Sequence record: DRR723986_4014
Length of the DNA: 64,000 nt
Strand: one strand, 5' to 3'
The position numbers and the translations under genes were made by a program. The notes beneath the pieces are model-generated. The model did not search any database and was not told the DNA's origin. It worked only from the letters and a program-made list of their open reading frames with translations. Numbering within the stretch: the first letter of the stretch is position 1; the number at the start of each line of letters is the position of its first letter. Positions 1 through 64,000 of the stretch are shown here, piece after piece.

Positions 1-61
1 AACCATGCGTTGCAACGAAGTCGCCGAGCCAGTCAACTTTAAGAAACAGCCGACGTTATCT
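1..61 (+). repeat. attC-like site, cut by the window edge and apparently missing most of its right arm
   Basis: AACCATGCGTTGCAACGAAGTCGCCGAGCCAGTCAACTTT closely matches CACCCTGCGTTGCACCGGAGTCGCCGAGCTAGTCGACTTT at 2071-2110; ends in GTTATCT at 55-61. Confidence 0.6.
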
Positions 62-829
62 GGCTTCGCTTACGTGAACACGTTTACGTTTGACAATTTC
101 TACTACTTCGATTGTCAGCCCTACGACGAAAGCTGGTACGCCTACACGCATCCTCAAAAAGATCCGTTCTTGCATGGGCGCTTTTCAGTAGAGCAATGCG
201 CCTTTGTTTCACATGCCGAGAAGCTAGGTAAGTTTGACGAAACTCAGATATCTGAGATTGAACGACTTCTTGCAGTGCATCGAGACGAGATGCATCTTGA
301 GCAATTTGAGATTCACAAGAAGTGCCCGAAGCACTACCGCGAAATCTCGCCGAACTCTTACGCTTTCCGCGATTTGTTTTTGCGAATGCGTAACGGTGGT
401 AAATGGGACCCAAAATTCACCGTGGCTTGGGACAAGCTGACTGGCGGCGATCCGGCTTATCGCCTCAACCGAGAATTCGTTTGCCGTGTGACAACTCTGG
501 CATCAGACATTCCCCAGGATCAATGGATGGAAGAATTAAGCGAAAGCTGTCAGGACACGTGGACATACGACATTGCGCCATATCGCGAAGATGCTGAAAC
601 GTTTGAATCATACTTATCCGAAACTGTAGACACGATCTATTCGCCAACAGAGCCAAAAGAACATCTATACAAAGTTGAACGGATATTCTCGATAAACTCC
701 CTTTCAAATCTATATTTGATTCGTCATTCACGTGACACATACTTTTACTACAATGACCTTGGTGATGTTGTGGTTCCGGTGTTTCTGCCTCCGCAAAGCT
801 CTTCGTGGATGCCCAACTACATACTGTGA
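5..829 (+). CDS. Hypothetical protein (cassette ORF); true start uncertain because the ATG lies inside the attC-like repeat (GTG at 74 is an alternative)
   Basis: 274-aa ORF flanked by attC-like repeats; no family recognised. Confidence 0.6.
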   Translation: MRCNEVAEPVNFKKQPTLSGFAYVNTFTFDNFYYFDCQPYDESWYAYTHPQKDPFLHGRFSVEQCAFVSHAEKLGKFDETQISEIERLLAVHRDEMHLEQFEIHKKCPKHYREISPNSYAFRDLFLRMRNGGKWDPKFTVAWDKLTGGDPAYRLNREFVCRVTTLASDIPQDQWMEELSESCQDTWTYDIAPYREDAETFESYLSETVDTIYSPTEPKEHLYKVERIFSINSLSNLYLIRHSRDTYFYYNDLGDVVVPVFLPPQSSSWMPNYIL

Positions 830-834
830 TCGCC

Positions 835-924
835 AGGCAATTACATTGTGCACCGAAGTCGCGTCGGTTCCCGCAATTTGAAGTATTGCTCACTCGCGCA
901 ACTGGGTGGACATTGTCGTTATCC
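835..924 (+). repeat. attC-like site (degenerate left core AGGCAAT, right core GTTATCC)
   Basis: Left arm AATTACATTGTGCACCGAAGTCGCG aligns with the reverse complement of the right arm, AACGACAATGTCCACCCAGTTGCGCG; 90 bp. Confidence 0.7.
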
Positions 925-942
925 GACTGAAGCCAGCGGGAT

Positions 943-1443
943 TTGATGATCGACGAGTTGCTACTGTTAACTGTGTTTCCGCTGCTGTTTGCTGCGTTAC
1001 CCATTGTTGAATTGAAGTGCTTGTTTCGCGAAACTGAATCCGGTCGCATTCCATGGAATCGGCCCAAAAGCTCACCTAGACCTGCTATCCAACTTGCGAG
1101 CGGACTGCAGGCAACATGCGCGCTGTCACTGTTCGCGTTGATCTGGCTGTTGATTTTTGCCGGTTGCTGCCTCGCGGATCCTGCAGGACGGTCGCTCTTT
1201 GATCCAATGGGGCTGGGAGCACTTTCGCGGCGCAACCCTGATTCTGTCGCTACCGTATGGGCGGCGCTATCGAGCACCGCTCTAGTTCTCCATCTGCTCT
1301 TCGCTCCTGCTCTTGCGTTGACCGCAAACCTCCGACTTCCGAATCTGCTTGCAGTTCCCGCGTCCGTGCCATTGTTTACCGTCTCATGCTACACTGCATG
1401 GGCCGTGTTCCACCCGCTGTTCGCTCTCGAGAATGGCGGATAA
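943..1443 (+). CDS. Hypothetical membrane protein (cassette ORF)
   Basis: 166 aa with several hydrophobic segments; TAA stop overlaps the GGATAAC core of the next attC-like site. Confidence 0.7.
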   Translation: MMIDELLLLTVFPLLFAALPIVELKCLFRETESGRIPWNRPKSSPRPAIQLASGLQATCALSLFALIWLLIFAGCCLADPAGRSLFDPMGLGALSRRNPDSVATVWAALSSTALVLHLLFAPALALTANLRLPNLLAVPASVPLFTVSCYTAWAVFHPLFALENGG

Positions 1444-1528
1444 CCATCGCATTCACTCGGAGCCGAGTTTTCGAGCTTTTTCAAATAGAAACCCAACTCT
1501 CCCGGCCCGGTGATGCGGGTCGTTCGCC
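1438..1528 (+). repeat. attC-like site (GGATAAC ... GTTCGCC), the best preserved
   Basis: AACCATCGCATTCACTCGGAGCCG ... CGGCCCGGTGATGCGGGTCGTT forms an imperfect hairpin with unpaired extra bases; 91 bp. Confidence 0.85.
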
Positions 1529-1550
1529 TTCTTTGAGACGCAGCAGATCT

Positions 1551-2102
1551 TTGACAAACCCCTATACGCCCACGCGTGGTATTCGCGAGAGACTGGCAGA
1601 TGAAGCTGGAGCCCGGCAGTCATCGGCTTACGTCGGCAAAGCGACGCTGATCGTTGCTGGTCTGTGTCTGTACGCTTCAACGCCGTGGCGTGATGCGATG
1701 CTGTATTCGAGTATTCAGCAGCATGGCGGCTTTCCGCCAGCCGCTGACTCTATTGCCATAGGAATCGCCGCATCTTTCGTATCAATGATCGTCTTCTCTC
1801 CGATCGCGATGTTTCTCATTGGTTACGGGATAGGTCTCGCCAATGGATTGTATTTACTGCCATCGGTCCAAAGGTCTACTATTGTGTGGGGCGTCTGCGC
1901 GTCAATCGTCGTTGCAGTAATATTATGGATCGAAATTGAGACCCTCGTAATTGCCGCTAATTACGGTCCTGACTGGGGCTCGATTGCGTTAACATTCATC
2001 TATTTGGTCTATGCCTACATATGGTGGTGTTGCTCAATTTCCCACAAACGAATAGACAAGGAGACTGGCGCACCCTGCGTTGCACCGGAGTCGCCGAGCT
2101 AG
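1551..2102 (+). CDS. Hypothetical membrane protein (cassette ORF); probable TTG start at 1551 rather than 1257
   Basis: The longer ORF call runs through the upstream gene and attC; TTG at 1551 gives MTNPYTPT followed by about four TM-like segments; the stop lies inside the next attC. Confidence 0.65.
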   Translation: MTNPYTPTRGIRERLADEAGARQSSAYVGKATLIVAGLCLYASTPWRDAMLYSSIQQHGGFPPAADSIAIGIAASFVSMIVFSPIAMFLIGYGIGLANGLYLLPSVQRSTIVWGVCASIVVAVILWIEIETLVIAANYGPDWGSIALTFIYLVYAYIWWCCSISHKRIDKETGAPCVAPESPS

Positions 2103-2155
2103 TCGACTTTGCTAGACAATCCAACACTGTGATTCGTTGAACGCAGTCTTTCGTC
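2067..2155 (+). repeat. attC-like site (GGCGCAC ... TTTCGTC; both cores carry a point change)
   Basis: CTGCGTTGCACCGGAGTCGC ... GTGATTCGTTGAACGCAG hairpin; 89 bp. Confidence 0.75.
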
Positions 2156-2167
2156 GGTGAATCAGCC

Positions 2168-2980
2168 ATGAGATCTTATATTGCATTCGCGGTCGTTTTC
2201 CACGCGGTGGCCTTGCAGGCGTTCGCAGGTAATGACCGTGCTACGGATATGCGACGGACCATTGAATCCATACGCTCCGAGATTCAAAACAGTCCAGCTC
2301 ATGCCTGGGCTGGAGAATACCGCGGACATGAAGGGATCGACACCTTTACAACGCTGTATGTCGCTCCGAAGGCGGGAATTGCTTACGAGATGCACGGAAA
2401 TAGCGGCGTTTACGAGAGCAACTGCGGTTCAATTGAGATAGACGGGGACAAGATCTCAATTTCTTGGCGTCATCCCGAGGAACACGCTCATGTGCCTACA
2501 ATTGAACGTGAGCTACTCGTTGTGCTGTGGGATGATCTCGTCTTTCTTGTTCCTCGATGCGCGATTCACCGCTTTTGTCTAGATGCCAAACAGCATCGCT
2601 ATCGGTTATTGTCGAGTGAACTCACCCGAAATAGCGGAGCACAAAAGCAATTAGCCGGCAAACCTACGCTACCCAATGAATTCCAGATCTTCTGGGATCT
2701 TCCGCAGATGGAAGCTAGCAACGTATCAATCGCCAAGCCGCAATTCAAAAAAATTGACGCTGAGACTACACGGGCTACTCAGACGGTTACTTTGGATAAG
2801 GGTTCAGCACAGCATATTTACGTTGGAATGAGTTTAGAATGTCCACGTATCGCTCGTCGCTTCACCGTGACTGCAACAGACCAAGACTCCTGTACCGCAG
2901 AATCGATCGTTGTCGTGAAAAGCGGATCACCGCTGCGTCCAGCCCGACGTCGTTGGAGGTTAACGACATCCACGCGGTAG
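2168..2980 (+). CDS. Hypothetical secreted protein (cassette ORF)
   Basis: 270 aa; N-terminal signal-peptide-like MRSYIAFAVVFHAVALQAFA. Confidence 0.75.
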   Translation: MRSYIAFAVVFHAVALQAFAGNDRATDMRRTIESIRSEIQNSPAHAWAGEYRGHEGIDTFTTLYVAPKAGIAYEMHGNSGVYESNCGSIEIDGDKISISWRHPEEHAHVPTIERELLVVLWDDLVFLVPRCAIHRFCLDAKQHRYRLLSSELTRNSGAQKQLAGKPTLPNEFQIFWDLPQMEASNVSIAKPQFKKIDAETTRATQTVTLDKGSAQHIYVGMSLECPRIARRFTVTATDQDSCTAESIVVVKSGSPLRPARRRWRLTTSTR

Positions 2981-2989
2981 CGAAGAACC

Positions 2990-3080
2990 GACGAACTATG
3001 TGTTGCACGGTAGTTCCGGTGCCCGTTCGACTCTGCACAACCATTAGCCTACCGGAACACCGCGAGCAGATCCGTTTCCA
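2990..3080 (+). repeat. attC-like site (GACGAAC ... GTTTCCA)
   Basis: TGTTGCACGGTAGTTCCGGT ... ACCGGAACACCGCGAGCA hairpin with extra-helical bases; 91 bp. Confidence 0.75.
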
Positions 3081-3429
3081 CGCTAAGCAATGGACGGGCC
3101 GGAACCGGAATGTCGACCAGAACGGACCAGATACGGCCGGGGTGGTGGACTGCTGACTAGGGTGAAACTATTTGTTTCTGGCATGGACGAAGCTGCCGAT
3201 GTTTTGTTCCACCGGGCTCTACCAGTGATGGCAGACCAGCTCGGCAAATAGTTGGGCTGTCGAGCAAAACGCAGAGGCGCGGTGTCGCGGAGAACTGGCG
3301 GACAGGAATCCTCCGCGTGCTTTGGGGCGTCAGGCTTCGCGAGACGCCACTGAGTCGCAGGGTTGTGTTCGCTACATTGATTGATCGCTCGTCGTCGGCC
3401 GCGTGCCCCGTACCTTACTGCGTCTATTT

Positions 3430-3912
3430 ATGATTACTATTGACCTTGAACAATTCGTCGTGTCGGGCAGTATTCCCAAAATCGATCACCAAACTACGCG
3501 CGCTGATCTACTGGAACTGCTTGGACCCAATGAGCCAGGTTATCCTGACGTCATGAGCTACGGACACGTCGGGTTTGACTTTCCAGGCGGCTCAAAGTTT
3601 CTACGTGGGGTCTTAATATCTTTTCCACGGTTCTTCACGGGTAACGAGCGGCAGCGGCAAATCGATTCTTGGCCCGAAAAGCGATTCGAGTAGAGGTTGG
3701 GCCGGCTGACGCAGCACCTGACAGTCGATGAGGCTCGAAAGATCCCCGAGCTATCCGATTGGCATTGCTATGACGATTATTGGAACTCGTCTGGAGTCGG
3801 TTGCACGATGGAATCGCCGGCGACTGGGGTTATGATACGCTTCCGGGCGGCCGCGGAATCGGAACCACGTGTAATCGAATTCATTACGGCCTACATCCGA
3901 CCTCCAAGTTGA
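3430..3912 (+). pseudogene. Cassette ORF interrupted by an in-frame TAG at 3691-3693
   Basis: ORFs 3403..3693 and 3697..3912 share a frame: ...WPEKRFE*RLGRLTQ...; TAG is one base from TGG (Trp). Confidence 0.65.
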
Positions 3913-3994
3913 GGGGCGGGGGAAGGAAGGCTGGAATTCGTTGGACGCGAGCAAGAAACGCGATACGGTTACAAAGTGGCGAAACCAAAGAGCG

Positions 3995-4070
3995 CAGAAT
4001 GCTGCACGCCGAGTCATCAAGCGACTTGTATTTTCGTGGATTATCTTGGCGACCGCATAATCTTTCATTT
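3995..4070 (+). repeat. Highly degenerate attC-like remnant (boundaries approximate)
   Basis: TGCACGCCGAGTCATCAAG ... CTTGGCGAC inner arms resemble the other repeats; outer cores not recognisable. Confidence 0.35.
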
Positions 4071-4088
4071 CCATGGACGAACTAAAAA

Positions 4089-4475
4089 ATGAACCGGATC
4101 ACCCATCGCGTATTTGGTACTTTGGAGAAGCTGTCTGAGATCCCCGACGTCAATATGCATTGGTGGAGAGGCTCGCTGATTTTTCCACCGATAGCCGCAC
4201 GCGTGGCGTTGGAACTACACGCAGTGCCGACGGGACCAAATGACATCCAAGTTTATTCGTACGAAAAACTCTTGCAGAACTATTCAATGCTGCGCGAACG
4301 CGGCACGGAGAATGGTGACGTCCCCTCAGACTCTGATGATTGTCACCTAACAAAGATTACGTTTTTCGTGAACGGACACCTCGATCTTCACTTCAATTCC
4401 GGCGGGGAAGAGTGTCTGATATACGCGGACGCCGATGCCGCGTACATGACGCCCAGCGAAGCGATGGAGTGCTGA
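4089..4475 (+). CDS. Hypothetical protein (probable cassette ORF)
   Basis: 128-aa ATG ORF between attC-like remnants. Confidence 0.55.
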   Translation: MNRITHRVFGTLEKLSEIPDVNMHWWRGSLIFPPIAARVALELHAVPTGPNDIQVYSYEKLLQNYSMLRERGTENGDVPSDSDDCHLTKITFFVNGHLDLHFNSGGEECLIYADADAAYMTPSEAMEC

Positions 4476-4518
4476 TGCGCCTCGGTGTGTATGCTTCGCT
4501 TGTTGACGCGATCAGTGC

Positions 4519-4588
4519 GACGAACGAGCGCATCCATTCAGGCCGCACAAGCGGGCCAGTGCGTCTGCTGGTGCAAGGTTCGTTAATG
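4519..4588 (+). repeat. Short attC-like hairpin (GACGAAC ... GTTCGTTAATG)
   Basis: AACGAGCGCATCCATTCAGGCCGCAC ... GTGCGTCTGCTGGTGCAAGGTTCGTT imperfect inverted repeat. Confidence 0.5.
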
Positions 4589-4664
4589 GCCGTCAAAGGC
4601 ACAATGCGAGTTTTGGTGAAAAAGCGTTGTATTGCTATTCTCTAACGTGAGGTTAACCAAACCA

Positions 4665-5084
4665 ATGGAGTGCTGGAGTGGCCAATATTCGTTTGACGCT
4701 CGCTTTGAGTCCGTTTTTCCGGGTGGCCTCAAGACGGTGGACTTTGAGTTCACTTTTCGTTTGCGGCTGTTCGGCATTTTGACCGGAGAGATTCGTGATG
4801 GTGCTGACGGAATTCCAGAACCAGCTACCGCATACGGCAGAATCGTCGCTTATAAATCGATTTGGTTCACCAAGACCTATCCACGCACTTGGGCTCCCGC
4901 CCCAGAGACCGGCGAGTTGTACGTCTTCGACAACCGCAAGCATGTTGTAAGATACAGGGGTGTCTATGATTCTCCCGAAGTTCTTCTTGGCACATGGGAG
5001 ATCCACTCGCAGCGTCGAGTAGTAAACGGCACTGAGTACGAGATCCCTCGAGTTACGGGCACATGGAACGCGCGTAAATCCTAG
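4665..5084 (+). CDS. Hypothetical beta-rich protein (probable cassette ORF)
   Basis: ATG at 4665 is in frame with ORF 4632..5084; W-x-G-x-Y start and GTW motifs; followed 5 bp later by a GGCGAAC core. Confidence 0.7.
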   Translation: MECWSGQYSFDARFESVFPGGLKTVDFEFTFRLRLFGILTGEIRDGADGIPEPATAYGRIVAYKSIWFTKTYPRTWAPAPETGELYVFDNRKHVVRYRGVYDSPEVLLGTWEIHSQRRVVNGTEYEIPRVTGTWNARKS

Positions 5085-5089
5085 AAGTG

Positions 5090-5165
5090 GGCGAACTAGG
5101 GGATGCACAACGCGACGCCCCTCCATGCTCGTTCCCTGCGTCACTGCCGGTGGATCGTGATATGA
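5090..5165 (+). repeat. Degenerate terminal attC-like site
   Basis: GGCGAACTAGGGGATGCAC...GCGACGC pairs partially with GCGTCAC...GTGGATC. Confidence 0.4.
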
Positions 5166-5436
5166 GTACCGAGCACGCGCCTTGAACAGGTGACAACCTA
5201 ACTCGCGAAGCGGCGAGAGTAGTGAAATCAGGTAATAGATCAACAGGGCGATTGAGGCGGGTTCAGTGCTGAATTTTCGTTGACATGCCAATGTCGGTTC
5301 AACGTGATCCAAAGTGGATTACGCGCATTTCACTCGCTTTGCGAGTTTAAATCAATCTCTGTTCGCAGGGTTTTCGCAGCCCAGCTATGGTACTTGGGGA
5401 GGTCCCAGATGTTCGCCGATAATCGTTCAAAGAAAA

Positions 5437-5865
5437 TCACGCTTCGATTGGTCCATCAGTCACCAGGAACCGTCTAAATCGATCACGCAGCGCAGCTTCA
5501 ATTCTTCGCGGGCGTTCCGTTTCGAAGTCGATGAAGAGTCCACGCTGTCGCCCTGTAGCAGCAACCTTGCCTGTACCGCTAACAAACTCAAAATCCATCC
5601 ATGCGGAAGCCTTCGACAACTCAGAAAGCCAGATCTTGCCGAGCACCGTGTCCCCCAAGCGTAGCGGATGTTTGTAAGACACGACCGTGTCCATGAGGAT
5701 AGGGACGAAGCCGTCCTTGCCAGTATCGGCAATGGGTAGCCCCACCGCATCGAGTAGCTTGCACCGTCCAATTTCCATCCATTTGATGTATACGATATTG
5801 CTCACATGTCGCATGTAGTCAATTTCGTATGGATAAATCTGAAGTTCGAACTCTAAGTGTTTCAT
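5437..5865 (-). CDS. Acyl-CoA thioesterase (4HBT/YbgC hot-dog fold)
   Basis: YEIDYMRHVSNIVYIKWMEIGR matches the D-x-x-x-H-V-x-N-x-x-Y motif; YKHPLRLGD. Confidence 0.9.
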   Translation of the reverse strand: MKHLEFELQIYPYEIDYMRHVSNIVYIKWMEIGRCKLLDAVGLPIADTGKDGFVPILMDTVVSYKHPLRLGDTVLGKIWLSELSKASAWMDFEFVSGTGKVAATGRQRGLFIDFETERPRRIEAALRDRFRRFLVTDGPIEA

Positions 5866-5970
5866 GACTCTTTATCGACCTAGCGCAGATGTGTGAGTAC
5901 CGCCTCCGGGAGAAGCAGCCATTCGGGCATCCAACCGGCGGAGCTGTCGACAAGCCGCATTGCCTGCTAA

Positions 5971-6010
5971 CAACGAAAGAAGGCTGCCAGTAGTGGCAGC
6001 CTTCTCGTTG
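5971..6010 (-). terminator. Intrinsic terminator downstream of the BI-1 family gene
   Basis: AGAAGGCTGCCA-GTAG-TGGCAGCCTTCT perfect stem; T-rich tail on the minus strand. Confidence 0.75.
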
Positions 6011-6038
6011 ATTTTCAAAAGTGAATCGACTTACGGAA

Positions 6039-6776
6039 CTACTCGCGAAGCGAAGAGAGTAGTCGAATCAGGTAGTAGAACAACAGGGCGACTGAGGCGA
6101 ACAACGCCAAGCTGGCCGCAACGTGTTGATCAGTGTGGTAACGATGAAGAACGTTTGATGTGTCGTAAAGGATATATGCCGAAGCAAGCACGACCATCGC
6201 AACTGAGAACCAGACTCCCAGAGTGAATCCGCCGGGGAGAACCATGTTGACAACAATTAGCCCCATGGCGGCGAGGCCCGCAATCCAAAGGATCTTACCC
6301 AGCCAAGAGAAGTCAGCTTTGGTGAGAAATACCATCGCCGTCAGACCAATAAAAATGATCGACGTTAGGATTCCAGCGGTTTGAGGAATCTCCCAACTTT
6401 GTCCAGCGACGTACCAAGCGTAGGACATCATTGGGAGAAAGATCAGGGCTTGAGCGACGATATACAGCCCCAGTCCGGCGTACTGCATCGCTTTGCTCGA
6501 TCGAGGCGATTGGGCCCAGTAGTCAGCAATGTAGCTGGCGCCAACAAACAGGCCGAACACAATGATCATGCCGAACCGCCCCATGCCCATCAGAGTTTGG
6601 AGCACTGTTTCGGGTGGGAAGATGGTCAGCAAAATCGCTTCCAAAACCACGAAGGCGATCACAGCAGCGGAAAGGTGAGTGTACGTCCTTTGAATGAAGG
6701 CTGTCCGCTCGTCGAGCTGTGCATTGGCCGCAATGCGGTAATCCATCGAATTGGTCGTCTGGTCGCCAAACTGCAT
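6039..6776 (-). CDS. Bax inhibitor-1/YccA family membrane protein
   Basis: About seven TM segments; FIQRTYTHL, KADFSWLG, ILYDTSNV motifs; ATG at 6776 has an AGGAG RBS. Confidence 0.9.
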   Translation of the reverse strand: MQFGDQTTNSMDYRIAANAQLDERTAFIQRTYTHLSAAVIAFVVLEAILLTIFPPETVLQTLMGMGRFGMIIVFGLFVGASYIADYWAQSPRSSKAMQYAGLGLYIVAQALIFLPMMSYAWYVAGQSWEIPQTAGILTSIIFIGLTAMVFLTKADFSWLGKILWIAGLAAMGLIVVNMVLPGGFTLGVWFSVAMVVLASAYILYDTSNVLHRYHTDQHVAASLALFASVALLFYYLIRLLSSLRE

Positions 6777-7151
6777 GGCAAAACTCCTGTGAATCCTAAG
6801 AGGCAAAACGTTAGTACCCTAAGATCACGGCACGGGTGCTAAACGTTGTTTCATTCTGTCAATCTTACAGTACGAATGTCAATGTAGCATGGTCAACAAA
6901 TTGCATACCAACTAAAGGAAATATCTTACTGTCGTCAAAGGTGGGGGTTGCGCAGTGCTATTCCAACTGGAAAAACTGCAATCAGCTACATAAAAGTCCG
7001 GTCCGGTGTCCCCGAACAGCTAATGACCAGCGTATCGCCTGGGCACCAGTGCTAACTGCCTGTGCACCCGCCCTGAGGCGACAAGCAACTTCGGAAACCG
7101 TGGCAGAGCCTTAACATGACCGTATTCTACTGAAGAAATGGACCGTTCTGG

Positions 7152-7166
7152 TGGCAAAACGCTTGC
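7152..7166 (+). promoter_or_regulatory. Candidate sigma-54 (-24/-12) promoter for the STAS/ATPase genes
   Basis: TGGCAAAACGCTTGC has the exact GG-N10-GC spacing of the TGGCAC-N5-TTGC consensus. Confidence 0.45.
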
Positions 7167-7312
7167 CGAACCGGTAACTCGCTGGAATGCCGGATTGAAA
7201 GCCGTTAACATCTGTGCGTTGAATGAACCTGCGGGTCACACCTTTCCCCAGAATGGTTCAAGCGAGCATCAGATTTGCCGACATGAACCCCCTCATTGCG
7301 TGGTCATAACCG

Positions 7313-7663
7313 ATGAACCTATCGATTGATAACCAGTCCGACGGCGTCTGTAATATGTCGCTATCGGGCCGCATTAGCCAAACGGCTGCCGACAGTCGCC
7401 TTGACCAGTTCTCCCAGCTATTGGGCGAGGCGAACTATGGCCAGAAAATCCTGCTTTCTCTGCGCGGAACGGACTACATCGATTCCAGTGGAATTGGTTG
7501 GCTACTGGAGACCGACAAGAAGATCAGAGGGGCAGGAGGACAGTTAGTCCTTCACTCGATGCCGTTGGATGTGCAACATGTGTTTGGTCTGATGAAGCTG
7601 CACAAAGTGTTCACCATCGCAAAAGATCAAGACGAAGCCAAGCAGAAAATAGCGTCTGCATAA
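7313..7663 (+). CDS. STAS-domain anti-sigma-factor antagonist
   Basis: LSLRGTDYIDSSGIGWL (SpoIIAA/RsbV DSSG phosphorylation motif); 116 aa. Confidence 0.9.
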   Translation: MNLSIDNQSDGVCNMSLSGRISQTAADSRLDQFSQLLGEANYGQKILLSLRGTDYIDSSGIGWLLETDKKIRGAGGQLVLHSMPLDVQHVFGLMKLHKVFTIAKDQDEAKQKIASA

Positions 7664-7691
7664 CACTTACACTGAACCTGAGGCGACCACA

Positions 7692-8927
7692 GTGGCAATT
7701 GACGTATCGAATCTGCCCGAAGAACTAGCAACCATCAATGAGCGCGAGCCACGCGAAGCACTCGATATCCTCCTACAACATGCGGTTGCAGCCGGAGCCA
7801 GTGATTTATTCTTCCACGCAAACCCTGGACACTACATGGTGTCCATGCGTCTCATGGGGACGGTTCAACAACTGGTAGTCTTGTCAGGCGATCTTGGCGT
7901 ACAAGCGGTAAACTTGATCAAGTCATCCGCCGGAATGGATTTGTCCGAAAAACGTGCACCGCTCGATGGACGATGGAATCATCAACTTGACGGAAAGAGC
8001 ATCAGCTTTCGGATTGGCAGCCTAGCAACACTGCACGGCGAAGATATTGTCCTCCGGCTACTACCTATCGCTGAAAAGAATTTACAACTTGAAGAGCTTG
8101 GGTTTGTCGGTGATCAGTTTGCAAACCTTCGTTCTATGCTCAACTGCGGCAGTGGTCTACTGCTGGTAACTGGGCCAACTGGTGCCGGGAAATCTACTAC
8201 GCTCTATGCTTGCCTAGACTACTTGAACGATGGTAAGCGAACGATCAATACACTCGAAGATCCAATCGAACACGTAATTCGCGGAGTGCGACAAAGCCAA
8301 GTCAACCCCAAGATGGGGCTCGGGTTCTTGGAGCTTTTACGCGGCGTGTTGCGTCAGAGTCCTGATGTCATCATGGTTGGCGAAGTGCGGGACGAAGAAA
8401 CCGCCAAGACGGCCGTGCGTGCGGCTAATAGCGGGCACCTTGTCCTGGCGACGTTGCACAGCCCACTTGCCGCCGGCGCGATACAGAGCATGCTAGCGTT
8501 CGGCGTAAACCCTTACTTCCTCAGCAACTGCTTGTTAGGTATCGTCGCCCAGAGACTGATCCGGAAGCTCAATCCGGAAACTCGTCAGATGTTTGATGTC
8601 AGTCACTCGCCAGAGACGTTCGACGAGGTAAGGGGCTACCTAGAAACTGGTCAAGGAAACGTGATCTATGGCCCAGACGAGAACGACTCCACCAGTCAAG
8701 ACGGCTACATCGCTCAAATGGGACTCTTTGAAATCCTGGCGGTTGATCCGAACATCAAAGAGCTGGTAGCGTCTTCGGCAGGAGTGTCGGAGATCCATGC
8801 TGCTGCACGCGGTAAGGGAATGCTGGACTTCAGCCGGGCTGCCCTGCTGAAGGTTGCCCAGGGGCAGACGGGTGTAGAAGAAATGAGCCGCGTGATTCCG
8901 ACGCTTGAGCTCGCCGAGTACGAGTAG
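7692..8927 (+). CDS. GspE/PilB-family secretion ATPase (short form)
   Basis: ASDLFF, Walker A GPTGAGKSTT, Asp box TLEDPIE, LRQSPDVIMVGEVRD, His box GHLVLATLH. Confidence 0.92.
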   Translation: MAIDVSNLPEELATINEREPREALDILLQHAVAAGASDLFFHANPGHYMVSMRLMGTVQQLVVLSGDLGVQAVNLIKSSAGMDLSEKRAPLDGRWNHQLDGKSISFRIGSLATLHGEDIVLRLLPIAEKNLQLEELGFVGDQFANLRSMLNCGSGLLLVTGPTGAGKSTTLYACLDYLNDGKRTINTLEDPIEHVIRGVRQSQVNPKMGLGFLELLRGVLRQSPDVIMVGEVRDEETAKTAVRAANSGHLVLATLHSPLAAGAIQSMLAFGVNPYFLSNCLLGIVAQRLIRKLNPETRQMFDVSHSPETFDEVRGYLETGQGNVIYGPDENDSTSQDGYIAQMGLFEILAVDPNIKELVASSAGVSEIHAAARGKGMLDFSRAALLKVAQGQTGVEEMSRVIPTLELAEYE

Positions 8928-9082
8928 CCTTGGCCAGCGATGTGCGATGCATGACAATAGGCGCGAGAACGACGCGGGCTGCCCCTCCCTCGCCCGTACG
9001 AATGTTCGCCACAAGCTGCACTTGCCTATCACTCCCAACTACCTAGTCCCACCGCCGATTCGCGAAGCCTGGAAAGGCCAAT

Positions 9083-10369
9083 ATGTCTTTAATCTTTAGC
9101 CGTGGCAGTACGGATGCTGTGCTTTCAACCGCCGACTTTCGCGAGGCGCTTCAAGCGGTCTTTGAAGCCGGAGGTCAGCCGCAAAAAGTGCTTGCGTTGC
9201 CCCCGGACCACACACGATCCGACAGCCGTGCTGGCGAACTGACACGAATCGCTCACGAACTGCTTGGTAGCCGACTAACGGATGTGATGCCAGCTCTGGG
9301 CACCCACGAGGCGATGAACGAAGATGAGCTGAACTACATGTTCGGTGATCTGCCTCGTGATTTGATTCGTGTTCACGATTGGCAAAATGACGTAGCAACA
9401 CTTGGCGAAGTCGATGCTGAGTTTGTCAAGACAGCGACAGAAGGGGCCTACGACCAACCATGGAAGGCACAGGTCAACAAGATGCTTGTCGAGGGAGGGC
9501 ACGACATGATCCTCTCCTTAGGGCAAGTCGTTCCGCACGAAGTTATCGGAATGGCGAACTATAACAAGAATGTGTTCGTCGGCACCGGCGGCTCAGATGG
9601 GATCAACGAAAGCCATTACCTGAGCGCGCTGTTCGGGATGGAACGCATCATGGGCCGATGTGACACTCCACTGCGCCGTATCCTGAACGAGGCGCAGGAT
9701 CGCTTCTGCCAGAACATGCCGTTGTACTATGTTCTGACTGTCGTCGACTCACTGCCTAGTGGCGAGAAGGTGGTTCGTGGATTATTCGCAGGTACTGGTC
9801 ATGACGTTTTCGAAGAGGCCGGGGCGTTGGCGGCCAAGGTGAACTGCTTCATCGTCGAGAAAGCACCCAAGACGGTGGTGGTAACGATGAATCCCGCCAA
9901 GTACAAACGCACTTGGATCGCCAACAAAGCAATATATCGCACCCGAATGTTGATTGCCGACGGTGGGCAATTGGTTGTGATTGCGCCCGGTGTGAAGACT
10001 TTCGGCGAGAGCAAGGGCGTCGACGACTTGATCAGGAAATACGGTTACCGAACGACGCCAGAGGTTCTCAAGTTTGTCGAAGAGAACACAGATTTGCAAT
10101 CAAGCCTCGGGGCTGCTGCACACCTGATTCACGGCACGCCTGATGGACGATTTGGTGTGGTCTATGCTCCCGGCGAGCTTACCCAAGAAGAGATCGAATC
10201 GGTCGGATACCAATACGGCGACTGGCGGGAGCTATCGAGCCGTTACAAGACTGATGGTCTCGTCGAAGGCTGGCACACAACGGACGATGGCGAAGAATAT
10301 TACTTCATATCAGATCCTGGACTTGGACTCTGGAGCCGCGCCGACCATCCTTATGCACCGGGTACCTAG
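9083..10369 (+). CDS. LarA-family (lactate-racemase-like, DUF2088) epimerase/racemase
   Basis: PPDHTR, ALGTH, VVPHEV, YNKN, ESH and NKAIY correspond to LarA D/H/H/K/H/K active-site positions. Confidence 0.8.
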   Translation: MSLIFSRGSTDAVLSTADFREALQAVFEAGGQPQKVLALPPDHTRSDSRAGELTRIAHELLGSRLTDVMPALGTHEAMNEDELNYMFGDLPRDLIRVHDWQNDVATLGEVDAEFVKTATEGAYDQPWKAQVNKMLVEGGHDMILSLGQVVPHEVIGMANYNKNVFVGTGGSDGINESHYLSALFGMERIMGRCDTPLRRILNEAQDRFCQNMPLYYVLTVVDSLPSGEKVVRGLFAGTGHDVFEEAGALAAKVNCFIVEKAPKTVVVTMNPAKYKRTWIANKAIYRTRMLIADGGQLVVIAPGVKTFGESKGVDDLIRKYGYRTTPEVLKFVEENTDLQSSLGAAAHLIHGTPDGRFGVVYAPGELTQEEIESVGYQYGDWRELSSRYKTDGLVEGWHTTDDGEEYYFISDPGLGLWSRADHPYAPGT

Positions 10370-10503
10370 GGCGGCAAGGACTGCGCCGACTACAACCGGT
10401 CTGGCTCGTCTCCGGCGTAGTGGTCCCTTACTCGAGTCAGTGCGTGGTTGGGTGAGGCAGGTCGGGACGACGATCTGTTGGTCTAGTTAGGAGTCAGCCT
10501 GCA

Positions 10504-12438
10504 ATGAATAGACCACTGCTTCTCCTGTGGGCACTGATCGCTGTTTGCTCGGTGGCTCTGACTATGCTCGCGTGGATGTGGAATTCACAGCACACAGTCG
10601 CCGCGGAGCAACGCGGCGAGGAAATTCTAGCGACCCAACTCGCCGAGCCAGCCCGTCGGATCGAAGAAGTCTTCGTGGGCTATGACCAGGCATTCGAGAA
10701 GGACTTCGCAAGCGCCAAACTTGAGAGTACCGCCGAGTGCATGCGACTCGCTCGTTTGGCAACCGTTCAAATGCTGGTCGTCGTAGACGCTTCAAACAAC
10801 TTGGTGTACCCAACGCCTACCTCGTTTCGCAGCGAGAGCGAGGCGATGTTGCTGGCGGAAGCACTTGAGTTGCTGCGGGAATTCGACGACCCGCGTCCGA
10901 AGCGCCCCGCGGCTACGACGATTCCTGGTAAAGATGCTAGTTCTGACGACGCAGCTATTGCGATCGGCAATCTGTCCGATGGCAATGAACGACAAACGCA
11001 ACTAGCTAAAAGTCAAGCGACGAGTGCCGGTGCCGGAGATCGCAATGAGTCTTTGGATGGTGTTCGGTTTCGCACCTATGGCAATCGCGCACCGAGAACC
11101 GCCCCAACTCGGCAGCAGGTTGGATCCTCCGATCAGGCGGCGGAGGCGGACAGCGCGACGGATCCAAAGCAAACAAATAACGACTCAGGCGACTATCGTG
11201 AACTCACAAGCGACGCGCAAGAGGGCCGAGCGAACTCGCAGGAGGAGTTTAGCCCGACTGTTGGCTGGGTGACCTGGTACCACCGACGCGGAATGATGCT
11301 GGGTTACCTCGCCGGGGATCCAGGGGGATACCGTTGTCTGGCCATCATGCCCAGTGCGCGATGGTTGGCGGATGTAATCGCAGGCTTACCAAGTTCTGAG
11401 GATGCCACACCACCGACGCCGTTTGGGGGGCCCAATGAAAAACTGAACGCCGGTGCATCTCCGTTCGAAGGTTGCCTGATTCAGTTGTCGGACGTCGAGG
11501 GGAAGGTTGTTTATCAATGGAGTATTGATGGTTCTCCCGAGACCTTCGAGGCTGAACTGCCACACAGCGTGCAGCAGCCACTCGCTGCCCCTCTGGAGGG
11601 CTGGCGTTTGCGATTGCAAGCACCGGAGCGAGTGTGGGCGACTATATCTGCAGGGCAAGACTCGCGAGTTGTTTGGCTGGGCATAGTCGGCCTAGTGGCT
11701 GCAATGACCGCAGTTGGTGTGCTCATTACGTTGAATTTCAACCGTGCCGTTGAGCTTGCGAAGCGTAGGGTTTCATTCGTGAATCAAGTTTCACATGAAC
11801 TGCGAACTCCGCTAACAAATATCCGGATGTATGCAGACTTGCTTGAACGTGAGATTGACCAGGAGCCCCAGTCAACCAAACTAGGGGTGATTCGGAACGA
11901 GGCACGGCGACTCGGACGACTCATCGACAACGTTCTCCTGTTTGCCAAAGCCGGGAAATCGCGTCTTGAGCTGAAACCTACGCTATGCGACATCGACCGC
12001 ATCATTACGGAGGTGGTCGATACGTTCCGACCACGGCTCGACGATGCTGTGATGGAGATCAATTTGGATTTGCAAGTTGGGCAGATGCTACCCGTTGATG
12101 GTGTTGTCTTGGAACAGTTGATGGTAAACCTGATTGCAAACGCCGAGAACTATGCCGCGGAAGGGAAACGGATCGACATTTCATCGCGGCTGGTTGATTC
12201 GTCAGTTCAAGTCGCCGTACGTGACTATGGCATGGGAGTACCGGCCAAATTGCGAGAGCGAATCTTTCAGCCCTTTTACAGAAGCAGTGACCGAATCGAC
12301 GCGCCGTCAGGGACTGGTATCGGGCTGACAATCGTTCGAGAGTTGGCGGAATTGCACGGTGGCAGTTGTCACTTAAGCGACACGTCGCCCGGGGCTGAGT
12401 TTGTCGTGCAACTGGCATTGCAAACCGATGCAACATAA
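10504..12438 (+). CDS. Membrane sensor histidine kinase
   Basis: Two TM segments; H box SHELRTPLTNI; N box NLIANA; DYGMG and GTGIGL. Confidence 0.93.
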   Translation: MNRPLLLLWALIAVCSVALTMLAWMWNSQHTVAAEQRGEEILATQLAEPARRIEEVFVGYDQAFEKDFASAKLESTAECMRLARLATVQMLVVVDASNNLVYPTPTSFRSESEAMLLAEALELLREFDDPRPKRPAATTIPGKDASSDDAAIAIGNLSDGNERQTQLAKSQATSAGAGDRNESLDGVRFRTYGNRAPRTAPTRQQVGSSDQAAEADSATDPKQTNNDSGDYRELTSDAQEGRANSQEEFSPTVGWVTWYHRRGMMLGYLAGDPGGYRCLAIMPSARWLADVIAGLPSSEDATPPTPFGGPNEKLNAGASPFEGCLIQLSDVEGKVVYQWSIDGSPETFEAELPHSVQQPLAAPLEGWRLRLQAPERVWATISAGQDSRVVWLGIVGLVAAMTAVGVLITLNFNRAVELAKRRVSFVNQVSHELRTPLTNIRMYADLLEREIDQEPQSTKLGVIRNEARRLGRLIDNVLLFAKAGKSRLELKPTLCDIDRIITEVVDTFRPRLDDAVMEINLDLQVGQMLPVDGVVLEQLMVNLIANAENYAAEGKRIDISSRLVDSSVQVAVRDYGMGVPAKLRERIFQPFYRSSDRIDAPSGTGIGLTIVRELAELHGGSCHLSDTSPGAEFVVQLALQTDAT

Positions 12439-12457
12439 AAGCGTGGGGACAAGTTCG

Positions 12458-12724
12458 ATGGGCAATCTTAAAAGTTCAAAGGCGATCTGGATAAAGGGGA
12501 TTCTGTTCGCACTACTAAGCGTTTTGGCTAGCGGACTGTTGATCGCTCGTCATCCAGAAGTGCAAACGGTACTATTGCTCGGCATCGTTATCTGGTCGGC
12601 ATGTCGAGCGTACTATTTTGCGTTCTATGTAGTTGAAAACTACGTAGATCCCGAGTTCCGATTCTCTCGGCTGACCGATTTCATGCTCTACGCCCTGTTT
12701 GGAAAGATACCTGACCGAAGATAG
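12458..12724 (+). CDS. Small conserved-looking membrane protein
   Basis: ATG at 12458; two TM segments; RAYYFAFYVVENYVDP. Confidence 0.7.
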   Translation: MGNLKSSKAIWIKGILFALLSVLASGLLIARHPEVQTVLLLGIVIWSACRAYYFAFYVVENYVDPEFRFSRLTDFMLYALFGKIPDRR

Positions 12725-12856
12725 GATACCTTGCGAATGCTTAAACGCCCTGACAATGCACGGCCAGTGTAGAATGTCCGAAATAGCTTGAACTCGGCAT
12801 TGCACGCACTCGCATCGAACTATCTCAAGTCTCGGCAATCGTGGAGAAGGAATCGT

Positions 12857-13891
12857 ATGTTCACACTGCTCGCTCCATTTCGAAGTAGGTCTTTTGGGCT
12901 TTCTACCGTTGCATGCTTAGTGCTCGCTGTGCAGAACGGAATGACCACCATGGCTTCTGCCCAGGAGACAGTCTCGCAGAATGAGCCGGAACAGTGGGCG
13001 ATCAGCCTTGCTTGGCTTGATGATGAAACCGTTGTGTACACCGCGTCCGGCGGATCACACTTCCAGCCTGGCCTAGTGGTCAAGATGGACGTTGCGAGCG
13101 GGAAGACCGAGACGGTTGGCGAAGCGGATTGTTCACTGTGGGCGTTGACGCGGGCTGATGACAGTACGTTCGTCGCCTGCGACTACCGTGGCAATCTGTA
13201 CACCGTAGACAGCGCTGTCACAAAGCTACCGGTTACCCTTTCCTGGTCGCGAGCAATAGAGTCAGTAGGAAGTCAGCGGATCGTCGTCGGGACGCAGGAC
13301 GGCAAGCTCAGCGTTGTGGATTTGAAAGAGCTGAAGGTCGTTGCTGAGCAGAAGCCTCATGATTCGCAGGTCATGCACCTGCAGTATGACGACTCCAGTG
13401 GTGAGCTGTTGAGCGTAGACGCGATTGGAAATCTTGTCAGATCGAAGGTGGACACGCTCGAGAAGGTTGTAGCTCGGAAGCTCAATGCGGAAGGGTTGTG
13501 GGCGTGCGCGACGAACGGGGCGGGCATTGTCGCTGGCGGAGCAGGTCGGGAGATTATCTTTTCAGCCAGCGACTTGAAGCAGTCCTTTACAGCAAACACC
13601 ACTTCGGATTGGATTTCGACGGCTGTCAAGATTGCTGACGCCGACTTGGTTTTGCTGGGCACGTTGAACGGTCACGTGGTTGTGTTCGATGCCAAGACTC
13701 TGCATCGAGTCTCGGAGACTCAAGTTGCCGAGAGCGGGATTTGGGATATGAAGCTATCGCCAGAGGGCAACTTCATCGCGATTGCAACTCGCAAACAAGG
13801 CGTCAAGGTTCTCGAAGTCGAACCACTGATCACCGATGCTAGTGCAGTCAAAGAAGCGGCGAAGAAGCTCCTGCCGCCAATGCCAGAGTAG
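12857..13891 (+). CDS. Secreted WD40/beta-propeller protein
   Basis: Signal-like N terminus; repeated blade motifs (GTQDGKLSVVD, GTLNGHVVVFD, WDMKLSPEG). Confidence 0.75.
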   Translation: MFTLLAPFRSRSFGLSTVACLVLAVQNGMTTMASAQETVSQNEPEQWAISLAWLDDETVVYTASGGSHFQPGLVVKMDVASGKTETVGEADCSLWALTRADDSTFVACDYRGNLYTVDSAVTKLPVTLSWSRAIESVGSQRIVVGTQDGKLSVVDLKELKVVAEQKPHDSQVMHLQYDDSSGELLSVDAIGNLVRSKVDTLEKVVARKLNAEGLWACATNGAGIVAGGAGREIIFSASDLKQSFTANTTSDWISTAVKIADADLVLLGTLNGHVVVFDAKTLHRVSETQVAESGIWDMKLSPEGNFIAIATRKQGVKVLEVEPLITDASAVKEAAKKLLPPMPE

Positions 13892-13918
13892 CGAGAATCT
13901 CGGTAGAGCAGTGCAGAA

Positions 13919-15127
13919 CTAGTGTCCCGCAATACGTTTGGGGCTGCCAGGGCGGTTGATTGAGTGGCTCTTGCCGTCGCGCTTCCCCTGATTCATTGCG
14001 GCAGGGTCATGCTGACTTCGCCCATAAGACGACGTAGAACGTAAGCGAATGTTACACTCCTTGCGAAGCCATTCACGTGATCGATTGTGAACGGTGAGAA
14101 GCCGCGTCGCAATGAGTTCCCGCTGCCTCTCGGATTCGGCATTGGCCACCGGGTCATAGTTGGACCGGTCGCTGCTCTTGGGTAGTCCAGCAACGTAGCC
14201 TTCGCAGTAAGAGGCTCCGCTTCCACGTGTATAACTCTTGTACTTCAACTGTGCGGCAGCGGCGATCGAAACAAGTAGCTCTTTGAAGAGTGTGATCGCG
14301 TTCTCGACATCACGAACAGGTCCATAGAACACAAACACGCGGCGATGCTTGTGATTGCTCAAAAAGTACTGGACAGTTGTCATTACTTCGTCGCAGATGT
14401 AGGTGCCAAGTGCCTTCTCCCAGGCGCAGGCTTTCTGGCCATTTAGGAAGCATTGCATCTTGGTGAATCGAAATGAATCATCTTCATCTTTTTCTTTGAC
14501 GTCTTCCCTGGATAGATTGTTGGCGAGCATCATCTGCTGCATCATCCGGATAGCATTCCGCTTCTCGGCTTCGGTACTGCCAGCGTTCTCCGCCGTTCGG
14601 TCCAGAGCCCGGAGTCGGCGAAGAATCTTGTCGAACTGCTCCTGACTCAGCTCTTGTTGCGGCTGGCCCGAATTACTTGCGCCGGTTCCGACGTTCCGCA
14701 ATGCGTTTGTATCGCTACTGTTGGGGGAAGTCCAATAGGCTCGCAGCACGTATTCATCGTCGTCAGCTACATTCCAGGTGTCGTGCACGGTGCGATTGAT
14801 GACCGCAAACACATGATTGCACCTTCCATCTGAGTGGCTCACATGGGCAATGACCACGCCATCAGGTAGTTTCTCACAGGAAAACCCGGTTAAATCGGCC
14901 GTGTGCTGCGTCCAACCGTCCTTGGATAGAAACTGGTGAAACACGTCAAGATTGACGCCATTTCGAGGCGTCTTGCGTGCCGCCTTCCCGAGTCGGTCGT
15001 AGATAGCCTTGTAAGCGGTGCCCGTCGCGATTGCCACTGATCGTGCACAGCAATCACCCGCATAGCCGACGTATCCAGCGGCCGCACGACCACCATCATT
15101 CCAGATAAACGCGGATGATTCAGCCAC
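13919..15127 (-). CDS. DUF2786-containing protein with an N-terminal putative papain-like (Cys-His-Asp) domain
   Basis: KILRRLRALDRTAENAGSTEAEKRNAIRMMQQMMLANNL resembles DUF2786; N terminus has GDCCARSVAIA...HVFAVINRTVHDTWN. Confidence 0.7.
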   Translation of the reverse strand: MAESSAFIWNDGGRAAAGYVGYAGDCCARSVAIATGTAYKAIYDRLGKAARKTPRNGVNLDVFHQFLSKDGWTQHTADLTGFSCEKLPDGVVIAHVSHSDGRCNHVFAVINRTVHDTWNVADDDEYVLRAYWTSPNSSDTNALRNVGTGASNSGQPQQELSQEQFDKILRRLRALDRTAENAGSTEAEKRNAIRMMQQMMLANNLSREDVKEKDEDDSFRFTKMQCFLNGQKACAWEKALGTYICDEVMTTVQYFLSNHKHRRVFVFYGPVRDVENAITLFKELLVSIAAAAQLKYKSYTRGSGASYCEGYVAGLPKSSDRSNYDPVANAESERQRELIATRLLTVHNRSREWLRKECNIRLRSTSSYGRSQHDPAAMNQGKRDGKSHSINRPGSPKRIAGH

Positions 15128-15211
15128 GACTATCCCTCACTGTATGTTTGAAACCAACCGATTGAAGAAGCGGCCGCACGCTTCAATCTTGAACCGGGAT
15201 GATTCAAACGG

Positions 15212-18200
15212 TCAAGTTACTGCGACTGGTTCGCCAAGCTTATCTAGCTCGATGATCCTTGCATTGGGCAATGATCGTCGGACTACGTCCAAGGATCGAG
15301 AGTGGCAACTGAAGAGTATGGTTTGGACGCGACTGTCCCAGTTCCCAAATGATTCGATTGCCGATTCCATTCGATCATCGTCGAAGTTTACCAAGCAATC
15401 ATCCATTAGAACAGGAAGCGGCTCGTGGGTTTCAGCGTACTGTTGGACGAAGGCCATGCGAAGTGCCAAGTAGAGCTGTTCGCGAGTCCCGGTGCTGAGT
15501 TCGCTGGGCCACTTTGTTGCCCCATCGGCTCGTCGTACGCTTACCTGTTGCGACTTAGCCGATTTGCCTTGCGGTTGATGTTCGACGCCGACATACTTGC
15601 CGCGTGTCAACTGAGAAAGATAGTGTTTGGATAGTTGCAACAACCTTGGCTCATTCTCCTTGGCATGGAGTGCCAACGCTCGCTCTGCAACGAACACCGC
15701 GGTGCGCTGAACCAGCCACTGTTGAGCAAGTTCGGCAAGCTCCGACCGAGCGTTCTGAATCGACTGAAGATGCTCGGCCGACGCGTCGGAGTTGGACATC
15801 TGTTTCAATTGCTCTGCAAGTTGTCCAGACTTGCGGTCCGACTCTTGACGCTGAACGTCAAGATCTGCGAGGACGCGGTTCAGGTCTTCGACTTCGAGTG
15901 TGGCCGCTGATTCGTCGAGCGATTCCATGTCTTCAACCGAAACGCCGGACGACTCAATTGCGGACCGGCACTGGGCGATCGTTGCCCGAAATTCTTCAGC
16001 GTGGATGATCGACTGCATCACTTTATCAACACTGCCAACCGAACCAACAGCGGTGGCGATCTCTGCCAGTTTTTCATCAAGCAGAGTAAGCGACTCATCA
16101 AGTTCCTTGATTGTTGCCTCACAGTGTTCCAGTTCAGTCGAAAGGCGAAGTCGCTCTTGGGAGTTGGAGCGGTCTTTCTGAATCGCCGACAGCCATTGTT
16201 TGGCCAGATCCTCCGGAGGTATCTTGGAATCAACGGCCGAAGCAGCGTCTTCGCTCAAAGTACTCGAAACATCCTTGATCGAATTCTCGAATGCAGTGAT
16301 CTGTTCGTTCAGCTCGGTCGCTTGACGCAAGGTGCGAATGTGAGTGTTCAGCTCATGAGCAGCCCGGTCGAGCGTTTCGGTCAGTGCATCGAAATCAGCG
16401 ATGTCCCAACTGCCGCCAATCGTGTGCTCCATCAACCATCGCGAGAATTTGTCTTCAATTTGCACGACCGCCCGCTCAAGTTCAACTGAACGTGCATTGT
16501 TGCGATTCTGCGATTCGAGAAACTTGGCAGATCGTCGGGTCAACTGTTGATACGACTCACGGATCCGCTGCCAATCATTAAGGGACGCAACACAATCTTC
16601 GATGTCGAACTCGTCGCGCAGAACCTCGGGCCAATGATCGATTATTGCGTCGCGACGACTTCGCAGTACGCTTTGACTTTGGAGCAGCTTGCGGGCGGCT
16701 TCATCGATGCGAAGTTGCGCTGCGCACCACCTCGAGTAGTGTTCGCTCCAGGCCGCGAGTTCGCGAAGTGTTGCTGAGCGTAGCGGCAGTGCCTTTGTGT
16801 GTTCCTCTACTTCCGCACGTAACGCAGCCAGTTGGGCTTCTATGTGAGACATTGCCTCGGCGCATTCGCCGAGCTGCTGCTCTTTGTCGGCGAGCACTGT
16901 CTGCTCGTGCTGAATCTTCGCAAGGGTCTTTGCCGAGAGTGTCAACTCAGAGTACGCGTCATCGATTGCAAGAAACAGACTCTGCAGTTCGCCGAGTCGC
17001 TGCGTTTGTTCTTCAGCATCCAGTGTCTGAGCGATCAGCGGCTGTGAGAGATCGTCGTTCCAGTTCTGCAGCAATTTGTCACGACGCGACCGCAATTCAT
17101 CGATTCTTTCCAGCAGTTTAGTGCCGGTCAAGTCGTCCGCCGATTGTTCACGGCCACGAAGGCTATCGATCTCTTGCGATAGGGCAGCGGATTGCTTCTT
17201 GGCAGCTTCACGTTCTTTTAAAAGTTCTGCTTCAGTGGACAGCGTCTGATCAAACCACTTTAGATCTGGGGTCGAGAACGACGCGAGCAGGATTTCACCC
17301 GGCCGGAGGAGCGATGACGCTTTTTCTTGAAGTTCGACGAATCCAGGATCGGAACCTCGGCCTCTCAAATCCGCTTCGCATTGCTTCACCTCTTGCTCTG
17401 CCGCAACACAATCCTGGACAAGGCGGCTCAGATGCGCCAGTTCCGTTTGCTCTGGTGCGAGTTCGGCAACGAAATCATCGTCCAGATGCTCCGAAGCGAC
17501 TTGATCGATGTCAACTGTCAGTCCAGAGTTGGATGTGTTCGATGCTTGAAGTTGCTCGATGAATGCTCGCTGCAACTCCGACAAACTCTGGTCGGCAGAG
17601 CGAATCTGATCGCGAAGCGCTTGGGCATCTCGCCTCAATTCTTGTACTTCGGCCGAAGCATCTTTCCAGTGTGAACGCTGTCGCTGAGAGACTTGCGGCA
17701 AAATATCCGGGGTGGCAAGCAGTGAATCTAACGGCAACTCCAATTCAACTGCCAGCCCGGCAAGCACCGTGCGCGACTTGCTCGCCCCGTCACTCGACTC
17801 AACAAGTTGCTTTCGCTTGAATTCGATGTCTGCAGCCTGGTGTCCGAGCCGCTCGATGGCGGGCGCCTGGCTACTCGTTCCTGTTGTCCGAGGAAGTTGG
17901 TTGAGTAACTTTTGCGTGTAGATCAGCTTCTTTGATAGTTCTTCTTTGCGTTCCGCAAGACTCTTGCGTCGCTTGCTGTACTCCTGCCAGTTGGCAACCG
18001 CCGTCCGGTCCACTCCATCGGGCACATCAGTATGCTTCAGTCGCTCGGTCGCCTCGCGTAGAGCACGAAGCTTCGGAAGAACACGAAGCTGTGCCTGTAG
18101 CCGTGCGCGGCGATGGAAGCTAGATTCATATCGCTCCCGAAGTTGTTTCGAAAGTCGCTGGGTTTCTGCGATCTCAACGCGCAGATTGTTGATCGCCGTG

Positions 18201-18793
18201 GGGGCAACGGCCGCTTGGTTGGCCCTGTCGCGCTGTTCGGAGATGTGATCCAGCAGCTTGTTGATGGGATAGTTTGAGCCCCTTGAACGAAACAGGTCAC
18301 TGGCCGAATCAAGTGCCTTCTGCTTAAGCTCTTGCAGCAATGAAATGCCGGTCGTTCCGCTGCCAGTGAGCGCAGAAAACAGCGGCGTCGACTTCAGAGC
18401 GTCTTCGCCCTGTTGCAGTTCCTTCAGCGAGATTCCGAAGATCGCTTGGTAGTGCTCCAACGACAGATTGCCAAATGTTGCCGATAAATCCGCCTCTTCG
18501 ACTTCAATTGAGTCGATCGTGCACTGCACCTGATTAGATCGCCCCTTTCGACGGACAAACTCCAATTGCCGCCCGTCCTCCAGTTCGGCCGCAACACTGG
18601 ACTGCATCTGACCGGACAGCCGGTATGGCGTCCGCACTGGAAAACCGAAAAGCGACTGGCGGATTCCGTTCAACGCCGTCGTCTTGCCTGATTCGTTTGC
18701 ACCGTAAACGAGAACAAAGGGAGCGGAATCGAATTCGAACCGACGGGACGCATAAACACCATAGTTCTCCAAGGAGATCGACTTAAGCTTCAT
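15212..18793 (-). CDS. YhaN-like (Rad50/SbcC superfamily, AAA_27) coiled-coil ATPase
   Basis: Walker A GANESGKTT, long coiled coil, signature LSTGTREQLYLALR, Walker B VLMDD, SCH. Confidence 0.9.
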   Translation of the reverse strand: MKLKSISLENYGVYASRRFEFDSAPFVLVYGANESGKTTALNGIRQSLFGFPVRTPYRLSGQMQSSVAAELEDGRQLEFVRRKGRSNQVQCTIDSIEVEEADLSATFGNLSLEHYQAIFGISLKELQQGEDALKSTPLFSALTGSGTTGISLLQELKQKALDSASDLFRSRGSNYPINKLLDHISEQRDRANQAAVAPTAINNLRVEIAETQRLSKQLRERYESSFHRRARLQAQLRVLPKLRALREATERLKHTDVPDGVDRTAVANWQEYSKRRKSLAERKEELSKKLIYTQKLLNQLPRTTGTSSQAPAIERLGHQAADIEFKRKQLVESSDGASKSRTVLAGLAVELELPLDSLLATPDILPQVSQRQRSHWKDASAEVQELRRDAQALRDQIRSADQSLSELQRAFIEQLQASNTSNSGLTVDIDQVASEHLDDDFVAELAPEQTELAHLSRLVQDCVAAEQEVKQCEADLRGRGSDPGFVELQEKASSLLRPGEILLASFSTPDLKWFDQTLSTEAELLKEREAAKKQSAALSQEIDSLRGREQSADDLTGTKLLERIDELRSRRDKLLQNWNDDLSQPLIAQTLDAEEQTQRLGELQSLFLAIDDAYSELTLSAKTLAKIQHEQTVLADKEQQLGECAEAMSHIEAQLAALRAEVEEHTKALPLRSATLRELAAWSEHYSRWCAAQLRIDEAARKLLQSQSVLRSRRDAIIDHWPEVLRDEFDIEDCVASLNDWQRIRESYQQLTRRSAKFLESQNRNNARSVELERAVVQIEDKFSRWLMEHTIGGSWDIADFDALTETLDRAAHELNTHIRTLRQATELNEQITAFENSIKDVSSTLSEDAASAVDSKIPPEDLAKQWLSAIQKDRSNSQERLRLSTELEHCEATIKELDESLTLLDEKLAEIATAVGSVGSVDKVMQSIIHAEEFRATIAQCRSAIESSGVSVEDMESLDESAATLEVEDLNRVLADLDVQRQESDRKSGQLAEQLKQMSNSDASAEHLQSIQNARSELAELAQQWLVQRTAVFVAERALALHAKENEPRLLQLSKHYLSQLTRGKYVGVEHQPQGKSAKSQQVSVRRADGATKWPSELSTGTREQLYLALRMAFVQQYAETHEPLPVLMDDCLVNFDDDRMESAIESFGNWDSRVQTILFSCHSRSLDVVRRSLPNARIIELDKLGEPVAVT

Positions 18794-20078
18794 CGTCTTG
18801 CTCCCTTAGCAATCCGGCCGTTAGTAGACTGGCCGCCTCAGCTACGATGGGTTCCAGTTGGAGTGTGTTTGCGACGGGTTGCTCCTGCGTGGCTGGGCTA
18901 AGATCAGCAACTAGGTCGGGCAAGTCCCGCTCGGCCTTCCGCAGAAGTTCATCAAGCGCCGTTTGCAGCTCACTGCGAACTACATCACTTTCCTGAATTT
19001 GTTCCACGACCCTGGAAACATACTCTAGAGGCACATCCACAGACGCATCCGCACGTGCGATGTCGGGAAGCGATTTTGTTTTAAGGCGTTCGAGCCAAAC
19101 GTTGCCCAGCTCGTTGAAGCTTTCCGCGATGACTTCGGTCAGTTGCCCCTGAGTCGCAACACTTGCAAGTTCACTGTGTAGCCTGGTTTGCCCCGTCAGG
19201 TCAATTCGCAGCGCGTGCTCGGCTGCTGAATCGTCGCGAATGACAGGCCGCACCGCTTCATTCACCAGGTGCGGAATATCAGCCGCCCGCTCGGCGGTCG
19301 ACACGTCGACCTGAAGGTGCTTCCACCGGACCGAGTCGGTGTCGACAAACGTAACGTCTGCTAGTCGGCCGTCTTCGATCGAAACGAGGTTGACGCCCTT
19401 CGCTCCAGGTTCACGAATATGACGTCCTTGAATGCAACCACTGTAGCCGACGTAGCACTGCTGGCTGAGCGACGCTTCGGTTCGGGCGTGAATGTGCCCC
19501 AGAGCCCAGTAGTCGTAGCCTTTCGCGTCCAAAACACTCACGGTCGTCGGCGCGTAGGTGTCATGGTTCGCGTGGCCGGAAAGGGAAGTGTGGAGGACAC
19601 CAATATTAAAGTAGCCGTCGACAGCCAATGGGTATTCAGCGGCTAAGTCGTCTTGCACGCTGCGGGACGAAAAACTCTGACCATGAATGGCGAGACCTGC
19701 TGCTTCAATCAGCACTGTTTCGGGTTGATCACTGCGAAGTTGAGTGATGCCATCGGACCATTTAGCAGACTTGCCCGCGGCACTGTAAGCATCATGGTTT
19801 CCTTGAATCAAAACGACTTGAATTCCTTCCGCCGTCAAACGTCTGAATTGTCCTTCGAGCCATATGGCCGAACTTGAGTCACGGACTGGGCCGTCGAATA
19901 GATCTCCGGCGATGACGAGTGCCGCGACGTTCTGCTCAAGTGCGAGGGCAACGATCTTCTCAACCGCGATTCGCGTCGCGCCACGAAGGCGTTTCGCTGC
20001 TTCGGGGGCAAGTTTTTTCAGGCCTGCCAACGGGCTGTCCAGATGGAAATCCGCCGCGTGGATAAATTTTACTGTCAT
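18783..20078 (-). CDS. YhaO-like (Mre11/SbcD) metallophosphoesterase nuclease
   Basis: HAADFHLDSP, AGDLFD, GNHD, LHTS, YWALGHIH; overlaps the ATPase start by 11 bp. Confidence 0.92.
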   Translation of the reverse strand: MTVKFIHAADFHLDSPLAGLKKLAPEAAKRLRGATRIAVEKIVALALEQNVAALVIAGDLFDGPVRDSSSAIWLEGQFRRLTAEGIQVVLIQGNHDAYSAAGKSAKWSDGITQLRSDQPETVLIEAAGLAIHGQSFSSRSVQDDLAAEYPLAVDGYFNIGVLHTSLSGHANHDTYAPTTVSVLDAKGYDYWALGHIHARTEASLSQQCYVGYSGCIQGRHIREPGAKGVNLVSIEDGRLADVTFVDTDSVRWKHLQVDVSTAERAADIPHLVNEAVRPVIRDDSAAEHALRIDLTGQTRLHSELASVATQGQLTEVIAESFNELGNVWLERLKTKSLPDIARADASVDVPLEYVSRVVEQIQESDVVRSELQTALDELLRKAERDLPDLVADLSPATQEQPVANTLQLEPIVAEAASLLTAGLLREQDDEA

Positions 20079-20101
20079 CAAACTTCCTTGTGCGCGGCAG
20101 C

Positions 20102-23100
20102 TTATTTTGAAGCGTGGTCTGCTGCTAGCAGACCGGCGGTTGCGGTGTCCGAGTGATTGTGGACCGAATCTGGATCGTCACTATGGTCGATTCTAGCTAT
20201 CTCGTCGGTGTTCACCATGACTAGGAAGCTTTTGATCTTCTCCAGCGGTAGCCCGAAGAGCTGGCCAACCAAAGAAGCGTACATGTTCATTTGCGGCCGG
20301 TGGAAATCCACACGCTCGGCTAACCAGATCAAACTTAGGCGTTGATCGTAGGCGTCTGTTTTGAAGTCGAATATCTCGGCAGATTCCGGCTGTCCATTCC
20401 GGTAGACAACCGCCAGTCGATCAATTGCACCTGAGATGAGTTGGTTCTCGACAAGCAGATTGACCGGCCGTTCGGTATCGATCTCAATGGTGACAACATC
20501 CGAGGACGATTCCTGCCACCGGTAACGATTGCGTCCAATCGCACTGTAAACGTTGGGTTGTTTGATGATTCTGCGGAAGTCCCTGATCACGGCGGAAACG
20601 GACACTACTGCAAGCTCATCTGGAGGAAGCGTCGATCGAGCAATACGGTGGAGCTGGGTGTCGTCTAAGCCGAATTCTTCAACCCAGGTTATCTGCTGCA
20701 AGAAGGCGTGGATCAGTTTTCCACGCGCCGCACCTGCACTCTTGGAATGCGAGAACGCATCCGCAAACTCAAGGACGTCGCTCTTTGGCTTGTTGCTCGG
20801 TCCAGTGACTTGCAGCATCCGAGCAGTGGATCTGCTCGGCTCCGTATTCAATCTTAGCGACGGAAGCTGCTCTGCCGAACTGGCGTGATCACCACTTTCG
20901 CCCTCACTATCCGACTGTAAAGCCATGTCGACAGGCGACTCGGTGCCAGAATACCAGTGACTGTTCCCGTGTTCGTAGACTAATGTCTCGGGTTTGCTAG
21001 CCAAGTCACGGTTGCCAAGAACACTTTGCAGCAGCGAACCGAACTCAGCCGACGGGGCGCTCTTGGACGGTCGAGCGTACATGTACAGGGCTCGTTTGGC
21101 TCGCGTCATTGCGACGTAGAGGAGGCAGAGCGATTCCTTGATCGCTGCATCTTTGGCAGCATCAAAAGCGTCTTGCCAGTCGTCAGGTAGTTTCCGCTGC
21201 AGCGAGGAGTTCATGTATCGCAGCACTCCCGTCGCCGGCTTGCAAGGATCTTCACCACGCAGAACGAACAGCGGATTCTGCGAGGTCATGGAAGTAGAAA
21301 GGTCGGGCAGGAACACTGCGTCAAACTCGAGACCTTTGCTCTTGTGTACGGTCATCACTTTGACTTGGGAACTGCTCGGTAGTGCGGCCTTCTGCGTTTC
21401 GACAATTTCTTCAAAACCGGATAAGCGCCCACCACCCTCACGGTCGAAGGTTTCCGCCAGTTCGATCAGTTGCTTGACTCGGAACGCATCCCAGGAGTTC
21501 ATTGAAGCCGATATGCCGGTGGCCATGTGGTTTAGTGTCCGAGCCAAACCATCCCTCGCAACCTTACTTCGAAGCCAAAGGGCCAACTCGACCGGTTCCT
21601 TCCGAGGGTGCAGCGGGAGAGAGTCCATCAGCGGCGAAGTTTCGACATGAAACTGTGCAATTCGATCGCCCGGGTGATCGCCCAAATGAACGAGCGAGAG
21701 GAGCAACTGAACGGCGGCTGAGTCGGTCAGCGGGTTGCCACCGTCTTGACTGGCCGATACACCTCGCTGCCGCAACAATCCGATCATGCGGGCAACTTGC
21801 GCGTTTGTTCGAAAGAGTACACCGACGCTGCAGCCCGTTTGCTGAGTTAGTTCGGCGATCTGATTCGCAACGAAACTGAGCGACTCGAATTCCTTTTGAT
21901 CGGGCGGCATTCGGTGTGATTGCTTGAGTGTGTTTTGCAGACGAACATAGCCATCGATATCCGTCAATGCAGTTTCATGTTCGGGAAAGTTCTTCGACCA
22001 ACTGCTGGCCATCGACTCACAACCGGAGAAGTTGGAGTGGTTCGATAGGTTCGAGAAGACAGTATTGACGGTCTCGATTACCGCGGGACTACTTCGGAAG
22101 CTGCGAGCCAGCGTGTGCTGTTCTACGGACGGAATATCTTGACTGACAGAGTCGAAGATTTCCGCAACGCCGCCTCGCCAAGAGTAGATCGCTTGCTTCG
22201 TATCCCCGACGCAGAAAAACGATCCTGGCGATGCTTGCGACGCTTCGCCTGGTTCACTTGGCATAGATTGAGCGTCGGCGATTGCCCGCTGAACAGAAGT
22301 GGTTTGGTCAAGCGTTTGCTCGGTAGTACGAGACGCTTCGGCTACTGCCAAAGGCCGCAAGACATTCCACTGCTCAGGCGCAGTGTCTTGGAATTCGTCT
22401 AACAGCAGGTGGCGGATCCGACAGTCGAGTCGGTACTCCAGCGTCGATACTTGCTCTGGCGAAGCATCTTGCTCCGCTTGGCCCTGAATCCAATTGGCAA
22501 GAAAATGGGCGACATCGCTGAAAGCCATTTGCCGCGAGACCTTCATCATCGACAAATACTCTTTGTCATAGGCGCTCAACACGTCATAACTGGCAACAGT
22601 CTGCCTTCGTCGGGCGGGCAAAATCTCAGCGGCCGCCCGTTCCGAGATCACGCCAAGAGCAAAACACAGATCGCCAGGAATAGGCTTTCGATAGTAGGTC
22701 GGCTCGTCGTCATCGATCTTCTCGTAGATGCCGTGTTCGATCACGTTTTCCCAATCGCCGATACTCGCCATCAGGTGCAGTTTCTGAAGTTGAGCGTCAG
22801 CACTCTTTTGGTTCAGGCTGGCAGACTCAAGCGTCTTCAATGCCGACTCGATCGCACCCTCACTCGGCGCAGGTGGCAGAGGCAACGTGTCCCAGGCGTG
22901 TTCGGTTGTCGAGCGGTAAATCGAAAAACCGCTTTGAACTGTTTGCCTCACCTGCTGGATGACTTGCCTCGTAGATTCTCCCTTGGCAAGCATTTGCACC
23001 AGGTGAACCAATGTTTGGCGATCGTGTGCGTCCAGCAATCTAGCGATACAGTCAACCTGAGCGATTGGTTCACGGGCGGGATCCATGGTCGACCATCCCG

Positions 23101-26100
23101 GTGGCAGTCCCATTTCCAGGCCGAAAGTACGTGCTAGTTGAGCAAAGAAGCTATCCAGCGTGCTGATTCGCAGTCGGTGGATTGTCTTAGTGATTTTCCG
23201 CAAAGCGGCGAGGCACGAGGCCGCGGTAATGTGTGCTCCGCAGAATGTTTGGAGTTCTTCCAGTTGTTTGGTTTGGTAACAAGCGCTGGCCAGTCGCATC
23301 AGCACTCGGTCTAAGATTTCCCCGGCAGCCTTTCGCGTGAACGTAGTCGCAAGAATGTCGTCGACGTCTTCGCCGCGCAGAATGATCTCCAGCAAGCGGT
23401 TGCTTAACTGGAAAGTCTTTCCGGTTCCGGCCGAAGCCCGAATCATGGTGGCTGAATAGTCGCTCGGAGATTGCTGGATGGTAAGTATTCCAGGTCTACT
23501 GGCCTCCGCAACCGTCTCGGAGTCAATCTTGATCTCGGGGGCACGCCACAGGTCCTCGGTCATCTGGTGCGAGATGCTCGGTGCGTTTTGGCTGGTTCCA
23601 GATTGACAAATTCGTTCAAAGTCGTCGTACTCAACCCGCGCTGGTGAATCGTCGTTCCAGAATTCTCCCCGCACAACGCTACTGGCCACTTCATGTGACT
23701 TCGCATCTGAAGCAGCCAGTTGTTCGGCGGTAAATTCAGCCGGGTAAAATCCGGTCGAAGTAGCCTGCTTTGGCACCGAGATGTATCCGAGTGTCGGCTC
23801 CCCCTCGACTCCAAGTTTGCTCGCCAAGTGGCGGTAGAGTGGTAGCTGCAGGTCTTTCCAGCCAGCTTTCTCTGTGTAGTGAACCGTCAGCGGTGACTTG
23901 GCGGATTCACTGGTCTTGTAATCCCAAATTGCCCACTGGTTCAGATCTGCGTTGTAATCAATGCGGTCAACCCGGCCGATCAATGCAAGGCGTTCGTCGC
24001 CACTGCCCAGCAGAACCTGGTCCTTCTCTTCGACGGCCACCTCAACGTGCTTGATCACCCAACCGGCTTCGGCTCTAGCAGCTTGCTTGGGAGCGAACGC
24101 TTGTAAACGCAACCGAGCTTGTTCGATTTGAATCAGAACGGCTGGAGGCGGATTGTGCCCGAACTGTTCACTGGCCAACTGCTCCAGGCGCTCAAGCAGG
24201 AACGTCTCGATCGCTTCGGCGTCGGTGCAGTCACACATGTGCGGCTCGCCCAAGCCATCGAGCGTCTCGTGGACGAGGACTCCGAAGGTGGCGGCGTCCA
24301 TCTCTCGCGTCGCGTCGTCTTCACCGCGAAGGCGGAGCACATGCTTGAGGTAAAACCGATAGGGGCAAGCAAGGTAGTCGCGAAACGCCGTCACCGACAT
24401 GCGCTTCAGCGGAGCGCGTTTCTGCGGCAGCGGAATCACCAGACGCCCATCAGAATCTTCCTCCCCAATCAGCAGGTCTGGCGAGCGGAATTCCGGCAAG
24501 CGATCGCAGTGCGATTCATCGATCAGGTGGAGCACGCGTGCAGGCAGTTGCTCGATCTTACATGCCGTCAGCAACCGGCTTGGGGTGAGCGGATCGCCAA
24601 CGGCGTCCTTGCGTCCTACAACGAATTTGACATCCCGCCGAGTCTTCAGCATCAACTGCATCGAATACAAATCACGAGCGAATCGCTGGGAATTGTCGAG
24701 CAGGCCAAGTTGCCGCCGGAGGCTATTGGGTAGGAAGGCGTCTGAGTTGATGCTGTCGGGAACAACCCCGTCATGCATGCCCGCAACAATCAGCCCAGGA
24801 GCACCATCCAGGGCAAGCTCAAGCCAGCCTAGAATCTCCAGCGATTGCGCGTCAGGCTTCTCTGCGACAAGCTCAGTATCCATTGCACGCAACAGCCACT
24901 GGATAATTTCGCTGGAGTCTACAGTCGGATCTAACTGCTTCGGTAACTCGCGGAGTGCTCCGATGTGCGCCGCGACTCGCGTCGCAGATTGAAATAGGAG
25001 CTGATCTGCAGCATTTTCTTCTTCGCCGGACAACCCTTCGTAGGCCGTAGCAAGCGTTTGTAAGAGTGGTTGTACCCATCCTGACAAACGTCGGGGTTTC
25101 TTCGGTAACTTACTCAGCCATTTCGTTACTGTGTTGTATACGGCCGAAAATGTCTTCGCACCTGGTGCCGACTCACAAATGAATCCGTCCAGCAACTTCG
25201 GCACGACTGCCGTCGAGTACTTGTCGATCTCGCTCAACCAGTTGTCTTCAACGGTCGTCTTGGTTTGCCGAATCACATTTGACACAGCCGGATGTCGAAT
25301 GAGAGCAGCGAAGTCACGGAAGTGGCGAGTGCTCGCATAGGCAGCGATCAGCTTCAGCAGCACCGCCGGCTCGGTACTGGTCAATGCGTCGCCGGCACCA
25401 TGCCGCGTAGCCACGCCGACGCTATCGAGCTGGCGGCGGACAGCACCTATGAGGCTCGAGTCGGGGATTCCAAGTGTAAGCTCGCGAATATGATATTGGC
25501 CCTGCCACTGCCCAAGTACTCCACTTACCAGTGCAGCCTGTTGATCGGGCGAGTTGGTGACCAGCAATTGCCGTTCGTCGATATCGAGATCGAGCTCTTG
25601 CCAAAGTTGAGACTCCAAGCCGCCCAAGCTGTCAAACTTATGCGCGTCCGTTTGATCAGCGGCAACCCAGATCTCTACTAGCGGAGAAACACTGCGAAGC
25701 ATCGAACGCTGAGTAGCGTTGAGGTCAACGCATCCGACCACCAAGATTTTTTGCCGTGGGTTCTCTTTGACGTAAGCTGCTGTTTCGTTCTGCTCAAGGG
25801 CAACTAATCGGGCCGTCTGAACATCCCACATCCCTAGTGTGTCGAGCCGCTCTAGATACTTGGCTTGTAGCTGGCCGAGCAATCTCCAGCGGTCTCCCTC
25901 GGAATGGTTGCCAAAGTGTTCGGCCACATCGGCGAAGTTCAATTGTTCGCTCGCCAACTCACGATGCAGCTTGCGAAGGACCCGCCCAAGCTCTAACCAG
26001 GCAACCGTGGCATCGGTGGCAGGAGGCGTGGGCAGTAGAACCGTCAGCTCGTCACTGGGCGTGTTCTTCAGGCACTCAGCCCATACAAGCTCTTGAACTG

Positions 26101-26470
26101 TATCGGTCGCGAAAGGGAATTTCGCGTCGTAGAGTCGTTCGGGAAGTCCCCCGATAGTCAGTAGTTTCGGCGGGTAGAGAATAATGCCTTCCGACTCAGC
26201 GCGGATCGAAAGGATCTCGTTCAGTCGGCGGCAAGCCATGCTGCCCGGCAAGACAACCAGTACGCTTCGCAGGTCGCACGTCCGCTCGCTACGAAATTCT
26301 TGGAGCAAACGATCTGCAGTAGCTTGCAAGATCGGCGTGTTTCCGCCCAAGAAAACTCGTTGACCTATCGTACCAACGCTTGCGCTTGGTGACGCATCGT
26401 TGGATACTTGGTTGCCTGTTTCCGAACTTCCGCTATTCAAAATACCAGTCCTTTCGGGTCTCCGGTCCAC
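20102..26470 (-). CDS. Fused AddB-like nuclease + AddA-like UvrD helicase-nuclease
   Basis: N half: ACPYRFY, GRVDRID..WDYKTS, LQLPLY. C half: ASAGTGKT, TFTRKAA, LDEFQDT, VGDTKQAIYSWRGG, TVHKSKGLEF, YVAMTRAK, GAIDRL..FDFKTD. One uninterrupted 2122-aa frame. Confidence 0.9.
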   Translation of the reverse strand: MDRRPERTGILNSGSSETGNQVSNDASPSASVGTIGQRVFLGGNTPILQATADRLLQEFRSERTCDLRSVLVVLPGSMACRRLNEILSIRAESEGIILYPPKLLTIGGLPERLYDAKFPFATDTVQELVWAECLKNTPSDELTVLLPTPPATDATVAWLELGRVLRKLHRELASEQLNFADVAEHFGNHSEGDRWRLLGQLQAKYLERLDTLGMWDVQTARLVALEQNETAAYVKENPRQKILVVGCVDLNATQRSMLRSVSPLVEIWVAADQTDAHKFDSLGGLESQLWQELDLDIDERQLLVTNSPDQQAALVSGVLGQWQGQYHIRELTLGIPDSSLIGAVRRQLDSVGVATRHGAGDALTSTEPAVLLKLIAAYASTRHFRDFAALIRHPAVSNVIRQTKTTVEDNWLSEIDKYSTAVVPKLLDGFICESAPGAKTFSAVYNTVTKWLSKLPKKPRRLSGWVQPLLQTLATAYEGLSGEEENAADQLLFQSATRVAAHIGALRELPKQLDPTVDSSEIIQWLLRAMDTELVAEKPDAQSLEILGWLELALDGAPGLIVAGMHDGVVPDSINSDAFLPNSLRRQLGLLDNSQRFARDLYSMQLMLKTRRDVKFVVGRKDAVGDPLTPSRLLTACKIEQLPARVLHLIDESHCDRLPEFRSPDLLIGEEDSDGRLVIPLPQKRAPLKRMSVTAFRDYLACPYRFYLKHVLRLRGEDDATREMDAATFGVLVHETLDGLGEPHMCDCTDAEAIETFLLERLEQLASEQFGHNPPPAVLIQIEQARLRLQAFAPKQAARAEAGWVIKHVEVAVEEKDQVLLGSGDERLALIGRVDRIDYNADLNQWAIWDYKTSESAKSPLTVHYTEKAGWKDLQLPLYRHLASKLGVEGEPTLGYISVPKQATSTGFYPAEFTAEQLAASDAKSHEVASSVVRGEFWNDDSPARVEYDDFERICQSGTSQNAPSISHQMTEDLWRAPEIKIDSETVAEASRPGILTIQQSPSDYSATMIRASAGTGKTFQLSNRLLEIILRGEDVDDILATTFTRKAAGEILDRVLMRLASACYQTKQLEELQTFCGAHITAASCLAALRKITKTIHRLRISTLDSFFAQLARTFGLEMGLPPGWSTMDPAREPIAQVDCIARLLDAHDRQTLVHLVQMLAKGESTRQVIQQVRQTVQSGFSIYRSTTEHAWDTLPLPPAPSEGAIESALKTLESASLNQKSADAQLQKLHLMASIGDWENVIEHGIYEKIDDDEPTYYRKPIPGDLCFALGVISERAAAEILPARRRQTVASYDVLSAYDKEYLSMMKVSRQMAFSDVAHFLANWIQGQAEQDASPEQVSTLEYRLDCRIRHLLLDEFQDTAPEQWNVLRPLAVAEASRTTEQTLDQTTSVQRAIADAQSMPSEPGEASQASPGSFFCVGDTKQAIYSWRGGVAEIFDSVSQDIPSVEQHTLARSFRSSPAVIETVNTVFSNLSNHSNFSGCESMASSWSKNFPEHETALTDIDGYVRLQNTLKQSHRMPPDQKEFESLSFVANQIAELTQQTGCSVGVLFRTNAQVARMIGLLRQRGVSASQDGGNPLTDSAAVQLLLSLVHLGDHPGDRIAQFHVETSPLMDSLPLHPRKEPVELALWLRSKVARDGLARTLNHMATGISASMNSWDAFRVKQLIELAETFDREGGGRLSGFEEIVETQKAALPSSSQVKVMTVHKSKGLEFDAVFLPDLSTSMTSQNPLFVLRGEDPCKPATGVLRYMNSSLQRKLPDDWQDAFDAAKDAAIKESLCLLYVAMTRAKRALYMYARPSKSAPSAEFGSLLQSVLGNRDLASKPETLVYEHGNSHWYSGTESPVDMALQSDSEGESGDHASSAEQLPSLRLNTEPSRSTARMLQVTGPSNKPKSDVLEFADAFSHSKSAGAARGKLIHAFLQQITWVEEFGLDDTQLHRIARSTLPPDELAVVSVSAVIRDFRRIIKQPNVYSAIGRNRYRWQESSSDVVTIEIDTERPVNLLVENQLISGAIDRLAVVYRNGQPESAEIFDFKTDAYDQRLSLIWLAERVDFHRPQMNMYASLVGQLFGLPLEKIKSFLVMVNTDEIARIDHSDDPDSVHNHSDTATAGLLAADHASK

Positions 26471-26947
26471 ATATCTGGAGCGTCCTGCATTCCTCCTGAG
26501 TCTTCAGAACTTGGCGGTCGCTGTGCCAAACACAGATAAGGCACCTCCCTCAAATTCTGAAGCAAGCATTATACGGGACAGGAACCTACTGGCACAGAAC
26601 CGCTTTTGCCGAACCTGCGGTGGATCCACGGCTGAAACGGAGGCATTTCAGTCTTGGGAGCCGCCTTTGAGTGGCCGCAAGAAAGGGCCATTTCTACAGA
26701 GCATCGTCCCTGGGCGGACACCTTTGGTCACGCCCCAAAAGTGACATGCTGTAGCGTCGAGCCAGTGCGGCCCGCGAATTGAGTAAGCTCGGTCAGCCAA
26801 CCGACTTGCTACCACTTCCGTTCCGGTGTCTCGTGGTCCGGGTGACGCCTGGATCGTTCCCGGGCGATGGATTCTCGAACGTCTGGCGTGATTTGTCCCA
26901 AGTCATTTTCGTGACTGACTGGGCATCATAGATGACATCGTAAACCG

Positions 26948-28462
26948 TCACTTGTTTTTGGAAGCGGGATTCTTTCGCGGTTGCGGTCGCGGTCGCAATT
27001 TGCGAGGCGCAGGGACGGGCGGCGCCTTTGGGCGAGACTCAACGAGATCGAAGAACCGCATGTTCCTGCCCACTCGATCGTAGTCGCCAAGGTCTTCACG
27101 CATTGACTCGGCAAGCTCGAGAAGTCGATCGACCACCAGAGGATTCTCTGCGGCGACATTCGTTGTTTCGCCAAGATCCTTTTCCAGATCAACGAGAAAC
27201 GGCTGAGCGAAACCGACTCGATCCGCGGCGGCAATGTGAGGATTCCGTTGAAAAGGAGCCGCACCAATCGGCTCTTTGTCGCGCGGCAGGTGCAGTTTCC
27301 ATTTGCCCTGTCGCACGGCCTGAAGGTGGACTCGCAGATAATAGTAGTACGCCTTCTCGGGATCGGCCCGGTCGAAGTCGCCGTGGAACAGATGGCGGAT
27401 GTCTTCGCCATCAATCACGCGATCCCGGGGCACCGCAGCGCCGGCCAGAGCGGCGAAGGTTGGCAGGATGTCCATTGTCGTCGCGATCGAATCGCAGACC
27501 ACACCCTCGGGAGCTCGCCCAGGAGCCCACAGAATCGCGGGTACTCGAACGCCGCCTTCGAACGTTGACACTTTGCCGCTTCGCAACGGACCGGCCGAAC
27601 CGCCATGATCGCTCTTCAGCCGACCGTCAGCGTGGTTCTTGTTCTTGATCAACCACGGACCATTGTCACTGGTGAACAGGACGTAGGTGTTATCCTTCAA
27701 CTTCAGTTCGTCAAGAGTATCCAGAAGACGGCCAACGTTGTGGTCGATCTCCTCAATCACGTCTCCGTAAAGACCGCGTGGGCTCTTGCCCTTGAACCTG
27801 GCCGATGCATCAAGACGTGTATGCGGCATCGAGTGGGGAATGTAAACGAAGAACGGATTCTCCTGGTTCCGGCGAATGAACTTGATTGCTTCGTCCGTGT
27901 AACGCTGCGTCAACGTGGCCAGTTCGGTCTTCGGTTCGATCAACTTCTCATTTCGATACAGGTTCGCGATGCGATCGTTGCTGGTGGGAGTTCCGTAGAA
28001 GTAGTCGAAGCCCTGGCGAGTTGGGAACAGGTCCATGAAGAAACCGGACTGAGCGTGCTTGGCCAGATCCCATTTTCCGAAGCAGGCGGTTGCATAACCC
28101 TTCGCCTTCAGGACCTCGGCGATGGTGATTTCGTCGGAGTGCAAAATCGGATGAATCTGTTTCGTGTTGCCTCGCTCGGCGACTCGCATCGGATAGCAGC
28201 CGGTCATCAGTGCGGCTCGCGATGGTCCACAGATCGGCTGAGCGTAAAAGCTGGTGAACTTAACGCCCTGCTTCGCCATCTGGTCGAGTCGCGGGGTGCG
28301 AATGTCGGGCGAACCGAAACAACCGACGTCTTCGTAACCCTGGTCGTCGGTGAAGATCACCACAAAGTTCGGCATGTCCGGCTTGTCATCCGCGCATAGG
28401 TTGGTCGCCAAAAGCAGGGCGGCGCATGCGACCAGCGATATTTGCAAGAGCTTGGTTGTCAA
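26948..28462 (-). CDS. Arylsulfatase A-like sulfatase (Cys type)
   Basis: PNFVVIFTDDQG, CGPSRAALMTG, FTSDNG; probable TTG start at 28462 giving a signal peptide. Confidence 0.93.
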   Translation of the reverse strand: MTTKLLQISLVACAALLLATNLCADDKPDMPNFVVIFTDDQGYEDVGCFGSPDIRTPRLDQMAKQGVKFTSFYAQPICGPSRAALMTGCYPMRVAERGNTKQIHPILHSDEITIAEVLKAKGYATACFGKWDLAKHAQSGFFMDLFPTRQGFDYFYGTPTSNDRIANLYRNEKLIEPKTELATLTQRYTDEAIKFIRRNQENPFFVYIPHSMPHTRLDASARFKGKSPRGLYGDVIEEIDHNVGRLLDTLDELKLKDNTYVLFTSDNGPWLIKNKNHADGRLKSDHGGSAGPLRSGKVSTFEGGVRVPAILWAPGRAPEGVVCDSIATTMDILPTFAALAGAAVPRDRVIDGEDIRHLFHGDFDRADPEKAYYYYLRVHLQAVRQGKWKLHLPRDKEPIGAAPFQRNPHIAAADRVGFAQPFLVDLEKDLGETTNVAAENPLVVDRLLELAESMREDLGDYDRVGRNMRFFDLVESRPKAPPVPAPRKLRPRPQPRKNPASKNK

Positions 28463-28508
28463 AGTTGGTTCCCCGGTTTGTTCAGTAGATGTCGCAAGAG
28501 AAGGGCGA

Positions 28509-30650
28509 CTACTGCGGCGACAGTACTGGATAGTCGGATAGAATGCTTGCGTCGAATTGGAAATCATCGACGGTGACATGTCCCCAACTTCTGGTAGCTT
28601 TGTCGACGACTTTAATGAACATCCTTTTGCCAGCGTAGGGTGACAGATCCCACTTCGCCCCCTGCATCGTCTGGTCGTTGACGCCTCGAGCAAACAAAAC
28701 TTCCTTGCCGTCTTCGGTGCACAGCGCAACATAAGTCGATTTGCCTCGCCCGCCCCCAACTCGAAAGGTCATCGTCCCGGCTTCGGGCACGAACAGCGGC
28801 GATACAATGACGCCCGTCTGAGGATCCTTGCCCTTTTCGGCAGTGGCGGAGGATTCCAGCGTGGTCAGATAGTGCTTGCCCTGCTTGTTGTAGTCTCGCC
28901 CGTTGTGAAAGAACTGGTCACGGCTGCCAATGATGTGCCCGAACTTTCCTTCGACCACTTTCCACGGATTGAGCGTGCCGGATTCGAAGTCGAACGATGC
29001 GGTTCGATGGCTCGTTCCCGCCGCCGTCTTTTTGGCGGGCTTGCTGGTGCCACGAGCAGGGGGCTTCCCAGAGCGCGATGCCTTGCCGGGGCTCGGCTTC
29101 GGTTGATAACGGGCCAGCAAGGCGGCGAGTTCTTTGACGACTTCGGGGTAATCGTTGATGACGTTTTGCGTTTGATTCACGTCGGCGTCCAGGTCATATA
29201 GCTGCGCAGGCGGCGCACCTTTTCTGATCTTTCCATCGACAATATCGCTGTTGATGGAGCCAACAAAACTGGTCGCTGGTGGTCCGGCGAAGGTATGAAT
29301 GCCGGGCTTGCTGCCTTCAAATCCTCCGCTGCCCTGACGCGGAATGTACATCCACTTGCCCTTGCGAACTGATAGGTGCGTGCCCTTGTGTGGAGCCAGA
29401 ACGAGGTGCTCGCGGAGCGGTTCCTGCGGTTCGTCGACCATCGCAGGAAGCATGTTGATACTGTCCGCCTGCTGTTCCTGGTCGAGCTTCTGCTCAGTCA
29501 AAGCCGCGAAGGTCGCAAGCATGTCGATGTTGCTGATCAACTGGTCGGAGGTCGTGCCCGCATCGACTTCTCCAGGCCAGCGAACGATCATTGGGACACG
29601 ATGGCCGCCTTCCCAGACTCCGAATTTGAATCCCAGCAAATCACCGTTCTGACGATGGCCATCCTTGAAGGCATCCTGTCCGCCACGATTGAACATGCCG
29701 CCATTGTCGCTGGTGAAAATCACGAGCGTGTTGTCGGCCAGGTCGTTGTCTTCGAGGCACGTCATCACTTCGCCGACGATCCAGTCCAGTTCATGGATGA
29801 AGTCGCCGTACAGCCCGCACTCACTGGTCCTTTGAAAACGCTTCGCCGGAGTAAACGGATGGTGGATGTTTGTTGTCGCCAGGTACAGAAAGAACGGTTT
29901 GTCTTCGCGCTGCTCAATCCACTCGACCGATTTCTTCGCAATCGTAGTTCCCACCTGATAGTCGTTGAACAGCCTGTGAGCTTCGGCTGCACCGGAGAAT
30001 TGGTTTGGACTGCGCTGAGCCGCCTCGGGCGGAATGGGTGTCAGCGGAGTTGCCTTGTTCCTCTGGCCTTGACCAAGATGCACAAGCGGATCTTCGGGAT
30101 CGCTTCCAACCACGCGATCGTTTTCGACGTAGACATACGGCGGCGCACTGTTGACCACGGGCATCCCGAAGTAATAGTCGAAGCCAAGATCCTGAGGCCC
30201 AGGGCGAAGCGGTTTCTGCCATTTGTTTGTCCCTTCACCGAATCCCAGGTGCCACTTGCCGACGACGGCGGTGTCGTAGCCACTGCGTTTGAAGACATCG
30301 GCGATCGTCGTCTTCTTTGTATCGACGATCAACGGAGAAGTCAGCGGAGCTGGACCCCAGACGCCTCTGCCACCGTTCGCTCGAACAGGATATTGGCCGG
30401 TAAGCAACGCGTATCGCGACGGAGTGCAAACCGCTGAAGCTGAGTGAGCATCAGTAAACCGTCGCCCCTCTGCCGCGAGTCGATCGATATTCGGAGTCTG
30501 AACTTTGGTCGCCCCATAGCATCCCAGATCGCCGTACCCGAGATCGTCGGCAAAGATCAAAACCACGTTCGGTGGGTCGGCGGCGCGGCAGGTCACTACT
30601 GTCGCGGTGACAAAGATACTGACGATCAATCTCAGAAGCACATTGTTCAT
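28509..30650 (-). CDS. Sulfatase (Cys type) with an extra C-terminal beta-sandwich-like domain
   Basis: PNVVLIFADDLGYGD, CTPSRYALLTG, GKWHLG; P/K/S-rich linker then FDFESGTLNPW...WGHVTVDDF. Confidence 0.93.
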   Translation of the reverse strand: MNNVLLRLIVSIFVTATVVTCRAADPPNVVLIFADDLGYGDLGCYGATKVQTPNIDRLAAEGRRFTDAHSASAVCTPSRYALLTGQYPVRANGGRGVWGPAPLTSPLIVDTKKTTIADVFKRSGYDTAVVGKWHLGFGEGTNKWQKPLRPGPQDLGFDYYFGMPVVNSAPPYVYVENDRVVGSDPEDPLVHLGQGQRNKATPLTPIPPEAAQRSPNQFSGAAEAHRLFNDYQVGTTIAKKSVEWIEQREDKPFFLYLATTNIHHPFTPAKRFQRTSECGLYGDFIHELDWIVGEVMTCLEDNDLADNTLVIFTSDNGGMFNRGGQDAFKDGHRQNGDLLGFKFGVWEGGHRVPMIVRWPGEVDAGTTSDQLISNIDMLATFAALTEQKLDQEQQADSINMLPAMVDEPQEPLREHLVLAPHKGTHLSVRKGKWMYIPRQGSGGFEGSKPGIHTFAGPPATSFVGSINSDIVDGKIRKGAPPAQLYDLDADVNQTQNVINDYPEVVKELAALLARYQPKPSPGKASRSGKPPARGTSKPAKKTAAGTSHRTASFDFESGTLNPWKVVEGKFGHIIGSRDQFFHNGRDYNKQGKHYLTTLESSATAEKGKDPQTGVIVSPLFVPEAGTMTFRVGGGRGKSTYVALCTEDGKEVLFARGVNDQTMQGAKWDLSPYAGKRMFIKVVDKATRSWGHVTVDDFQFDASILSDYPVLSPQ

Positions 30651-30854
30651 GTTGTCAAAAGTTTCCTGGTCGCTGGATCGGCACTTGGGAGCGGATGACA
30701 ATCTAGCAGCTTTTTCGAGTTCAAGAGTGCTCGAGGCAAGCAATTCTCTCTACGAGCACTATGCTTGTTCAAATCTGTACAATGTCGGATCTCATTTCCC
30801 GGCTACCCCACCACCGGTTGTTCAGCGAGACCGCACAGTCCAAGGAAACGTTCA

Positions 30855-31871
30855 GTGGAAACCAGAAGACTCGGTCGAACGGATATCGAGATCAGCGTCC
30901 TTTCAATTGGCGGCTTGTACACTTCATCGCTTGCTGGTGGCGTATCGGAAACGCAGCGGATCATGCGCCGGGCAATCGAGCTTGGCATCAATGCCATCGA
31001 TACCGCACCCGCGTACGCTGATAGTGAGAAGACGGTTGGCGAAGCAATCCGGGGAATCGACGCACCGCTGATCGTGACGACCAAACTCGGCGGAAGGCCT
31101 CAGCCCTTCGATCCACAGGATATCAACGGCCTGCGGCAATCTGTCGATGAGAGCCTTCGACTGCTCGGGCGCGACCACATCGACATCTTGATGGTTCACG
31201 AGCCCGACCGGCCGCAACAATACGCATGGTGGACGGGATACGATCCGTTGGAAGGTCCGGCGTTGGATTTGATGGACGAATTGAAGGCGGCCGGAAAGAT
31301 TCGCTACTCGGGTTTGGCTGGCACGACGGTCACCGAATTGTCTTCGTTGGCCGAGTCTGGGCGATTTGACGTTGTGCTGACGGCATTTAATTACAATGCG
31401 TTGTTCCGCGAAGCCGAGTCGACCGTATTTCCTGCCGCCAAGAAACAGGACATGGGCGTCGTCGTCGGTTCGACCTTTGGGCAAGGGTTCCTGACTCGCC
31501 GCACTGATCTCGCGCGACGTCCGATCTGGCTATCTGAAAGGCGTGCCGAACAACTGATAGCCTACTATGAACTGCTCGATCAATCAGCAATGCCAGCGTA
31601 CGAATTGTGCTTGCGGTTTGCGATCGGCAACAAAAACGTCTCCTCGATACCGATCGGTTGCAAGACAACCCAACACCTTGAATCATGTGTCGCTGCCGCT
31701 AGCAAGGGACCTTTACCGAACGACGTGCTGAATCGCCTTGACGAGATTGCCGCCATGCTGCCGTATCGACCCTACGAGGAACCAATGATTCTGCCGCTTG
31801 GTAAGAATTACGTTGGTCCTGGCATAGCCAATATGGGCGCGGCGGTTCAAGTCGGCAAACTAGACCTGTAA
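30855..31871 (+). CDS. Aldo/keto reductase
   Basis: RRLGRTDIEISVLSIG, IDTAPAY, TTKLG, SLRLLGRDHIDILMVH; GTG start with AAGGA RBS. Confidence 0.92.
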   Translation: METRRLGRTDIEISVLSIGGLYTSSLAGGVSETQRIMRRAIELGINAIDTAPAYADSEKTVGEAIRGIDAPLIVTTKLGGRPQPFDPQDINGLRQSVDESLRLLGRDHIDILMVHEPDRPQQYAWWTGYDPLEGPALDLMDELKAAGKIRYSGLAGTTVTELSSLAESGRFDVVLTAFNYNALFREAESTVFPAAKKQDMGVVVGSTFGQGFLTRRTDLARRPIWLSERRAEQLIAYYELLDQSAMPAYELCLRFAIGNKNVSSIPIGCKTTQHLESCVAAASKGPLPNDVLNRLDEIAAMLPYRPYEEPMILPLGKNYVGPGIANMGAAVQVGKLDL

Positions 31872-31893
31872 TTCAACTTCGAAGTTAGTCACT

Positions 31894-32820
31894 ATGAAAA
31901 CCATCATCGTCCTCCTTCTAACATCAGTCGCGTTTTACCCGACCGCAAACGCTCAGCAGTTCGGTCGCCAGGAGTCCGCTACCGGCATCAAGCATTCATT
32001 CCTAATTGCAGGTGCGACGACCGTGCTCGTGGGTGAAAATGGTGAAGTAAAATGGCGAACGAAGGGCCGATCACGTGACGCATTTGTCCTAAGAAACGGC
32101 AATGTCCTGGTGTCGATTGCTAACACGGCCAAAGAAATTACCCGTGACGGCGATGTTGTTTGGAGCTATAAGCTTGCACCGGAGAACAAGGAGCTCGGCA
32201 CGGCTGTTCGGCTACCTGGTGGCAATACGCTCGTTGTTGAACGCGGCGTCAAACCAAGGCTCTTGGAAGTTGATCGGGACGGCAAGATCGCTGTCGAAGT
32301 TCCGCTGAAGCCTGAAACAGACAATGCACACATGCAAACCCGCATGGCTCGCAAGCTTCCCAGCGGCAACTATCTGGTCCCACACCTTCTGGCATTCAAG
32401 GTGAATGAGTATCGACCTGATGGAAAGATCGTAAATACCATTCGGACGGACCTGGACGAACTTGGTGGGCGTGCAGAAGAGAATTGGCCGTTCACCGCGA
32501 TTCGTCTGGAGGACGGCCGAACGCTTGTCAATTTGACTCACGGCAACAAGACCGTTGAGTTCGACAAGGACGGTAAGGTCATCTGGAAGGTTACCAACAA
32601 AGATGTGGATGGTCGCTTCGCAGATCCCTGTGGTGGACAGCGACTAGCTAGTGGCAACACTGTCATTTGCAGCTACGGACAGAAGTCACCCGACAAGCCC
32701 AAACTGTTCGAAGTCAACTCCGACACGGAGGTCGTTTGGGAGTTCTTTCATCCGAATGTACGTGCCCACGAAGTTCACGTTCTGACAACCAACGGCGCGA
32801 AGGAAGGCTATCTGAAATAA
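31894..32820 (+). CDS. Secreted beta-propeller protein (PQQ-like/arylsulfotransferase-like repeats)
   Basis: Signal peptide; repeated RLPGGNTLV / RKLPSGNYLV / RLEDGRTLV / RLASGNTVI with E...DG.V.W blades. Confidence 0.75.
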   Translation: MKTIIVLLLTSVAFYPTANAQQFGRQESATGIKHSFLIAGATTVLVGENGEVKWRTKGRSRDAFVLRNGNVLVSIANTAKEITRDGDVVWSYKLAPENKELGTAVRLPGGNTLVVERGVKPRLLEVDRDGKIAVEVPLKPETDNAHMQTRMARKLPSGNYLVPHLLAFKVNEYRPDGKIVNTIRTDLDELGGRAEENWPFTAIRLEDGRTLVNLTHGNKTVEFDKDGKVIWKVTNKDVDGRFADPCGGQRLASGNTVICSYGQKSPDKPKLFEVNSDTEVVWEFFHPNVRAHEVHVLTTNGAKEGYLK

Positions 32821-32855
32821 GCCTCAATCTTTTCCCCTCCGGTTTCTCGAAGCGT

Positions 32856-34136
32856 TCAGACCGGTAGTTGGTCCCGCAAGGTGTTCATGGTCCGAATTTG
32901 TTGTTTCACTACGAAGGCTCGGGCGGCGTTGGCTTTGGCTTTCGCATCCGCAGGATTCATGGCAATGTCGAGGACCGTCGGTACGATTCGCTTTTGATCT
33001 TGTCGTGAGTCGTGATCGAACAACCAGTCGCTTAGTCCGATATCTTCCCACATGTAGCCCTTGCTCGTCTGTTCGTCGAATCGACAGACGACGGCCGGGA
33101 TCCCGTGCCCAATGCACATGATGGGGGAATGCATCTCGTTTCCGAACAATCCAGCACTCCGCACGTAAACACTGATGGCTTCACCGGTCAGCCAATAGTC
33201 TGGTCGCCAAACAACTCGATTAAGTAGTTTCTTGGGCAACTGATCGTAGAGGAGCTCCTTGCCGACCTTCATTTGCGTGCGGTCTTCGGGGCAGATTAGA
33301 ACTTTATTGTCGGTCTGGGTGACAACCTGCACGATGGCATCCAAGAGCGGTTTGTGATCATGCTGCTTCATCGCCTCGTTACGCGCGTGTTTGACGGCGT
33401 CAAACTTTGCACTCTCCTTAATCGTCCAGTATGGCGTGTAACGCAGGCGGGGAATGCAACATAGGTACTTGCCACGTTCTAGTTGGTTGGCTTTGAGGAA
33501 GGCTTCCGCCTTTTCGGCGTCTCGAAGATCACATGCAAAAGCTCCGTCAGGGCCAAACTCCATCACCGGTGATGAAGCGCCGAGCTGCTTTGCAAGTGCG
33601 AGTGATTTGCTGTCACGAAAGAACACAAACGCTGCATCACTAAGGACCTCAATTGACCGATTGAGTGCTTCGGTCGTTCGCGCCGCCGTGGATGCCGACT
33701 TCTTCATCGGGAAAGTGATCCCGTAGATGCCATACGGCTTGCCGGTCTCTTTCTTCCACAGGACCAAATCACGTTCGGCAACAATCGATGCACCCGAGCC
33801 GTGCAGCAAGAAGTCACACGAGTCAAAGGCACGCTCAAGCTCGGCTGACCGAGGCTTCGCAATTTGTAGCCGAGGGAACTCTTTGGTGAGCAGTTGGTCG
33901 ACACCGTTGTTTACGACCGAGGGCCAAAGTGTGACCTCTGCTTCCGGCAAGTATTTCTGCAGTAGACGGAGAACGCCTGGTGTGTGTGCGATGTCACCAA
34001 TGTTGACGGTTTGCCACGAGGATCGAAGCAGGATACGTGGCGGCCGGGGCGTTCCTGTGGCCAGGCTGGTGTTTGCGGCCATGCAAAGAGCAGAGAGCCC
34101 GCATTGGTTCAGAAAGAGGCGGCGATTCATCGGCAA
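32856..34136 (-). CDS. Polysaccharide pyruvyl transferase-family protein with Tat signal
   Basis: NRRLFL Tat motif; NIGDIAH, FFRDSKS, GPDGAF, EMHSPIM...GIP. Confidence 0.8.
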
Positions 34137-34200
34137 CCGAACTTTGAAGCGATCTGGGAAGCGGGAAGGGAAACGGATATGAGCCGACGAGCCATGGCGG

Positions 34201-37200
34201 CTATTCGGCTTTCAACCGGATAACATGCGTGCTCGTCTGCATCCCGGACTCAATTTTTAACTTTCCAGAGTACTCCTTGAAGCCCGGTTGCTTGAGAGTG
34301 ATTTCATATTCGCCAACTGGACCGACCAAGTAATGCGCCGAAAGATTTCTCCTCACACTCAGGCCATCGACCGCTAAGTTGGAATTGAGGCAGACTCCAT
34401 CTTCATCGACAACGAGGACGCTCAGGCCGCCGGTCGCCGAGGCGTCGGGTGCGGACAAAACGATCTTTTGCATCTGACCGGAGGGATCGTCGGTCGCCTG
34501 CAGCTCGGTTGCAAATGGCAAGCCGCGAAGGTTCCCGATGACCAAGCCATACTTCCCCTTCGCTAGTCCAGAGAGCCTGTAGACGCCTTTTTCATTCGGG
34601 TCTGTAGGTGACAAGTAGGACCGCATGCTCCGGTCCTCATTCATCAACATGAGTGCGCTCGACCAGGGCTCACCATCTCCATCAAGAACTTCCATTGCTA
34701 TACTTGCGTTGCCATTGGGGAGAATCCAGTCGATTTGACTGCCGATGTCGTCGGCGGTGATACTGATAGTTCGGGTGAACGTAAAACCCTCGTACGTGCA
34801 CGCCAAGTCGAATTGCCCAGGAGAGCAGTCTTCGAAGACAAATGGATCTGCATCGGCTTTACGTGGAAGCAACTTCGCGACGTCCCGGCCGAAGAAGTGT
34901 TGAGGTGCGGATTCCACCAGTACCATTCGCGTTCCACGAGGTAGCCCTTTACCAGTGCGCAGTTTGCAATTGATAGTGAGACTTCCGGTGGGGACGTCAA
35001 TTTCCCCTAGATTCATCTCGTTGCCGCCAACGTCTAAGTCTAGAATGGGTGCCCAATCGTTCCGTTGTGATTTCAGGAGGCGATAGAGCCTCCAACTGCC
35101 GCGCGGTGCACCGGTCAGAGTGAAGTTTCCATCTTGATCAGTCTGGGTGTAAAACTTCATACCATCAAAGATGGGATCGTCGCCGGTTAGCTGCAGGCGT
35201 TTGTTCGAATAGGGCATGCCGCCGGACGTGATCCGACCGGAAATTCTTGCGGTTCCACCAAAGTCGACTTGTTGCATTTTGCCATCGACTACGAGAATCC
35301 GCTGCTTTGTCACCCCTGGCCTTTCCCAGAAGTCAGCCCGCAAAATGTGAACATCCCCGGCTGGAATTTTGCCGATGGAATACCTGCCGTCTTCGTCCGT
35401 GATTGCAGTTCCGAACAGACTCGAATCGTCACCGCCGAATCCCGAGTAGTTGTAATCGCTTGTGAAGTTCAAAGTCTCATTAGCAACAGGTTGCCCCTTG
35501 TCGTCGTAAACCGTTCCTTGGAGCGTAGCGCCGTCGGCGAGCACAATTTTCGGCGTCTCGGCATCCTTTCCAATGGTGACATTGCGAACGATTGAGAATG
35601 GGTAGTCAGGGTGATCGACGCGTAGCGTGTCGATGCCAGGACGCAAATTCTCAAAACGAAAGACTCCGGCTTTGCTGAAAACGGCTCGTGTATCCTGAGT
35701 GAAAGAGCCTCGCCGATCCTGCCTGGGGCTCTCACTCAACGAGAGGACGCGGACCTTCGCACCATCCACGGGCTCGCCCTTTGAGTTGGTTATAGAACCA
35801 GAGTAGGTTACGCCTCGCTCTAGCTTGATTTGCGGCGGCACTTCGCTGGGAGCATCTGTATCGATTGCCTCGCTTAAGGCTAATGCATAGCCGTCGGACA
35901 GGACAAGAACTTGGTAGACACCCGGCCCAACGACCTCATGATTCAACTTGCCATCTTCGCCCGAAACCCAATCGCCACTGGGCACATAGTTTGGTCCTCT
36001 GTTGGTTCGAAGCTTCCGGATGAGGAATCTAAAGTCGTTGATTGGTTTTTGTGTCGCCGCGTCAACGACCGACGCCTCGACGACTGGCTTGCCAATATGC
36101 CGCAGAACAATCTGAAGCTTCTCTGTGTTTGGGATCGCAACATTTGAAAGGTCATCAAGGCCTTTCACTTTGCGAAGATTCATAACCTCTAACTCACCGC
36201 TCTCAACTCGAATACGGTAGTTACCCTGCGGAACCGGGCCAATTCGAAATTCCTTCTCGCCGGCCTCGAGATGATGCGAAAAGTGTTTTTGAGTTTCCGA
36301 CGAATAGCCGCTAATCCGAAGCCCACGATCCATGGGCTTCCCGACCCAGCGAATGGTCCCCTCCAAGTATCGCATCGACTTTGGCGACGGGTAATCAAAT
36401 TTCAGCGTGATTGGTTCTTCTTGGCCCTGCAAATCCGTAGCGTTAACCAGTGGACGCGAAGTTGACATCCCGCGTCCTTCTGGAATCGAAACCATCAGGT
36501 TGTATTTTTCCGCTCCAACGTGCTCTAGCTTTACGACTCCGTTGTCATCGATCACTGGGCTCATTGGGTAGGTGTTAAAATTCCACCACGCTGGCAGCGC
36601 GGAGAGTCGCCAGCCAGCAGCAGGTTCGCCGTCAGAGCAAATGACCCGAACGGTGACCGTCTCCCCTTCCTCAAGTTCTACTTTGTGTTCTTCGATGGTG
36701 TCGACGTCACCGACCGGAACCACGAGACGAGCAATCGCGTGCTTGGGCGATTGGATTCCAACCTGGTATTTGCCTTGCTTTGGATCTAGGCCGCCCAAAA
36801 TTGCAACGCCGTCGGCATTGGTTTTGGTGTCTTGCGACCTTGAATAGCGAGCTCCGCTCAGTGGGCTGTAATAAGCTCGGCAGGCGACGGGATTGCCTTT
36901 TGAGTCGACGACCGTCAACTTGATTTGTGCGGCTTTCTTGAGCGTAAAGTTTTGTACCGCCGGATCGTCTCGTTTGAACGAGACGGATGGTAAATTGCGA
37001 AAATCAGTGATCCCCAAATACTTGCTTGATTCGATTCGAACCTTGAAGTCACCCGACTCGATCGTATCCAGGAATGCAAAGACACCAAAGTCGTCAGTCT
37101 CAGCTCGGTGATATGACTTGCCACTTAGTGTTATCACCGCATCGTCGACCGGTTTACCGTCGCTGCCCATGATCATGCCGGAGAACACCGCGAAGGGCTT

Positions 37201-37332
37201 GTCTTCCTTCGCTTCAGATTCTTGAGCTAGGGTTCGAGCGAATGGTGTGCAGCAGAGTGCAAAGCAGACAGACAGGTAAAGCTTGATGGACTTGGGCTTG
37301 CAAAACAACGGACTTCCTCCGAGAACATGCAT
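34201..37332 (-). CDS. Large secreted protein with tandem carboxypeptidase-regulatory-like (transthyretin-like) beta domains
   Basis: Repeats such as [31 protein letters not shown] and TDEDGRY, TDQDGNF. Confidence 0.8.
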
Positions 37333-37565
37333 CGGTCAATCGGCCTGACTCGCGCCGTGGCAAGGGCAAACGCCAGTCTAGCAAATCCGAGATCAGCACG
37401 TTGCAATGAGCATGCCGACTGGCGAAGATTGCGTTTCGGCTCGACGACAGAGACGTCGAGAACTCAGAAGCTTCGAAGCGAGTTGCCGCCAGAGACTTCG
37501 ATCCGACTGGATTCAACCTAGATTCGAGTGGTCATGAGCCTGAAAGATGAAGCTCACGTGCCCCA

Positions 37566-38093
37566 TCAGCGGATGTCGTCGGACAACTTACCGTAGATCG
37601 CTGCGGGGCGACTGATGTGGATTGGATTGCCGGACTCGTCGAGATACTCAACCGGTCCGGTCCCCATTTGCGGGGTGAGTTCGAAATCTTGACCGCCCAT
37701 CTGTGGCGGCAGAGCGTCGGCGGGGCGAGATTCGAACATTGGGCGGGTCGGAAGTGGGTGAAAACGTGGATATTCTGGCGCTTCCGGCAATTCTTCCTCG
37801 GCCTGTCGACGCATGTGCCACTCCGCCAACCAGGCTGGCATGGGAGGCAGTATTCCCGATCGGTACTCTTCGGCGCCCGACTCAGGCGCTGAGCAGTAGC
37901 CGTCCTCGCACACCATTTCGCCGTTTTCGGGCGAAATCTGCCCTTCGGCGGAGCCATATCGATAGCTTGGCAAACCAATCACATGGCATCCCGACAGGCA
38001 TATCACGGCCAATGGCAGGCTGCGGACGAGCGACTTCAGGGCAGAACTAGCTAATAAGCTGCCAGTTAACTTGGCGTCTGAACCAATGGACAT
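37566..38093 (-). CDS. Hypothetical lipoprotein
   Basis: Lipobox-like LSGC after a hydrophobic stretch; PRFHPLPTRPMF motif. Confidence 0.6.
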   Translation of the reverse strand: MSIGSDAKLTGSLLASSALKSLVRSLPLAVICLSGCHVIGLPSYRYGSAEGQISPENGEMVCEDGYCSAPESGAEEYRSGILPPMPAWLAEWHMRRQAEEELPEAPEYPRFHPLPTRPMFESRPADALPPQMGGQDFELTPQMGTGPVEYLDESGNPIHISRPAAIYGKLSDDIR

Positions 38094-38173
38094 AGAATAT
38101 GCGTCTCAACTGTTGAGAAATCCCCCACCCGAGAGCTTCATCGGCTTGCAGCCAAAGGCAACTTAAGCGGATT

Positions 38174-39307
38174 GTGACAACTGCACCGAATAACGCGACT
38201 TTGACGGCTGCTGGCTCCAGTGCCGATGCTAATAGCGCACAACCGCTAGCATTGCCCCACCTATCGATTGGGAACGTCGACATCGGCTTTCCTATCGTTC
38301 AGGCGGCGTTGAGCGGTTACAGCGACTGGCCAATGAGGAAGCTTGCGCGAGAGTACGGCGCCAGCTACACGTTGTGCGAAGTCATGTTGGACCAGTTCTT
38401 GGTCAATTACAAAGATCGCGCCAAAAACCGTCACGTTCTCTACAACACCGAAGATGAGAAACCGGTCGCAGGTCAGCTCATGGGGGCTGAACCAGAGCAG
38501 TTCTCTCAAGGGGCGGCCCGTCTGGCTGCCGCGGGTTTCTCCGTGATCGACATCAATTTTGGCTGTCCGGTCAAGAAAGTGCTTGGTCGATGTCGCGGTG
38601 GATTCCACCTGAGCCAGCCCGAAGTAGCCCTTGAGATCATTCGTCGGACGCGCGACGCTGTGCCATCTGAAATACCTGTGACCGTCAAGATGCGGCGCGG
38701 AATCGATGATACACCCGAAAGCCGAGACAACTTCTTCGAGATCTTGGAGGGCGGCTTTGCAAGCGGCCTGGCCGCGGCCACCGTGCATGGCCGAACAGTA
38801 GAGCAACGTTACAACGGACCGAGTCGGTGGGAGTTCCTTTCCGAGGTGAAGCAGCAGTTTGCCGGCCGAGTGATTCTCGGAAGCGGCGATTTGTTTACCG
38901 CGCAAGATTGCCTCGACATGATGGCTCAGACGGGCGTGGACGGCGTCACCGTAGCTCGAGGAGCGATCGGCAATCCATGGATTTTCAGTCAAGCGAGAGC
39001 GCTTGCTGCTGGAAAACCACTGCCGCCACCGCCTAGTGTCTTGGAACAACGACGTGCACTGATGCGTCATTTCGAGCTTGCATCGCAGGTCTACGGTGAC
39101 AGGCGTGCGGCGCAACTGCTTCGAAAGTTCGGCATCAAGTACGCGTCGAGCCATCCGCGATTTGAAGAGGTCCGGCCCGGGTTTACGCGAGCCAAGAACC
39201 TGGAAGACTGGATGAACGTCCTTGATACTTGGTACGTCGAAGATGCCCCCGGAGTCTTCCCGCCACTTGAGATGCATCGTGTTCAAGGCAGCGGATGCAA
39301 TAGCTGA
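38174..39307 (+). CDS. dusB: tRNA-dihydrouridine synthase (DusB-like)
   Basis: IDINFGCPVKKV, PVTVKMR, TVHGRT, ARGAIGNPWIF; true start may be somewhat downstream. Confidence 0.88.
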   Translation: MTTAPNNATLTAAGSSADANSAQPLALPHLSIGNVDIGFPIVQAALSGYSDWPMRKLAREYGASYTLCEVMLDQFLVNYKDRAKNRHVLYNTEDEKPVAGQLMGAEPEQFSQGAARLAAAGFSVIDINFGCPVKKVLGRCRGGFHLSQPEVALEIIRRTRDAVPSEIPVTVKMRRGIDDTPESRDNFFEILEGGFASGLAAATVHGRTVEQRYNGPSRWEFLSEVKQQFAGRVILGSGDLFTAQDCLDMMAQTGVDGVTVARGAIGNPWIFSQARALAAGKPLPPPPSVLEQRRALMRHFELASQVYGDRRAAQLLRKFGIKYASSHPRFEEVRPGFTRAKNLEDWMNVLDTWYVEDAPGVFPPLEMHRVQGSGCNS

Positions 39308-39418
39308 TCAAGTGCTTTCGCCGAACCTGGCAGTGTGGCTACCTTCGCACTAAGCCAGCCACATCGAACAAGACATACTCAAACACACTTATCCCCCTCA
39401 ACCGATAGTAGAAGAGCG

Positions 39419-42253
39419 ATGCCACGTTACAACCCGGCGGAAATTGAACCCAAATGGCAAGCATACTGGGACGAGCACAAGACGTTTCGCACGCCTGAAC
39501 TACCGGCGGAAGAAAAGATGTACGTGCTTGATATGTTCCCCTACCCCAGTGGTTCGGGACTGCACGTAGGGCATCCTGAGGGTTACACGGCCACTGATAT
39601 CGTCTGCCGCTACGGCAGAATGCAGGGCAAAACGGTTCTGCACCCGATGGGCTTCGATGCGTTTGGCTTGCCCGCAGAAGAGCATGCGATCAAAACAAAC
39701 ACGCCTCCTCGCGTTTCGACTGAGAAGAACATCGCTGAGTTTACTCGGCAGCTCAAGATGCTCGGCTTCAGCTACGATTGGGACCGAGTCATCGCCACCA
39801 CCGATGTCGACTACTTCAAATGGACGCAGTGGATCTTTCTGGTGCTATTTGACACCTGGTTCGACCCGGAAACCCAGAAAGGTCGCGCGATCGCGGAATT
39901 GCCCATTCCCGAGTCCGTCGCCGCAGAGGGTGATGAAGCAATCGCGAAATACCGCGATTCCAAGCGTCTGGCTTATCAAGGCGACGCGTTGGTGAATTGG
40001 TGTCCCAACTTGGGAACTGTCCTCGCCAACGAAGAAGTCATCGATGGTCGAAGTGAGCGCGGCGATCATCCGGTGCAGCGCATTCCACTTCGACAATGGA
40101 TGCTCAGAATCACCGCCTACGCGGAACGATTGATCGATGACTTGGACGATCTCGATTGGTCACCCGGAATTAAGAAATTGCAGAGCGAGTGGATCGGAAA
40201 AAGCACCGGCGCAGAAGTCGACTTTTTCTTGGGCAGCGAAGCACAATTTGAAGAATGGAAATCGGCGCGCGAAAAGAGCGGTGCCCCTGAGGAACCAGGC
40301 GACGATTGCTTGCGAGTCTACACGACTCGACCCGACACGCTGTTTGGCGCAACCTACATGGTTGTTGCCCCAGAGCATCGACTTGTGGAGCACCTGACGA
40401 CGGATGAGCAAAAGGCCGCCGTCGAACAGTACGTTACGGCTGCATCGTTCAAGAGCGATCGCGAACGCACCGAGAACGAGAGCCGCAAGAAGACCGGCGT
40501 CTTCACCGGCTCGTATGCCATCAATCCGGTCAATGGGAAACCCGTCCCGATCTGGATCGCGGACTACGTACTCGCGAGCTACGGCACCGGTGCCATCATG
40601 GCTGTTCCGGCCCACGATGAACGCGACCACGAATTTGCAACTCAGTTTGACCTGCCAATCATTGCCGTGGTTGACCCTGGTGAAAAGGCTAAGAATCGTG
40701 ACGCTGTACTGTCGGCAAAGGAGTGTTTCGCTGGGACCGGAATAGCGGTGAATTCCGGTGATTTTGACGGCACGAAGACGTCCGAGCTCAAGAAGAAGAT
40801 CACGTATCAGCTATCAACTGGCGGACTTGGCCACAAGGCAGTCAACTACAAGCTGCGTGATTGGCTGTTCAGCCGCCAGCGTTTCTGGGGCGAACCGTTT
40901 CCAATTCTGCACGAGGTCGACGCGGACAACAAGCCAACCGGCGCAATACGCGCTGTGGATGTTGCCGACTTGCCAGTCAACTTGCCGCACCTAGAAGACT
41001 ACAAACCGCATGGCAAACCTGAGCCGCCGTTGGGCAAGTCGCCTGACGAGTGGTTGTACGTTGAAATCGACGGCAAACGCTACCGCCGCGAAACCAACAC
41101 GATGCCTCAGTGGGCCGGTTCTTGCTGGTACTATCTGCGATTCATTGATCCGAAAAATGGAGACGCGTTCTGCGACGCCGAGAAAGAGAAAGCCTGGATG
41201 CCGGTCGACCTTTACGTCGGTGGTGCGGAGCACGCAGTATTACACTTGCTGTACGCGAGATTCTGGCACAAGGTATTGTTCGACCGCGGGTATGTCTCCA
41301 CGCGCGAACCGTTCCAACGATTGGTCAACCAGGGAATGATCCTGGGCGAAGTCGAGTACTCGGGATTCAAATGTGATGGCCAGTGGGTTTCGGCTTCCGA
41401 AGTGAAGAAGGACGCGGATGGCAATTGGGTGCATACCGCTGGTGGCAAGCAAGTCACCAGCGAAGTCTTGCAGGAGACCGAAGTCACCAAGAAGGGCGAT
41501 GGGTTTGTGCTTCAAGCAGATTCGGCGGTCAAGGTCGATAGTCGTGCCCATAAGATGTCCAAGAGCCGCGGGAACGTCGTCAACCCAGACGACATTGTTC
41601 GCGAATACGGTGCCGACTCTCTCCGGTTGTACGAAATGTTTATGGGGCCGCTAGAAGCGACCAAACCCTGGAGTATGTCTGGCGTCAGCGGCGTTCGCAA
41701 CTTCCTGGATCGAGTCTGGCGTTTAATCGTCGATTATCAGGCCGACGACGTGTGTTTGGTTGACGCAATACAGGACGTCGAGCCAACTGAGGAGCAAAAC
41801 CGCGTTCTCCACAAAACGATAGCGGCCGTAACTGAGGGACTCGACAACATGAGTTTCAATACGGCCATTGCTCGGCTGATGGAGTTCGTGAACTACTTCA
41901 ATAAAGAGAAGGTGCGCCCGAAGTCCGCGATTGAACAATTTGTTCTTCTGCTATCTCCACTCGCTCCGCACTTAGCTGAGGAATTGTGGACTCTGCTTGG
42001 AAATGAAGGCACGCTGGCTTACGTAGCATGGCCCAAGTACGACGAAGCGAAGATCAAGAGCAGCGAGATTGAAATCCCACTGCAGATTAACGGAAAGCTC
42101 CGAACCAAGATCACCGTTCCAGCGGAGTGCACCAAAGATGAACTTCTTGAGCTAGCGCTTGCTGACCCGCGAATGCAAGAGCTGACCGCCGATAAGCAGG
42201 TAGTCAAACAGATTGTCGTACCGGGGAGACTCGTCAACCTGGTCGTCAAATAG
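39419..42253 (+). CDS. leuS: Leucine--tRNA ligase
   Basis: [14 protein letters not shown] (HIGH), YTTRPDT editing domain, [17 protein letters not shown]. Confidence 0.98.
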
Positions 42254-42360
42254 CATGCAAACGGACGGAAGCAAACCAGCCTGATCGCGGTCCGCTATGG
42301 GCGGTCGCGAAGGGAAGGTGTGCCCATCATAAGCCGATGAAAAGTGAGACCCATCCACCG

Positions 42361-43485
42361 TTAGCTGCCGACGCTGAGTCCGGCTGCCTGCGCGAGTTGT
42401 TTGACCGAACGTTTGAGTGTTCTGCCAATTTCGGTCGAGGCGTGAGTCATTTGGTGCCGCGCGTTCGGTGCTACAACACGAATGCGTTCATGGGGCGTCG
42501 CGGTTGCACCCATCCGAGCTTTGTAGATTTCGTCGCCACGCAAGTAGTCAATTTCGTCGTAGCCTGCCTCCGCCAGAGAGCGGGCGGTGTCTAGGTTCAG
42601 GATCCGCCCGACGCGTTGGTCGTCAAATTCTGGATCACGGCCAGACTGATAGACGTAGACCTGCTTTCCGTCGACCAGTAGGAGCTGGCTTGCCGCGGGA
42701 GCACCGCCGCAGTAAAGCGTTCGGATGAGCCATTTATCCTGTCGACGAAGGCTCTCGGCTGCCCCACGAATGAACTTCTCGAAGCGTCTGCAAGCAAAAC
42801 AGCCTGGTTTGCCACTTTCTGTCCAGTGCGCTTGGTGCAGTTTGATGAGTTCGGCTAGCTGTTCATCTCCAGCCTGTTCACCTCGGTACTCAACAACTCG
42901 CATCCATTCTGACTTGTCCAGGCGATTGAGAAGGTTGCGTGACTGTTTGCGCTGTGTCCGTGACTGCAGTGCCAGCACCGCCTTCCAGTCTGATTGCAGT
43001 GGTAGCTTCCAGCATGATTCGATGCGATTGCTTTGAACGAGCAATCCGATATCCAGGAAGCTCGATACAAGCTGTTGCATTCTAACGTCGGTGGTTGCAA
43101 CGCCATCGAATTCGCAAAAGCCCCATCCGCCACGATTGCAATTGTCGTAGATCCAGTCCGCCGTCGCTTCACAGACTTGGCCAAGGTGCTCTTCGGCACA
43201 CAGAATCGTCTGATAGTCGCTACAAGCCAGGCCGCTTCCGAGGAAATGGAGCGAGGAACCGGCCTTCCAGCTTCCGTGATGATACAGAGGGACGAGCCCT
43301 GCGAGCTGTCCTGACGAAGAAGTCAGCATTAGTAGCTGTAGTCGCGACTGCCGGGTGCGATGCGCTTGCCACCACGGAAGCAACCAATCTGGTGATTGCA
43401 TCGGCGTTCTTGCAAGTTGGCGCCAAGCATCCACGAGCTTCTCAGCCTGCGTGATGCGAGTCAGTACTTTCAATCGCAAGGGCAT
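42361..43485 (-). CDS. GNAT-family acetyltransferase (CelD/BcsL-like)
   Basis: PMQSPDWLLPWW, CSDYQ, YQSGRDP, IDYLRGDEIYK. Confidence 0.8.
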   Translation of the reverse strand: MPLRLKVLTRITQAEKLVDAWRQLARTPMQSPDWLLPWWQAHRTRQSRLQLLMLTSSSGQLAGLVPLYHHGSWKAGSSLHFLGSGLACSDYQTILCAEEHLGQVCEATADWIYDNCNRGGWGFCEFDGVATTDVRMQQLVSSFLDIGLLVQSNRIESCWKLPLQSDWKAVLALQSRTQRKQSRNLLNRLDKSEWMRVVEYRGEQAGDEQLAELIKLHQAHWTESGKPGCFACRRFEKFIRGAAESLRRQDKWLIRTLYCGGAPAASQLLLVDGKQVYVYQSGRDPEFDDQRVGRILNLDTARSLAEAGYDEIDYLRGDEIYKARMGATATPHERIRVVAPNARHQMTHASTEIGRTLKRSVKQLAQAAGLSVGS

Positions 43486-43776
43486 ATTGAACCAGAGAAT
43501 TAACGACCCAGGTTATGTACAGTCCAGATTGCTAACGGCCCCCCAAAGGGCGACGCCGTATACTAGCCACGCCGTGGCGAGTTTTGGAACTGAGCGTCAA
43601 GCCAACCGCCAGTGAATACTAGGTTCAATTAGATGAAGATACGGCCGACCGTGACGCACCGAAGCAGTCCTTTTGGGGTTCGGTGTTGTTAGTGTCGTCA
43701 CAACCGTTACGAACCGATCGTTGAGCGGCTAGTCTGCGTCACAGCCACCCGAGCTACGCGCCAGCGTGGCCAGCAG

Positions 43777-44196
43777 TCAATACTGGCGAAAGTAGTCCTC
43801 AAGCGGCCTTTCTTTCGTCCTTCTCGCCTTCCAGTAGGAGCGTGGTTCCGACGGATCGCCACTACCGCGTTTGGACCTGATGTCTAGTTCGTCGCGACCG
43901 AGCAATCGCAGCACAAGGCCGGTTGGGGTGACAATCAAGAAGTAGATGCAGCCAAGGAGAACGTGCCCCATCACGAAAGAAACCGGAAGGGTGATCAGCC
44001 GCCACAGGTGAATGATTGAAAGCTGTGTAGCGGGCAAGAGGTAGTAGATTGCTAGGATACACAGCGACAACAGAGTCCCGATCCAAGCAATCGTATCACC
44101 CCAAGCTAGCGACGCCGCCGCAACAACGGCTGCGAGCGAGAGGCCAAACCAACGTCGCATGCCCTCGGAAATGTCTTCACTGCCAATAAGCTGCAT
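43777..44196 (-). CDS. SxtJ-family membrane protein
   Basis: RRWFG, YFLIVTPTGLVLRLLGRDEL, SYW...YFRQY C terminus. Confidence 0.8.
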   Translation of the reverse strand: MQLIGSEDISEGMRRWFGLSLAAVVAAASLAWGDTIAWIGTLLSLCILAIYYLLPATQLSIIHLWRLITLPVSFVMGHVLLGCIYFLIVTPTGLVLRLLGRDELDIRSKRGSGDPSEPRSYWKARRTKERPLEDYFRQY

Positions 44197-44264
44197 TGTT
44201 GAGGCCAGAGTTTTGACAGGCGGTACACCATAGCGTTGCGAGAAAGCGGCAACCGATCAAAGGG

Positions 44265-45284
44265 CTACAGCTCATCGAGTCGCGGAAGGGGATCGGCGGG
44301 CAAAACGAAACTTGCACCTTCGACGCTGTGTCCTCGCGAGAAATCGAAAGGAGTCATTTGACGCTTACCTGCAGGCTGTACGAGATCGGTATAGAGTATT
44401 CCTTGGCCACACTGTATCGCCAGCAACGTTTCACCACCGGTCGATTCGACTAGAGCGACGGCCCCCGGGGAGGCGTCAAGCGCAGTACGGTGTTCTCCCG
44501 CAATCTCTGCTTCGGTGAACGCTCGGCGTAACATCATCCTGACCTTTTTTTCGTTGCTCAGATGCAATTCCGCGAAAGTGCTCGGCCAGGGTTGGCACGC
44601 TCTTACAAGCCGCTCAAGATAATTGGCCGGTAGTCGGAAGTCGAGTTGCCCGTCTCGTTTGGCGAATCTGGGGGCCTTGGTTACCTGACTCGAGTCCTGA
44701 ACTTTGCCCAGCAATGTTTCTCCATCCCATGACTCGAGCGAGGCAATTGCGTCAGTCGTGCAAGCGACGCCCAACTCCGCAAGCCGAGGCTCGAGGCTTT
44801 CAGCCGTTTCGCGAGCTTCAATAAGTAGCGATCCGACGGTCAGCGCTGGGCCAGCATCAAGACGCGGAGTCATATGAATGACAGTCACTCCGGCCGATGT
44901 GTCGCCCCGAAGCAGTGCCCACTGCACCGGTGCAGCTCCGCGATGCCTCGGCAGTATACTTCCATGCAAGTTAATGCCACCCAACCGCGCAGCTCCCAGG
45001 GCGTCACGGGATAGGATCTGTCCATAATCGCAAACGAAGAACAAGTCAGCATTCTCAGATGCAACGCGTTCGATAGCGCCCGTGTCGTTAATGCTTGGTG
45101 GCTCAAAGATCGGCATGCCCGCATCGGTCGCCCAATCGTAGACGGGGCGCGGTGGCAGTTTCTTCGGCGGTGGGTCCGCCAAGGGACGAGTCACAACGAG
45201 TGGGACATCATGTCCGTCTTCAAGTAACCTTTTACAAGTCGGTACGGCGAACGGGCCTGTACCCATAACAATAATGCGCATCAC
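44265..45284 (-). CDS. fmt: Methionyl-tRNA formyltransferase
   Basis: MGTGPFAVP, YGQIL, INLHGSILPRHRGAAPVQ, LDAG, QPAGKRQM. Confidence 0.96.
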   Translation of the reverse strand: MMRIIVMGTGPFAVPTCKRLLEDGHDVPLVVTRPLADPPPKKLPPRPVYDWATDAGMPIFEPPSINDTGAIERVASENADLFFVCDYGQILSRDALGAARLGGINLHGSILPRHRGAAPVQWALLRGDTSAGVTVIHMTPRLDAGPALTVGSLLIEARETAESLEPRLAELGVACTTDAIASLESWDGETLLGKVQDSSQVTKAPRFAKRDGQLDFRLPANYLERLVRACQPWPSTFAELHLSNEKKVRMMLRRAFTEAEIAGEHRTALDASPGAVALVESTGGETLLAIQCGQGILYTDLVQPAGKRQMTPFDFSRGHSVEGASFVLPADPLPRLDEL

Positions 45285-45338
45285 GGATCTAGCTTGGTTT
45301 TTCGATTTTAGTGGTCGAACTAGAGAGGCAGGAAATCC

Positions 45339-45989
45339 CTAGTGTCGATGCTCGTGCTTTGCCTCGAAACCAGCATCCTTGAGATATTTTTCCCAAGCGA
45401 CAGCCAGTTTGTGCGAGCCAACTTCGATCTCCATCCATTGCTCACAACGGATTCTCAGGTCGATATGCCCCGCGTGTTTCTCCTGGGCGACCTCGCAACC
45501 GAGGCCTTTGAAGATCGCAATCGTCCCTGATGGACTGGTGTCATGAACATGCATGGTTTGCCAGTCCTGGGCACGATACTGTACGATTTCTGCGTGGGTG
45601 TCGTTCTTGCTGTTCGGATTCTTAGGAGTTTTACCAGCCGGGCGGCCGTAGAGAGTTTCGAAGCCGTTCTTCTTCAGCCAGCTCTCCCACTGTGCAACTT
45701 GCTGTTCGTCTTTTAGCGCAAGCATCTTCCAAACAACTGTACGCCATTTGACGTCGATGTGATTCCCATGAGCGTTCACGCTCACTTCGCACTTCAGCGC
45801 TTTGAGCGTCTTCACCAATTCGTCTGTCGCAGCCTGGTCGTGCGAGTGCTGTGTCTTGTAGTCCTTCATTCGGAATGAAAGGAGGAACTCGTCCTTTTCT
45901 TGGGCTTGAACGACGGTTGTTTGTAGTAACGCGAGCGCCACCATACAACAAGACAATAGACCAAGTACGAAACGCCTTTTGTGGATCAC
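45339..45989 (-). CDS. Secreted protein with two internal His/Cys-containing repeats
   Basis: Signal peptide; LKCEVSVNAHGNHIDV..WESWLKKNGFE is repeated as LGCEVAQEKHAGHIDL..WEKYLKDAGFE. Confidence 0.75.
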   Translation of the reverse strand: MIHKRRFVLGLLSCCMVALALLQTTVVQAQEKDEFLLSFRMKDYKTQHSHDQAATDELVKTLKALKCEVSVNAHGNHIDVKWRTVVWKMLALKDEQQVAQWESWLKKNGFETLYGRPAGKTPKNPNSKNDTHAEIVQYRAQDWQTMHVHDTSPSGTIAIFKGLGCEVAQEKHAGHIDLRIRCEQWMEIEVGSHKLAVAWEKYLKDAGFEAKHEHRH

Positions 45990-46333
45990 AGTATTCCCTT
46001 CAATTGTTTTCGCGCCTGAGAACTAGTGCGTTTGCGATAGCTACTAGAACCCAGGGGATTCAAATACGCCAGTGCCTGGTGAAGGATAGCCGTTTTCCCT
46101 TGCTCGGCGAATGGCAATTCCGTTTGGGGAGGGAATTGCGAATCCCCTTCGTTGAGTCGCAAATAAATGAGCGAGCAGCCACTAGCCGATGTGAATGTCG
46201 ATGCGGAAGTCGTTAGAATAGAACGACTAAGGGCAGACTCGCTTCCTCAGTTCTGGTTGGCAGACGGGAATCTGGCCCATGGTGAACAAGGGCATTGGAA
46301 GAATTTGTGATACGAAGACTTCGAAGGACGAAG

Positions 46334-48727
46334 ATGAGGCAATTGCTGCCGACGTTCACCGGCTGGTCGCCCGCATTGATCGTCGCCGGCCTAGCAATGC
46401 AGGCTTTGGTGCAGCCTGCACTGGCCGGGGACCAGCAAGAGGCTTTGCGGCTGGCTGAGACGTTTACGGTGGAGTATTGTCTGGACTGCCATTCTGGAGC
46501 TAGTTCCGAAGGTGGCTTTGATGCAGAAACGCTTGATTTCGACGTCGCGGAGCTGCAGGCTGAAGAGTTCAATCCGGCCGCGTGGGAAAGAATGCTCCGG
46601 CGGCTAAGCACCCGGCAAATGCCACCGGCGTCCGCAGAACGGCCAGATGAGGCCGAGTATAAACAGGTGGTGGCGGCACTAACACAACTTCTGGACCGGC
46701 GGGCCACCAAGTTCCCTCGGCCCGGCAAAGTGGCCTCGATGCGTCGACTCACGCGCTTGGAATATCAATATTCTGTCCGCGATTTGCTGGGCATTTCGAT
46801 CGACGCCGAAGACTATCTACCCAAAGACGAATCGAGTCACGGCTTCGACAACATTACCGTTGAGGAGCTGTCGCCGACGCACCTGAATCGCTACTTGTCC
46901 GCCGCACAGAGCATTGCGCGAGCTGCCGTGGGCGGAGAGGGCAATGGGCCAGTCGGAGTCACGATTCGAGAACCCGCGGATCGATCCCAAGAGACTCACG
47001 TGCCCGGTTTGCCATTCGGTACTCGAGGTGGATTGGTGTTTGATCACCACTTTCATCGCACCGGTGAATACGAAATAGAGCTGAAGTTGACCCGAGACCG
47101 CGACGAGAAGATCGAGGGCTTGGATCGAAAGCATGATATCGACATTCTCGTCGATCGTCATCGAGTGCACCGCTTTGAAGTCAAGCCACTTAAGGGCAAG
47201 GGCGACTGGGGCGGCAATGACTACACGAACGCTGACGCGCACCTGAGGACCCGCATTCGCGTCGAAGCAGGCACACGCAGCGTTGGCGTGACGTTCCCGA
47301 AAACCTTCTCTTCGCTCACCGAGGGCAAGCGGCAGCCCTTTGATGCCAACTTTAATCGCCACAGACATCCGCGCCGCACTCCGGCAATTTTCCAGGTCTC
47401 TCTAGTCGGCCCATTCGATTCTACGGGCCCTGGTCAAACGAAGAGCCGCCAGTTGATCTTCGGTCCAAGAGATCGTTCTAACGCTACTCGAGATGATGCA
47501 GTAGAGATCGTCAGTCGCCTCGCCTCACGGGCCTATCGCCGCGATGTCGATAACAGTGACGTCGATGCTCTGATGCATTTCTTTGATGAAGGAGATCGCG
47601 AGGGCGGTTTTGAAAAAGGGATTGAGTCAGCCGTAACGGCAGTCTTGGTCAACCCGAATTTCCTATTCCGCATCGAGCCTACATCTAGCGACAAGAACAG
47701 CTCGTCTGTTCGCCCGGTCGAAGATCAATTGCTCGCAAGTCGCTTGTCGTATTTCCTGTGGAGTAGCTTGCCGGATGCTTCACTCATGAAAGCCGCTCGC
47801 GAAGGCCGCCTTCAGCAGGATGAGACGCTGGTTGCCGAGGTAAAACGGATGCTAGCTGATAGCCGCTCGCAAGCGCTGGTCGACAACTTCGCCGCACAGT
47901 GGCTTTACCTGCGCAATTTGCAGTCAATTACACCGGACCTTCGCCTCTTCCCCGATTTCGACGACAATCTGAGGCAGTCGTTCGCTGGCGAAACCAAGAA
48001 CCTGTTTTCCGACTTGCTTCGTCAAGACCGAAGTATCATCGACCTAATCTCCACCGATGAGACTTTTCTCGACGAGCGCCTCGCCCGACATTACGGAATA
48101 CAAGGCGTGCGTGGAAGTCATTTTCGCCGCGTGAAGGTTCCGCCTGAGTCCCATCGAGGCGGCTTGTTACGACACGGCAGCATTCTCATGGTAACGTCCT
48201 ACGCTACTCGGACTTCTCCCACGATTCGAGGCAATTGGATTCTGGAGAACATCTTTGGTACGCCCGCTCCACCTCCACCGCCGAACGTGCCAAATCTGAA
48301 GGAAAACACTCCCCTGAAAACAACTTCACTGCGTGAGCGGTTGGCTGCCCACCGTTCAAATCCCGCCTGCGCAAGCTGCCATGATTTGATGGATCCGGTC
48401 GGCTTTGCATTGGAGAATTTTGATGCGGTCGGTCGATGGCGCGAATTTGAGGGAGTGCTGGACATTGATTCCCGCGGAAGCCTGCCCGATGGTCGAGAAT
48501 TGCTGTCGGTCGAAGACCTTGAGGCGGGTATCATAGAACGGCCAGACATATTTGCCACGACGCTGACTGAAAAGCTCATGACATACGCACTGGGACGAGC
48601 ACTAACGCCCGAAGATGGCCCTGCCGTTCGACGTGTCGTTCACTTCGCCCGAGGTGATGATTACAAATTTTCCGCGATCATCCAGGGAATTGCCCTAAGT
48701 GATCCGTTTCGCAAGAGGAGCGATTAA
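46334..48727 (+). CDS. Planctomycete cytochrome-c-like protein (PSCyt; DUF1587/1595/1592/1588/1585 architecture)
   Basis: CLDCH and CASCH heme motifs; RRLTRLEY, SRLSYFLWSSLPD, TSPTIRGNW, GFALENFDAVGRWR. Confidence 0.9.
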   Translation: MRQLLPTFTGWSPALIVAGLAMQALVQPALAGDQQEALRLAETFTVEYCLDCHSGASSEGGFDAETLDFDVAELQAEEFNPAAWERMLRRLSTRQMPPASAERPDEAEYKQVVAALTQLLDRRATKFPRPGKVASMRRLTRLEYQYSVRDLLGISIDAEDYLPKDESSHGFDNITVEELSPTHLNRYLSAAQSIARAAVGGEGNGPVGVTIREPADRSQETHVPGLPFGTRGGLVFDHHFHRTGEYEIELKLTRDRDEKIEGLDRKHDIDILVDRHRVHRFEVKPLKGKGDWGGNDYTNADAHLRTRIRVEAGTRSVGVTFPKTFSSLTEGKRQPFDANFNRHRHPRRTPAIFQVSLVGPFDSTGPGQTKSRQLIFGPRDRSNATRDDAVEIVSRLASRAYRRDVDNSDVDALMHFFDEGDREGGFEKGIESAVTAVLVNPNFLFRIEPTSSDKNSSSVRPVEDQLLASRLSYFLWSSLPDASLMKAAREGRLQQDETLVAEVKRMLADSRSQALVDNFAAQWLYLRNLQSITPDLRLFPDFDDNLRQSFAGETKNLFSDLLRQDRSIIDLISTDETFLDERLARHYGIQGVRGSHFRRVKVPPESHRGGLLRHGSILMVTSYATRTSPTIRGNWILENIFGTPAPPPPPNVPNLKENTPLKTTSLRERLAAHRSNPACASCHDLMDPVGFALENFDAVGRWREFEGVLDIDSRGSLPDGRELLSVEDLEAGIIERPDIFATTLTEKLMTYALGRALTPEDGPAVRRVVHFARGDDYKFSAIIQGIALSDPFRKRSD

Positions 48728-48729
48728 CA

Positions 48730-50070
48730 ATGAAACGCATCTCAATCTCACGACGTACGATGCTCCGTGGTGCTGGCGCTGCGATATCATTGCCGCTGCT
48801 AGACGCCATGGTGCCAGCCATGACAGCCACAGCGGCGACTGTCGCTGCGCCGGAGCACTTGAAACGCATCGGATACATTTACATCCCGATGGGCTACAAC
48901 CCAGCCAAATGGACTCCCCAAGGTGATTCACTTGACGAGTTGCCACCTAGCTTGCAGCCACTTGCCCCCGTCAAGGAGCAAGTGACTGTTATTTCCAACA
49001 CCGATCTGAAGAACGCCTACCCAGGTTCTCACGCAACATCCAACAGCACCTTCCTCAGCGCTGCTCGTGCAAAACTGACCGAAAGTAGCGACTACCGCAA
49101 CGGAACAACGGTCGACCAGATCGCAGCCAAGCAGATTGGCCGCAACACTCAGCTACCGTCCCTTGAACTTTCAATGGATCTCTTGTCCACGGTCGGGCAG
49201 TGCGACAACGGATACGCGTGCGTCTACCAAAATAGTCTTTCCTGGGCGTCGCCAACACAGCCGCTTCCATCGGAGGCGCATCCTCGCCTAGTGTTCGAAA
49301 GCCTATTCGGCGAAGGCGGCTCACCAGAACAGATGTCTGCAGCTCGACGCAAACGGGCAAGTCTTCTGGATCTGGTGACGTCGGAAATTAAACGTATCAA
49401 GAATCGAGTTGGGGCCAGTGATCGCAACAAGATTGACGGTTACCTGGAGAGTATCCGAGAGGTCGAGCGACGCATCCAGCTTGCCGAAGAAAACGCTGGC
49501 GACAATCCGCTCCCCGATCTCGATCGTCCGGTTGGAGTACCTGCGGCGTATGCGGATCATGCAAAGCTGATGTTTGACTTGCAACTGCTGGCCTTCCAGG
49601 GTGACATCACTCGCGTCGTTTCGTTCCAGCTTGCTCGCGAGGCGAGCACAAGAACGTATCCAGAAATTGGTGTACCAGATCCACACCACCCTGTGACTCA
49701 CCACGGTCACGATCCAGAGAAACTTGAAAAGGTTGCGAAGATCAACCGCTATCACGTTTCGCTATTCGCCGATTTCCTTCAGAAAATGGCGGAGACGCCT
49801 GAGGGGAACGGAACGCTCCTTGACCACTCCTTGTACATGTACGGAAGTGGGATGGGTGATCCCGACAAGCATGACCACACCAATTTGCCAGTCATCGTCG
49901 CCGGTGGTGCTGCAGGCGGCATGCGTGGAGGTCGCCACATCGCCTTCGATGAAACAACGCCGCTCTCCAACTTGCACCTGACTCTGCTCAACAAGGTTGG
50001 CGTGCCAATGGAGACCTTCAGTGATAGTACCGGGACGGTTGACGAGTTGTTCGATCCCGTGACTTTGTAG
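48730..50070 (+). CDS. DUF1552 family protein
   Basis: SRRTMLRGAGAAISLPLLDAM, TVDQIAA, QLPSLEL, GTLLDHS, NLPVIVAGG; starts 2 bp after the PSCyt gene. Confidence 0.9.
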   Translation: MKRISISRRTMLRGAGAAISLPLLDAMVPAMTATAATVAAPEHLKRIGYIYIPMGYNPAKWTPQGDSLDELPPSLQPLAPVKEQVTVISNTDLKNAYPGSHATSNSTFLSAARAKLTESSDYRNGTTVDQIAAKQIGRNTQLPSLELSMDLLSTVGQCDNGYACVYQNSLSWASPTQPLPSEAHPRLVFESLFGEGGSPEQMSAARRKRASLLDLVTSEIKRIKNRVGASDRNKIDGYLESIREVERRIQLAEENAGDNPLPDLDRPVGVPAAYADHAKLMFDLQLLAFQGDITRVVSFQLAREASTRTYPEIGVPDPHHPVTHHGHDPEKLEKVAKINRYHVSLFADFLQKMAETPEGNGTLLDHSLYMYGSGMGDPDKHDHTNLPVIVAGGAAGGMRGGRHIAFDETTPLSNLHLTLLNKVGVPMETFSDSTGTVDELFDPVTL

Positions 50071-50112
50071 TTCGCCAATGCTCCGCGAAGCAGTTTCGAC
50101 GCTGTACAAATT

Positions 50113-51618
50113 TTGCTGTGGCCGCGTAAACTCCGCTTCGACGCGCCAGAAATCCCACCTGATCAACGAGCTCCTGCCTTGTTACTACGAGTCGCTATCT
50201 GTTTTTGTTTTCTGGTGTGCGCGTCAAACGCAACCGCCAAACCACCCAGTGAACGTCTCTCTGCGGCTGACCTAGCGGAGCAGCAGTTGTGGGATGAACT
50301 GATCCAGCGCCTCTCAGAGGGGCCCAAATGTGTTGATGAACAGCAAGCGGATGGTGGCACAGCATTGCATTGGGCGGCTTTTCACAACAACGCCGAGATT
50401 GCAGAGCAAATCATTGCTGCGGGTGCAAACGTCAACGCAGTCAACAAGTACGCTGTCTCGCCACTGAGTCTAGCGTGTGAGTTGGGGGCCGAACAGGTTT
50501 CCGCACTACTACTTGCTGCGGGGGCCGATCCCGATTCGGCTCGATTGGGTAAGGAGACGCCGCTCATGTACGCGGCCCTTGCGGGAAATCGCAACATCAT
50601 CCGACAGTTGGTCAAGCGCGGCGCGAACGTAGAAGCCAAAGAAGCCCGCCAACAAACTGCCCTAATGTGGGCGGCCGCTTCCGGCAATATTGACGCGGTT
50701 GATGAATTGATTCGTTCTGGCGCTGAGTCGGACTATCGCTTGCCTCGGTCAGACTTGTCAGCAATCATGTTTGCGGCTCGCAACGGTCACGGACCTGTAG
50801 TGATGCGAATGCTCGCCGCGGGCCTAGATGTAAACGATACGATCTCTCCCAGCCGTTCTGGCGGGCGCGATCCACGAAAGGGCATGTCGGCACTCATGCT
50901 GGCGACCGAAAGCGGGCACCTCGAGTTGGCACTTCAGTTGATCGAGGCGGGCGCGAACCCAAACGACCGCCGAAGTGGCTTCAGCCCCCTTCACGCAATT
51001 AGCTGGGTCAGACGGACAGAGCTAGGAGACAATCCGGATGGCGACCCCGCTCCACGGATCACGGGCTCGGTAGATACGCTTGAGTTCGTTCGGCAGCTTG
51101 TTCAGCGGGGCGCGGACGTGAACTTGCGTGCGAAGGGCGTCAAGCGTCGCGGCCAGAAACTCCATCAGGAGGCCGCATCCCCATTTCTACTTGCCGCCCG
51201 TGGTGCGGATCATCCTCTGATGAAACTCCTGCTTGAGCTTGGTGCTGATCCGACATTGACCAATGCAGACGGCACCAATGCATTGATGGCCGCCGCAGGA
51301 GTTGGCGTGATCGCAGTTGGTGAAGAACCCGGAACGCCAGAGGAAGTTGACGCTGCCGTCCGGATGTTAGCTGGCCTCGGGCTCGACATTAATGTGGTCG
51401 ACAAGAAGGGCAATACCGCCATGCACGGAGCCGCCTTGCGGACCTTCCCTACGACTGTTTCGGTCATTGCGGAGCTCGGTGCAGATCCGGAAATCTGGAA
51501 CAAAAAGAATGATCGGGGGTGGACGCCATTCGATATTGGGCGAGGTAAGCGACCCGGCAGTGTGAAGCCTTCCCCTGAAACGGTTGCCGCGCTCCAGAAA
51601 GCACTTCGCCCTAGATGA
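50113..51618 (+). CDS. Ankyrin-repeat protein
   Basis: Many TALHWAA/TPLMYAA/TALMWAA...GANVN repeats; start uncertain. Confidence 0.9.
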   Translation: MLWPRKLRFDAPEIPPDQRAPALLLRVAICFCFLVCASNATAKPPSERLSAADLAEQQLWDELIQRLSEGPKCVDEQQADGGTALHWAAFHNNAEIAEQIIAAGANVNAVNKYAVSPLSLACELGAEQVSALLLAAGADPDSARLGKETPLMYAALAGNRNIIRQLVKRGANVEAKEARQQTALMWAAASGNIDAVDELIRSGAESDYRLPRSDLSAIMFAARNGHGPVVMRMLAAGLDVNDTISPSRSGGRDPRKGMSALMLATESGHLELALQLIEAGANPNDRRSGFSPLHAISWVRRTELGDNPDGDPAPRITGSVDTLEFVRQLVQRGADVNLRAKGVKRRGQKLHQEAASPFLLAARGADHPLMKLLLELGADPTLTNADGTNALMAAAGVGVIAVGEEPGTPEEVDAAVRMLAGLGLDINVVDKKGNTAMHGAALRTFPTTVSVIAELGADPEIWNKKNDRGWTPFDIGRGKRPGSVKPSPETVAALQKALRPR

Positions 51619-51718
51619 TGTTTTCGGCTTGTGCGGTTCGCGCTCAGCGCAATCCGCGGATTCTCTTTGGAAACTTGTTCTCCTGGACAGCAGCCTACCC
51701 CACTAGAAAGAGTCTACT

Positions 51719-53095
51719 GTGATACGAACTTGGCTCATTGCTATCGTCCTATTCAGCCTTGCCGCACGCGGCAACGCAGCGGATATAAAGAACGTTCTGT
51801 TCATTATTTCGGACGATTTGAAAGCAAGTGCTCTCGGTTGTTATGGAAACAAGGTTTGCCAAACACCACACCTGGATTCGCTGGCACAGAGATCGCTAGT
51901 CTTCGACAATGCGTATTGCCAGGGAACTTGGTGTGCGCCGTCGCGGCAATCATTGATGTACAGCAAGTACCACGGTAATCAAGGTCGGAACCTGGGAGAG
52001 TATTTACGTGCACAGGGGCTCTATTCGGCGCGTGTTGGCAAGATTTTTCACATGCGTGTGCCAGGCGACATTATCGACGGGACCAACGGAGCGGACGTTG
52101 CCAGTTCTTGGGACGAACGATTCAATTCCTCCGGCAGAGAAGCGCATACGCCAGGGCTTTACTCGTGCTTGAATCTGAACATTGTGACTCGTGCACCTGA
52201 GGACCGGCAATCAACGCGGATGCCGCACCGCATGTTTGTCAGTGTTGAAGCTGACGGTGATGGTTCGGATCAACCTGACGTAAAGAGCGCTGACAGAGCG
52301 ATAGACCTGATCGATACTCACAAAGACAAACCGTTCTTTCTGGCGGTCGGGCTGGTGAGACCGCACTACCCCATGGTAGCTCCGAAGCGATTCTTTGATC
52401 ACTATCCCTTCGCAGAAATGACTCTTCCGAAGATTCCCGACGGGGACACGGATGACATTCCAAAGATGGGACTCGGCCCGACACTTTCCACGAAGAATCC
52501 GATCGGAAAGTACCCAGACAATCAGAAACGCATGTGGGCAGCATACTACGCATCGGTCACGTTTATGGACGAGCAGGTTGGGCGTATTCTTGATCACTTG
52601 GATGCCACTGGGTTACGGGACTCGACCGCGATCGTCTTTACAAGCGACCATGGATATCACCTTGGTGAGCATACAATGTGGCAGAAATCGAATCTACACG
52701 AAGAGGTAACACGCGTCCCGCTGATGATCAGCGCTACGGGAATGAAGGTAGGTCGGAGCCAGGCGTTGGCTGAGCTAGTTGACATTTACCCAACTCTGGT
52801 CGACGCTTTGAACTTTCAGATTCCCGATAACCTCGATGGACGATCGCTCCTGCCCGTTTTGCAGGACGAAAGTTCCGCGGTCCGTGACTACGCCATTTCA
52901 TTTCACAAAGGGGCGTCGCTTCGCGGCCAGCGGTGGGCATACATGCGATACACCGATGGTACTGAGGAGCTGTATGACATGAAGTCTGATCCTGGGCAAT
53001 ACACCAACCTTGCAGACTCTGACCAGTATCACGCGAAGTTGAAAGCTCTCCGCAAGCAGTTGCAGGAGCATTCCGGGTACAGAGCCAATGACTGA
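51719..53095 (+). CDS. Sulfatase (iduronate-2-sulfatase-like)
   Basis: NVLFIISDDL, CAPSRQSLM, GKIFH, RPHYP, FTSDHGYHLGEH. Confidence 0.92.
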   Translation: MIRTWLIAIVLFSLAARGNAADIKNVLFIISDDLKASALGCYGNKVCQTPHLDSLAQRSLVFDNAYCQGTWCAPSRQSLMYSKYHGNQGRNLGEYLRAQGLYSARVGKIFHMRVPGDIIDGTNGADVASSWDERFNSSGREAHTPGLYSCLNLNIVTRAPEDRQSTRMPHRMFVSVEADGDGSDQPDVKSADRAIDLIDTHKDKPFFLAVGLVRPHYPMVAPKRFFDHYPFAEMTLPKIPDGDTDDIPKMGLGPTLSTKNPIGKYPDNQKRMWAAYYASVTFMDEQVGRILDHLDATGLRDSTAIVFTSDHGYHLGEHTMWQKSNLHEEVTRVPLMISATGMKVGRSQALAELVDIYPTLVDALNFQIPDNLDGRSLLPVLQDESSAVRDYAISFHKGASLRGQRWAYMRYTDGTEELYDMKSDPGQYTNLADSDQYHAKLKALRKQLQEHSGYRAND

Positions 53096-53483
53096 TCAGA
53101 TGCTGCCTGAGAATCAGGTTTTTGATGTGTTGGGTGAAGAAGGCTTCCAGCGAATCTGCCGAAGTTTCTACCAGCGCGTATTAGAAGATGATATTCTGCG
53201 GACAATGTATCCAGCCGACGATATGACTGGTGCTGAACAACGGCTCGCAGACTTTCTCATCTACCGGTTCGGCGGCCCACAGCGCTATATCGAGCAGCGA
53301 GGGCATCCACGTCTGCGTGCTCGGCACATGCCATTCACGATCGACGAAGCCGCTCGCGATCGGTGGATGGAATTGATGACAAGTGCGATTGAAGAGGCTG
53401 AAATCGATGGCCGTGCGGCGAGCACTCTGGTGTTCTTCTTTGACAAGATGGCAACGTTCTTGATCAATGCGAAGAGCAGTTGA
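53088..53483 (+). CDS. Truncated hemoglobin, group II (trHbO-like)
   Basis: SFYQRV..DDIL, FGGPQRY, GHPRLRARHMPF, ARDRW. Confidence 0.92.
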   Translation: MTDQMLPENQVFDVLGEEGFQRICRSFYQRVLEDDILRTMYPADDMTGAEQRLADFLIYRFGGPQRYIEQRGHPRLRARHMPFTIDEAARDRWMELMTSAIEEAEIDGRAASTLVFFFDKMATFLINAKSS

Positions 53484-53528
53484 GCAACGGCATACCGGGT
53501 GCAGGTGGTTGCTCGTCCACGGGCGCAG

Positions 53529-53563
53529 AAGAAAAGCCTGTCGCGTGCAGCACGAAACAGGCC
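53529..53563 (-). terminator. Intrinsic terminator between convergent genes
   Basis: GCCTGT..CGTGC-A-GCACG..ACAGGC stem with a TTTTCTT tail on the minus strand. Confidence 0.55.
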
Positions 53564-53603
53564 TTGAGTATCTGTCAGAAGTTGTTCTTTGCCGTGTCGT
53601 GAA

Positions 53604-54569
53604 CTAGGCGTCCTTGCTCATCTTTCGACGAACCTTCATCAAGAGCTTCTTGGTTGCCATGATGCCTGCATCTTCATCCAGGTTCTTACCTTCGTATTCG
53701 ATGCCGACAAAGCCGTTGTAGCCAGCGTCAACAACGATCTTCATCATCTTGGCAAAGTCAGTTTTTGTTTCGTTGCCCTTATCATCGAAATCGTGGCTCT
53801 TCGCACTTACCGCCTTGGCGAACGGCATAGTCTCGGTGACGCCCTTGTACCGATCATAGTCGTGGAAATTACCGAAGTCTGGCAGCGTGCCGCAGTTATC
53901 CATCTCAACGGACGCGATCGTCTCAGCCAGCCACTTGCCGTTGCTGCTAAGTCCACCATGGTTCTCCACGATCACATTGATGTCGTGGTCCGCAGCGAAT
54001 TCTGAAAGGCGTCGCAAGCCGTCGGCAGCTAGCTTCTTCGCTTCGTCATAATCCTTGGTCGATTGAGCGTTGACCCGAATCGAGTGGCAGCCAAGATGCT
54101 TGGCGGCGGCAACCCATTTGTAATGGTTCTCGATCGCCTTAGTCCGTTTGGCTTCGTCAGCGTCCCCCAACGCTCCTTCGCGGTCGATCATAATGAGCGG
54201 GCATTTCATGCCCAGGTCATCATGCCGCTTCTTGAGTTCGTTCAGATAGTCCTGATCCTCAGCCTTGTCCATGAAGAACTGATTGACATACTCAACTGCA
54301 TTGATCTTAAAGTCTTCCTTGGTCTTTTTAGCGAAGTCCAAGTTGTCGAGCTTTCCAGCCTTCAGGGCTTTGTGCAATGACCACTGAGCGAGCGAGATCT
54401 TGAAGACTGGCTTCTTACGCTTCTTCTTCTCGCCGTCTTCCGGCGCGGTGATTTCGTTTACGAAAGGGCGATCACGTTCTTGTCCTACCGCGACGTTTGC
54501 GGCGGCGAGTGTTGTGGTAGCTGCGCCGATTTGTAGGAAATGCCGTCGTTGCAGAGATTTGTTCATCAT
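53604..54569 (-). CDS. Tat-exported sugar-phosphate isomerase/epimerase (xylose-isomerase-like TIM barrel)
   Basis: QRRHFL Tat motif; [28 protein letters not shown]. Confidence 0.88.
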
Positions 54570-54780
54570 GTGGCCTTTTTCAAATGGTTGCTCAATGGCG
54601 GCTGGGCAACAGAAGACTGCACGCCACCGCGCTTTGGGGATGTGAGGATTGTTGCATGGGAGCACTCTGCCGCAAGGATTGCTGGCGTACTGCACGCGAA
54701 CACGACTTATCATATTCTGCGAGCTTAGGTGCCGCAATCTGCCTGCGCAGGCGGATTTACGGAAAGCCAACGCACCAAAG

Positions 54781-55581
54781 CTAGCCCTGCTGTGTCAAGA
54801 CAACAGCAAGGACGATCACGAGAATTATGGCTACAACTACCAGCCCGATCAGGGCAATGCGGTAATTCTGCTTCCGCTTCTGCCGCTTGGAGATCCGACG
54901 CACCTCGCTGGGGCTGATTGCGGTTCCAGGTTGCTGCGATGACGCGCTAGGCTGCATAACTGCCTGGGGGTGAGCGACCGAAGACGGGTTCGCGACAAAA
55001 CTCTTTGGAAAAGCTTGAGCGGCAGGTACCCACTCCGGCCACGGGTGGATCCAGACAAGCGAGTCGGGCAAGATGCGGCCTTCGCTGATCCAGGCGTGCA
55101 TCGTGGCTGAATCCGCAGGCCCAAATTGACCGCTTCCGGCAATGTTTACAAACCAGGCTTCGGTTGCTTGCGCCTGCCCCGGAGGAGCTGCAACTGGAGG
55201 CGTCGTGTCCGATGCAGGCTCAGGCTGACCCGCATTAGCCGACTGGGAGGGCGTTGTAGCGGCTGTTGATTCAGGCCCCCCGCCGCTCGGCAAATCAACA
55301 TCGGGGGCTGACTGTGCAGCAGTGGTTGGATCAGGAGTTGAGGTCGGCGGTGCGGGGTTGTTCGCCGGTTGTGCTGGGGCTTCAGTGGATTTGGTTGGTG
55401 AAGCTTCCAGTGTCTGCGGCGTGGCACTGACGGTGGTTTCCACCCGAATGGCGTAGTCGCTCGTCTCGTTCGGAACGCGCAAAAGCACATTGCACTTTGG
55501 GCACTTGGCCTTCTTGCCTGCCTGAAAATCCTTCACATTGAATGCATGTTCACATCCAAAGCAACGAAACTGGATACCCAA
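54781..55581 (-). CDS. Zn-ribbon + GYF_2/DUF4339 protein with C-terminal membrane anchor
   Basis: CFGC...CPKC; Pro/Thr/Ala linker; QFGPA...[14 protein letters not shown]...W; terminal TM; probable TTG start after GGAGG. Confidence 0.8.
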
Positions 55582-55660
55582 ACCCAACTCCTCCTGTGTG
55601 TCCGCGATAAAGCTAGCCCGCTCGAACACACTAACACGACCGAAGCCTGCCTTCCAGTGC

Positions 55661-56941
55661 TTAGCCAGCAAAAGTCAGGGTGTTGTAAAGCTTGAACAGA
55701 GCCGTAACGAGGAATAACGCGAGCATGAAAATCAGGGCTGCATTGGTTAGTTTCGAGTTGCGGTGTGAGCCCAGCCAGCGCGAGCCCCCGCACAGATAAA
55801 GCAGCGTCGACGCCAACATTGGGATGAATAACGCTCCGATGATTCCGTTTACCAGCATGGCGGTCGCAAAATCAAACGCGTAGAGCCCAACAATTGGTGA
55901 CGTCGCCAAGGCGAGTAGGCTCGTTCGATAAGTCGCCGATCGGGTGTCGACTACGCGAGCATCTGTCTCGCTGCCGTTTCGTTCTGCTGGAAAAAGGAGA
56001 CGCCCGAAGTCGCAGAAAATGTAGGGGACCGCTTGCCAAACACCGAGCAGACTGCTGAAGACGGCTCCCCAAGCACCAATTAGAAATGCCCACTTTGCCG
56101 CGAGCCCTCCGCTCGGAACATTTTTTTCAATGAGATCAGCCACGTTGACCACGAGCGCGGCACCTTTACCCTCAACTTCACCGAGGGCAGCCCCAATAAC
56201 CACCATGGCCACACCGAAGATCGCTGTCATGCCATAGCCAACTGCCAAGTCAATACGGGAATCCCCCAGGCTTTCGGGCGAGTTGCGGCCTTCTTCACGA
56301 ATCCAATAGCCATAACAAAGCACTGTAACGGTCCCGCCGACACCGCCGAGCAAAGCGACCGTCTTGTTGAGCCCCTGACCAGCAATGTCGGGAATGGTAG
56401 GAATGAAGATACCGAACGCGACATCTGCTGCGTTGGGCATCAATAGTAATGCAGTTGAGACGCATACGATAAACATCAGGCCAATACAAACTGCCATCGT
56501 CTTTTCGAACAGGCGGTACCCGCCAACGACAACCAGCACTACGGCAACGATACTATGCAAGACGCCGTAGAGTGTTTTGTCTGTACTGGCGTCTTCGAAG
56601 ATCGGAAAGATAGCGTGAGCTGCCACACCACAAGCACTCATGAGCGCCATCGCGACCAAGAAACTCCACACAACCAGATACACCGCAAAGAACCACATTA
56701 GGCCTTTCAGGTGTCTAACGGCTCCTTCTAGCAGTGTCGTTCCCGTTACAAGCTGCCACCGCGTCAGGCCTTCGTTGAGAATAAACTTGAGGCCAGCGCC
56801 AAGCAGCACCGCCCAAAGAACGGCTGTCCCAAGGCTTGCACCGGTCAAGGTCGCCATGGCCAAATCACCCGCACCGACACCAGTCGCGGCAACAAGGATT
56901 CCCGGTCCAATGATTTTTAGATAGTTCTTTTTAGCTGACAT
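55661..56941 (-). CDS. Nramp-like/APC-fold membrane transporter
   Basis: IGPGILVAATGVGAGDL; about 11 TM segments; lacks the canonical DPGN motif. Confidence 0.8.
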   Translation of the reverse strand: MSAKKNYLKIIGPGILVAATGVGAGDLAMATLTGASLGTAVLWAVLLGAGLKFILNEGLTRWQLVTGTTLLEGAVRHLKGLMWFFAVYLVVWSFLVAMALMSACGVAAHAIFPIFEDASTDKTLYGVLHSIVAVVLVVVGGYRLFEKTMAVCIGLMFIVCVSTALLLMPNAADVAFGIFIPTIPDIAGQGLNKTVALLGGVGGTVTVLCYGYWIREEGRNSPESLGDSRIDLAVGYGMTAIFGVAMVVIGAALGEVEGKGAALVVNVADLIEKNVPSGGLAAKWAFLIGAWGAVFSSLLGVWQAVPYIFCDFGRLLFPAERNGSETDARVVDTRSATYRTSLLALATSPIVGLYAFDFATAMLVNGIIGALFIPMLASTLLYLCGGSRWLGSHRNSKLTNAALIFMLALFLVTALFKLYNTLTFAG

Positions 56942-57363
56942 GAAGCAGCAGTCTTGGGTAAACGTCTAAAAGTCGTAACGCAGTAGTCTTTGCCGGCAGT
57001 GTGGGATTTCAAATCATGCACGACAGCCGCACAGCGCTGACTGGGTGCTGTCTGGCATTGCCTGCGAAAACGGCGAGCTTGAGCCCGAGCTGTTGATCCC
57101 ACACTTCATACCAGGTTCTATCCCGGTATTCTTCGCTGGCCATTGGATTTCATCGAGTCTACAGCTTAACAATATTCGTTCGAACGTGACCGGCAGAAGC
57201 TACAAACAGCCCGCTGTTTGAGTCCGCCGGATGGGTGCTAAGCAACAACCTTGTAGAGATACGGCAGAATCGGTCGCGCATTCTTCACGCCGGGTTCGGA
57301 ATCACTTATAAATGAGATCCTTCAGTCCGAAGAAACCATGGGCAATTGTTGCGAGCGACCCGA

Positions 57364-57927
57364 ATGATTCTTACAGGCGCGGAAATCAAGAAGCGGCTCG
57401 GAAGCGATATCAAAATTTCGCCTTTCGACGAAGAGCAGTTGAATCCGAACAGCTACAATCTTCGCTTGCACAACGAGTTGCTTGTGTACGAAGAGGTGGT
57501 ACTGGATCTGAAAGAACCCAATCGCTACCGGCGGCTCGAGATTCCAAGTGAGGGGCTCGTCCTCAGCCCGAACCAAATCTACTTGGCTCGGACAATCGAA
57601 CACACCGAAACTCACGGCCTGGTCCCCATGGTTGAAGGCCGCTCTTCAATCGGCAGGCTGGGACTGTTTGTGCACGCGACCGCTGGATTCGGGGATGTTG
57701 GTTTTTGTGGATACTGGACGATTGAAATGTTCGCGGTCCAGCCGATCCGAGTCTATCCTGGGGTTCAGATCTGCCAGTTGTTCTACCACACCGTCGAAGG
57801 CGAGATCAAAACCTCTTGTACGTCAAAGTATCAGAATAACAAAGACGTTCAGCCAAGCTTGCTTTACCAGGAGTTTGGACGCGAAGAAGACGACCAGCAG
57901 TTGAAGTTTGACTTCCCCATGCGGTGA
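57364..57927 (+). CDS. dcd: dCTP deaminase
   Basis: MILTG, LNPNSYNLRL, EGRSSIGRLG, TAGFGDVGF, ICQL, SKYQ. Confidence 0.92.
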   Translation: MILTGAEIKKRLGSDIKISPFDEEQLNPNSYNLRLHNELLVYEEVVLDLKEPNRYRRLEIPSEGLVLSPNQIYLARTIEHTETHGLVPMVEGRSSIGRLGLFVHATAGFGDVGFCGYWTIEMFAVQPIRVYPGVQICQLFYHTVEGEIKTSCTSKYQNNKDVQPSLLYQEFGREEDDQQLKFDFPMR

Positions 57928-58164
57928 GTACTCCCGCGTTCCGTTCGCTCGTCGTATCTTAGGCCAATGCGTTTTGCAGCCGCGCTGAAGAAGCCCCGCC
58001 GTCACAGGGCCTCTGCGCTTCTCACTCTTCACAGCATGCGATAACGCCTTTATCAATTTGTTTCAGCCGTCTCACGGCCTGCTACAGCGACGAGCTATCG
58101 GGCGGCTAGAGAATCCCGAGACTCACATTCTCTCTTGCCAAGCACTTCTCAACAATCAGCTTTG

Positions 58165-58193
58165 TTGACATCTGCCCCACGGTGCTGTACCAT
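58165..58193 (+). promoter_or_regulatory. Sigma-70-type promoter upstream of the DUF1559 gene
   Basis: TTGACA-N17-TACCAT. Confidence 0.6.
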
Positions 58194-58282
58194 TTCGCTA
58201 GTACACCGGCTTGACGCTTGCGAGACGCACGATCGTAAAGCTGTTGGTGTCGTAATTTCAGATTGTATTGGGGAGTTATTCG

Positions 58283-59884
58283 ATGAATCGATTAGTAAGA
58301 AGGGCCGCACGCTGCATGGCGATTGCCCTGGTTGTTTTAACTTGTTCGGCGGTGGGACACGCTCAACCCGAGCAAACCACGCGTTATGTGCCTGACGGTA
58401 CGGTGGCGGTGATCTCATCATGGCCGAAAGCAATGGCCGCCAAGGAAAAGATGCAGTACGCGCCGTTGGAAGTTATCAGCGCGGGAGGGCTTGAGCAGTT
58501 TGGATTCGATCCGCTGCTGTTCGAACGAATTGACGTCATGGTCGGCATGCCAGTTCCCATGCCTACATTTGGTGTCCTGATTCAGTCCTCGGAGTCGATC
58601 GACCTCTCAAATCTTCCGCAGCAAATGGTCGCCGCAACCGACGATTCGGGGCTTGTTCGCCTGAATGGTCCGGAGCAAATTGTTGTCAAGAAGATCGACG
58701 ACACTGTTGCCGTTATGGGTACCGAGCCGTTCGTCGACATGATGCTCAAGGAGCGTAGTGGGGATTCCTCGAAGTTACAGACTACGCTTGAAACCATTCG
58801 TGGACCTCAAGACGCAGTGGCTGTGGTTGATGTGGAAGCACTTCGACAATTGCTTGTCCCCATGCTGAGCAATCCACCTCCAGGTGCAATGCCACCGCAG
58901 CTTCAACAAGGGCTGATTGGCATGCTCAAGGAATCCGATGTGCTGGCAGTGAGAGCTGAAATTAGCGACCAGGAAAAAATCCAGGTGGTTCTAGCCAGTC
59001 CGGACGAAGCGGCGACGAAGCGACTTGAGAAACACATCGTGAAATTGTTGGAGTTCGGGCGCGAAGCACTGCTTGACGACATGCAGAACGGATTGCCGGA
59101 CGACGGCACGTTGACTCAGCAAGCAATGAAGAAGTATATCACCCGAATTTCACAGGTAGTCGTTGACACGCTAAAGCCACGACAAGTTGGCAACCGGTTG
59201 GTGATGGAAGTTGACCAAATTCAGAACGCCGGTGTCATCGGTACACTCACCGGACTGCTTCTCCCCGCCGTTCAATCTGCCCGCGGCGCTGCACGACGCA
59301 TGCAATCGTCGAACAATCTCAAGCAACTCGCGCTTTCGATGCACAACTTCGAGTCTGCCTATCGCAGGTTTCCTGCAACTGCTTCTTCGGACGACGATGG
59401 CAAGCCATTGTTGAGTTGGCGAGTAGCTGTGCTGCCGTTTCTGGAACAGAACGAGCTCTACAACAGGTTTCACCTTGATGAACCATGGGACAGCGAGCAC
59501 AACCTTGCTTTGCTTGAGGAGATGCCGGATGTTTATCGTCACCCCGGTAAAGCCACAGAACCAGGCCACACCGTCTACCAGGCCCCCGTTGGCGAGCACA
59601 CGCTGCTAAGGAAAGATGAACCCGCTGGCTTCGGTGCGATCACCGATGGGACAAGCAACACGATTATGTTGATCGAAACCAACGCAGAGAATGCTGTTCC
59701 GTGGACAGCACCGCAGGATTGGGAAGTTGATCACAACGAACCGAACGTTGCAGCCATTTTCTTCAATCAAATCACTCAGGTCGCGATGGGCGACGGAAGC
59801 GTTCAAACGCTCTCTGAGAACATCGACCTAGAAGTGCTCAAGGCGTTATTGACCAGGGACGGCGGTGAGGTCGTGAACTGGTGA
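58283..59884 (+). CDS. DUF1559 (SBP_bac_10) domain protein with a long N-terminal extension
   Basis: LLLPAVQSARGAARRMQSSNNLKQLALSMHNF, SWRVAVLPFLEQ, ITDGTSNTI, GDGSV. Confidence 0.9.
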   Translation: MNRLVRRAARCMAIALVVLTCSAVGHAQPEQTTRYVPDGTVAVISSWPKAMAAKEKMQYAPLEVISAGGLEQFGFDPLLFERIDVMVGMPVPMPTFGVLIQSSESIDLSNLPQQMVAATDDSGLVRLNGPEQIVVKKIDDTVAVMGTEPFVDMMLKERSGDSSKLQTTLETIRGPQDAVAVVDVEALRQLLVPMLSNPPPGAMPPQLQQGLIGMLKESDVLAVRAEISDQEKIQVVLASPDEAATKRLEKHIVKLLEFGREALLDDMQNGLPDDGTLTQQAMKKYITRISQVVVDTLKPRQVGNRLVMEVDQIQNAGVIGTLTGLLLPAVQSARGAARRMQSSNNLKQLALSMHNFESAYRRFPATASSDDDGKPLLSWRVAVLPFLEQNELYNRFHLDEPWDSEHNLALLEEMPDVYRHPGKATEPGHTVYQAPVGEHTLLRKDEPAGFGAITDGTSNTIMLIETNAENAVPWTAPQDWEVDHNEPNVAAIFFNQITQVAMGDGSVQTLSENIDLEVLKALLTRDGGEVVNW

Positions 59885-59949
59885 ACTTGAACCGATAGTT
59901 CCAGCCGTAGCGTCGCCGCTGTATAGCTTAAGCGGACAACATAGCGTTA

Positions 59950-59991
59950 AACGAAAACAGGCCAGGGCTTTCACCCTGGCCTGTTTTCGTT
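59950..59991. terminator. Bidirectional intrinsic terminator
   Basis: AACGAAAACAGGCCAGGG-CTTTCA-CCCTGGCCTGTTTTCGTT perfect inverted repeat between convergent genes. Confidence 0.85.
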
Positions 59992-60025
59992 GATTGGTTT
60001 GTCAATGCAGATCGAATGCGATGAC

Positions 60026-60601
60026 TTACTTTTTGGCAAGCAGCTTTTCGACGGCTTCAATTACGTCGTCGGAAGTTGGCTTGGTGCGAGGCTCGAAGCG
60101 AGCGACTGGCTTGCCTTCGCGATCAAGAAGGAACTTCTCAAAGTTCCACGATACCTTGCCTTTGCCCTTCGGTTCCAAATCCAACGCTGTGAGGTGCTTG
60201 TAAAGATCACACGCCTTGTCACCGTTGACGTCAACCTTGGCGAACATGTCAAACTCAACACCGTACTTATCGGTGCAGAACGTTGAAATGTCTTTGGCAG
60301 TGCCTGGCTCCTGTCCACCGAACTGATTGCAGGGAAATCCAACGATTGCCAGCCCCTTCTTGGCGTACTTTTCGTGCAGCTCTTGGAGGCCTTTGTAATT
60401 GCTATCGGTCAGGCCACATTTGCTCGCCACATTGACGATCAAAACAACCTTGCCCTTGTAGTCGGCAAGCTTGACTTCCTTGCCATCGAGATTCTTCATC
60501 TTGAAAGCCAAAGCCTTGGCGGTTTCGCCTTTCGGTTCGGCAGCGATAGCAGGCGAACAAGCAACTGCGGCAAGTGCAAGGGCTGTGAGAAGTGTCTTCA
60601 T
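60026..60601 (-). CDS. Glutathione peroxidase family protein (Cys type) with signal peptide
   Basis: NVASKCGLT, GFPCNQFGGQEPG, WNFEKFL. Confidence 0.95.
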   Translation of the reverse strand: MKTLLTALALAAVACSPAIAAEPKGETAKALAFKMKNLDGKEVKLADYKGKVVLIVNVASKCGLTDSNYKGLQELHEKYAKKGLAIVGFPCNQFGGQEPGTAKDISTFCTDKYGVEFDMFAKVDVNGDKACDLYKHLTALDLEPKGKGKVSWNFEKFLLDREGKPVARFEPRTKPTSDDVIEAVEKLLAKK

Positions 60602-60739
60602 TTGTTTCTCCGAGCGGAATGGGCAGAGCCACAGTTGTTCAGTGGCCAGCGCCCGATTTGGGGTAGGAATTGGAGTCCAACGGCTGGAGCTCCAATTATA
60701 ATTTGTGCACTACTGTAGTGCGGCGGGAAGCTAAACGAC

Positions 60740-61324
60740 CTAGCCTTCTTCTTGGGTTGCTTCTTCGGATGTGTCCTCGTCAGCCACCACGGCAACCAAC
60801 TTGTGGGCCGCCTCGAGATCGGCGACTCTAGCAACCGAGTCTGCAGAAATGACGATCATGTCATCAAGCTTGGTGGCTTTACCGGTGACAACCACATCTT
60901 GGTTCTTCGCGATGTCCAGCAGTTCGTCAGCGGGCGTCTGAATAAGCTCGCCGTCTTCGCCGCGAATTTCAACGACAGCGAAAGGCGCGTTGTCAGCTTT
61001 TCTCTTACAGAATGGGCAATCACTCGGGTCGTCGTGCGAGTGCCCAAGATCAGGCAAGACGGTGACGGTGAAGCTTGCCTTTTCACGATCAAAAGGTTCA
61101 AGCTTGCCTCCGTAAATTCGAGCGACCAATGTCACACTGTCCAGGGCATCTTGCTCAAGAAGCTGTTCAAGAGAAGAAGCACTCTCCGGCAGCGATTCAA
61201 CAAGCACTGACTCTCGGGCTGCCTTAATGGCGGCTTCTTTAACAGCCTGCGGAGACGGACCGCAACCAGCCAAGGATCCGGCCAATACTAGGACTACGAA
61301 GAGCTTGGTATTAGAAATCTTCAA
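60740..61324 (-). CDS. Hypothetical lipoprotein with H-x-H...CPFC motif
   Basis: LAGC lipobox; GHSHDDPSDCPFC. Confidence 0.75.
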   Translation of the reverse strand: MKISNTKLFVVLVLAGSLAGCGPSPQAVKEAAIKAARESVLVESLPESASSLEQLLEQDALDSVTLVARIYGGKLEPFDREKASFTVTVLPDLGHSHDDPSDCPFCKRKADNAPFAVVEIRGEDGELIQTPADELLDIAKNQDVVVTGKATKLDDMIVISADSVARVADLEAAHKLVAVVADEDTSEEATQEEG

Positions 61325-61443
61325 TGGAAATTCCTTTCAACAAAACCTCTCGTGACCTAGACCAATCAGCCACTCCGTTCAAAAGGCAATTCGCCGTCAA
61401 CTGGCTAATTGCCGCCTCCAGTTCGGATATCGACCTTGGTCGA

Positions 61444-61920
61444 CTACTTCTTCATCATACCAACTGCGACATCCTTCATTGCAGTGGTGATGTCCGAGGC
61501 GACGTCTTCGTATTTGACCTCTTCACCACCATGCATCACATCGTCGAGCTTGGTGAAGGCGTCCAACAGCGTCTCTTTGGCAGTTTTGATTCCTTCCAAT
61601 GCATCACCCGAGACACCCTCTTTCTCAGCGAGTCCAGGCAAAGCTTCAATAGTGTCAAAAATCTCATGTAGCGGTCCATGTGCGGCGTCCATGTCGCCTG
61701 AAGTGAACGCTTCTTTAATTGTGCTCTGCTGTGCGGTCAGTTTCGCCACAGCATCTGCGAATGTTTCGGGGGCTGAGTGATCGCCATGGTCGTCGTGACC
61801 ATCGTGCTCGTCGTGAGTCTCGGTGTCACCGCCGGCGGTATCAGTGGCAGAGTCGGCACAGCCGGTGAATCCAGCGACAGCGACAAATAGCAGCATCCAG
61901 CAAGACAGGAAGCGGAGCAT
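61444..61920 (-). CDS. His-rich lipoprotein
   Basis: FTGC lipobox; HDEHDGHDDHGDH; AHGPLHE; helical C-terminal part; ATG at 61920. Confidence 0.75.
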   Translation of the reverse strand: MLRFLSCWMLLFVAVAGFTGCADSATDTAGGDTETHDEHDGHDDHGDHSAPETFADAVAKLTAQQSTIKEAFTSGDMDAAHGPLHEIFDTIEALPGLAEKEGVSGDALEGIKTAKETLLDAFTKLDDVMHGGEEVKYEDVASDITTAMKDVAVGMMKK

Positions 61921-62125
61921 TTCGAATTTCCTTTTGTATTGTGAGATATGCCACATTTGATGGGCATTCGGTTGGAGTTGAGCCGCCTGAAGTGTACGAC
62001 CAGGGACGATATTCCTACGCCCTCCGGGACGACTCAGTTCACTTATGAAGGTATGCCGCTGCAGCAATATCGACAAGTCGCCTACTCATTTAGTCCGCCA
62101 TAGGGTCAGAATGCGACTCGATCGG

Positions 62126-62530
62126 TCAAACATGAGACTTACTAGAGCTCTGTGACTGGCGCTGCATATTCCATCCGACCCAGGGGATTTGCAGCCAAAA
62201 TGAAAAATAGAAGAAGGTCAGATACCAATAGGGAATGACAAAGCTGATTCCTAGCCCCTTATACAACCCCAGCAGTAGGTAATCGTAAACGAACAGGGGG
62301 ACTGTCAAATAGAACGCCAGCCAGCAAGAATTCTTGAAGTGTTTGCCATCATTCCAAAACTTTTCAATCGTTATACGCGACACCGGAAAGTACATAACAG
62401 TGACAGCAACAACGATCAATACTTTCGCCCACAGATACCATTGTTGGTAGTACTCCGGCAGCCCCAACAAGTAGAAACTCAACCAGGTAACGAAGCTGTA
62501 GGCGAGAAGCCCTGCGTGTAATTTAATCAT
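62126..62530 (-). CDS. Hypothetical membrane protein
   Basis: 134 aa, about four TM segments, rich in aromatic residues. Confidence 0.7.
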   Translation of the reverse strand: MIKLHAGLLAYSFVTWLSFYLLGLPEYYQQWYLWAKVLIVVAVTVMYFPVSRITIEKFWNDGKHFKNSCWLAFYLTVPLFVYDYLLLGLYKGLGISFVIPYWYLTFFYFSFWLQIPWVGWNMQRQSQSSSKSHV

Positions 62531-62698
62531 CTGGTTCCTACTTATCCGGATCCTCTCTCCACGCTCGACTCATTGTCGCCGAATCGAGACCGGAGGGCCA
62601 CAATTTAAACTTTGATGAATTAATCTGTTCATCACCTGCGAACTAAGTCCGCATCTCGTGTCGAATATTTGCCGCTGCAAATAGCAACGCAAGCCGCC

Positions 62699-63322
62699 TC
62701 ATTGCGCGGTGACCTTACGGACTAAGTGCATTCCATCTCGTCCGCGATAGGTTAGCAAAAGGGAGTTGTCGGCGGCAGCAGCTTCAAAGACAGCTTCAAA
62801 AAACTGGTGCTCTCCAGGCCAGGGGAATGCAAAAAAAAGATCAAACTCATCCATCCCTAGACCAATTTCCTCGTAAACATCGCCCTCGAACGTCTCGACA
62901 TGTTCTATGTCACTGCCAAGGTCGTCGATGCCAGATAGATCGCGAGGGACGAAACTTCCCGTAAAGAACTTTGTTCGCAGCTTCAATTGATCCGCCAACT
63001 GGTCTGCCTGCTCAACCAGATTCGCTTCCACCTCTATGCCAACCGATTCAAGGCCTTGAACCGTAGCGAGCAAAGCAGCCACGCCAAAGCCACTACCCAG
63101 CTCGCAGAACCTATCGCCCGACATCAAGTGATTCTGACCAATCCAGGTCAAAGCTTGATCGAGAAGATGAAAGTCACAGGGAACGAAATTCTCGGTTACC
63201 GTTTCCTCACGCAATAGGAACGCTTCGATACACTCATTTGCTGTATCGATCAGACGAGACGCCTGGGCCGAATGGGCAACATTCCGGATGTCATCTGGGA
63301 TTACGATCTGCTGCAACGTCAT
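62699..63322 (-). CDS. Class I SAM-dependent methyltransferase-like protein
   Basis: FCELGSGFG motif I; GIEVE; FAFPWPGE. Confidence 0.8.
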   Translation of the reverse strand: MTLQQIVIPDDIRNVAHSAQASRLIDTANECIEAFLLREETVTENFVPCDFHLLDQALTWIGQNHLMSGDRFCELGSGFGVAALLATVQGLESVGIEVEANLVEQADQLADQLKLRTKFFTGSFVPRDLSGIDDLGSDIEHVETFEGDVYEEIGLGMDEFDLFFAFPWPGEHQFFEAVFEAAAADNSLLLTYRGRDGMHLVRKVTAQ

Positions 63323-63356
63323 AATGGAAACTCAGGATCCCGGAGCCTGGCCAGAC

Positions 63357-63593
63357 CTACTTGGCGCGAATGCGGCTGCCATCTTCGCTCATTTCGAAGA
63401 TTTGCAGCTCATTCTGTTGAACCACGTCACGGACCTGCGAATCGGTAATCGACTTGCCGCTCGCATTCGCCTTTGTGACGAAATCATCGACGTCGGCCCA
63501 ACGTTCGTCGCCGAGCTTCAGGCCAATGGATTCGGGATGATGCCTCAGAATGAAGCTCATGTACTTGCTGATCTTGGTGAGTCGTCTGTTCAT
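63357..63593 (-). CDS. Stand-alone N-terminal lobe of RNA 2'-phosphotransferase (Tpt1/KptA)
   Basis: ISKYMSFILRHHPESIGLKL..WADV...RIRA then stop; no QGHS or C-terminal lobe. Confidence 0.8.
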   Translation of the reverse strand: MNRRLTKISKYMSFILRHHPESIGLKLGDERWADVDDFVTKANASGKSITDSQVRDVVQQNELQIFEMSEDGSRIRAK

Positions 63594-63819
63594 GCCGCGT
63601 AGTTTAATGCACGGCTCCTATTTCGTCGTGCCCCCAGAAGTTGCGCAGACCGAGAATCGGCATCGATCTGTGCTGGGGGAAACTCGGAACTGCCGGCATT
63701 CAGCTAGCCAGACCAGCCTGAGAGAATTGGCAGCACGGTGGACAAAGAGGTAAAGCTGCCGGCACGCAACATTCGTTCAACTGTCTCAATGAAGCGACAA
63801 GAGACCGGCGCTAGAGGAG

Positions 63820-64000
63820 CTACTCGAACTCAATCTGCACTTGCTCGCGCATGATGTCGCCGGGAATCTGCTTAGAAAGGATCCACCCGGCTTCTCGAAT
63901 GTTGGCTTCGATTGTGATCGTTAGCGTCCCGGTTGCACCAGACGTCGGCAACACGGCTGGATCAGTTGTCAGAGTGTATTCCAAAGGAGCCGCGAACTTT
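63820..64000 (-). CDS. 3' end of a gene entering from beyond the window
   Basis: Open frame KFAAPLEYTLTT...REQVQIEFE* ending at a TAG at 63820-63822. Confidence 0.55.
   Translation of the reverse strand, partial: KFAAPLEYTLTTDPAVLPTSGATGTLTITIEANIREAGWILSKQIPGDIMREQVQIEFE

Follow-up and report, generated by a model that had tools for sequence, protein, structure and literature searches.

A probable distal end of an integron gene-cassette array of the Pirellulaceae chromosomal type

The DNA analysed here (the window) is one stretch of 64,000 nt, and the nearest genome found is that of an uncultured Pirellulaceae MAG. The first ~5170 nt of the window carry eight co-oriented ORFs or pieces of ORFs, all on the + strand and without a Pfam, NCBIfam or PADLOC family. 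This agrees with an earlier interpretation made from the letters alone (the sequence-only reading), which had described unrelated short + strand ORFs separated by imperfect hairpins. Four of the hairpins, s1 to s4, are full attC sites, all on the + strand and spaced 0.6-0.9 kb apart (Table 1). In the four ORF-site pairs, all on the + strand, the ORF stops within the site or 6-10 nt ahead of it, and 13-22 nt separate the site from the start of the next ORF. The array involves no gene for resistance, a toxin or defence.

Table 1. Cassette genes and full, partial or claimed attC sites in the array
Feature	Coordinates	Strand	Remarks
s0, partial attC cut by the window edge	1-61	+	left arm intact; right arm gone except R' GTTATCT (55-61)
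Cassette ORF A	74-829	+	GTG at 74; frame open from base 2; no known family
s1, degenerate attC	835-924 (models align 838-924)	+	R'' AGGCAAT (AAT for AAC), R' GTTATCC
Cassette ORF B, hydrophobic protein	946-1443	+	stop TAA 1441-1443 inside R'' of s2
s2, well-preserved attC	1438-1528	+	R'' GGATAAC, R' GTTCGCC; 2 broken pairs
Cassette ORF C, membrane protein	1698-2102	+	first ATG past s2 at 1698; frame open from 1257 across s2
s3, degenerate attC	2067-2155	+	R'' GGCGCAC (CAC for AAC), R' TTTCGTC (TTT for GTT)
Cassette ORF D	2168-2980	+	signal-peptide-like N-terminus
s4, last model-recognised site	2990-3080	+	R'' GACGAAC, R' GTTTCCA
Possible further relic, 85 nt	3289-3373	+	GGAGAAC ... GTTCGCT, by eye only
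Cassette gene F	3403-3912	+	broken by in-frame TAG 3691-3693
s5, claimed remnant	3991-4070	+	fails models; first bases AGCG complement relic R' CGCT at 3370-3373
ORF G	4089-4475	+	no family
s6, claimed remnant, 70-nt hairpin	4519-4588	+	bounds GACGAAC ... GTTCGTT; fails models
ORF H	4632-5084	+	attC-bounded cassettes in 2 of 3 genomes with a homologue
s7, claimed remnant, distal array end	5090-5165	+	left arm GGCGAAC-TAG-GGGA-TGCAC near consensus; closing stem and GTT lost

We constructed a covariance model, R1, only from six sites of three other Pirellulaceae genomes. Its structure of 22 pairs had 96.2% of 132 cells paired and compensatory change in 9 pairs, and none of 500 shuffles reached as high. 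A second model, R2, was constructed from 100 sites of relatives. R1 recovered all four hairpins that had been picked out by eye as s1 to s4 (lengths 90, 91, 89 and 91 nt), at most 3 nt off and all on the + strand, with scores of 18.3, 61.9, 29.5 and 26.9 bits, respectively (E 0.007, 7e-16, 3e-6 and 2e-5); R2 gave 20.4, 69.5, 28.3 and 33.6 bits. Most sites of relatives scored 50-91 bits, whereas three of the four in the window reached only 18-34 bits. The sequence-only reading had proposed such a scan; run with models from relatives' sites, it recovered just these four as credible sites across the 64 kb. The sole further R1 match with E<0.01 (10941-11018, - strand) lies within a histidine-kinase gene and had an E value of 0.6 with R2.

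Each of s1 to s4 fits the arrangement of R box, unpaired spacer and L-box stem with extrahelical bases, with 2-5 broken pairs. By R2, s1 (E 0.004) carries a 3-nt deletion and 5 broken pairs out of 22, s3 has 4 of 22 broken, and s4 (E 9e-7) has 2. Only s2 and s4 keep AAC...GTT. The proposed folding of bottom strands succeeded for s2, which beat its own shuffles (-19.3 kcal/mol, z -2.56), but not for the other three (z -1.09 to +1.21). Minimum-free-energy folding alone is weak evidence for attC.

The 90-nt element was found by the R1 scan in 123 of 151 sampled Pirellulaceae genomes, and in relatives it forms long one-directional arrays beside IntI genes. In all five array-rich genomes, an integron integrase adjoins the arrays in divergent orientation. 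These five genomes contain 7 IntI genes (359-424 bits with TIGR02249, against a cut-off of 265 bits), and at 5 of the 7 the first attC lies on the divergent strand 0.9-1.2 kb away, as calculated from coordinates. An IntI match at E<=1e-40 was present in 81 of the 151 genomes, 80 of which also hold the element. Among the 123 genomes with the element, 43, some of them incomplete MAGs, had no IntI match at that threshold. Arrays may run tens of kb from one intI; in genome G025, R1 matches span 238,942-308,695 and the IntI lies at 226,492-227,439.

Sites of the relatives are uniform: 86 of 100 are 89-92 nt long, and AAC and GTT are 98-100% conserved. Their consensus structure comprises 4 + 18 pairs and a spacer of 3 versus 4 nt, and two bases of the top strand (G in 87% and A in 98%) are left unpaired. 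Pairing holds in 95.7% of 2193 cells, with compensatory change at 16 of the 22 pairs; these counts lean towards the structure because the alignment was fitted to the model. The left-arm motif noticed in the window proved to be the family consensus, i.e., AAC, 7 nt, TGCAC, 3 nt, A, G. The R-box consensus of the family is GNN[G/T]AAC / GTT[C/A]NNC. Consistent with the earlier remark that the cores depart from RYYYAAC/GTTRRRY, none of the 100 relatives' sites fit RYYYAAC, one fit GTTRRRY, and no site in the window fit either. Nothing but AAC/GTT is known to be strictly required in an attC core, and we did not treat RYYYAAC/GTTRRRY as defining. The unpaired bases of classic attC sites are G and T, whereas this family leaves bottom-strand C and T (top-strand G and A) unpaired.

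As a test of past recombination, we compared the last 4 nt of R' in one site with the first 4 nt of R'' in the next for complementarity. In relatives, 56 of 60 junctions were complementary at 4/4 positions (mean 3.93), compared to a mean of 2.12 within one site and 2.02 (sd 0.13) for random pairs. In the window, the junctions s1>s2, s2>s3 and s3>s4 each scored 4/4, R'' of s2 being the exact complement of R' of s1, and s0>s1 scored 2/4. As judged from these sequences, the complementarity between R'(n) and R''(n+1) is the footprint of recombination at G/TT (the slash marking the cut).

We considered whether the hairpins could be repeats unrelated to integrons (REP- or MITE-like palindromes, terminators or regulatory RNA) that merely resemble attC. 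Three of the four fold no better than shuffles, the cores are non-canonical, and the 14-nt core pattern by itself matches single dispersed places in many genomes, mostly inside genes. However, the complete 90-nt element is arranged in one-directional arrays beside IntI, and the junction complementarity in 56 of 60 cases is unexplained outside recombination at G/TT. Nor was there any match to Rfam at E<=1; terminator-like sites occurred at chance level (8 vs 5.9, sd 2.5), and the hairpins have no T-runs. This explanation is largely refuted and, in our judgement, extremely improbable.

Sites s1 to s4 belong to the family that adjoins IntI in relatives and carry the chimeric-junction footprint. 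Taken together, the covariance models, the link to IntI and the footprint uphold the original proposal that a planctomycete carries here an integron-type cassette array, either a CALIN or a chromosomal integron's tail. Very probably, positions 1 to ~5170 represent the distal end of an integron gene-cassette array of the Pirellulaceae chromosomal type.

The partial sites at the two ends of the array differ in how they fared. For the remnant claimed at 1-61 (s0), bases 1-33 matched positions 5-37 of an nhmmer profile of 100 relatives' attC sites (E 0.003), and bases 2-40 are 87% identical to 2072-2110; the right arm is missing, and neither R1 nor R2 detected the site. Because the window begins inside s0, the array continues upstream of base 1. 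The three remnants claimed at ~3995-4070, 4519-4588 and 5090-5165 gave no + strand match at E<=10 with R1 or R2, and support for s5, s6 and s7 is circumstantial only. For s7, nhmmer reached only E 10 (5091-5108), and the site could be aligned with attC sites that come after homologues of ORF H. The R'/R'' test fails at two of the three readable distal junctions. The possible relic past s4 had no match with R1, R2 or the nhmmer profile; its positions 3343-3363 are complementary to the left arm of s3.

Homologues of the cassette genes D, F and H are rare. Among 201 Pirellulaceae genomes, distant homologues of ORF D were found in 4 (attC-bounded cassettes in 2 of these), homologues of gene F in 2 and homologues of ORF H in 3, and no homologue of ORF G was found. 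Both homologues of gene F lie in attC arrays and cover both halves of the gene without a stop. ORF A had no relative in the metagenome contigs searched. The last 12 codons of ORF C overlap s3. The closest genome is collinear with the window from 6041 onward and has no array there; its genes upstream of that point are all absent from the window. The rarity of D, F and H homologues, the location of some of them in attC arrays and the absence of the array from the closest genome suggest that the cassettes are accessory in nature.

That absence would also be expected if the array were carried by a phage or another mobile element inserted in the chromosome (a phage-borne CALIN). Against this, none of the ORFs tested between 1 and 20 kb was a phage, transposase or integrase gene, ordinary chromosomal genes that are collinear with the relative make up the right flank, and the ORFs have the normal orientation with respect to attC. 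We regard a phage or other mobile carrier as most unlikely.

In line with the earlier statement that no integrase is in view, tblastn of the 64-kb window with the IntI frames of seven relatives gave a best E of 0.077. The downstream side is free of intI, and the orientation in relatives places the expected intI upstream of base 1, outside the window. The window could show the far end of a complete, active sedentary chromosomal integron, with an intact intI and attI upstream and cassettes still excisable. The array certainly goes on upstream, arrays of relatives extend for tens of kb from a single intI, and s2 and s4 retain AAC...GTT. Furthermore, the match of one contig of run X4 to cassette A begins only at base 55 (the G of R'), and the contig carries unlike DNA before that point, consistent with a cassette boundary that served in a different context. 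On the other hand, AAC and/or GTT are gone from s1 and s3 despite the near-complete conservation of both in relatives, sites past 3080 are unrecognisable, and gene F is broken. The 43 element-bearing genomes lacking an IntI match suggest that integrase-less clusters are common. In addition, contigs of runs X1 and X2 (95-99% identity) connect adjoining distal parts (D with F, G with H) in window order. The distal part therefore looks static; cassette order, whose comparison between strains had been suggested as a check, was no different there in any of the X1 and X2 contigs listed. An active integron is a credible reading to which we give somewhat less than even weight; we lean slightly towards a CALIN or an inactive stretch over an integron tail.

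Signs of decay recur along the array, namely mutated AAC/GTT in s1 and s3, erosion of s0 and of the sites past 3080, and the nonsense codon in gene F. In short contigs of low depth (2-5) from mixed communities, further variation was seen: a deletion of 51 nt within s4 removes 3016-3066 from one contig of run X1; a contig of run X2 joins 5180 to 5968; and 3 contigs, from runs X2 and X4, have G at base 3692 (TGG, not TAG). We infer that the array is probably old and decaying, and that this stretch is no longer turned over. The cassette genes are indeed uncharacterised, as expected of the 'pool of mobile genes' suggested by the sequence-only reading, but that pool is probably largely fossil because most sites look inactive.

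On this reading, each unit of the array consists of a promoterless + strand ORF followed by an attC of ~90 nt. Sigma70-like promoter-like sites were at chance level, with none inside any attC, in a scan with the σ70 consensus only. The bottom strand of attC is predicted from the family to fold into an imperfect hairpin in which a short unpaired spacer separates the R box (AAC/GTT) from a long L-box stem; on the R''-L'' arm, two bases (top-strand G and A) are left unpaired. The tyrosine recombinase IntI would cut at G/TT, and cassettes would therefore be discrete units, excisable as circles and re-insertable.

Vibrio cholerae has a superintegron, a large chromosomal array in which the VCR attC sites make up a homogeneous lineage-specific family of near-constant length. 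The Pirellulaceae sites resemble it in forming one homogeneous family of near-constant length, but differ in sequence family, R-box consensus and host phylum. The idea of a lineage-specific attC family holds in that the sites are uniform in Pirellulaceae, but not in novelty: the available text of Ghaly et al. 2021 (PMC8352920) describes a taxon-specific attC covariance model for Planctomycetes, and that of Cury et al. 2016 (PMC4889954) reports integrons found in Planctomycetes by IntegronFinder. Like the Planctomycetota chromosomal integrons in these accounts, the array has co-oriented small ORFs, each followed by an attC hairpin with AAC/GTT; unlike them, the window has no visible intI and most sites are eroded. 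We liken the array to the published model (PMC8352920, as far as its available text goes) by kind and phylum, not by the sequence of the 90-nt site. A CALIN, as defined in the available text of Cury et al. 2016 (PMC4889954), is a cluster of attC lacking an integron-integrase, with at least 2 attC sites <4 kb apart. With four attC at the spacing given above, no intI on the downstream side and cassettes without assigned function or resistance genes, the array resembles a CALIN, a definition that takes both flanks, of which the window shows the downstream one only.

Pirellulaceae may thus share a single, strikingly uniform attC family, whose traits would include a fixed-length, partly sequence-conserved loop, an R box that never takes the textbook form, and extrahelical C and T on the bottom strand. 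About four fifths of the sampled genomes hold the element, and IntI scored over the cut-off in fewer than half. A speculative and rather doubtful proposal is that the uniform ~90-nt attC family reflects a lineage-specific IntI-attC recognition code, and that the window and the run polymorphisms record cassette fossilisation.

The array is an ordinary new example of a gene-capture system already described in Planctomycetes, and it leaves existing knowledge of integrons unchanged. The known Planctomycetota integron pool gains a further cassette array and its eight uncharacterised genes, and the covariance model combined with the R'(n)/R''(n+1) test provides a recipe for the Planctomycetota attC family. 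The decay features, i.e., mutated AAC/GTT, sample-variable hairpin deletions and a nonsense codon, give a concrete, if modest, picture of the way in which integron arrays may die.

The window opens with a 5.2-kb stretch of eight ORFs or ORF pieces (A to H), all on the + strand, and four hairpins of 90, 91, 89 and 91 nt (s1 to s4) separate A, B, C, D and E. Each hairpin starts with NNNN-AAC (or a one-base variant) with TGCAC 7 bases on, and its 3' end is GTT-NNNN or a variant. The stop codons of A and D lie 6-10 nt 5' of a site and those of B and C within one; the distance from a site to the start of the next ORF is 13-22 nt. GC content of the array (0.51-0.53) is slightly under that of most of the window (~0.55). 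ORFs A to H showed no Pfam, NCBIfam or PADLOC family at E ≤ 0.01, and the hairpin sites had no match in Rfam. A σ70 scan found no promoter-like site inside the attC sites of the window (planctomycete promoters may differ from the consensus). The frame 1257-2102 is open without break from inside cassette B, across s2, to the end of C. Since there is no ATG, GTG or TTG from the end of s2 to 1698, ahead of which lie hydrophobic codons, the true start of C is uncertain or the gene is damaged.

Features of the array, with scores of the attC sites under two covariance models from other Pirellulaceae genomes (R1, from six copies; R2, from 100 sites)
Feature	Coordinates	Strand	R1 bits	R1 E	State
ORF A	74-829	+			cassette ORF
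s1	835-924 (838-924 as aligned)	+	18.3	0.007	5 pairs broken and 3-nt deletion (R2); AAT for AAC
ORF B	946-1443	+			cassette ORF
s2	1438-1528	+	61.9	7e-16	2 of 22 pairs broken (R2); well preserved
ORF C	1698-2102	+			cassette ORF
s3	2067-2155	+	29.5	3e-6	4 pairs broken (R2); CAC for AAC, TTT for GTT
ORF D	2168-2980	+			cassette ORF
s4	2990-3080	+	26.9	2e-5	2 pairs broken (R2)
ORF E	3090-3251	+			doubtful
ORF F	3403-3912	+			cassette gene, split by TAG
ORF G	4089-4475	+			ORF
ORF H	4632-5084	+			ORF

The motif AAC-N7-TGCAC, with at most one mismatch, occurred 80 times in the whole window against 60 (sd 8.8) expected, and 16 times against 15 in L001, a locus of an uncultured Pirellulaceae MAG; taken alone, this short motif is uninformative. 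Folding had been proposed as a check by the sequence-only reading. Based on free energy relative to shuffles, it favored s2 (z -2.56); the other candidates (-1.09 to +1.21) were no better than shuffles, and the method is uninformative for seven of the eight candidate sites.

An ATPase gene near the array showed 92% protein identity to the L001 MAG, which served as the entry point to a sample of Pirellulaceae genomes. The 14-nt core pattern TGCAMCGRAGTCGC had a match in 99 of 201 genomes. Among 30 such loci inspected, most were chance matches within genes; the full element was found only at L011, L012 and L034, and partly at L022 and L035. The three loci hold six full copies of 89-91 nt, with two and three copies about 1 kb apart as arrays. 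Aligned alone, the six copies gave a 22-pair structure with 96.2% of 132 cells paired and 9 pairs changed on both sides, and the covariation score was reached by none of 500 shuffles. We built R1 from those six copies only and scanned the whole window with filters off, recovering s1 to s4. For R2 we used 100 sites taken from 37 loci, in an alignment that was fitted to the model (95.7% of 2193 cells paired, 16 of 22 pairs compensatory); this larger model again found s1 to s4 and no further match under E 0.08. The four full-length hairpins are located exactly where the sequence-only reading had placed them, and R1 recovers arrays in relatives as well. Two other matches were rejected: an R1 match at 10941-11018 (-; E 0.002) is within a histidine-kinase gene, has no TGCAC core and rises to E 0.6 with R2, and an R2 match at 59946-60003 (-; E 0.085) consists of a GC-rich stem with a T-run after it, terminator-like rather than attC.

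The same element is widespread in Pirellulaceae. At E ≤ 0.001, R1 matched 123 of 151 sampled genomes, with at least 28 candidates scored in many of the 123, and the matches run in long one-directional series (for example, 238,942-308,695 on one contig of genome G025). Employing TIGR02249, the NCBIfam integron integrase model, we obtained matches over the 265-bit cut-off in all five array-rich genomes tested (seven IntI genes, 359-424 bits) and in none of 14 control genomes. For five of the seven IntI genes, calculation from match coordinates puts the first attC on the other strand, 0.9-1.2 kb away from the integrase match. A divergent integrase with an array is the classic integron layout. IntI matches over the cut-off were present in 69 of 151 genomes and, at E ≤ 1e-40, in 81, and a cross-reading of both surveys showed that 80 of these 81 carry the attC element too. 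Another 43 element-bearing genomes have no IntI match at E ≤ 1e-40, some of them being incomplete MAGs. Some over-cut-off integrase matches contain an in-frame TAA (G025:C1:226492-227439, locus L071; G013:C354; G134:C1), and the one in G025 adjoins a ~70-kb array; these may be dead enzymes beside large arrays.

The 100 sites from relatives define a distinct attC anatomy. The consensus of the left outer core box (R'') is G-N-N-(G/T)-AAC and that of the right one (R') is GTT-(C/A)-N-N-C, with AAC and GTT kept in 98-100% of the sites. RYYYAAC fits none of the 100 sites and GTTRRRY one, so that the non-canonical cores first noticed in the window are a property of the whole family. A 3-nt spacer leads into a stem of 18 pairs, in which two top-strand bases are unpaired (G in 87 and A in 98 of the 100 sites); the unpaired bottom-strand bases would be C and T, whereas the extrahelical bases of classic attC sites are G and T. 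Site length is 89-92 nt in 86 of 100. In contrast to the variable terminal structure of classic attC sites, the loop is of near-constant length and partly conserved: at model positions ~40-57 of the alignment of relatives' sites (A3), TTT..AATGGA..TC is kept at ~65-78% per column, and a TTTTC/GAAAA pairing is possible round a 5-nt loop.

That the units are, or once were, true cassettes is best supported by the junctions. Recombination at G|TT, in integration and excision, is described as producing chimeric array sites (Cury et al. 2016, PMC4889954). The outer bases of R' are therefore derived from the next cassette and should complement its R''. Among 60 consecutive pairs in relatives, the last 4 nt of R' and the first 4 nt of the following R'' were fully complementary in 56 and complementary at three positions in the remaining 4 (overall mean 3.93). 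The mean was 2.12 within a site's own boxes (n = 93) and 2.02 (sd 0.13) for boxes paired at random. In the window, s1 to s2 (GTTATCC>GGATAAC), s2 to s3 (GTTCGCC>GGCGCAC) and s3 to s4 (tTTCGTC>GACGAAC) are each complementary at four of four positions; s0 to s1 is complementary at two of four only.

The array is decaying, and the sites in the table are damaged to different degrees. The remnant s0 (1-61) is without most of its right arm; its left arm is recognised by the family profile (nhmmer E 0.003) and is 87% identical to that of s3. This remnant, previously claimed, is borne out in part. The three distal ones (3991-4070, 4519-4588 and 5090-5165) are positioned where sites are expected and have R''-like heptamers, but they are statistically unsupported. 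No site 3' of 3080 passes R1 or R2. TGGAAAC, the R'' predicted for the cassette after s4, is absent from the + strand of 3081-5200. GRCGAAC heptamers occur there on the + strand three times in 2.1 kb against ~0.66 expected, an excess that is suggestive only. Read by eye, 3289-3373 may be another relic; CGCT, the tail of its R', is complementary to AGCG, the first bases of the 3991 remnant. The centre of s4 (3016-3066) is missing from a short, low-depth contig of the public sequencing run X1, a mixed sample.

Genes beyond 3080 are cassette genes in other genomes. Homologues of F were found in 2 of 201 genomes, within attC arrays in both; and those of H in 3, attC-bounded in 2; for comparison, D, which lies 5' of 3080, has homologues in 4, attC-bounded in 2. 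ORF G had no homologue in the 201 genomes, which is neutral and shows nothing either way. The attCs after two H homologues (L085:1921-2014 and L084:1389-1482 (-), in genomes G173 and G020) are almost identical, so the same cassette was probably exchanged or inherited as a unit. Protein A gave 49 pattern matches in a metagenome scan, with no relative among them, and Bax1-I, the flank gene of L001, was the sole tblastn match of the cassette proteins to 78 fetched loci. An in-frame TAG (3691-3693) cuts F in two, and the homologues run across it without a stop. In three contigs of runs X2 and X4, base 3692 is G, giving TGG; the TAG reflects a nonsense mutation specific to this strain or else an error of sequencing in the record of the window.

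Contigs of X1 and X2 with 95-99% identity connect neighbouring parts of D-H in the same order as the window, and no other order of D-H was seen among the matches listed for those contigs; this constancy fits a static fossil. Such contigs are short, of low depth and from mixed samples, and are of limited weight; X1-X4 cover 5-14% of sampled words, and uncovered parts (for example, 301-900 in X1 and X2) do not indicate absence. A contig of X3 leaving the window at 1524 was rejected as an order polymorphism, because only ~32 nt of the right arm of s2 matched; it may be another attC copy. A 221-nt contig of X4 matches cassette A from base 55 only, the G of the s0 R', with 3 differences in 48 nt (55-102). 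The preceding DNA is unlike the window, non-attC, and ends in ...TAACAA; the break may represent a boundary of the cassette in a different setting, for instance an attI-like site.

From 6041 to the right, the window and the closest genome are collinear (76-78% nucleotide identity). In that genome, the 16 kb round the collinearity break contain no attC, and none of the genome's upstream genes is present in the window, which makes the array accessory DNA at a break in synteny. As the sequence-only reading had stated, no integrase is in view: tblastn with the seven IntI frames of relatives found no IntI-like frame in the 64 kb (best E 0.077). Judged by the orientation in relatives, an integrase would be expected to the left of base 1. 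On the other side, the Bax1-I gene (6039-6806, -) has a 59-nt copy of its 3' end (6041-6099) at 5199-5259, 88% identical and 840 nt left of the gene, with a 4HBT_2 thioesterase gene (5437-5865, -) between the copies. In a contig of X2, 5180 is followed by 9 other letters and then by 5968; a ~790-nt segment is thus absent from that sample, in which the array directly adjoins the flank downstream of the Bax1-I gene. The thioesterase segment looks like a small insertion carrying its own copy of the gene end. Farther right, 13919-26470 (-) encodes, in order, a DUF2786/DUF7168 protein, an SbcC-like AAA_27 ATPase (1193 aa), a metallophosphatase (432 aa) and a 2122-aa ORF.

Integrons in Planctomycetes are mentioned in the paper on IntegronFinder, with which they were found and which defines the CALIN (PMC4889954). 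A Planctomycetes-specific attC covariance model appears as one among 11 taxon models (PMC8352920), and lists of integron-bearing phyla include Planctomycetota (PMC9668308, PMC8618304). Literature joining 'integron' with Pirellulaceae or Rhodopirellula consisted of incidental mentions only among the matches listed. The original interpretation as a cassette array is borne out by the R1 and R2 matches, the IntI-adjacent arrays of relatives and the junction complementarity: this stretch is a real integron cassette array of a known kind, in decay.

Follow-up and report, generated by a model that had tools for sequence, protein, structure and literature searches.

The first 3,080 nt of the window (the whole stretch of DNA analysed here, 64,000 nt) carry a series of repeats with open reading frames between them, and the initial annotation held that the first bases of each repeat-bounded unit are complementary to the core at the unit's own far end. 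The question raised by this locus is whether these matching ends are the footprint of integron cassettes inserted by an integrase, or a chance property of repeats of another kind. From the results below it is almost certain that positions 1-3080 comprise four consecutive cassettes with attC-type sites of about 90 nt, their complementary ends being the likely product of cuts by the integron integrase (IntI) at G|TT.

According to PMC8876359, recombination falls between core bases 1 and 2, and in the literature IntI acts on the folded bottom strand, at the junction of A and C in the AAC triplet. A cassette is described as having the first T of R' as its first base and the next G as its last, its own attC site being that of the circular form (PMC2674596). 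Integration is reported to yield chimeric attC sites (PMC4889954), and once a site is integrated, its four variable R' bases are said to have no need to pair with R'' (PMC5371416). General descriptions of attC sites are found in PMC3053210 and PMC7439510.

Complementary ends in the window

The complementarity claimed for the four units was recovered, with the same scores: 55-64 with 832-841 at 7/10 (cassette 1), 918-925 with 1437-1444 at 8/8 (cassette 2), 1522-1528 with 2067-2073 at 6/7 (cassette 3) and 2149-2158 with 2987-2996 at 9/10 (cassette 4). These lengths (7 to 10) had been picked post hoc, after viewing the data. With a fixed span (core positions 4-7, triplet excluded), the ends of cassettes 1-4 match at 2, 4, 4 and 4 of the 4 positions, whereas the two cores within one integrated hairpin match at 1, 2, 3 and 0 (14/16 versus 6/16 bases), so that the hairpin cores are indeed the weaker ones beyond the triplet. 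Among the 24 possible pairings the observed one was the sole best, over four and over seven positions, giving p = 1/24 = 0.042, the lowest value that four pairs allow. Cassettes 1 and 3 are weak when taken alone, the former because of its 2/4 and the latter because 6 of 65 other NTT places equal or beat its true start (positions 4-10). The first base of each R' (G or T), as read from the sequence, is a property of the upstream cassette, and the circular form of cassette 4 therefore matches at 10/10 and that of cassette 3 at only 5/7.

Circularisation of each unit in silico at G|TT lowered the folding energy of all four window sites (-16.1 to -17.8, -20.8 to -21.9, -14.0 to -17.1 and -15.7 to -23.8 kcal/mol, integrated to circular), and the pairing probability of the R box rose in all four, reaching 0.47, 0.94, 0.61 and 0.99. 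The coordinates of the features are collected in Table 1.

Table 1. Features assigned to the window from its sequence; site and cassette names denote predictions
Feature	Position	Strand	Description
attC0	1..61	+	Truncated by window start and shortened; crossover G55|TT; left arm intact
Cassette 1	56..918	+	863 nt
Cassette 1 gene	74..829	+	251 aa; GTG start at 74
attC1	835..924	+	90 nt; R'' AAT instead of AAC; R1 20.5 bits, E 0.004
Cassette 2	919..1522	+	604 nt; gene 946-1443, 165 aa, hydrophobic; stop codon within R''
attC2	1438..1528	+	91 nt; sole intact-looking site; R1 64.2 bits, E 1e-14
Cassette 3	1523..2149	+	627 nt; ORF 1551-2102, 183 aa, hydrophobic, runs into attC3
attC3	2067..2155	+	89 nt; CAC for AAC, TTT for GTT; R1 21.9 bits, E 0.002
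Cassette 4	2150..3074	+	925 nt; gene 2168-2980, 270 aa
attC4	2990..3080	+	91 nt; both triplets intact, L box with two mismatches; R1 34.7 bits, E 7.5e-7
Likely older cassettes, eroded sites	3075..5180	+	ORFs 3418-3693, 3697-3912, 4089-4475, 4665-5084

The repeats and the attC sites of relatives

Downstream of the array lie genes for a thioesterase and a Bax1-type protein, followed by housekeeping genes. The Bax1-type protein is 87% identical to its counterpart in an uncultured Pirellulaceae genome (locus L001), with synteny from position 6041 on, and the host is most likely a planctomycete of the Pirellulaceae, judging from these sequences. An IntI above the TIGR02249 cut-off is encoded by 128/251 genomes of this family. 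Forty regions around the relatives' IntI genes were scanned by a detector that uses only the triplets, the L box and the stem. The results showed that sites of about 90 nt group on one side of intI in these regions, while a shuffled control gave 1 match in 237 kb. A covariance model, R1, was built from 76 of 177 sites beside relatives' IntI, 89-92 nt long and at most three from any one array, none of them from the window. Two-sided changes are seen in 18/19 stem pairs of its alignment and 92.9% of cells are paired, figures that are biased upward by the selection of sites for pairing; the outer four R-box pairs of the integrated sites fail in 15-39 of 76.

The family sites have a length mode of 90-91 nt. 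Their spacers of 5 and 6 nt and their two bulged bases, at positions 16 and 23 and separated by a 6-bp stem, agree with the account of attC sites in PMC5027507. The T at position 23 and the G adjoining the R' AAC are each invariant (76/76). A GTTRRRY core with a first bulged G is not the rule in this family, as RRRY fits 5/430 cassettes and C is found as the first bulged base in 286/319 clear cases; C16 was also found in 25/25 Gemmatirosa sites. No report of the C16 bulge or of the non-RRRY cores of these sites was found in the literature searched, which took in a minority of subscription papers and was judged by titles and the opening of abstracts, and the published Planctomycetes model or its supplements may hold both.

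When the 64-kb window was scanned with R1, ten matches at E<=5 were obtained, of which attC2, attC4, attC3 and attC1 held ranks 1-4, all four on the bottom strand. The identification of the four repeats as attC sites is supported by this independent model. Since the 300 best family matches score 53-91 bits, attC2 alone is within the normal range. Both triplets, AAC (R'') and GTT (R'), are intact in attC2 and attC4, and the latter was also picked up by the detector based on triplets, L box and stem. The lengths of the sites (89-91 nt for attC1-4, 65 nt for attC0) lie within the 57-141 nt range of attC sites. Folding of the bottom strand is 1.1-3.7 kcal/mol below that of the top strand in 4/4 sites, the L boxes pair at only 6-7 of 9 positions and thus give an imperfect hairpin, and a pair of extrahelical bases with 6 bp between them and T as the second aligns to family positions 16 and 23.

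attC0 was not recovered by R1 in the 64-kb scan. Over 39 nt its left arm shares 87% identity with attC3 (positions 1-39 give an nhmmer E of 3e-4), and its right arm lacks about 24 nt including L', seen as one 24-nt gap in a global alignment with attC3. A second candidate for the R' of attC0, near 82-88, was dropped, as the homologues of the cassette 1 protein start at 74 and a contig from a public run (X4) breaks at 55. The AAT of attC1 and the CAC and TTT of attC3 are read as decay. With three of five sites damaged, the array is, on its sequence, a decaying one, and we infer that attC2, and perhaps attC4, would be the sole sites still able to recombine.

Own-end complementarity in relatives and in other phyla

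The relatives' set was enlarged by 40 further regions. nhmmer gave 754 matches, and AAC and GTT anchors could be placed in 626 of them; the exclusion of the other 128 biases the set toward intact sites. This yielded 430 distinct pairs of adjacent sites, 200-1600 nt apart, in 52 loci, with homologous cassettes left unmerged. The own-end match was 0.95, 0.96, 0.96 and 0.96 at positions 4-7 and 0.90 at position 8, and fell to 0.40, 0.40 and 0.27 at positions 9, 10 and 11, with background reached from position 11. The corresponding values for integrated hairpins at positions 4-10 were 0.55, 0.42, 0.41, 0.67, 0.45, 0.24 and 0.33, and the shuffled means 0.49, 0.39, 0.35, 0.58, 0.42, 0.19 and 0.33, with a shuffled maximum of 0.43-0.62 at positions 4-7. 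A full 4/4 match was found for own ends in 386/430 cassettes versus 52/430 integrated hairpins. In the first set (106 pairs), shuffling within arrays gave a maximum of 2.79 against 3.70 observed. Shuffled pairings therefore do not match as well as the observed ones, either in the 24 permutations of the window or in the 430 cassettes, and the proposal of site-specific insertion rather than REP-like repeats or terminators is upheld.

The relatives' cassettes also behave as those of the window do on circularisation: the folding energy fell in 386, was unchanged in 21 and rose in 23, and the R-box pairing probability rose from 0.39 to 0.94. A set of 109 pairs had suggested that the match stops abruptly at position 10, but the 430 did not bear this out (0.40 versus a shuffled maximum of 0.39). 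Mismatches at position 9 occur mainly with A as the 5' base (51/251). Where the stop codon overlaps AAC (72 cassettes), the own-end match is still 93-97%.

As a control, 41 cassettes were drawn from 20 regions of the phylum Verrucomicrobiota and one Gemmatirosa record, two arrays supplying most of them; a search for plasmid IntI gave nearly all class 1 records, and a single record (H2) was used. The control matched at 0.95-0.98 at positions 4-7 and at 0.83, 0.71, 0.56 and 0.46 at positions 8-11, indicating that the pattern and its extension are both shared beyond the Pirellulaceae. That a match beyond 7 bp might be new is ruled out by this control together with PMC2727003, where the self-pairing of most cassettes is given as 9-11 complementary nt.

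Cassette genes, flanks and public runs

The four units have the organization of a cassette array, each having a single ORF, always on the top strand of attC, and complementary own ends; by these sequence tests the window contains what is classed here as an attC cassette array. Two of the three homologues of the cassette 1 protein are full-length (250 aa) and begin at the residue of GTG 74, 3' of G55. The first eight bases of cassette 2 are the commonest cassette start in the relatives (49/430). The cassette 3 protein has one homologue (43% identity) and the cassette 4 protein five, one of which (32% identity, E 2e-19) is encoded with an attC site on either side, in the vicinity of an IntI gene (L099). 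No families were matched by the cassette proteins in Pfam, NCBIfam and PADLOC; the Atlas gave nothing usable for the cassette 1 protein and only unnamed clusters at 0.91 for the cassette 4 protein. The stretch 3075-5180 probably consists of older cassettes with eroded sites: two array regions contain weak relatives of the ORF at 3418 (E 3e-5 and 1e-3), R1 gave no match at E<=1 there, and no site boundaries could be set past 3080. Rfam matches and tRNA genes were absent from the window, and promoter and terminator scans stayed at chance level.

Changes of neighbour at G|TT were seen in contigs of public runs. Among the matches listed, one contig (X3) has 32 bases identical to 1493-1524 followed by foreign sequence directly after the GTT of attC2, another (X2) diverges from the window at 1525, right after the same GTT, and in X4 positions 55-102 are preceded by a different, AT-rich stretch. 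This stretch resembles the junctions ahead of the first cassettes in 18 relatives' loci and is likely to be an attI, to judge from its sequence. The evidence consists of one contig each, at depth 2-7 and with 32-48 matching bases, 16 of 36 loose ends being covered, and the contigs may represent paralogous sites of related strains. The first 37 bases of the window had no exact match among metagenome contigs. The four public runs contain just 6-16% of the window's words, and no habitat is claimed for this reason.

Origin of the matching ends

The preferred explanation is that a tyrosine-recombinase IntI of the Pirellulaceae type would have made the insertions via excised circular cassettes, each cut at G|TT leaving one half of the core at each cassette end, and that the sites would then have decayed toward the distal end, the window representing the distal, ageing end of an array. 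The initial interpretation is supported, in that the pattern shows a crossover inside the R box with the cassette as the unit; the pattern alone is no proof of a covalently closed free circle. Likewise, the end pattern, which points to a crossover in the R box, by itself neither dates the events nor demonstrates present activity. What speaks against the preferred explanation is that the window contains no integrase, attI or Pc (best IntI tblastn E 0.46 in 64 kb), that it reaches only p=0.042 by itself, that cassette 1 matches at only 2/4 and its upstream site lacks L', and that no array adjoins the same flanking gene at the nearest relative's locus (L001), the relative's genome (G001) having no IntI above the cut-off, yet five attC matches.

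If the repeats were REP-like palindromes or terminators between ordinary genes, the end matches would be due to chance and a common consensus. The loose consensus shared by all cores does give a partial match between any two (shuffled mean 0.35-0.58 per position), and one terminator-like match lies inside attC2 (1456-1475). Such matches are, however, no more numerous than chance (7 versus 5.9 +/- 2.4 expected), and the sites have bulged bases at 16 and 23 with a 6-bp stem and group beside IntI genes. Moreover, repeats of this kind predict pairing within the hairpin, whereas pairing across the gene was far better. This reading, to which we attach hardly any probability, is refuted by the permutation test on the 430 cassettes. 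The odds are about even on a matter of context that leaves the footprint unaffected, namely whether the array is an orphan cluster (CALIN) without its own integrase, served in trans or no longer, or the distal end of a complete integron. Four sites and some 60 kb of downstream sequence without intI, the damage to three of five sites, and the many relatives' clusters that lie far from IntI (G203 has 81 sites in several clusters and one IntI match) favour the orphan cluster; on the other hand, the window begins within a site, so that intI and attI could sit just upstream, and relatives' arrays extend up to 85 kb from intI (G025).

It is also conceivable, though improbable, that the mirrored ends were written by a templated step (end copying when the cassette was made, or repair of a folded circle) and not merely kept by selection on the R box. 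The high match in cassettes whose stop overlaps AAC, where R'' is coding too, and the near-constant mirroring of diverse cores would fit such a step, and it is retained at low odds because, according to PMC4792948, cassette genesis lacks a reliable model. Yet selection would be enough: R-box pairing is far higher in the circle, mismatches in the R box are reported to reduce integrase binding (PMC4792948), and the match fades across positions 9-10 with no single sharp end, position 9 failing mainly at a 5' A. If templating did occur, the mirrored 5-base stretch past GTT (8 bp in total, up to 10-11) would be a clue to cassette origin, and the sites of the Pirellulaceae, pyrimidine-rich and with a bulged C16, would form a substrate class of their own where that clue could be read.

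Comparison with known systems

Under the preferred explanation of IntI-mediated insertion, the pattern is already textbook, being the definition of integrated cassettes; PMC4889954 and PMC5371416 (chimeric cores) and PMC2727003 (self-pairing) have it in print. Its use here is practical. Own-end complementarity provides a boundary check for cassettes in decayed arrays with lost triplets, and here it establishes where cassette 1 and its gene begin. With IntI encoded by roughly half of the genomes in the family and an own-end match of 8 bp, not 7 bp, the relatives hold a large, little-studied cassette pool, and their non-RRRY cores, C as first bulge and 8-bp match could help to tune attC detection outside Proteobacteria.

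In common with IntI/attC cassettes as described in PMC4889954, PMC2674596 and PMC5371416, the units of the window span T to G, have AAC...GTT triplets and R' variable bases that need not complement R'', form bottom-strand hairpins with an L box, 5/6-nt spacers and bulged bases, and are promoter-poor with co-oriented short ORFs of unknown function. They differ in the lack of intI, attI and Pc from the window and in the damage to three of five sites. A covariance model of taxon-specific Planctomycetes attC sites has been published (Ghaly et al. 2021, PMC8352920); the host is probably one of the Pirellulaceae and the sites match R1, on which their putative membership of that class is based. With VCR and class 1 attC sites (PMC2727003, PMC5027507) the sites share bulges at bottom-strand positions 16 and 23, the second a T, with a 6-bp stem, the invariant G beside the R' AAC (76/76 here) and self-pairing past 7 nt. 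They differ in the rarity of GTTRRRY (5/430 family cassettes), a consensus that is a proteobacterial tendency, only the triplet being called conserved in the cited papers, and in the first bulge, which is C in 286/319 family cases versus almost exclusively G in the published account (PMC2727003, PMC5027507). Since a G16-to-C substitution is reported to shift recombination by at most 2.7-fold (PMC2727003) and Gemmatirosa sites also have C16, this difference is probably small in effect.

A recurrent motif near the cassette 5′ ends

Positions 9-14 read exactly ACTGAA in 44 of the 430 cassettes of the relatives, and many cassettes carry this motif or a near variant of it. The motif, which includes a TGA stop, is also present in window cassette 2 (926-931). 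Among the relatives' cassettes, most of the own-end mismatches at position 9 come from ACTGAA or a near variant.

Strain differences and a possible broken gene in the window

Comparison with a contig of a related strain (run X1) showed that 51 nt of attC4 (3016-3066) are absent there, the gap lying inside the site and away from the G|TT crossover point. Since attC0 has likewise lost 24 nt, the two cases suggest that deletion within the hairpin is a common route of site death in these attC sites. Beyond attC4, two in-frame ORFs are possibly one broken cassette gene. Further on, the 3′ end of the Bax1-type gene recurs as a copy on the far side of the thioesterase gene. In run X2, one contig links 5180 to 5968 with nine other letters between. 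Because of this copy and this junction, the thioesterase block looks to have been gained or lost among strains.

Window features beyond the attC sites
Feature	Position	Remark
In-frame ORF pair	3403-3693 and 3697-3912	TAG stop between, within 3691-3699
Thioesterase block	5181-5967	
59-nt repeat pair, 88%	5201-5259 and 6041-6099	one of the two a copy of the Bax1-type gene's 3′ end

Arrays and IntI genes in relatives and in Gemmatirosa

Genome G025 has 149 matches to the attC model, the majority in a single array of about 85 kb (C1:229000-314000), and G203 (C1) has 81 in at least seven clusters, with one IntI match. Many IntI matches of the family sit within open frames of 430-650 aa, far longer than the 315-position model. 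Genome G002 has two copies of an IntI gene (C16:923454-924385 and C21:4556-5487), both broken into two frames at the identical place. In an unannotated Gemmatirosa megaplasmid record, at least 27 attC-like sites adjoin an IntI gene (L145:16610-30267). At another locus (L099:2649-4852), the attC sites are directed toward the neighbouring intI and lie on the same strand as that gene, an orientation that differs from the customary divergent layout.
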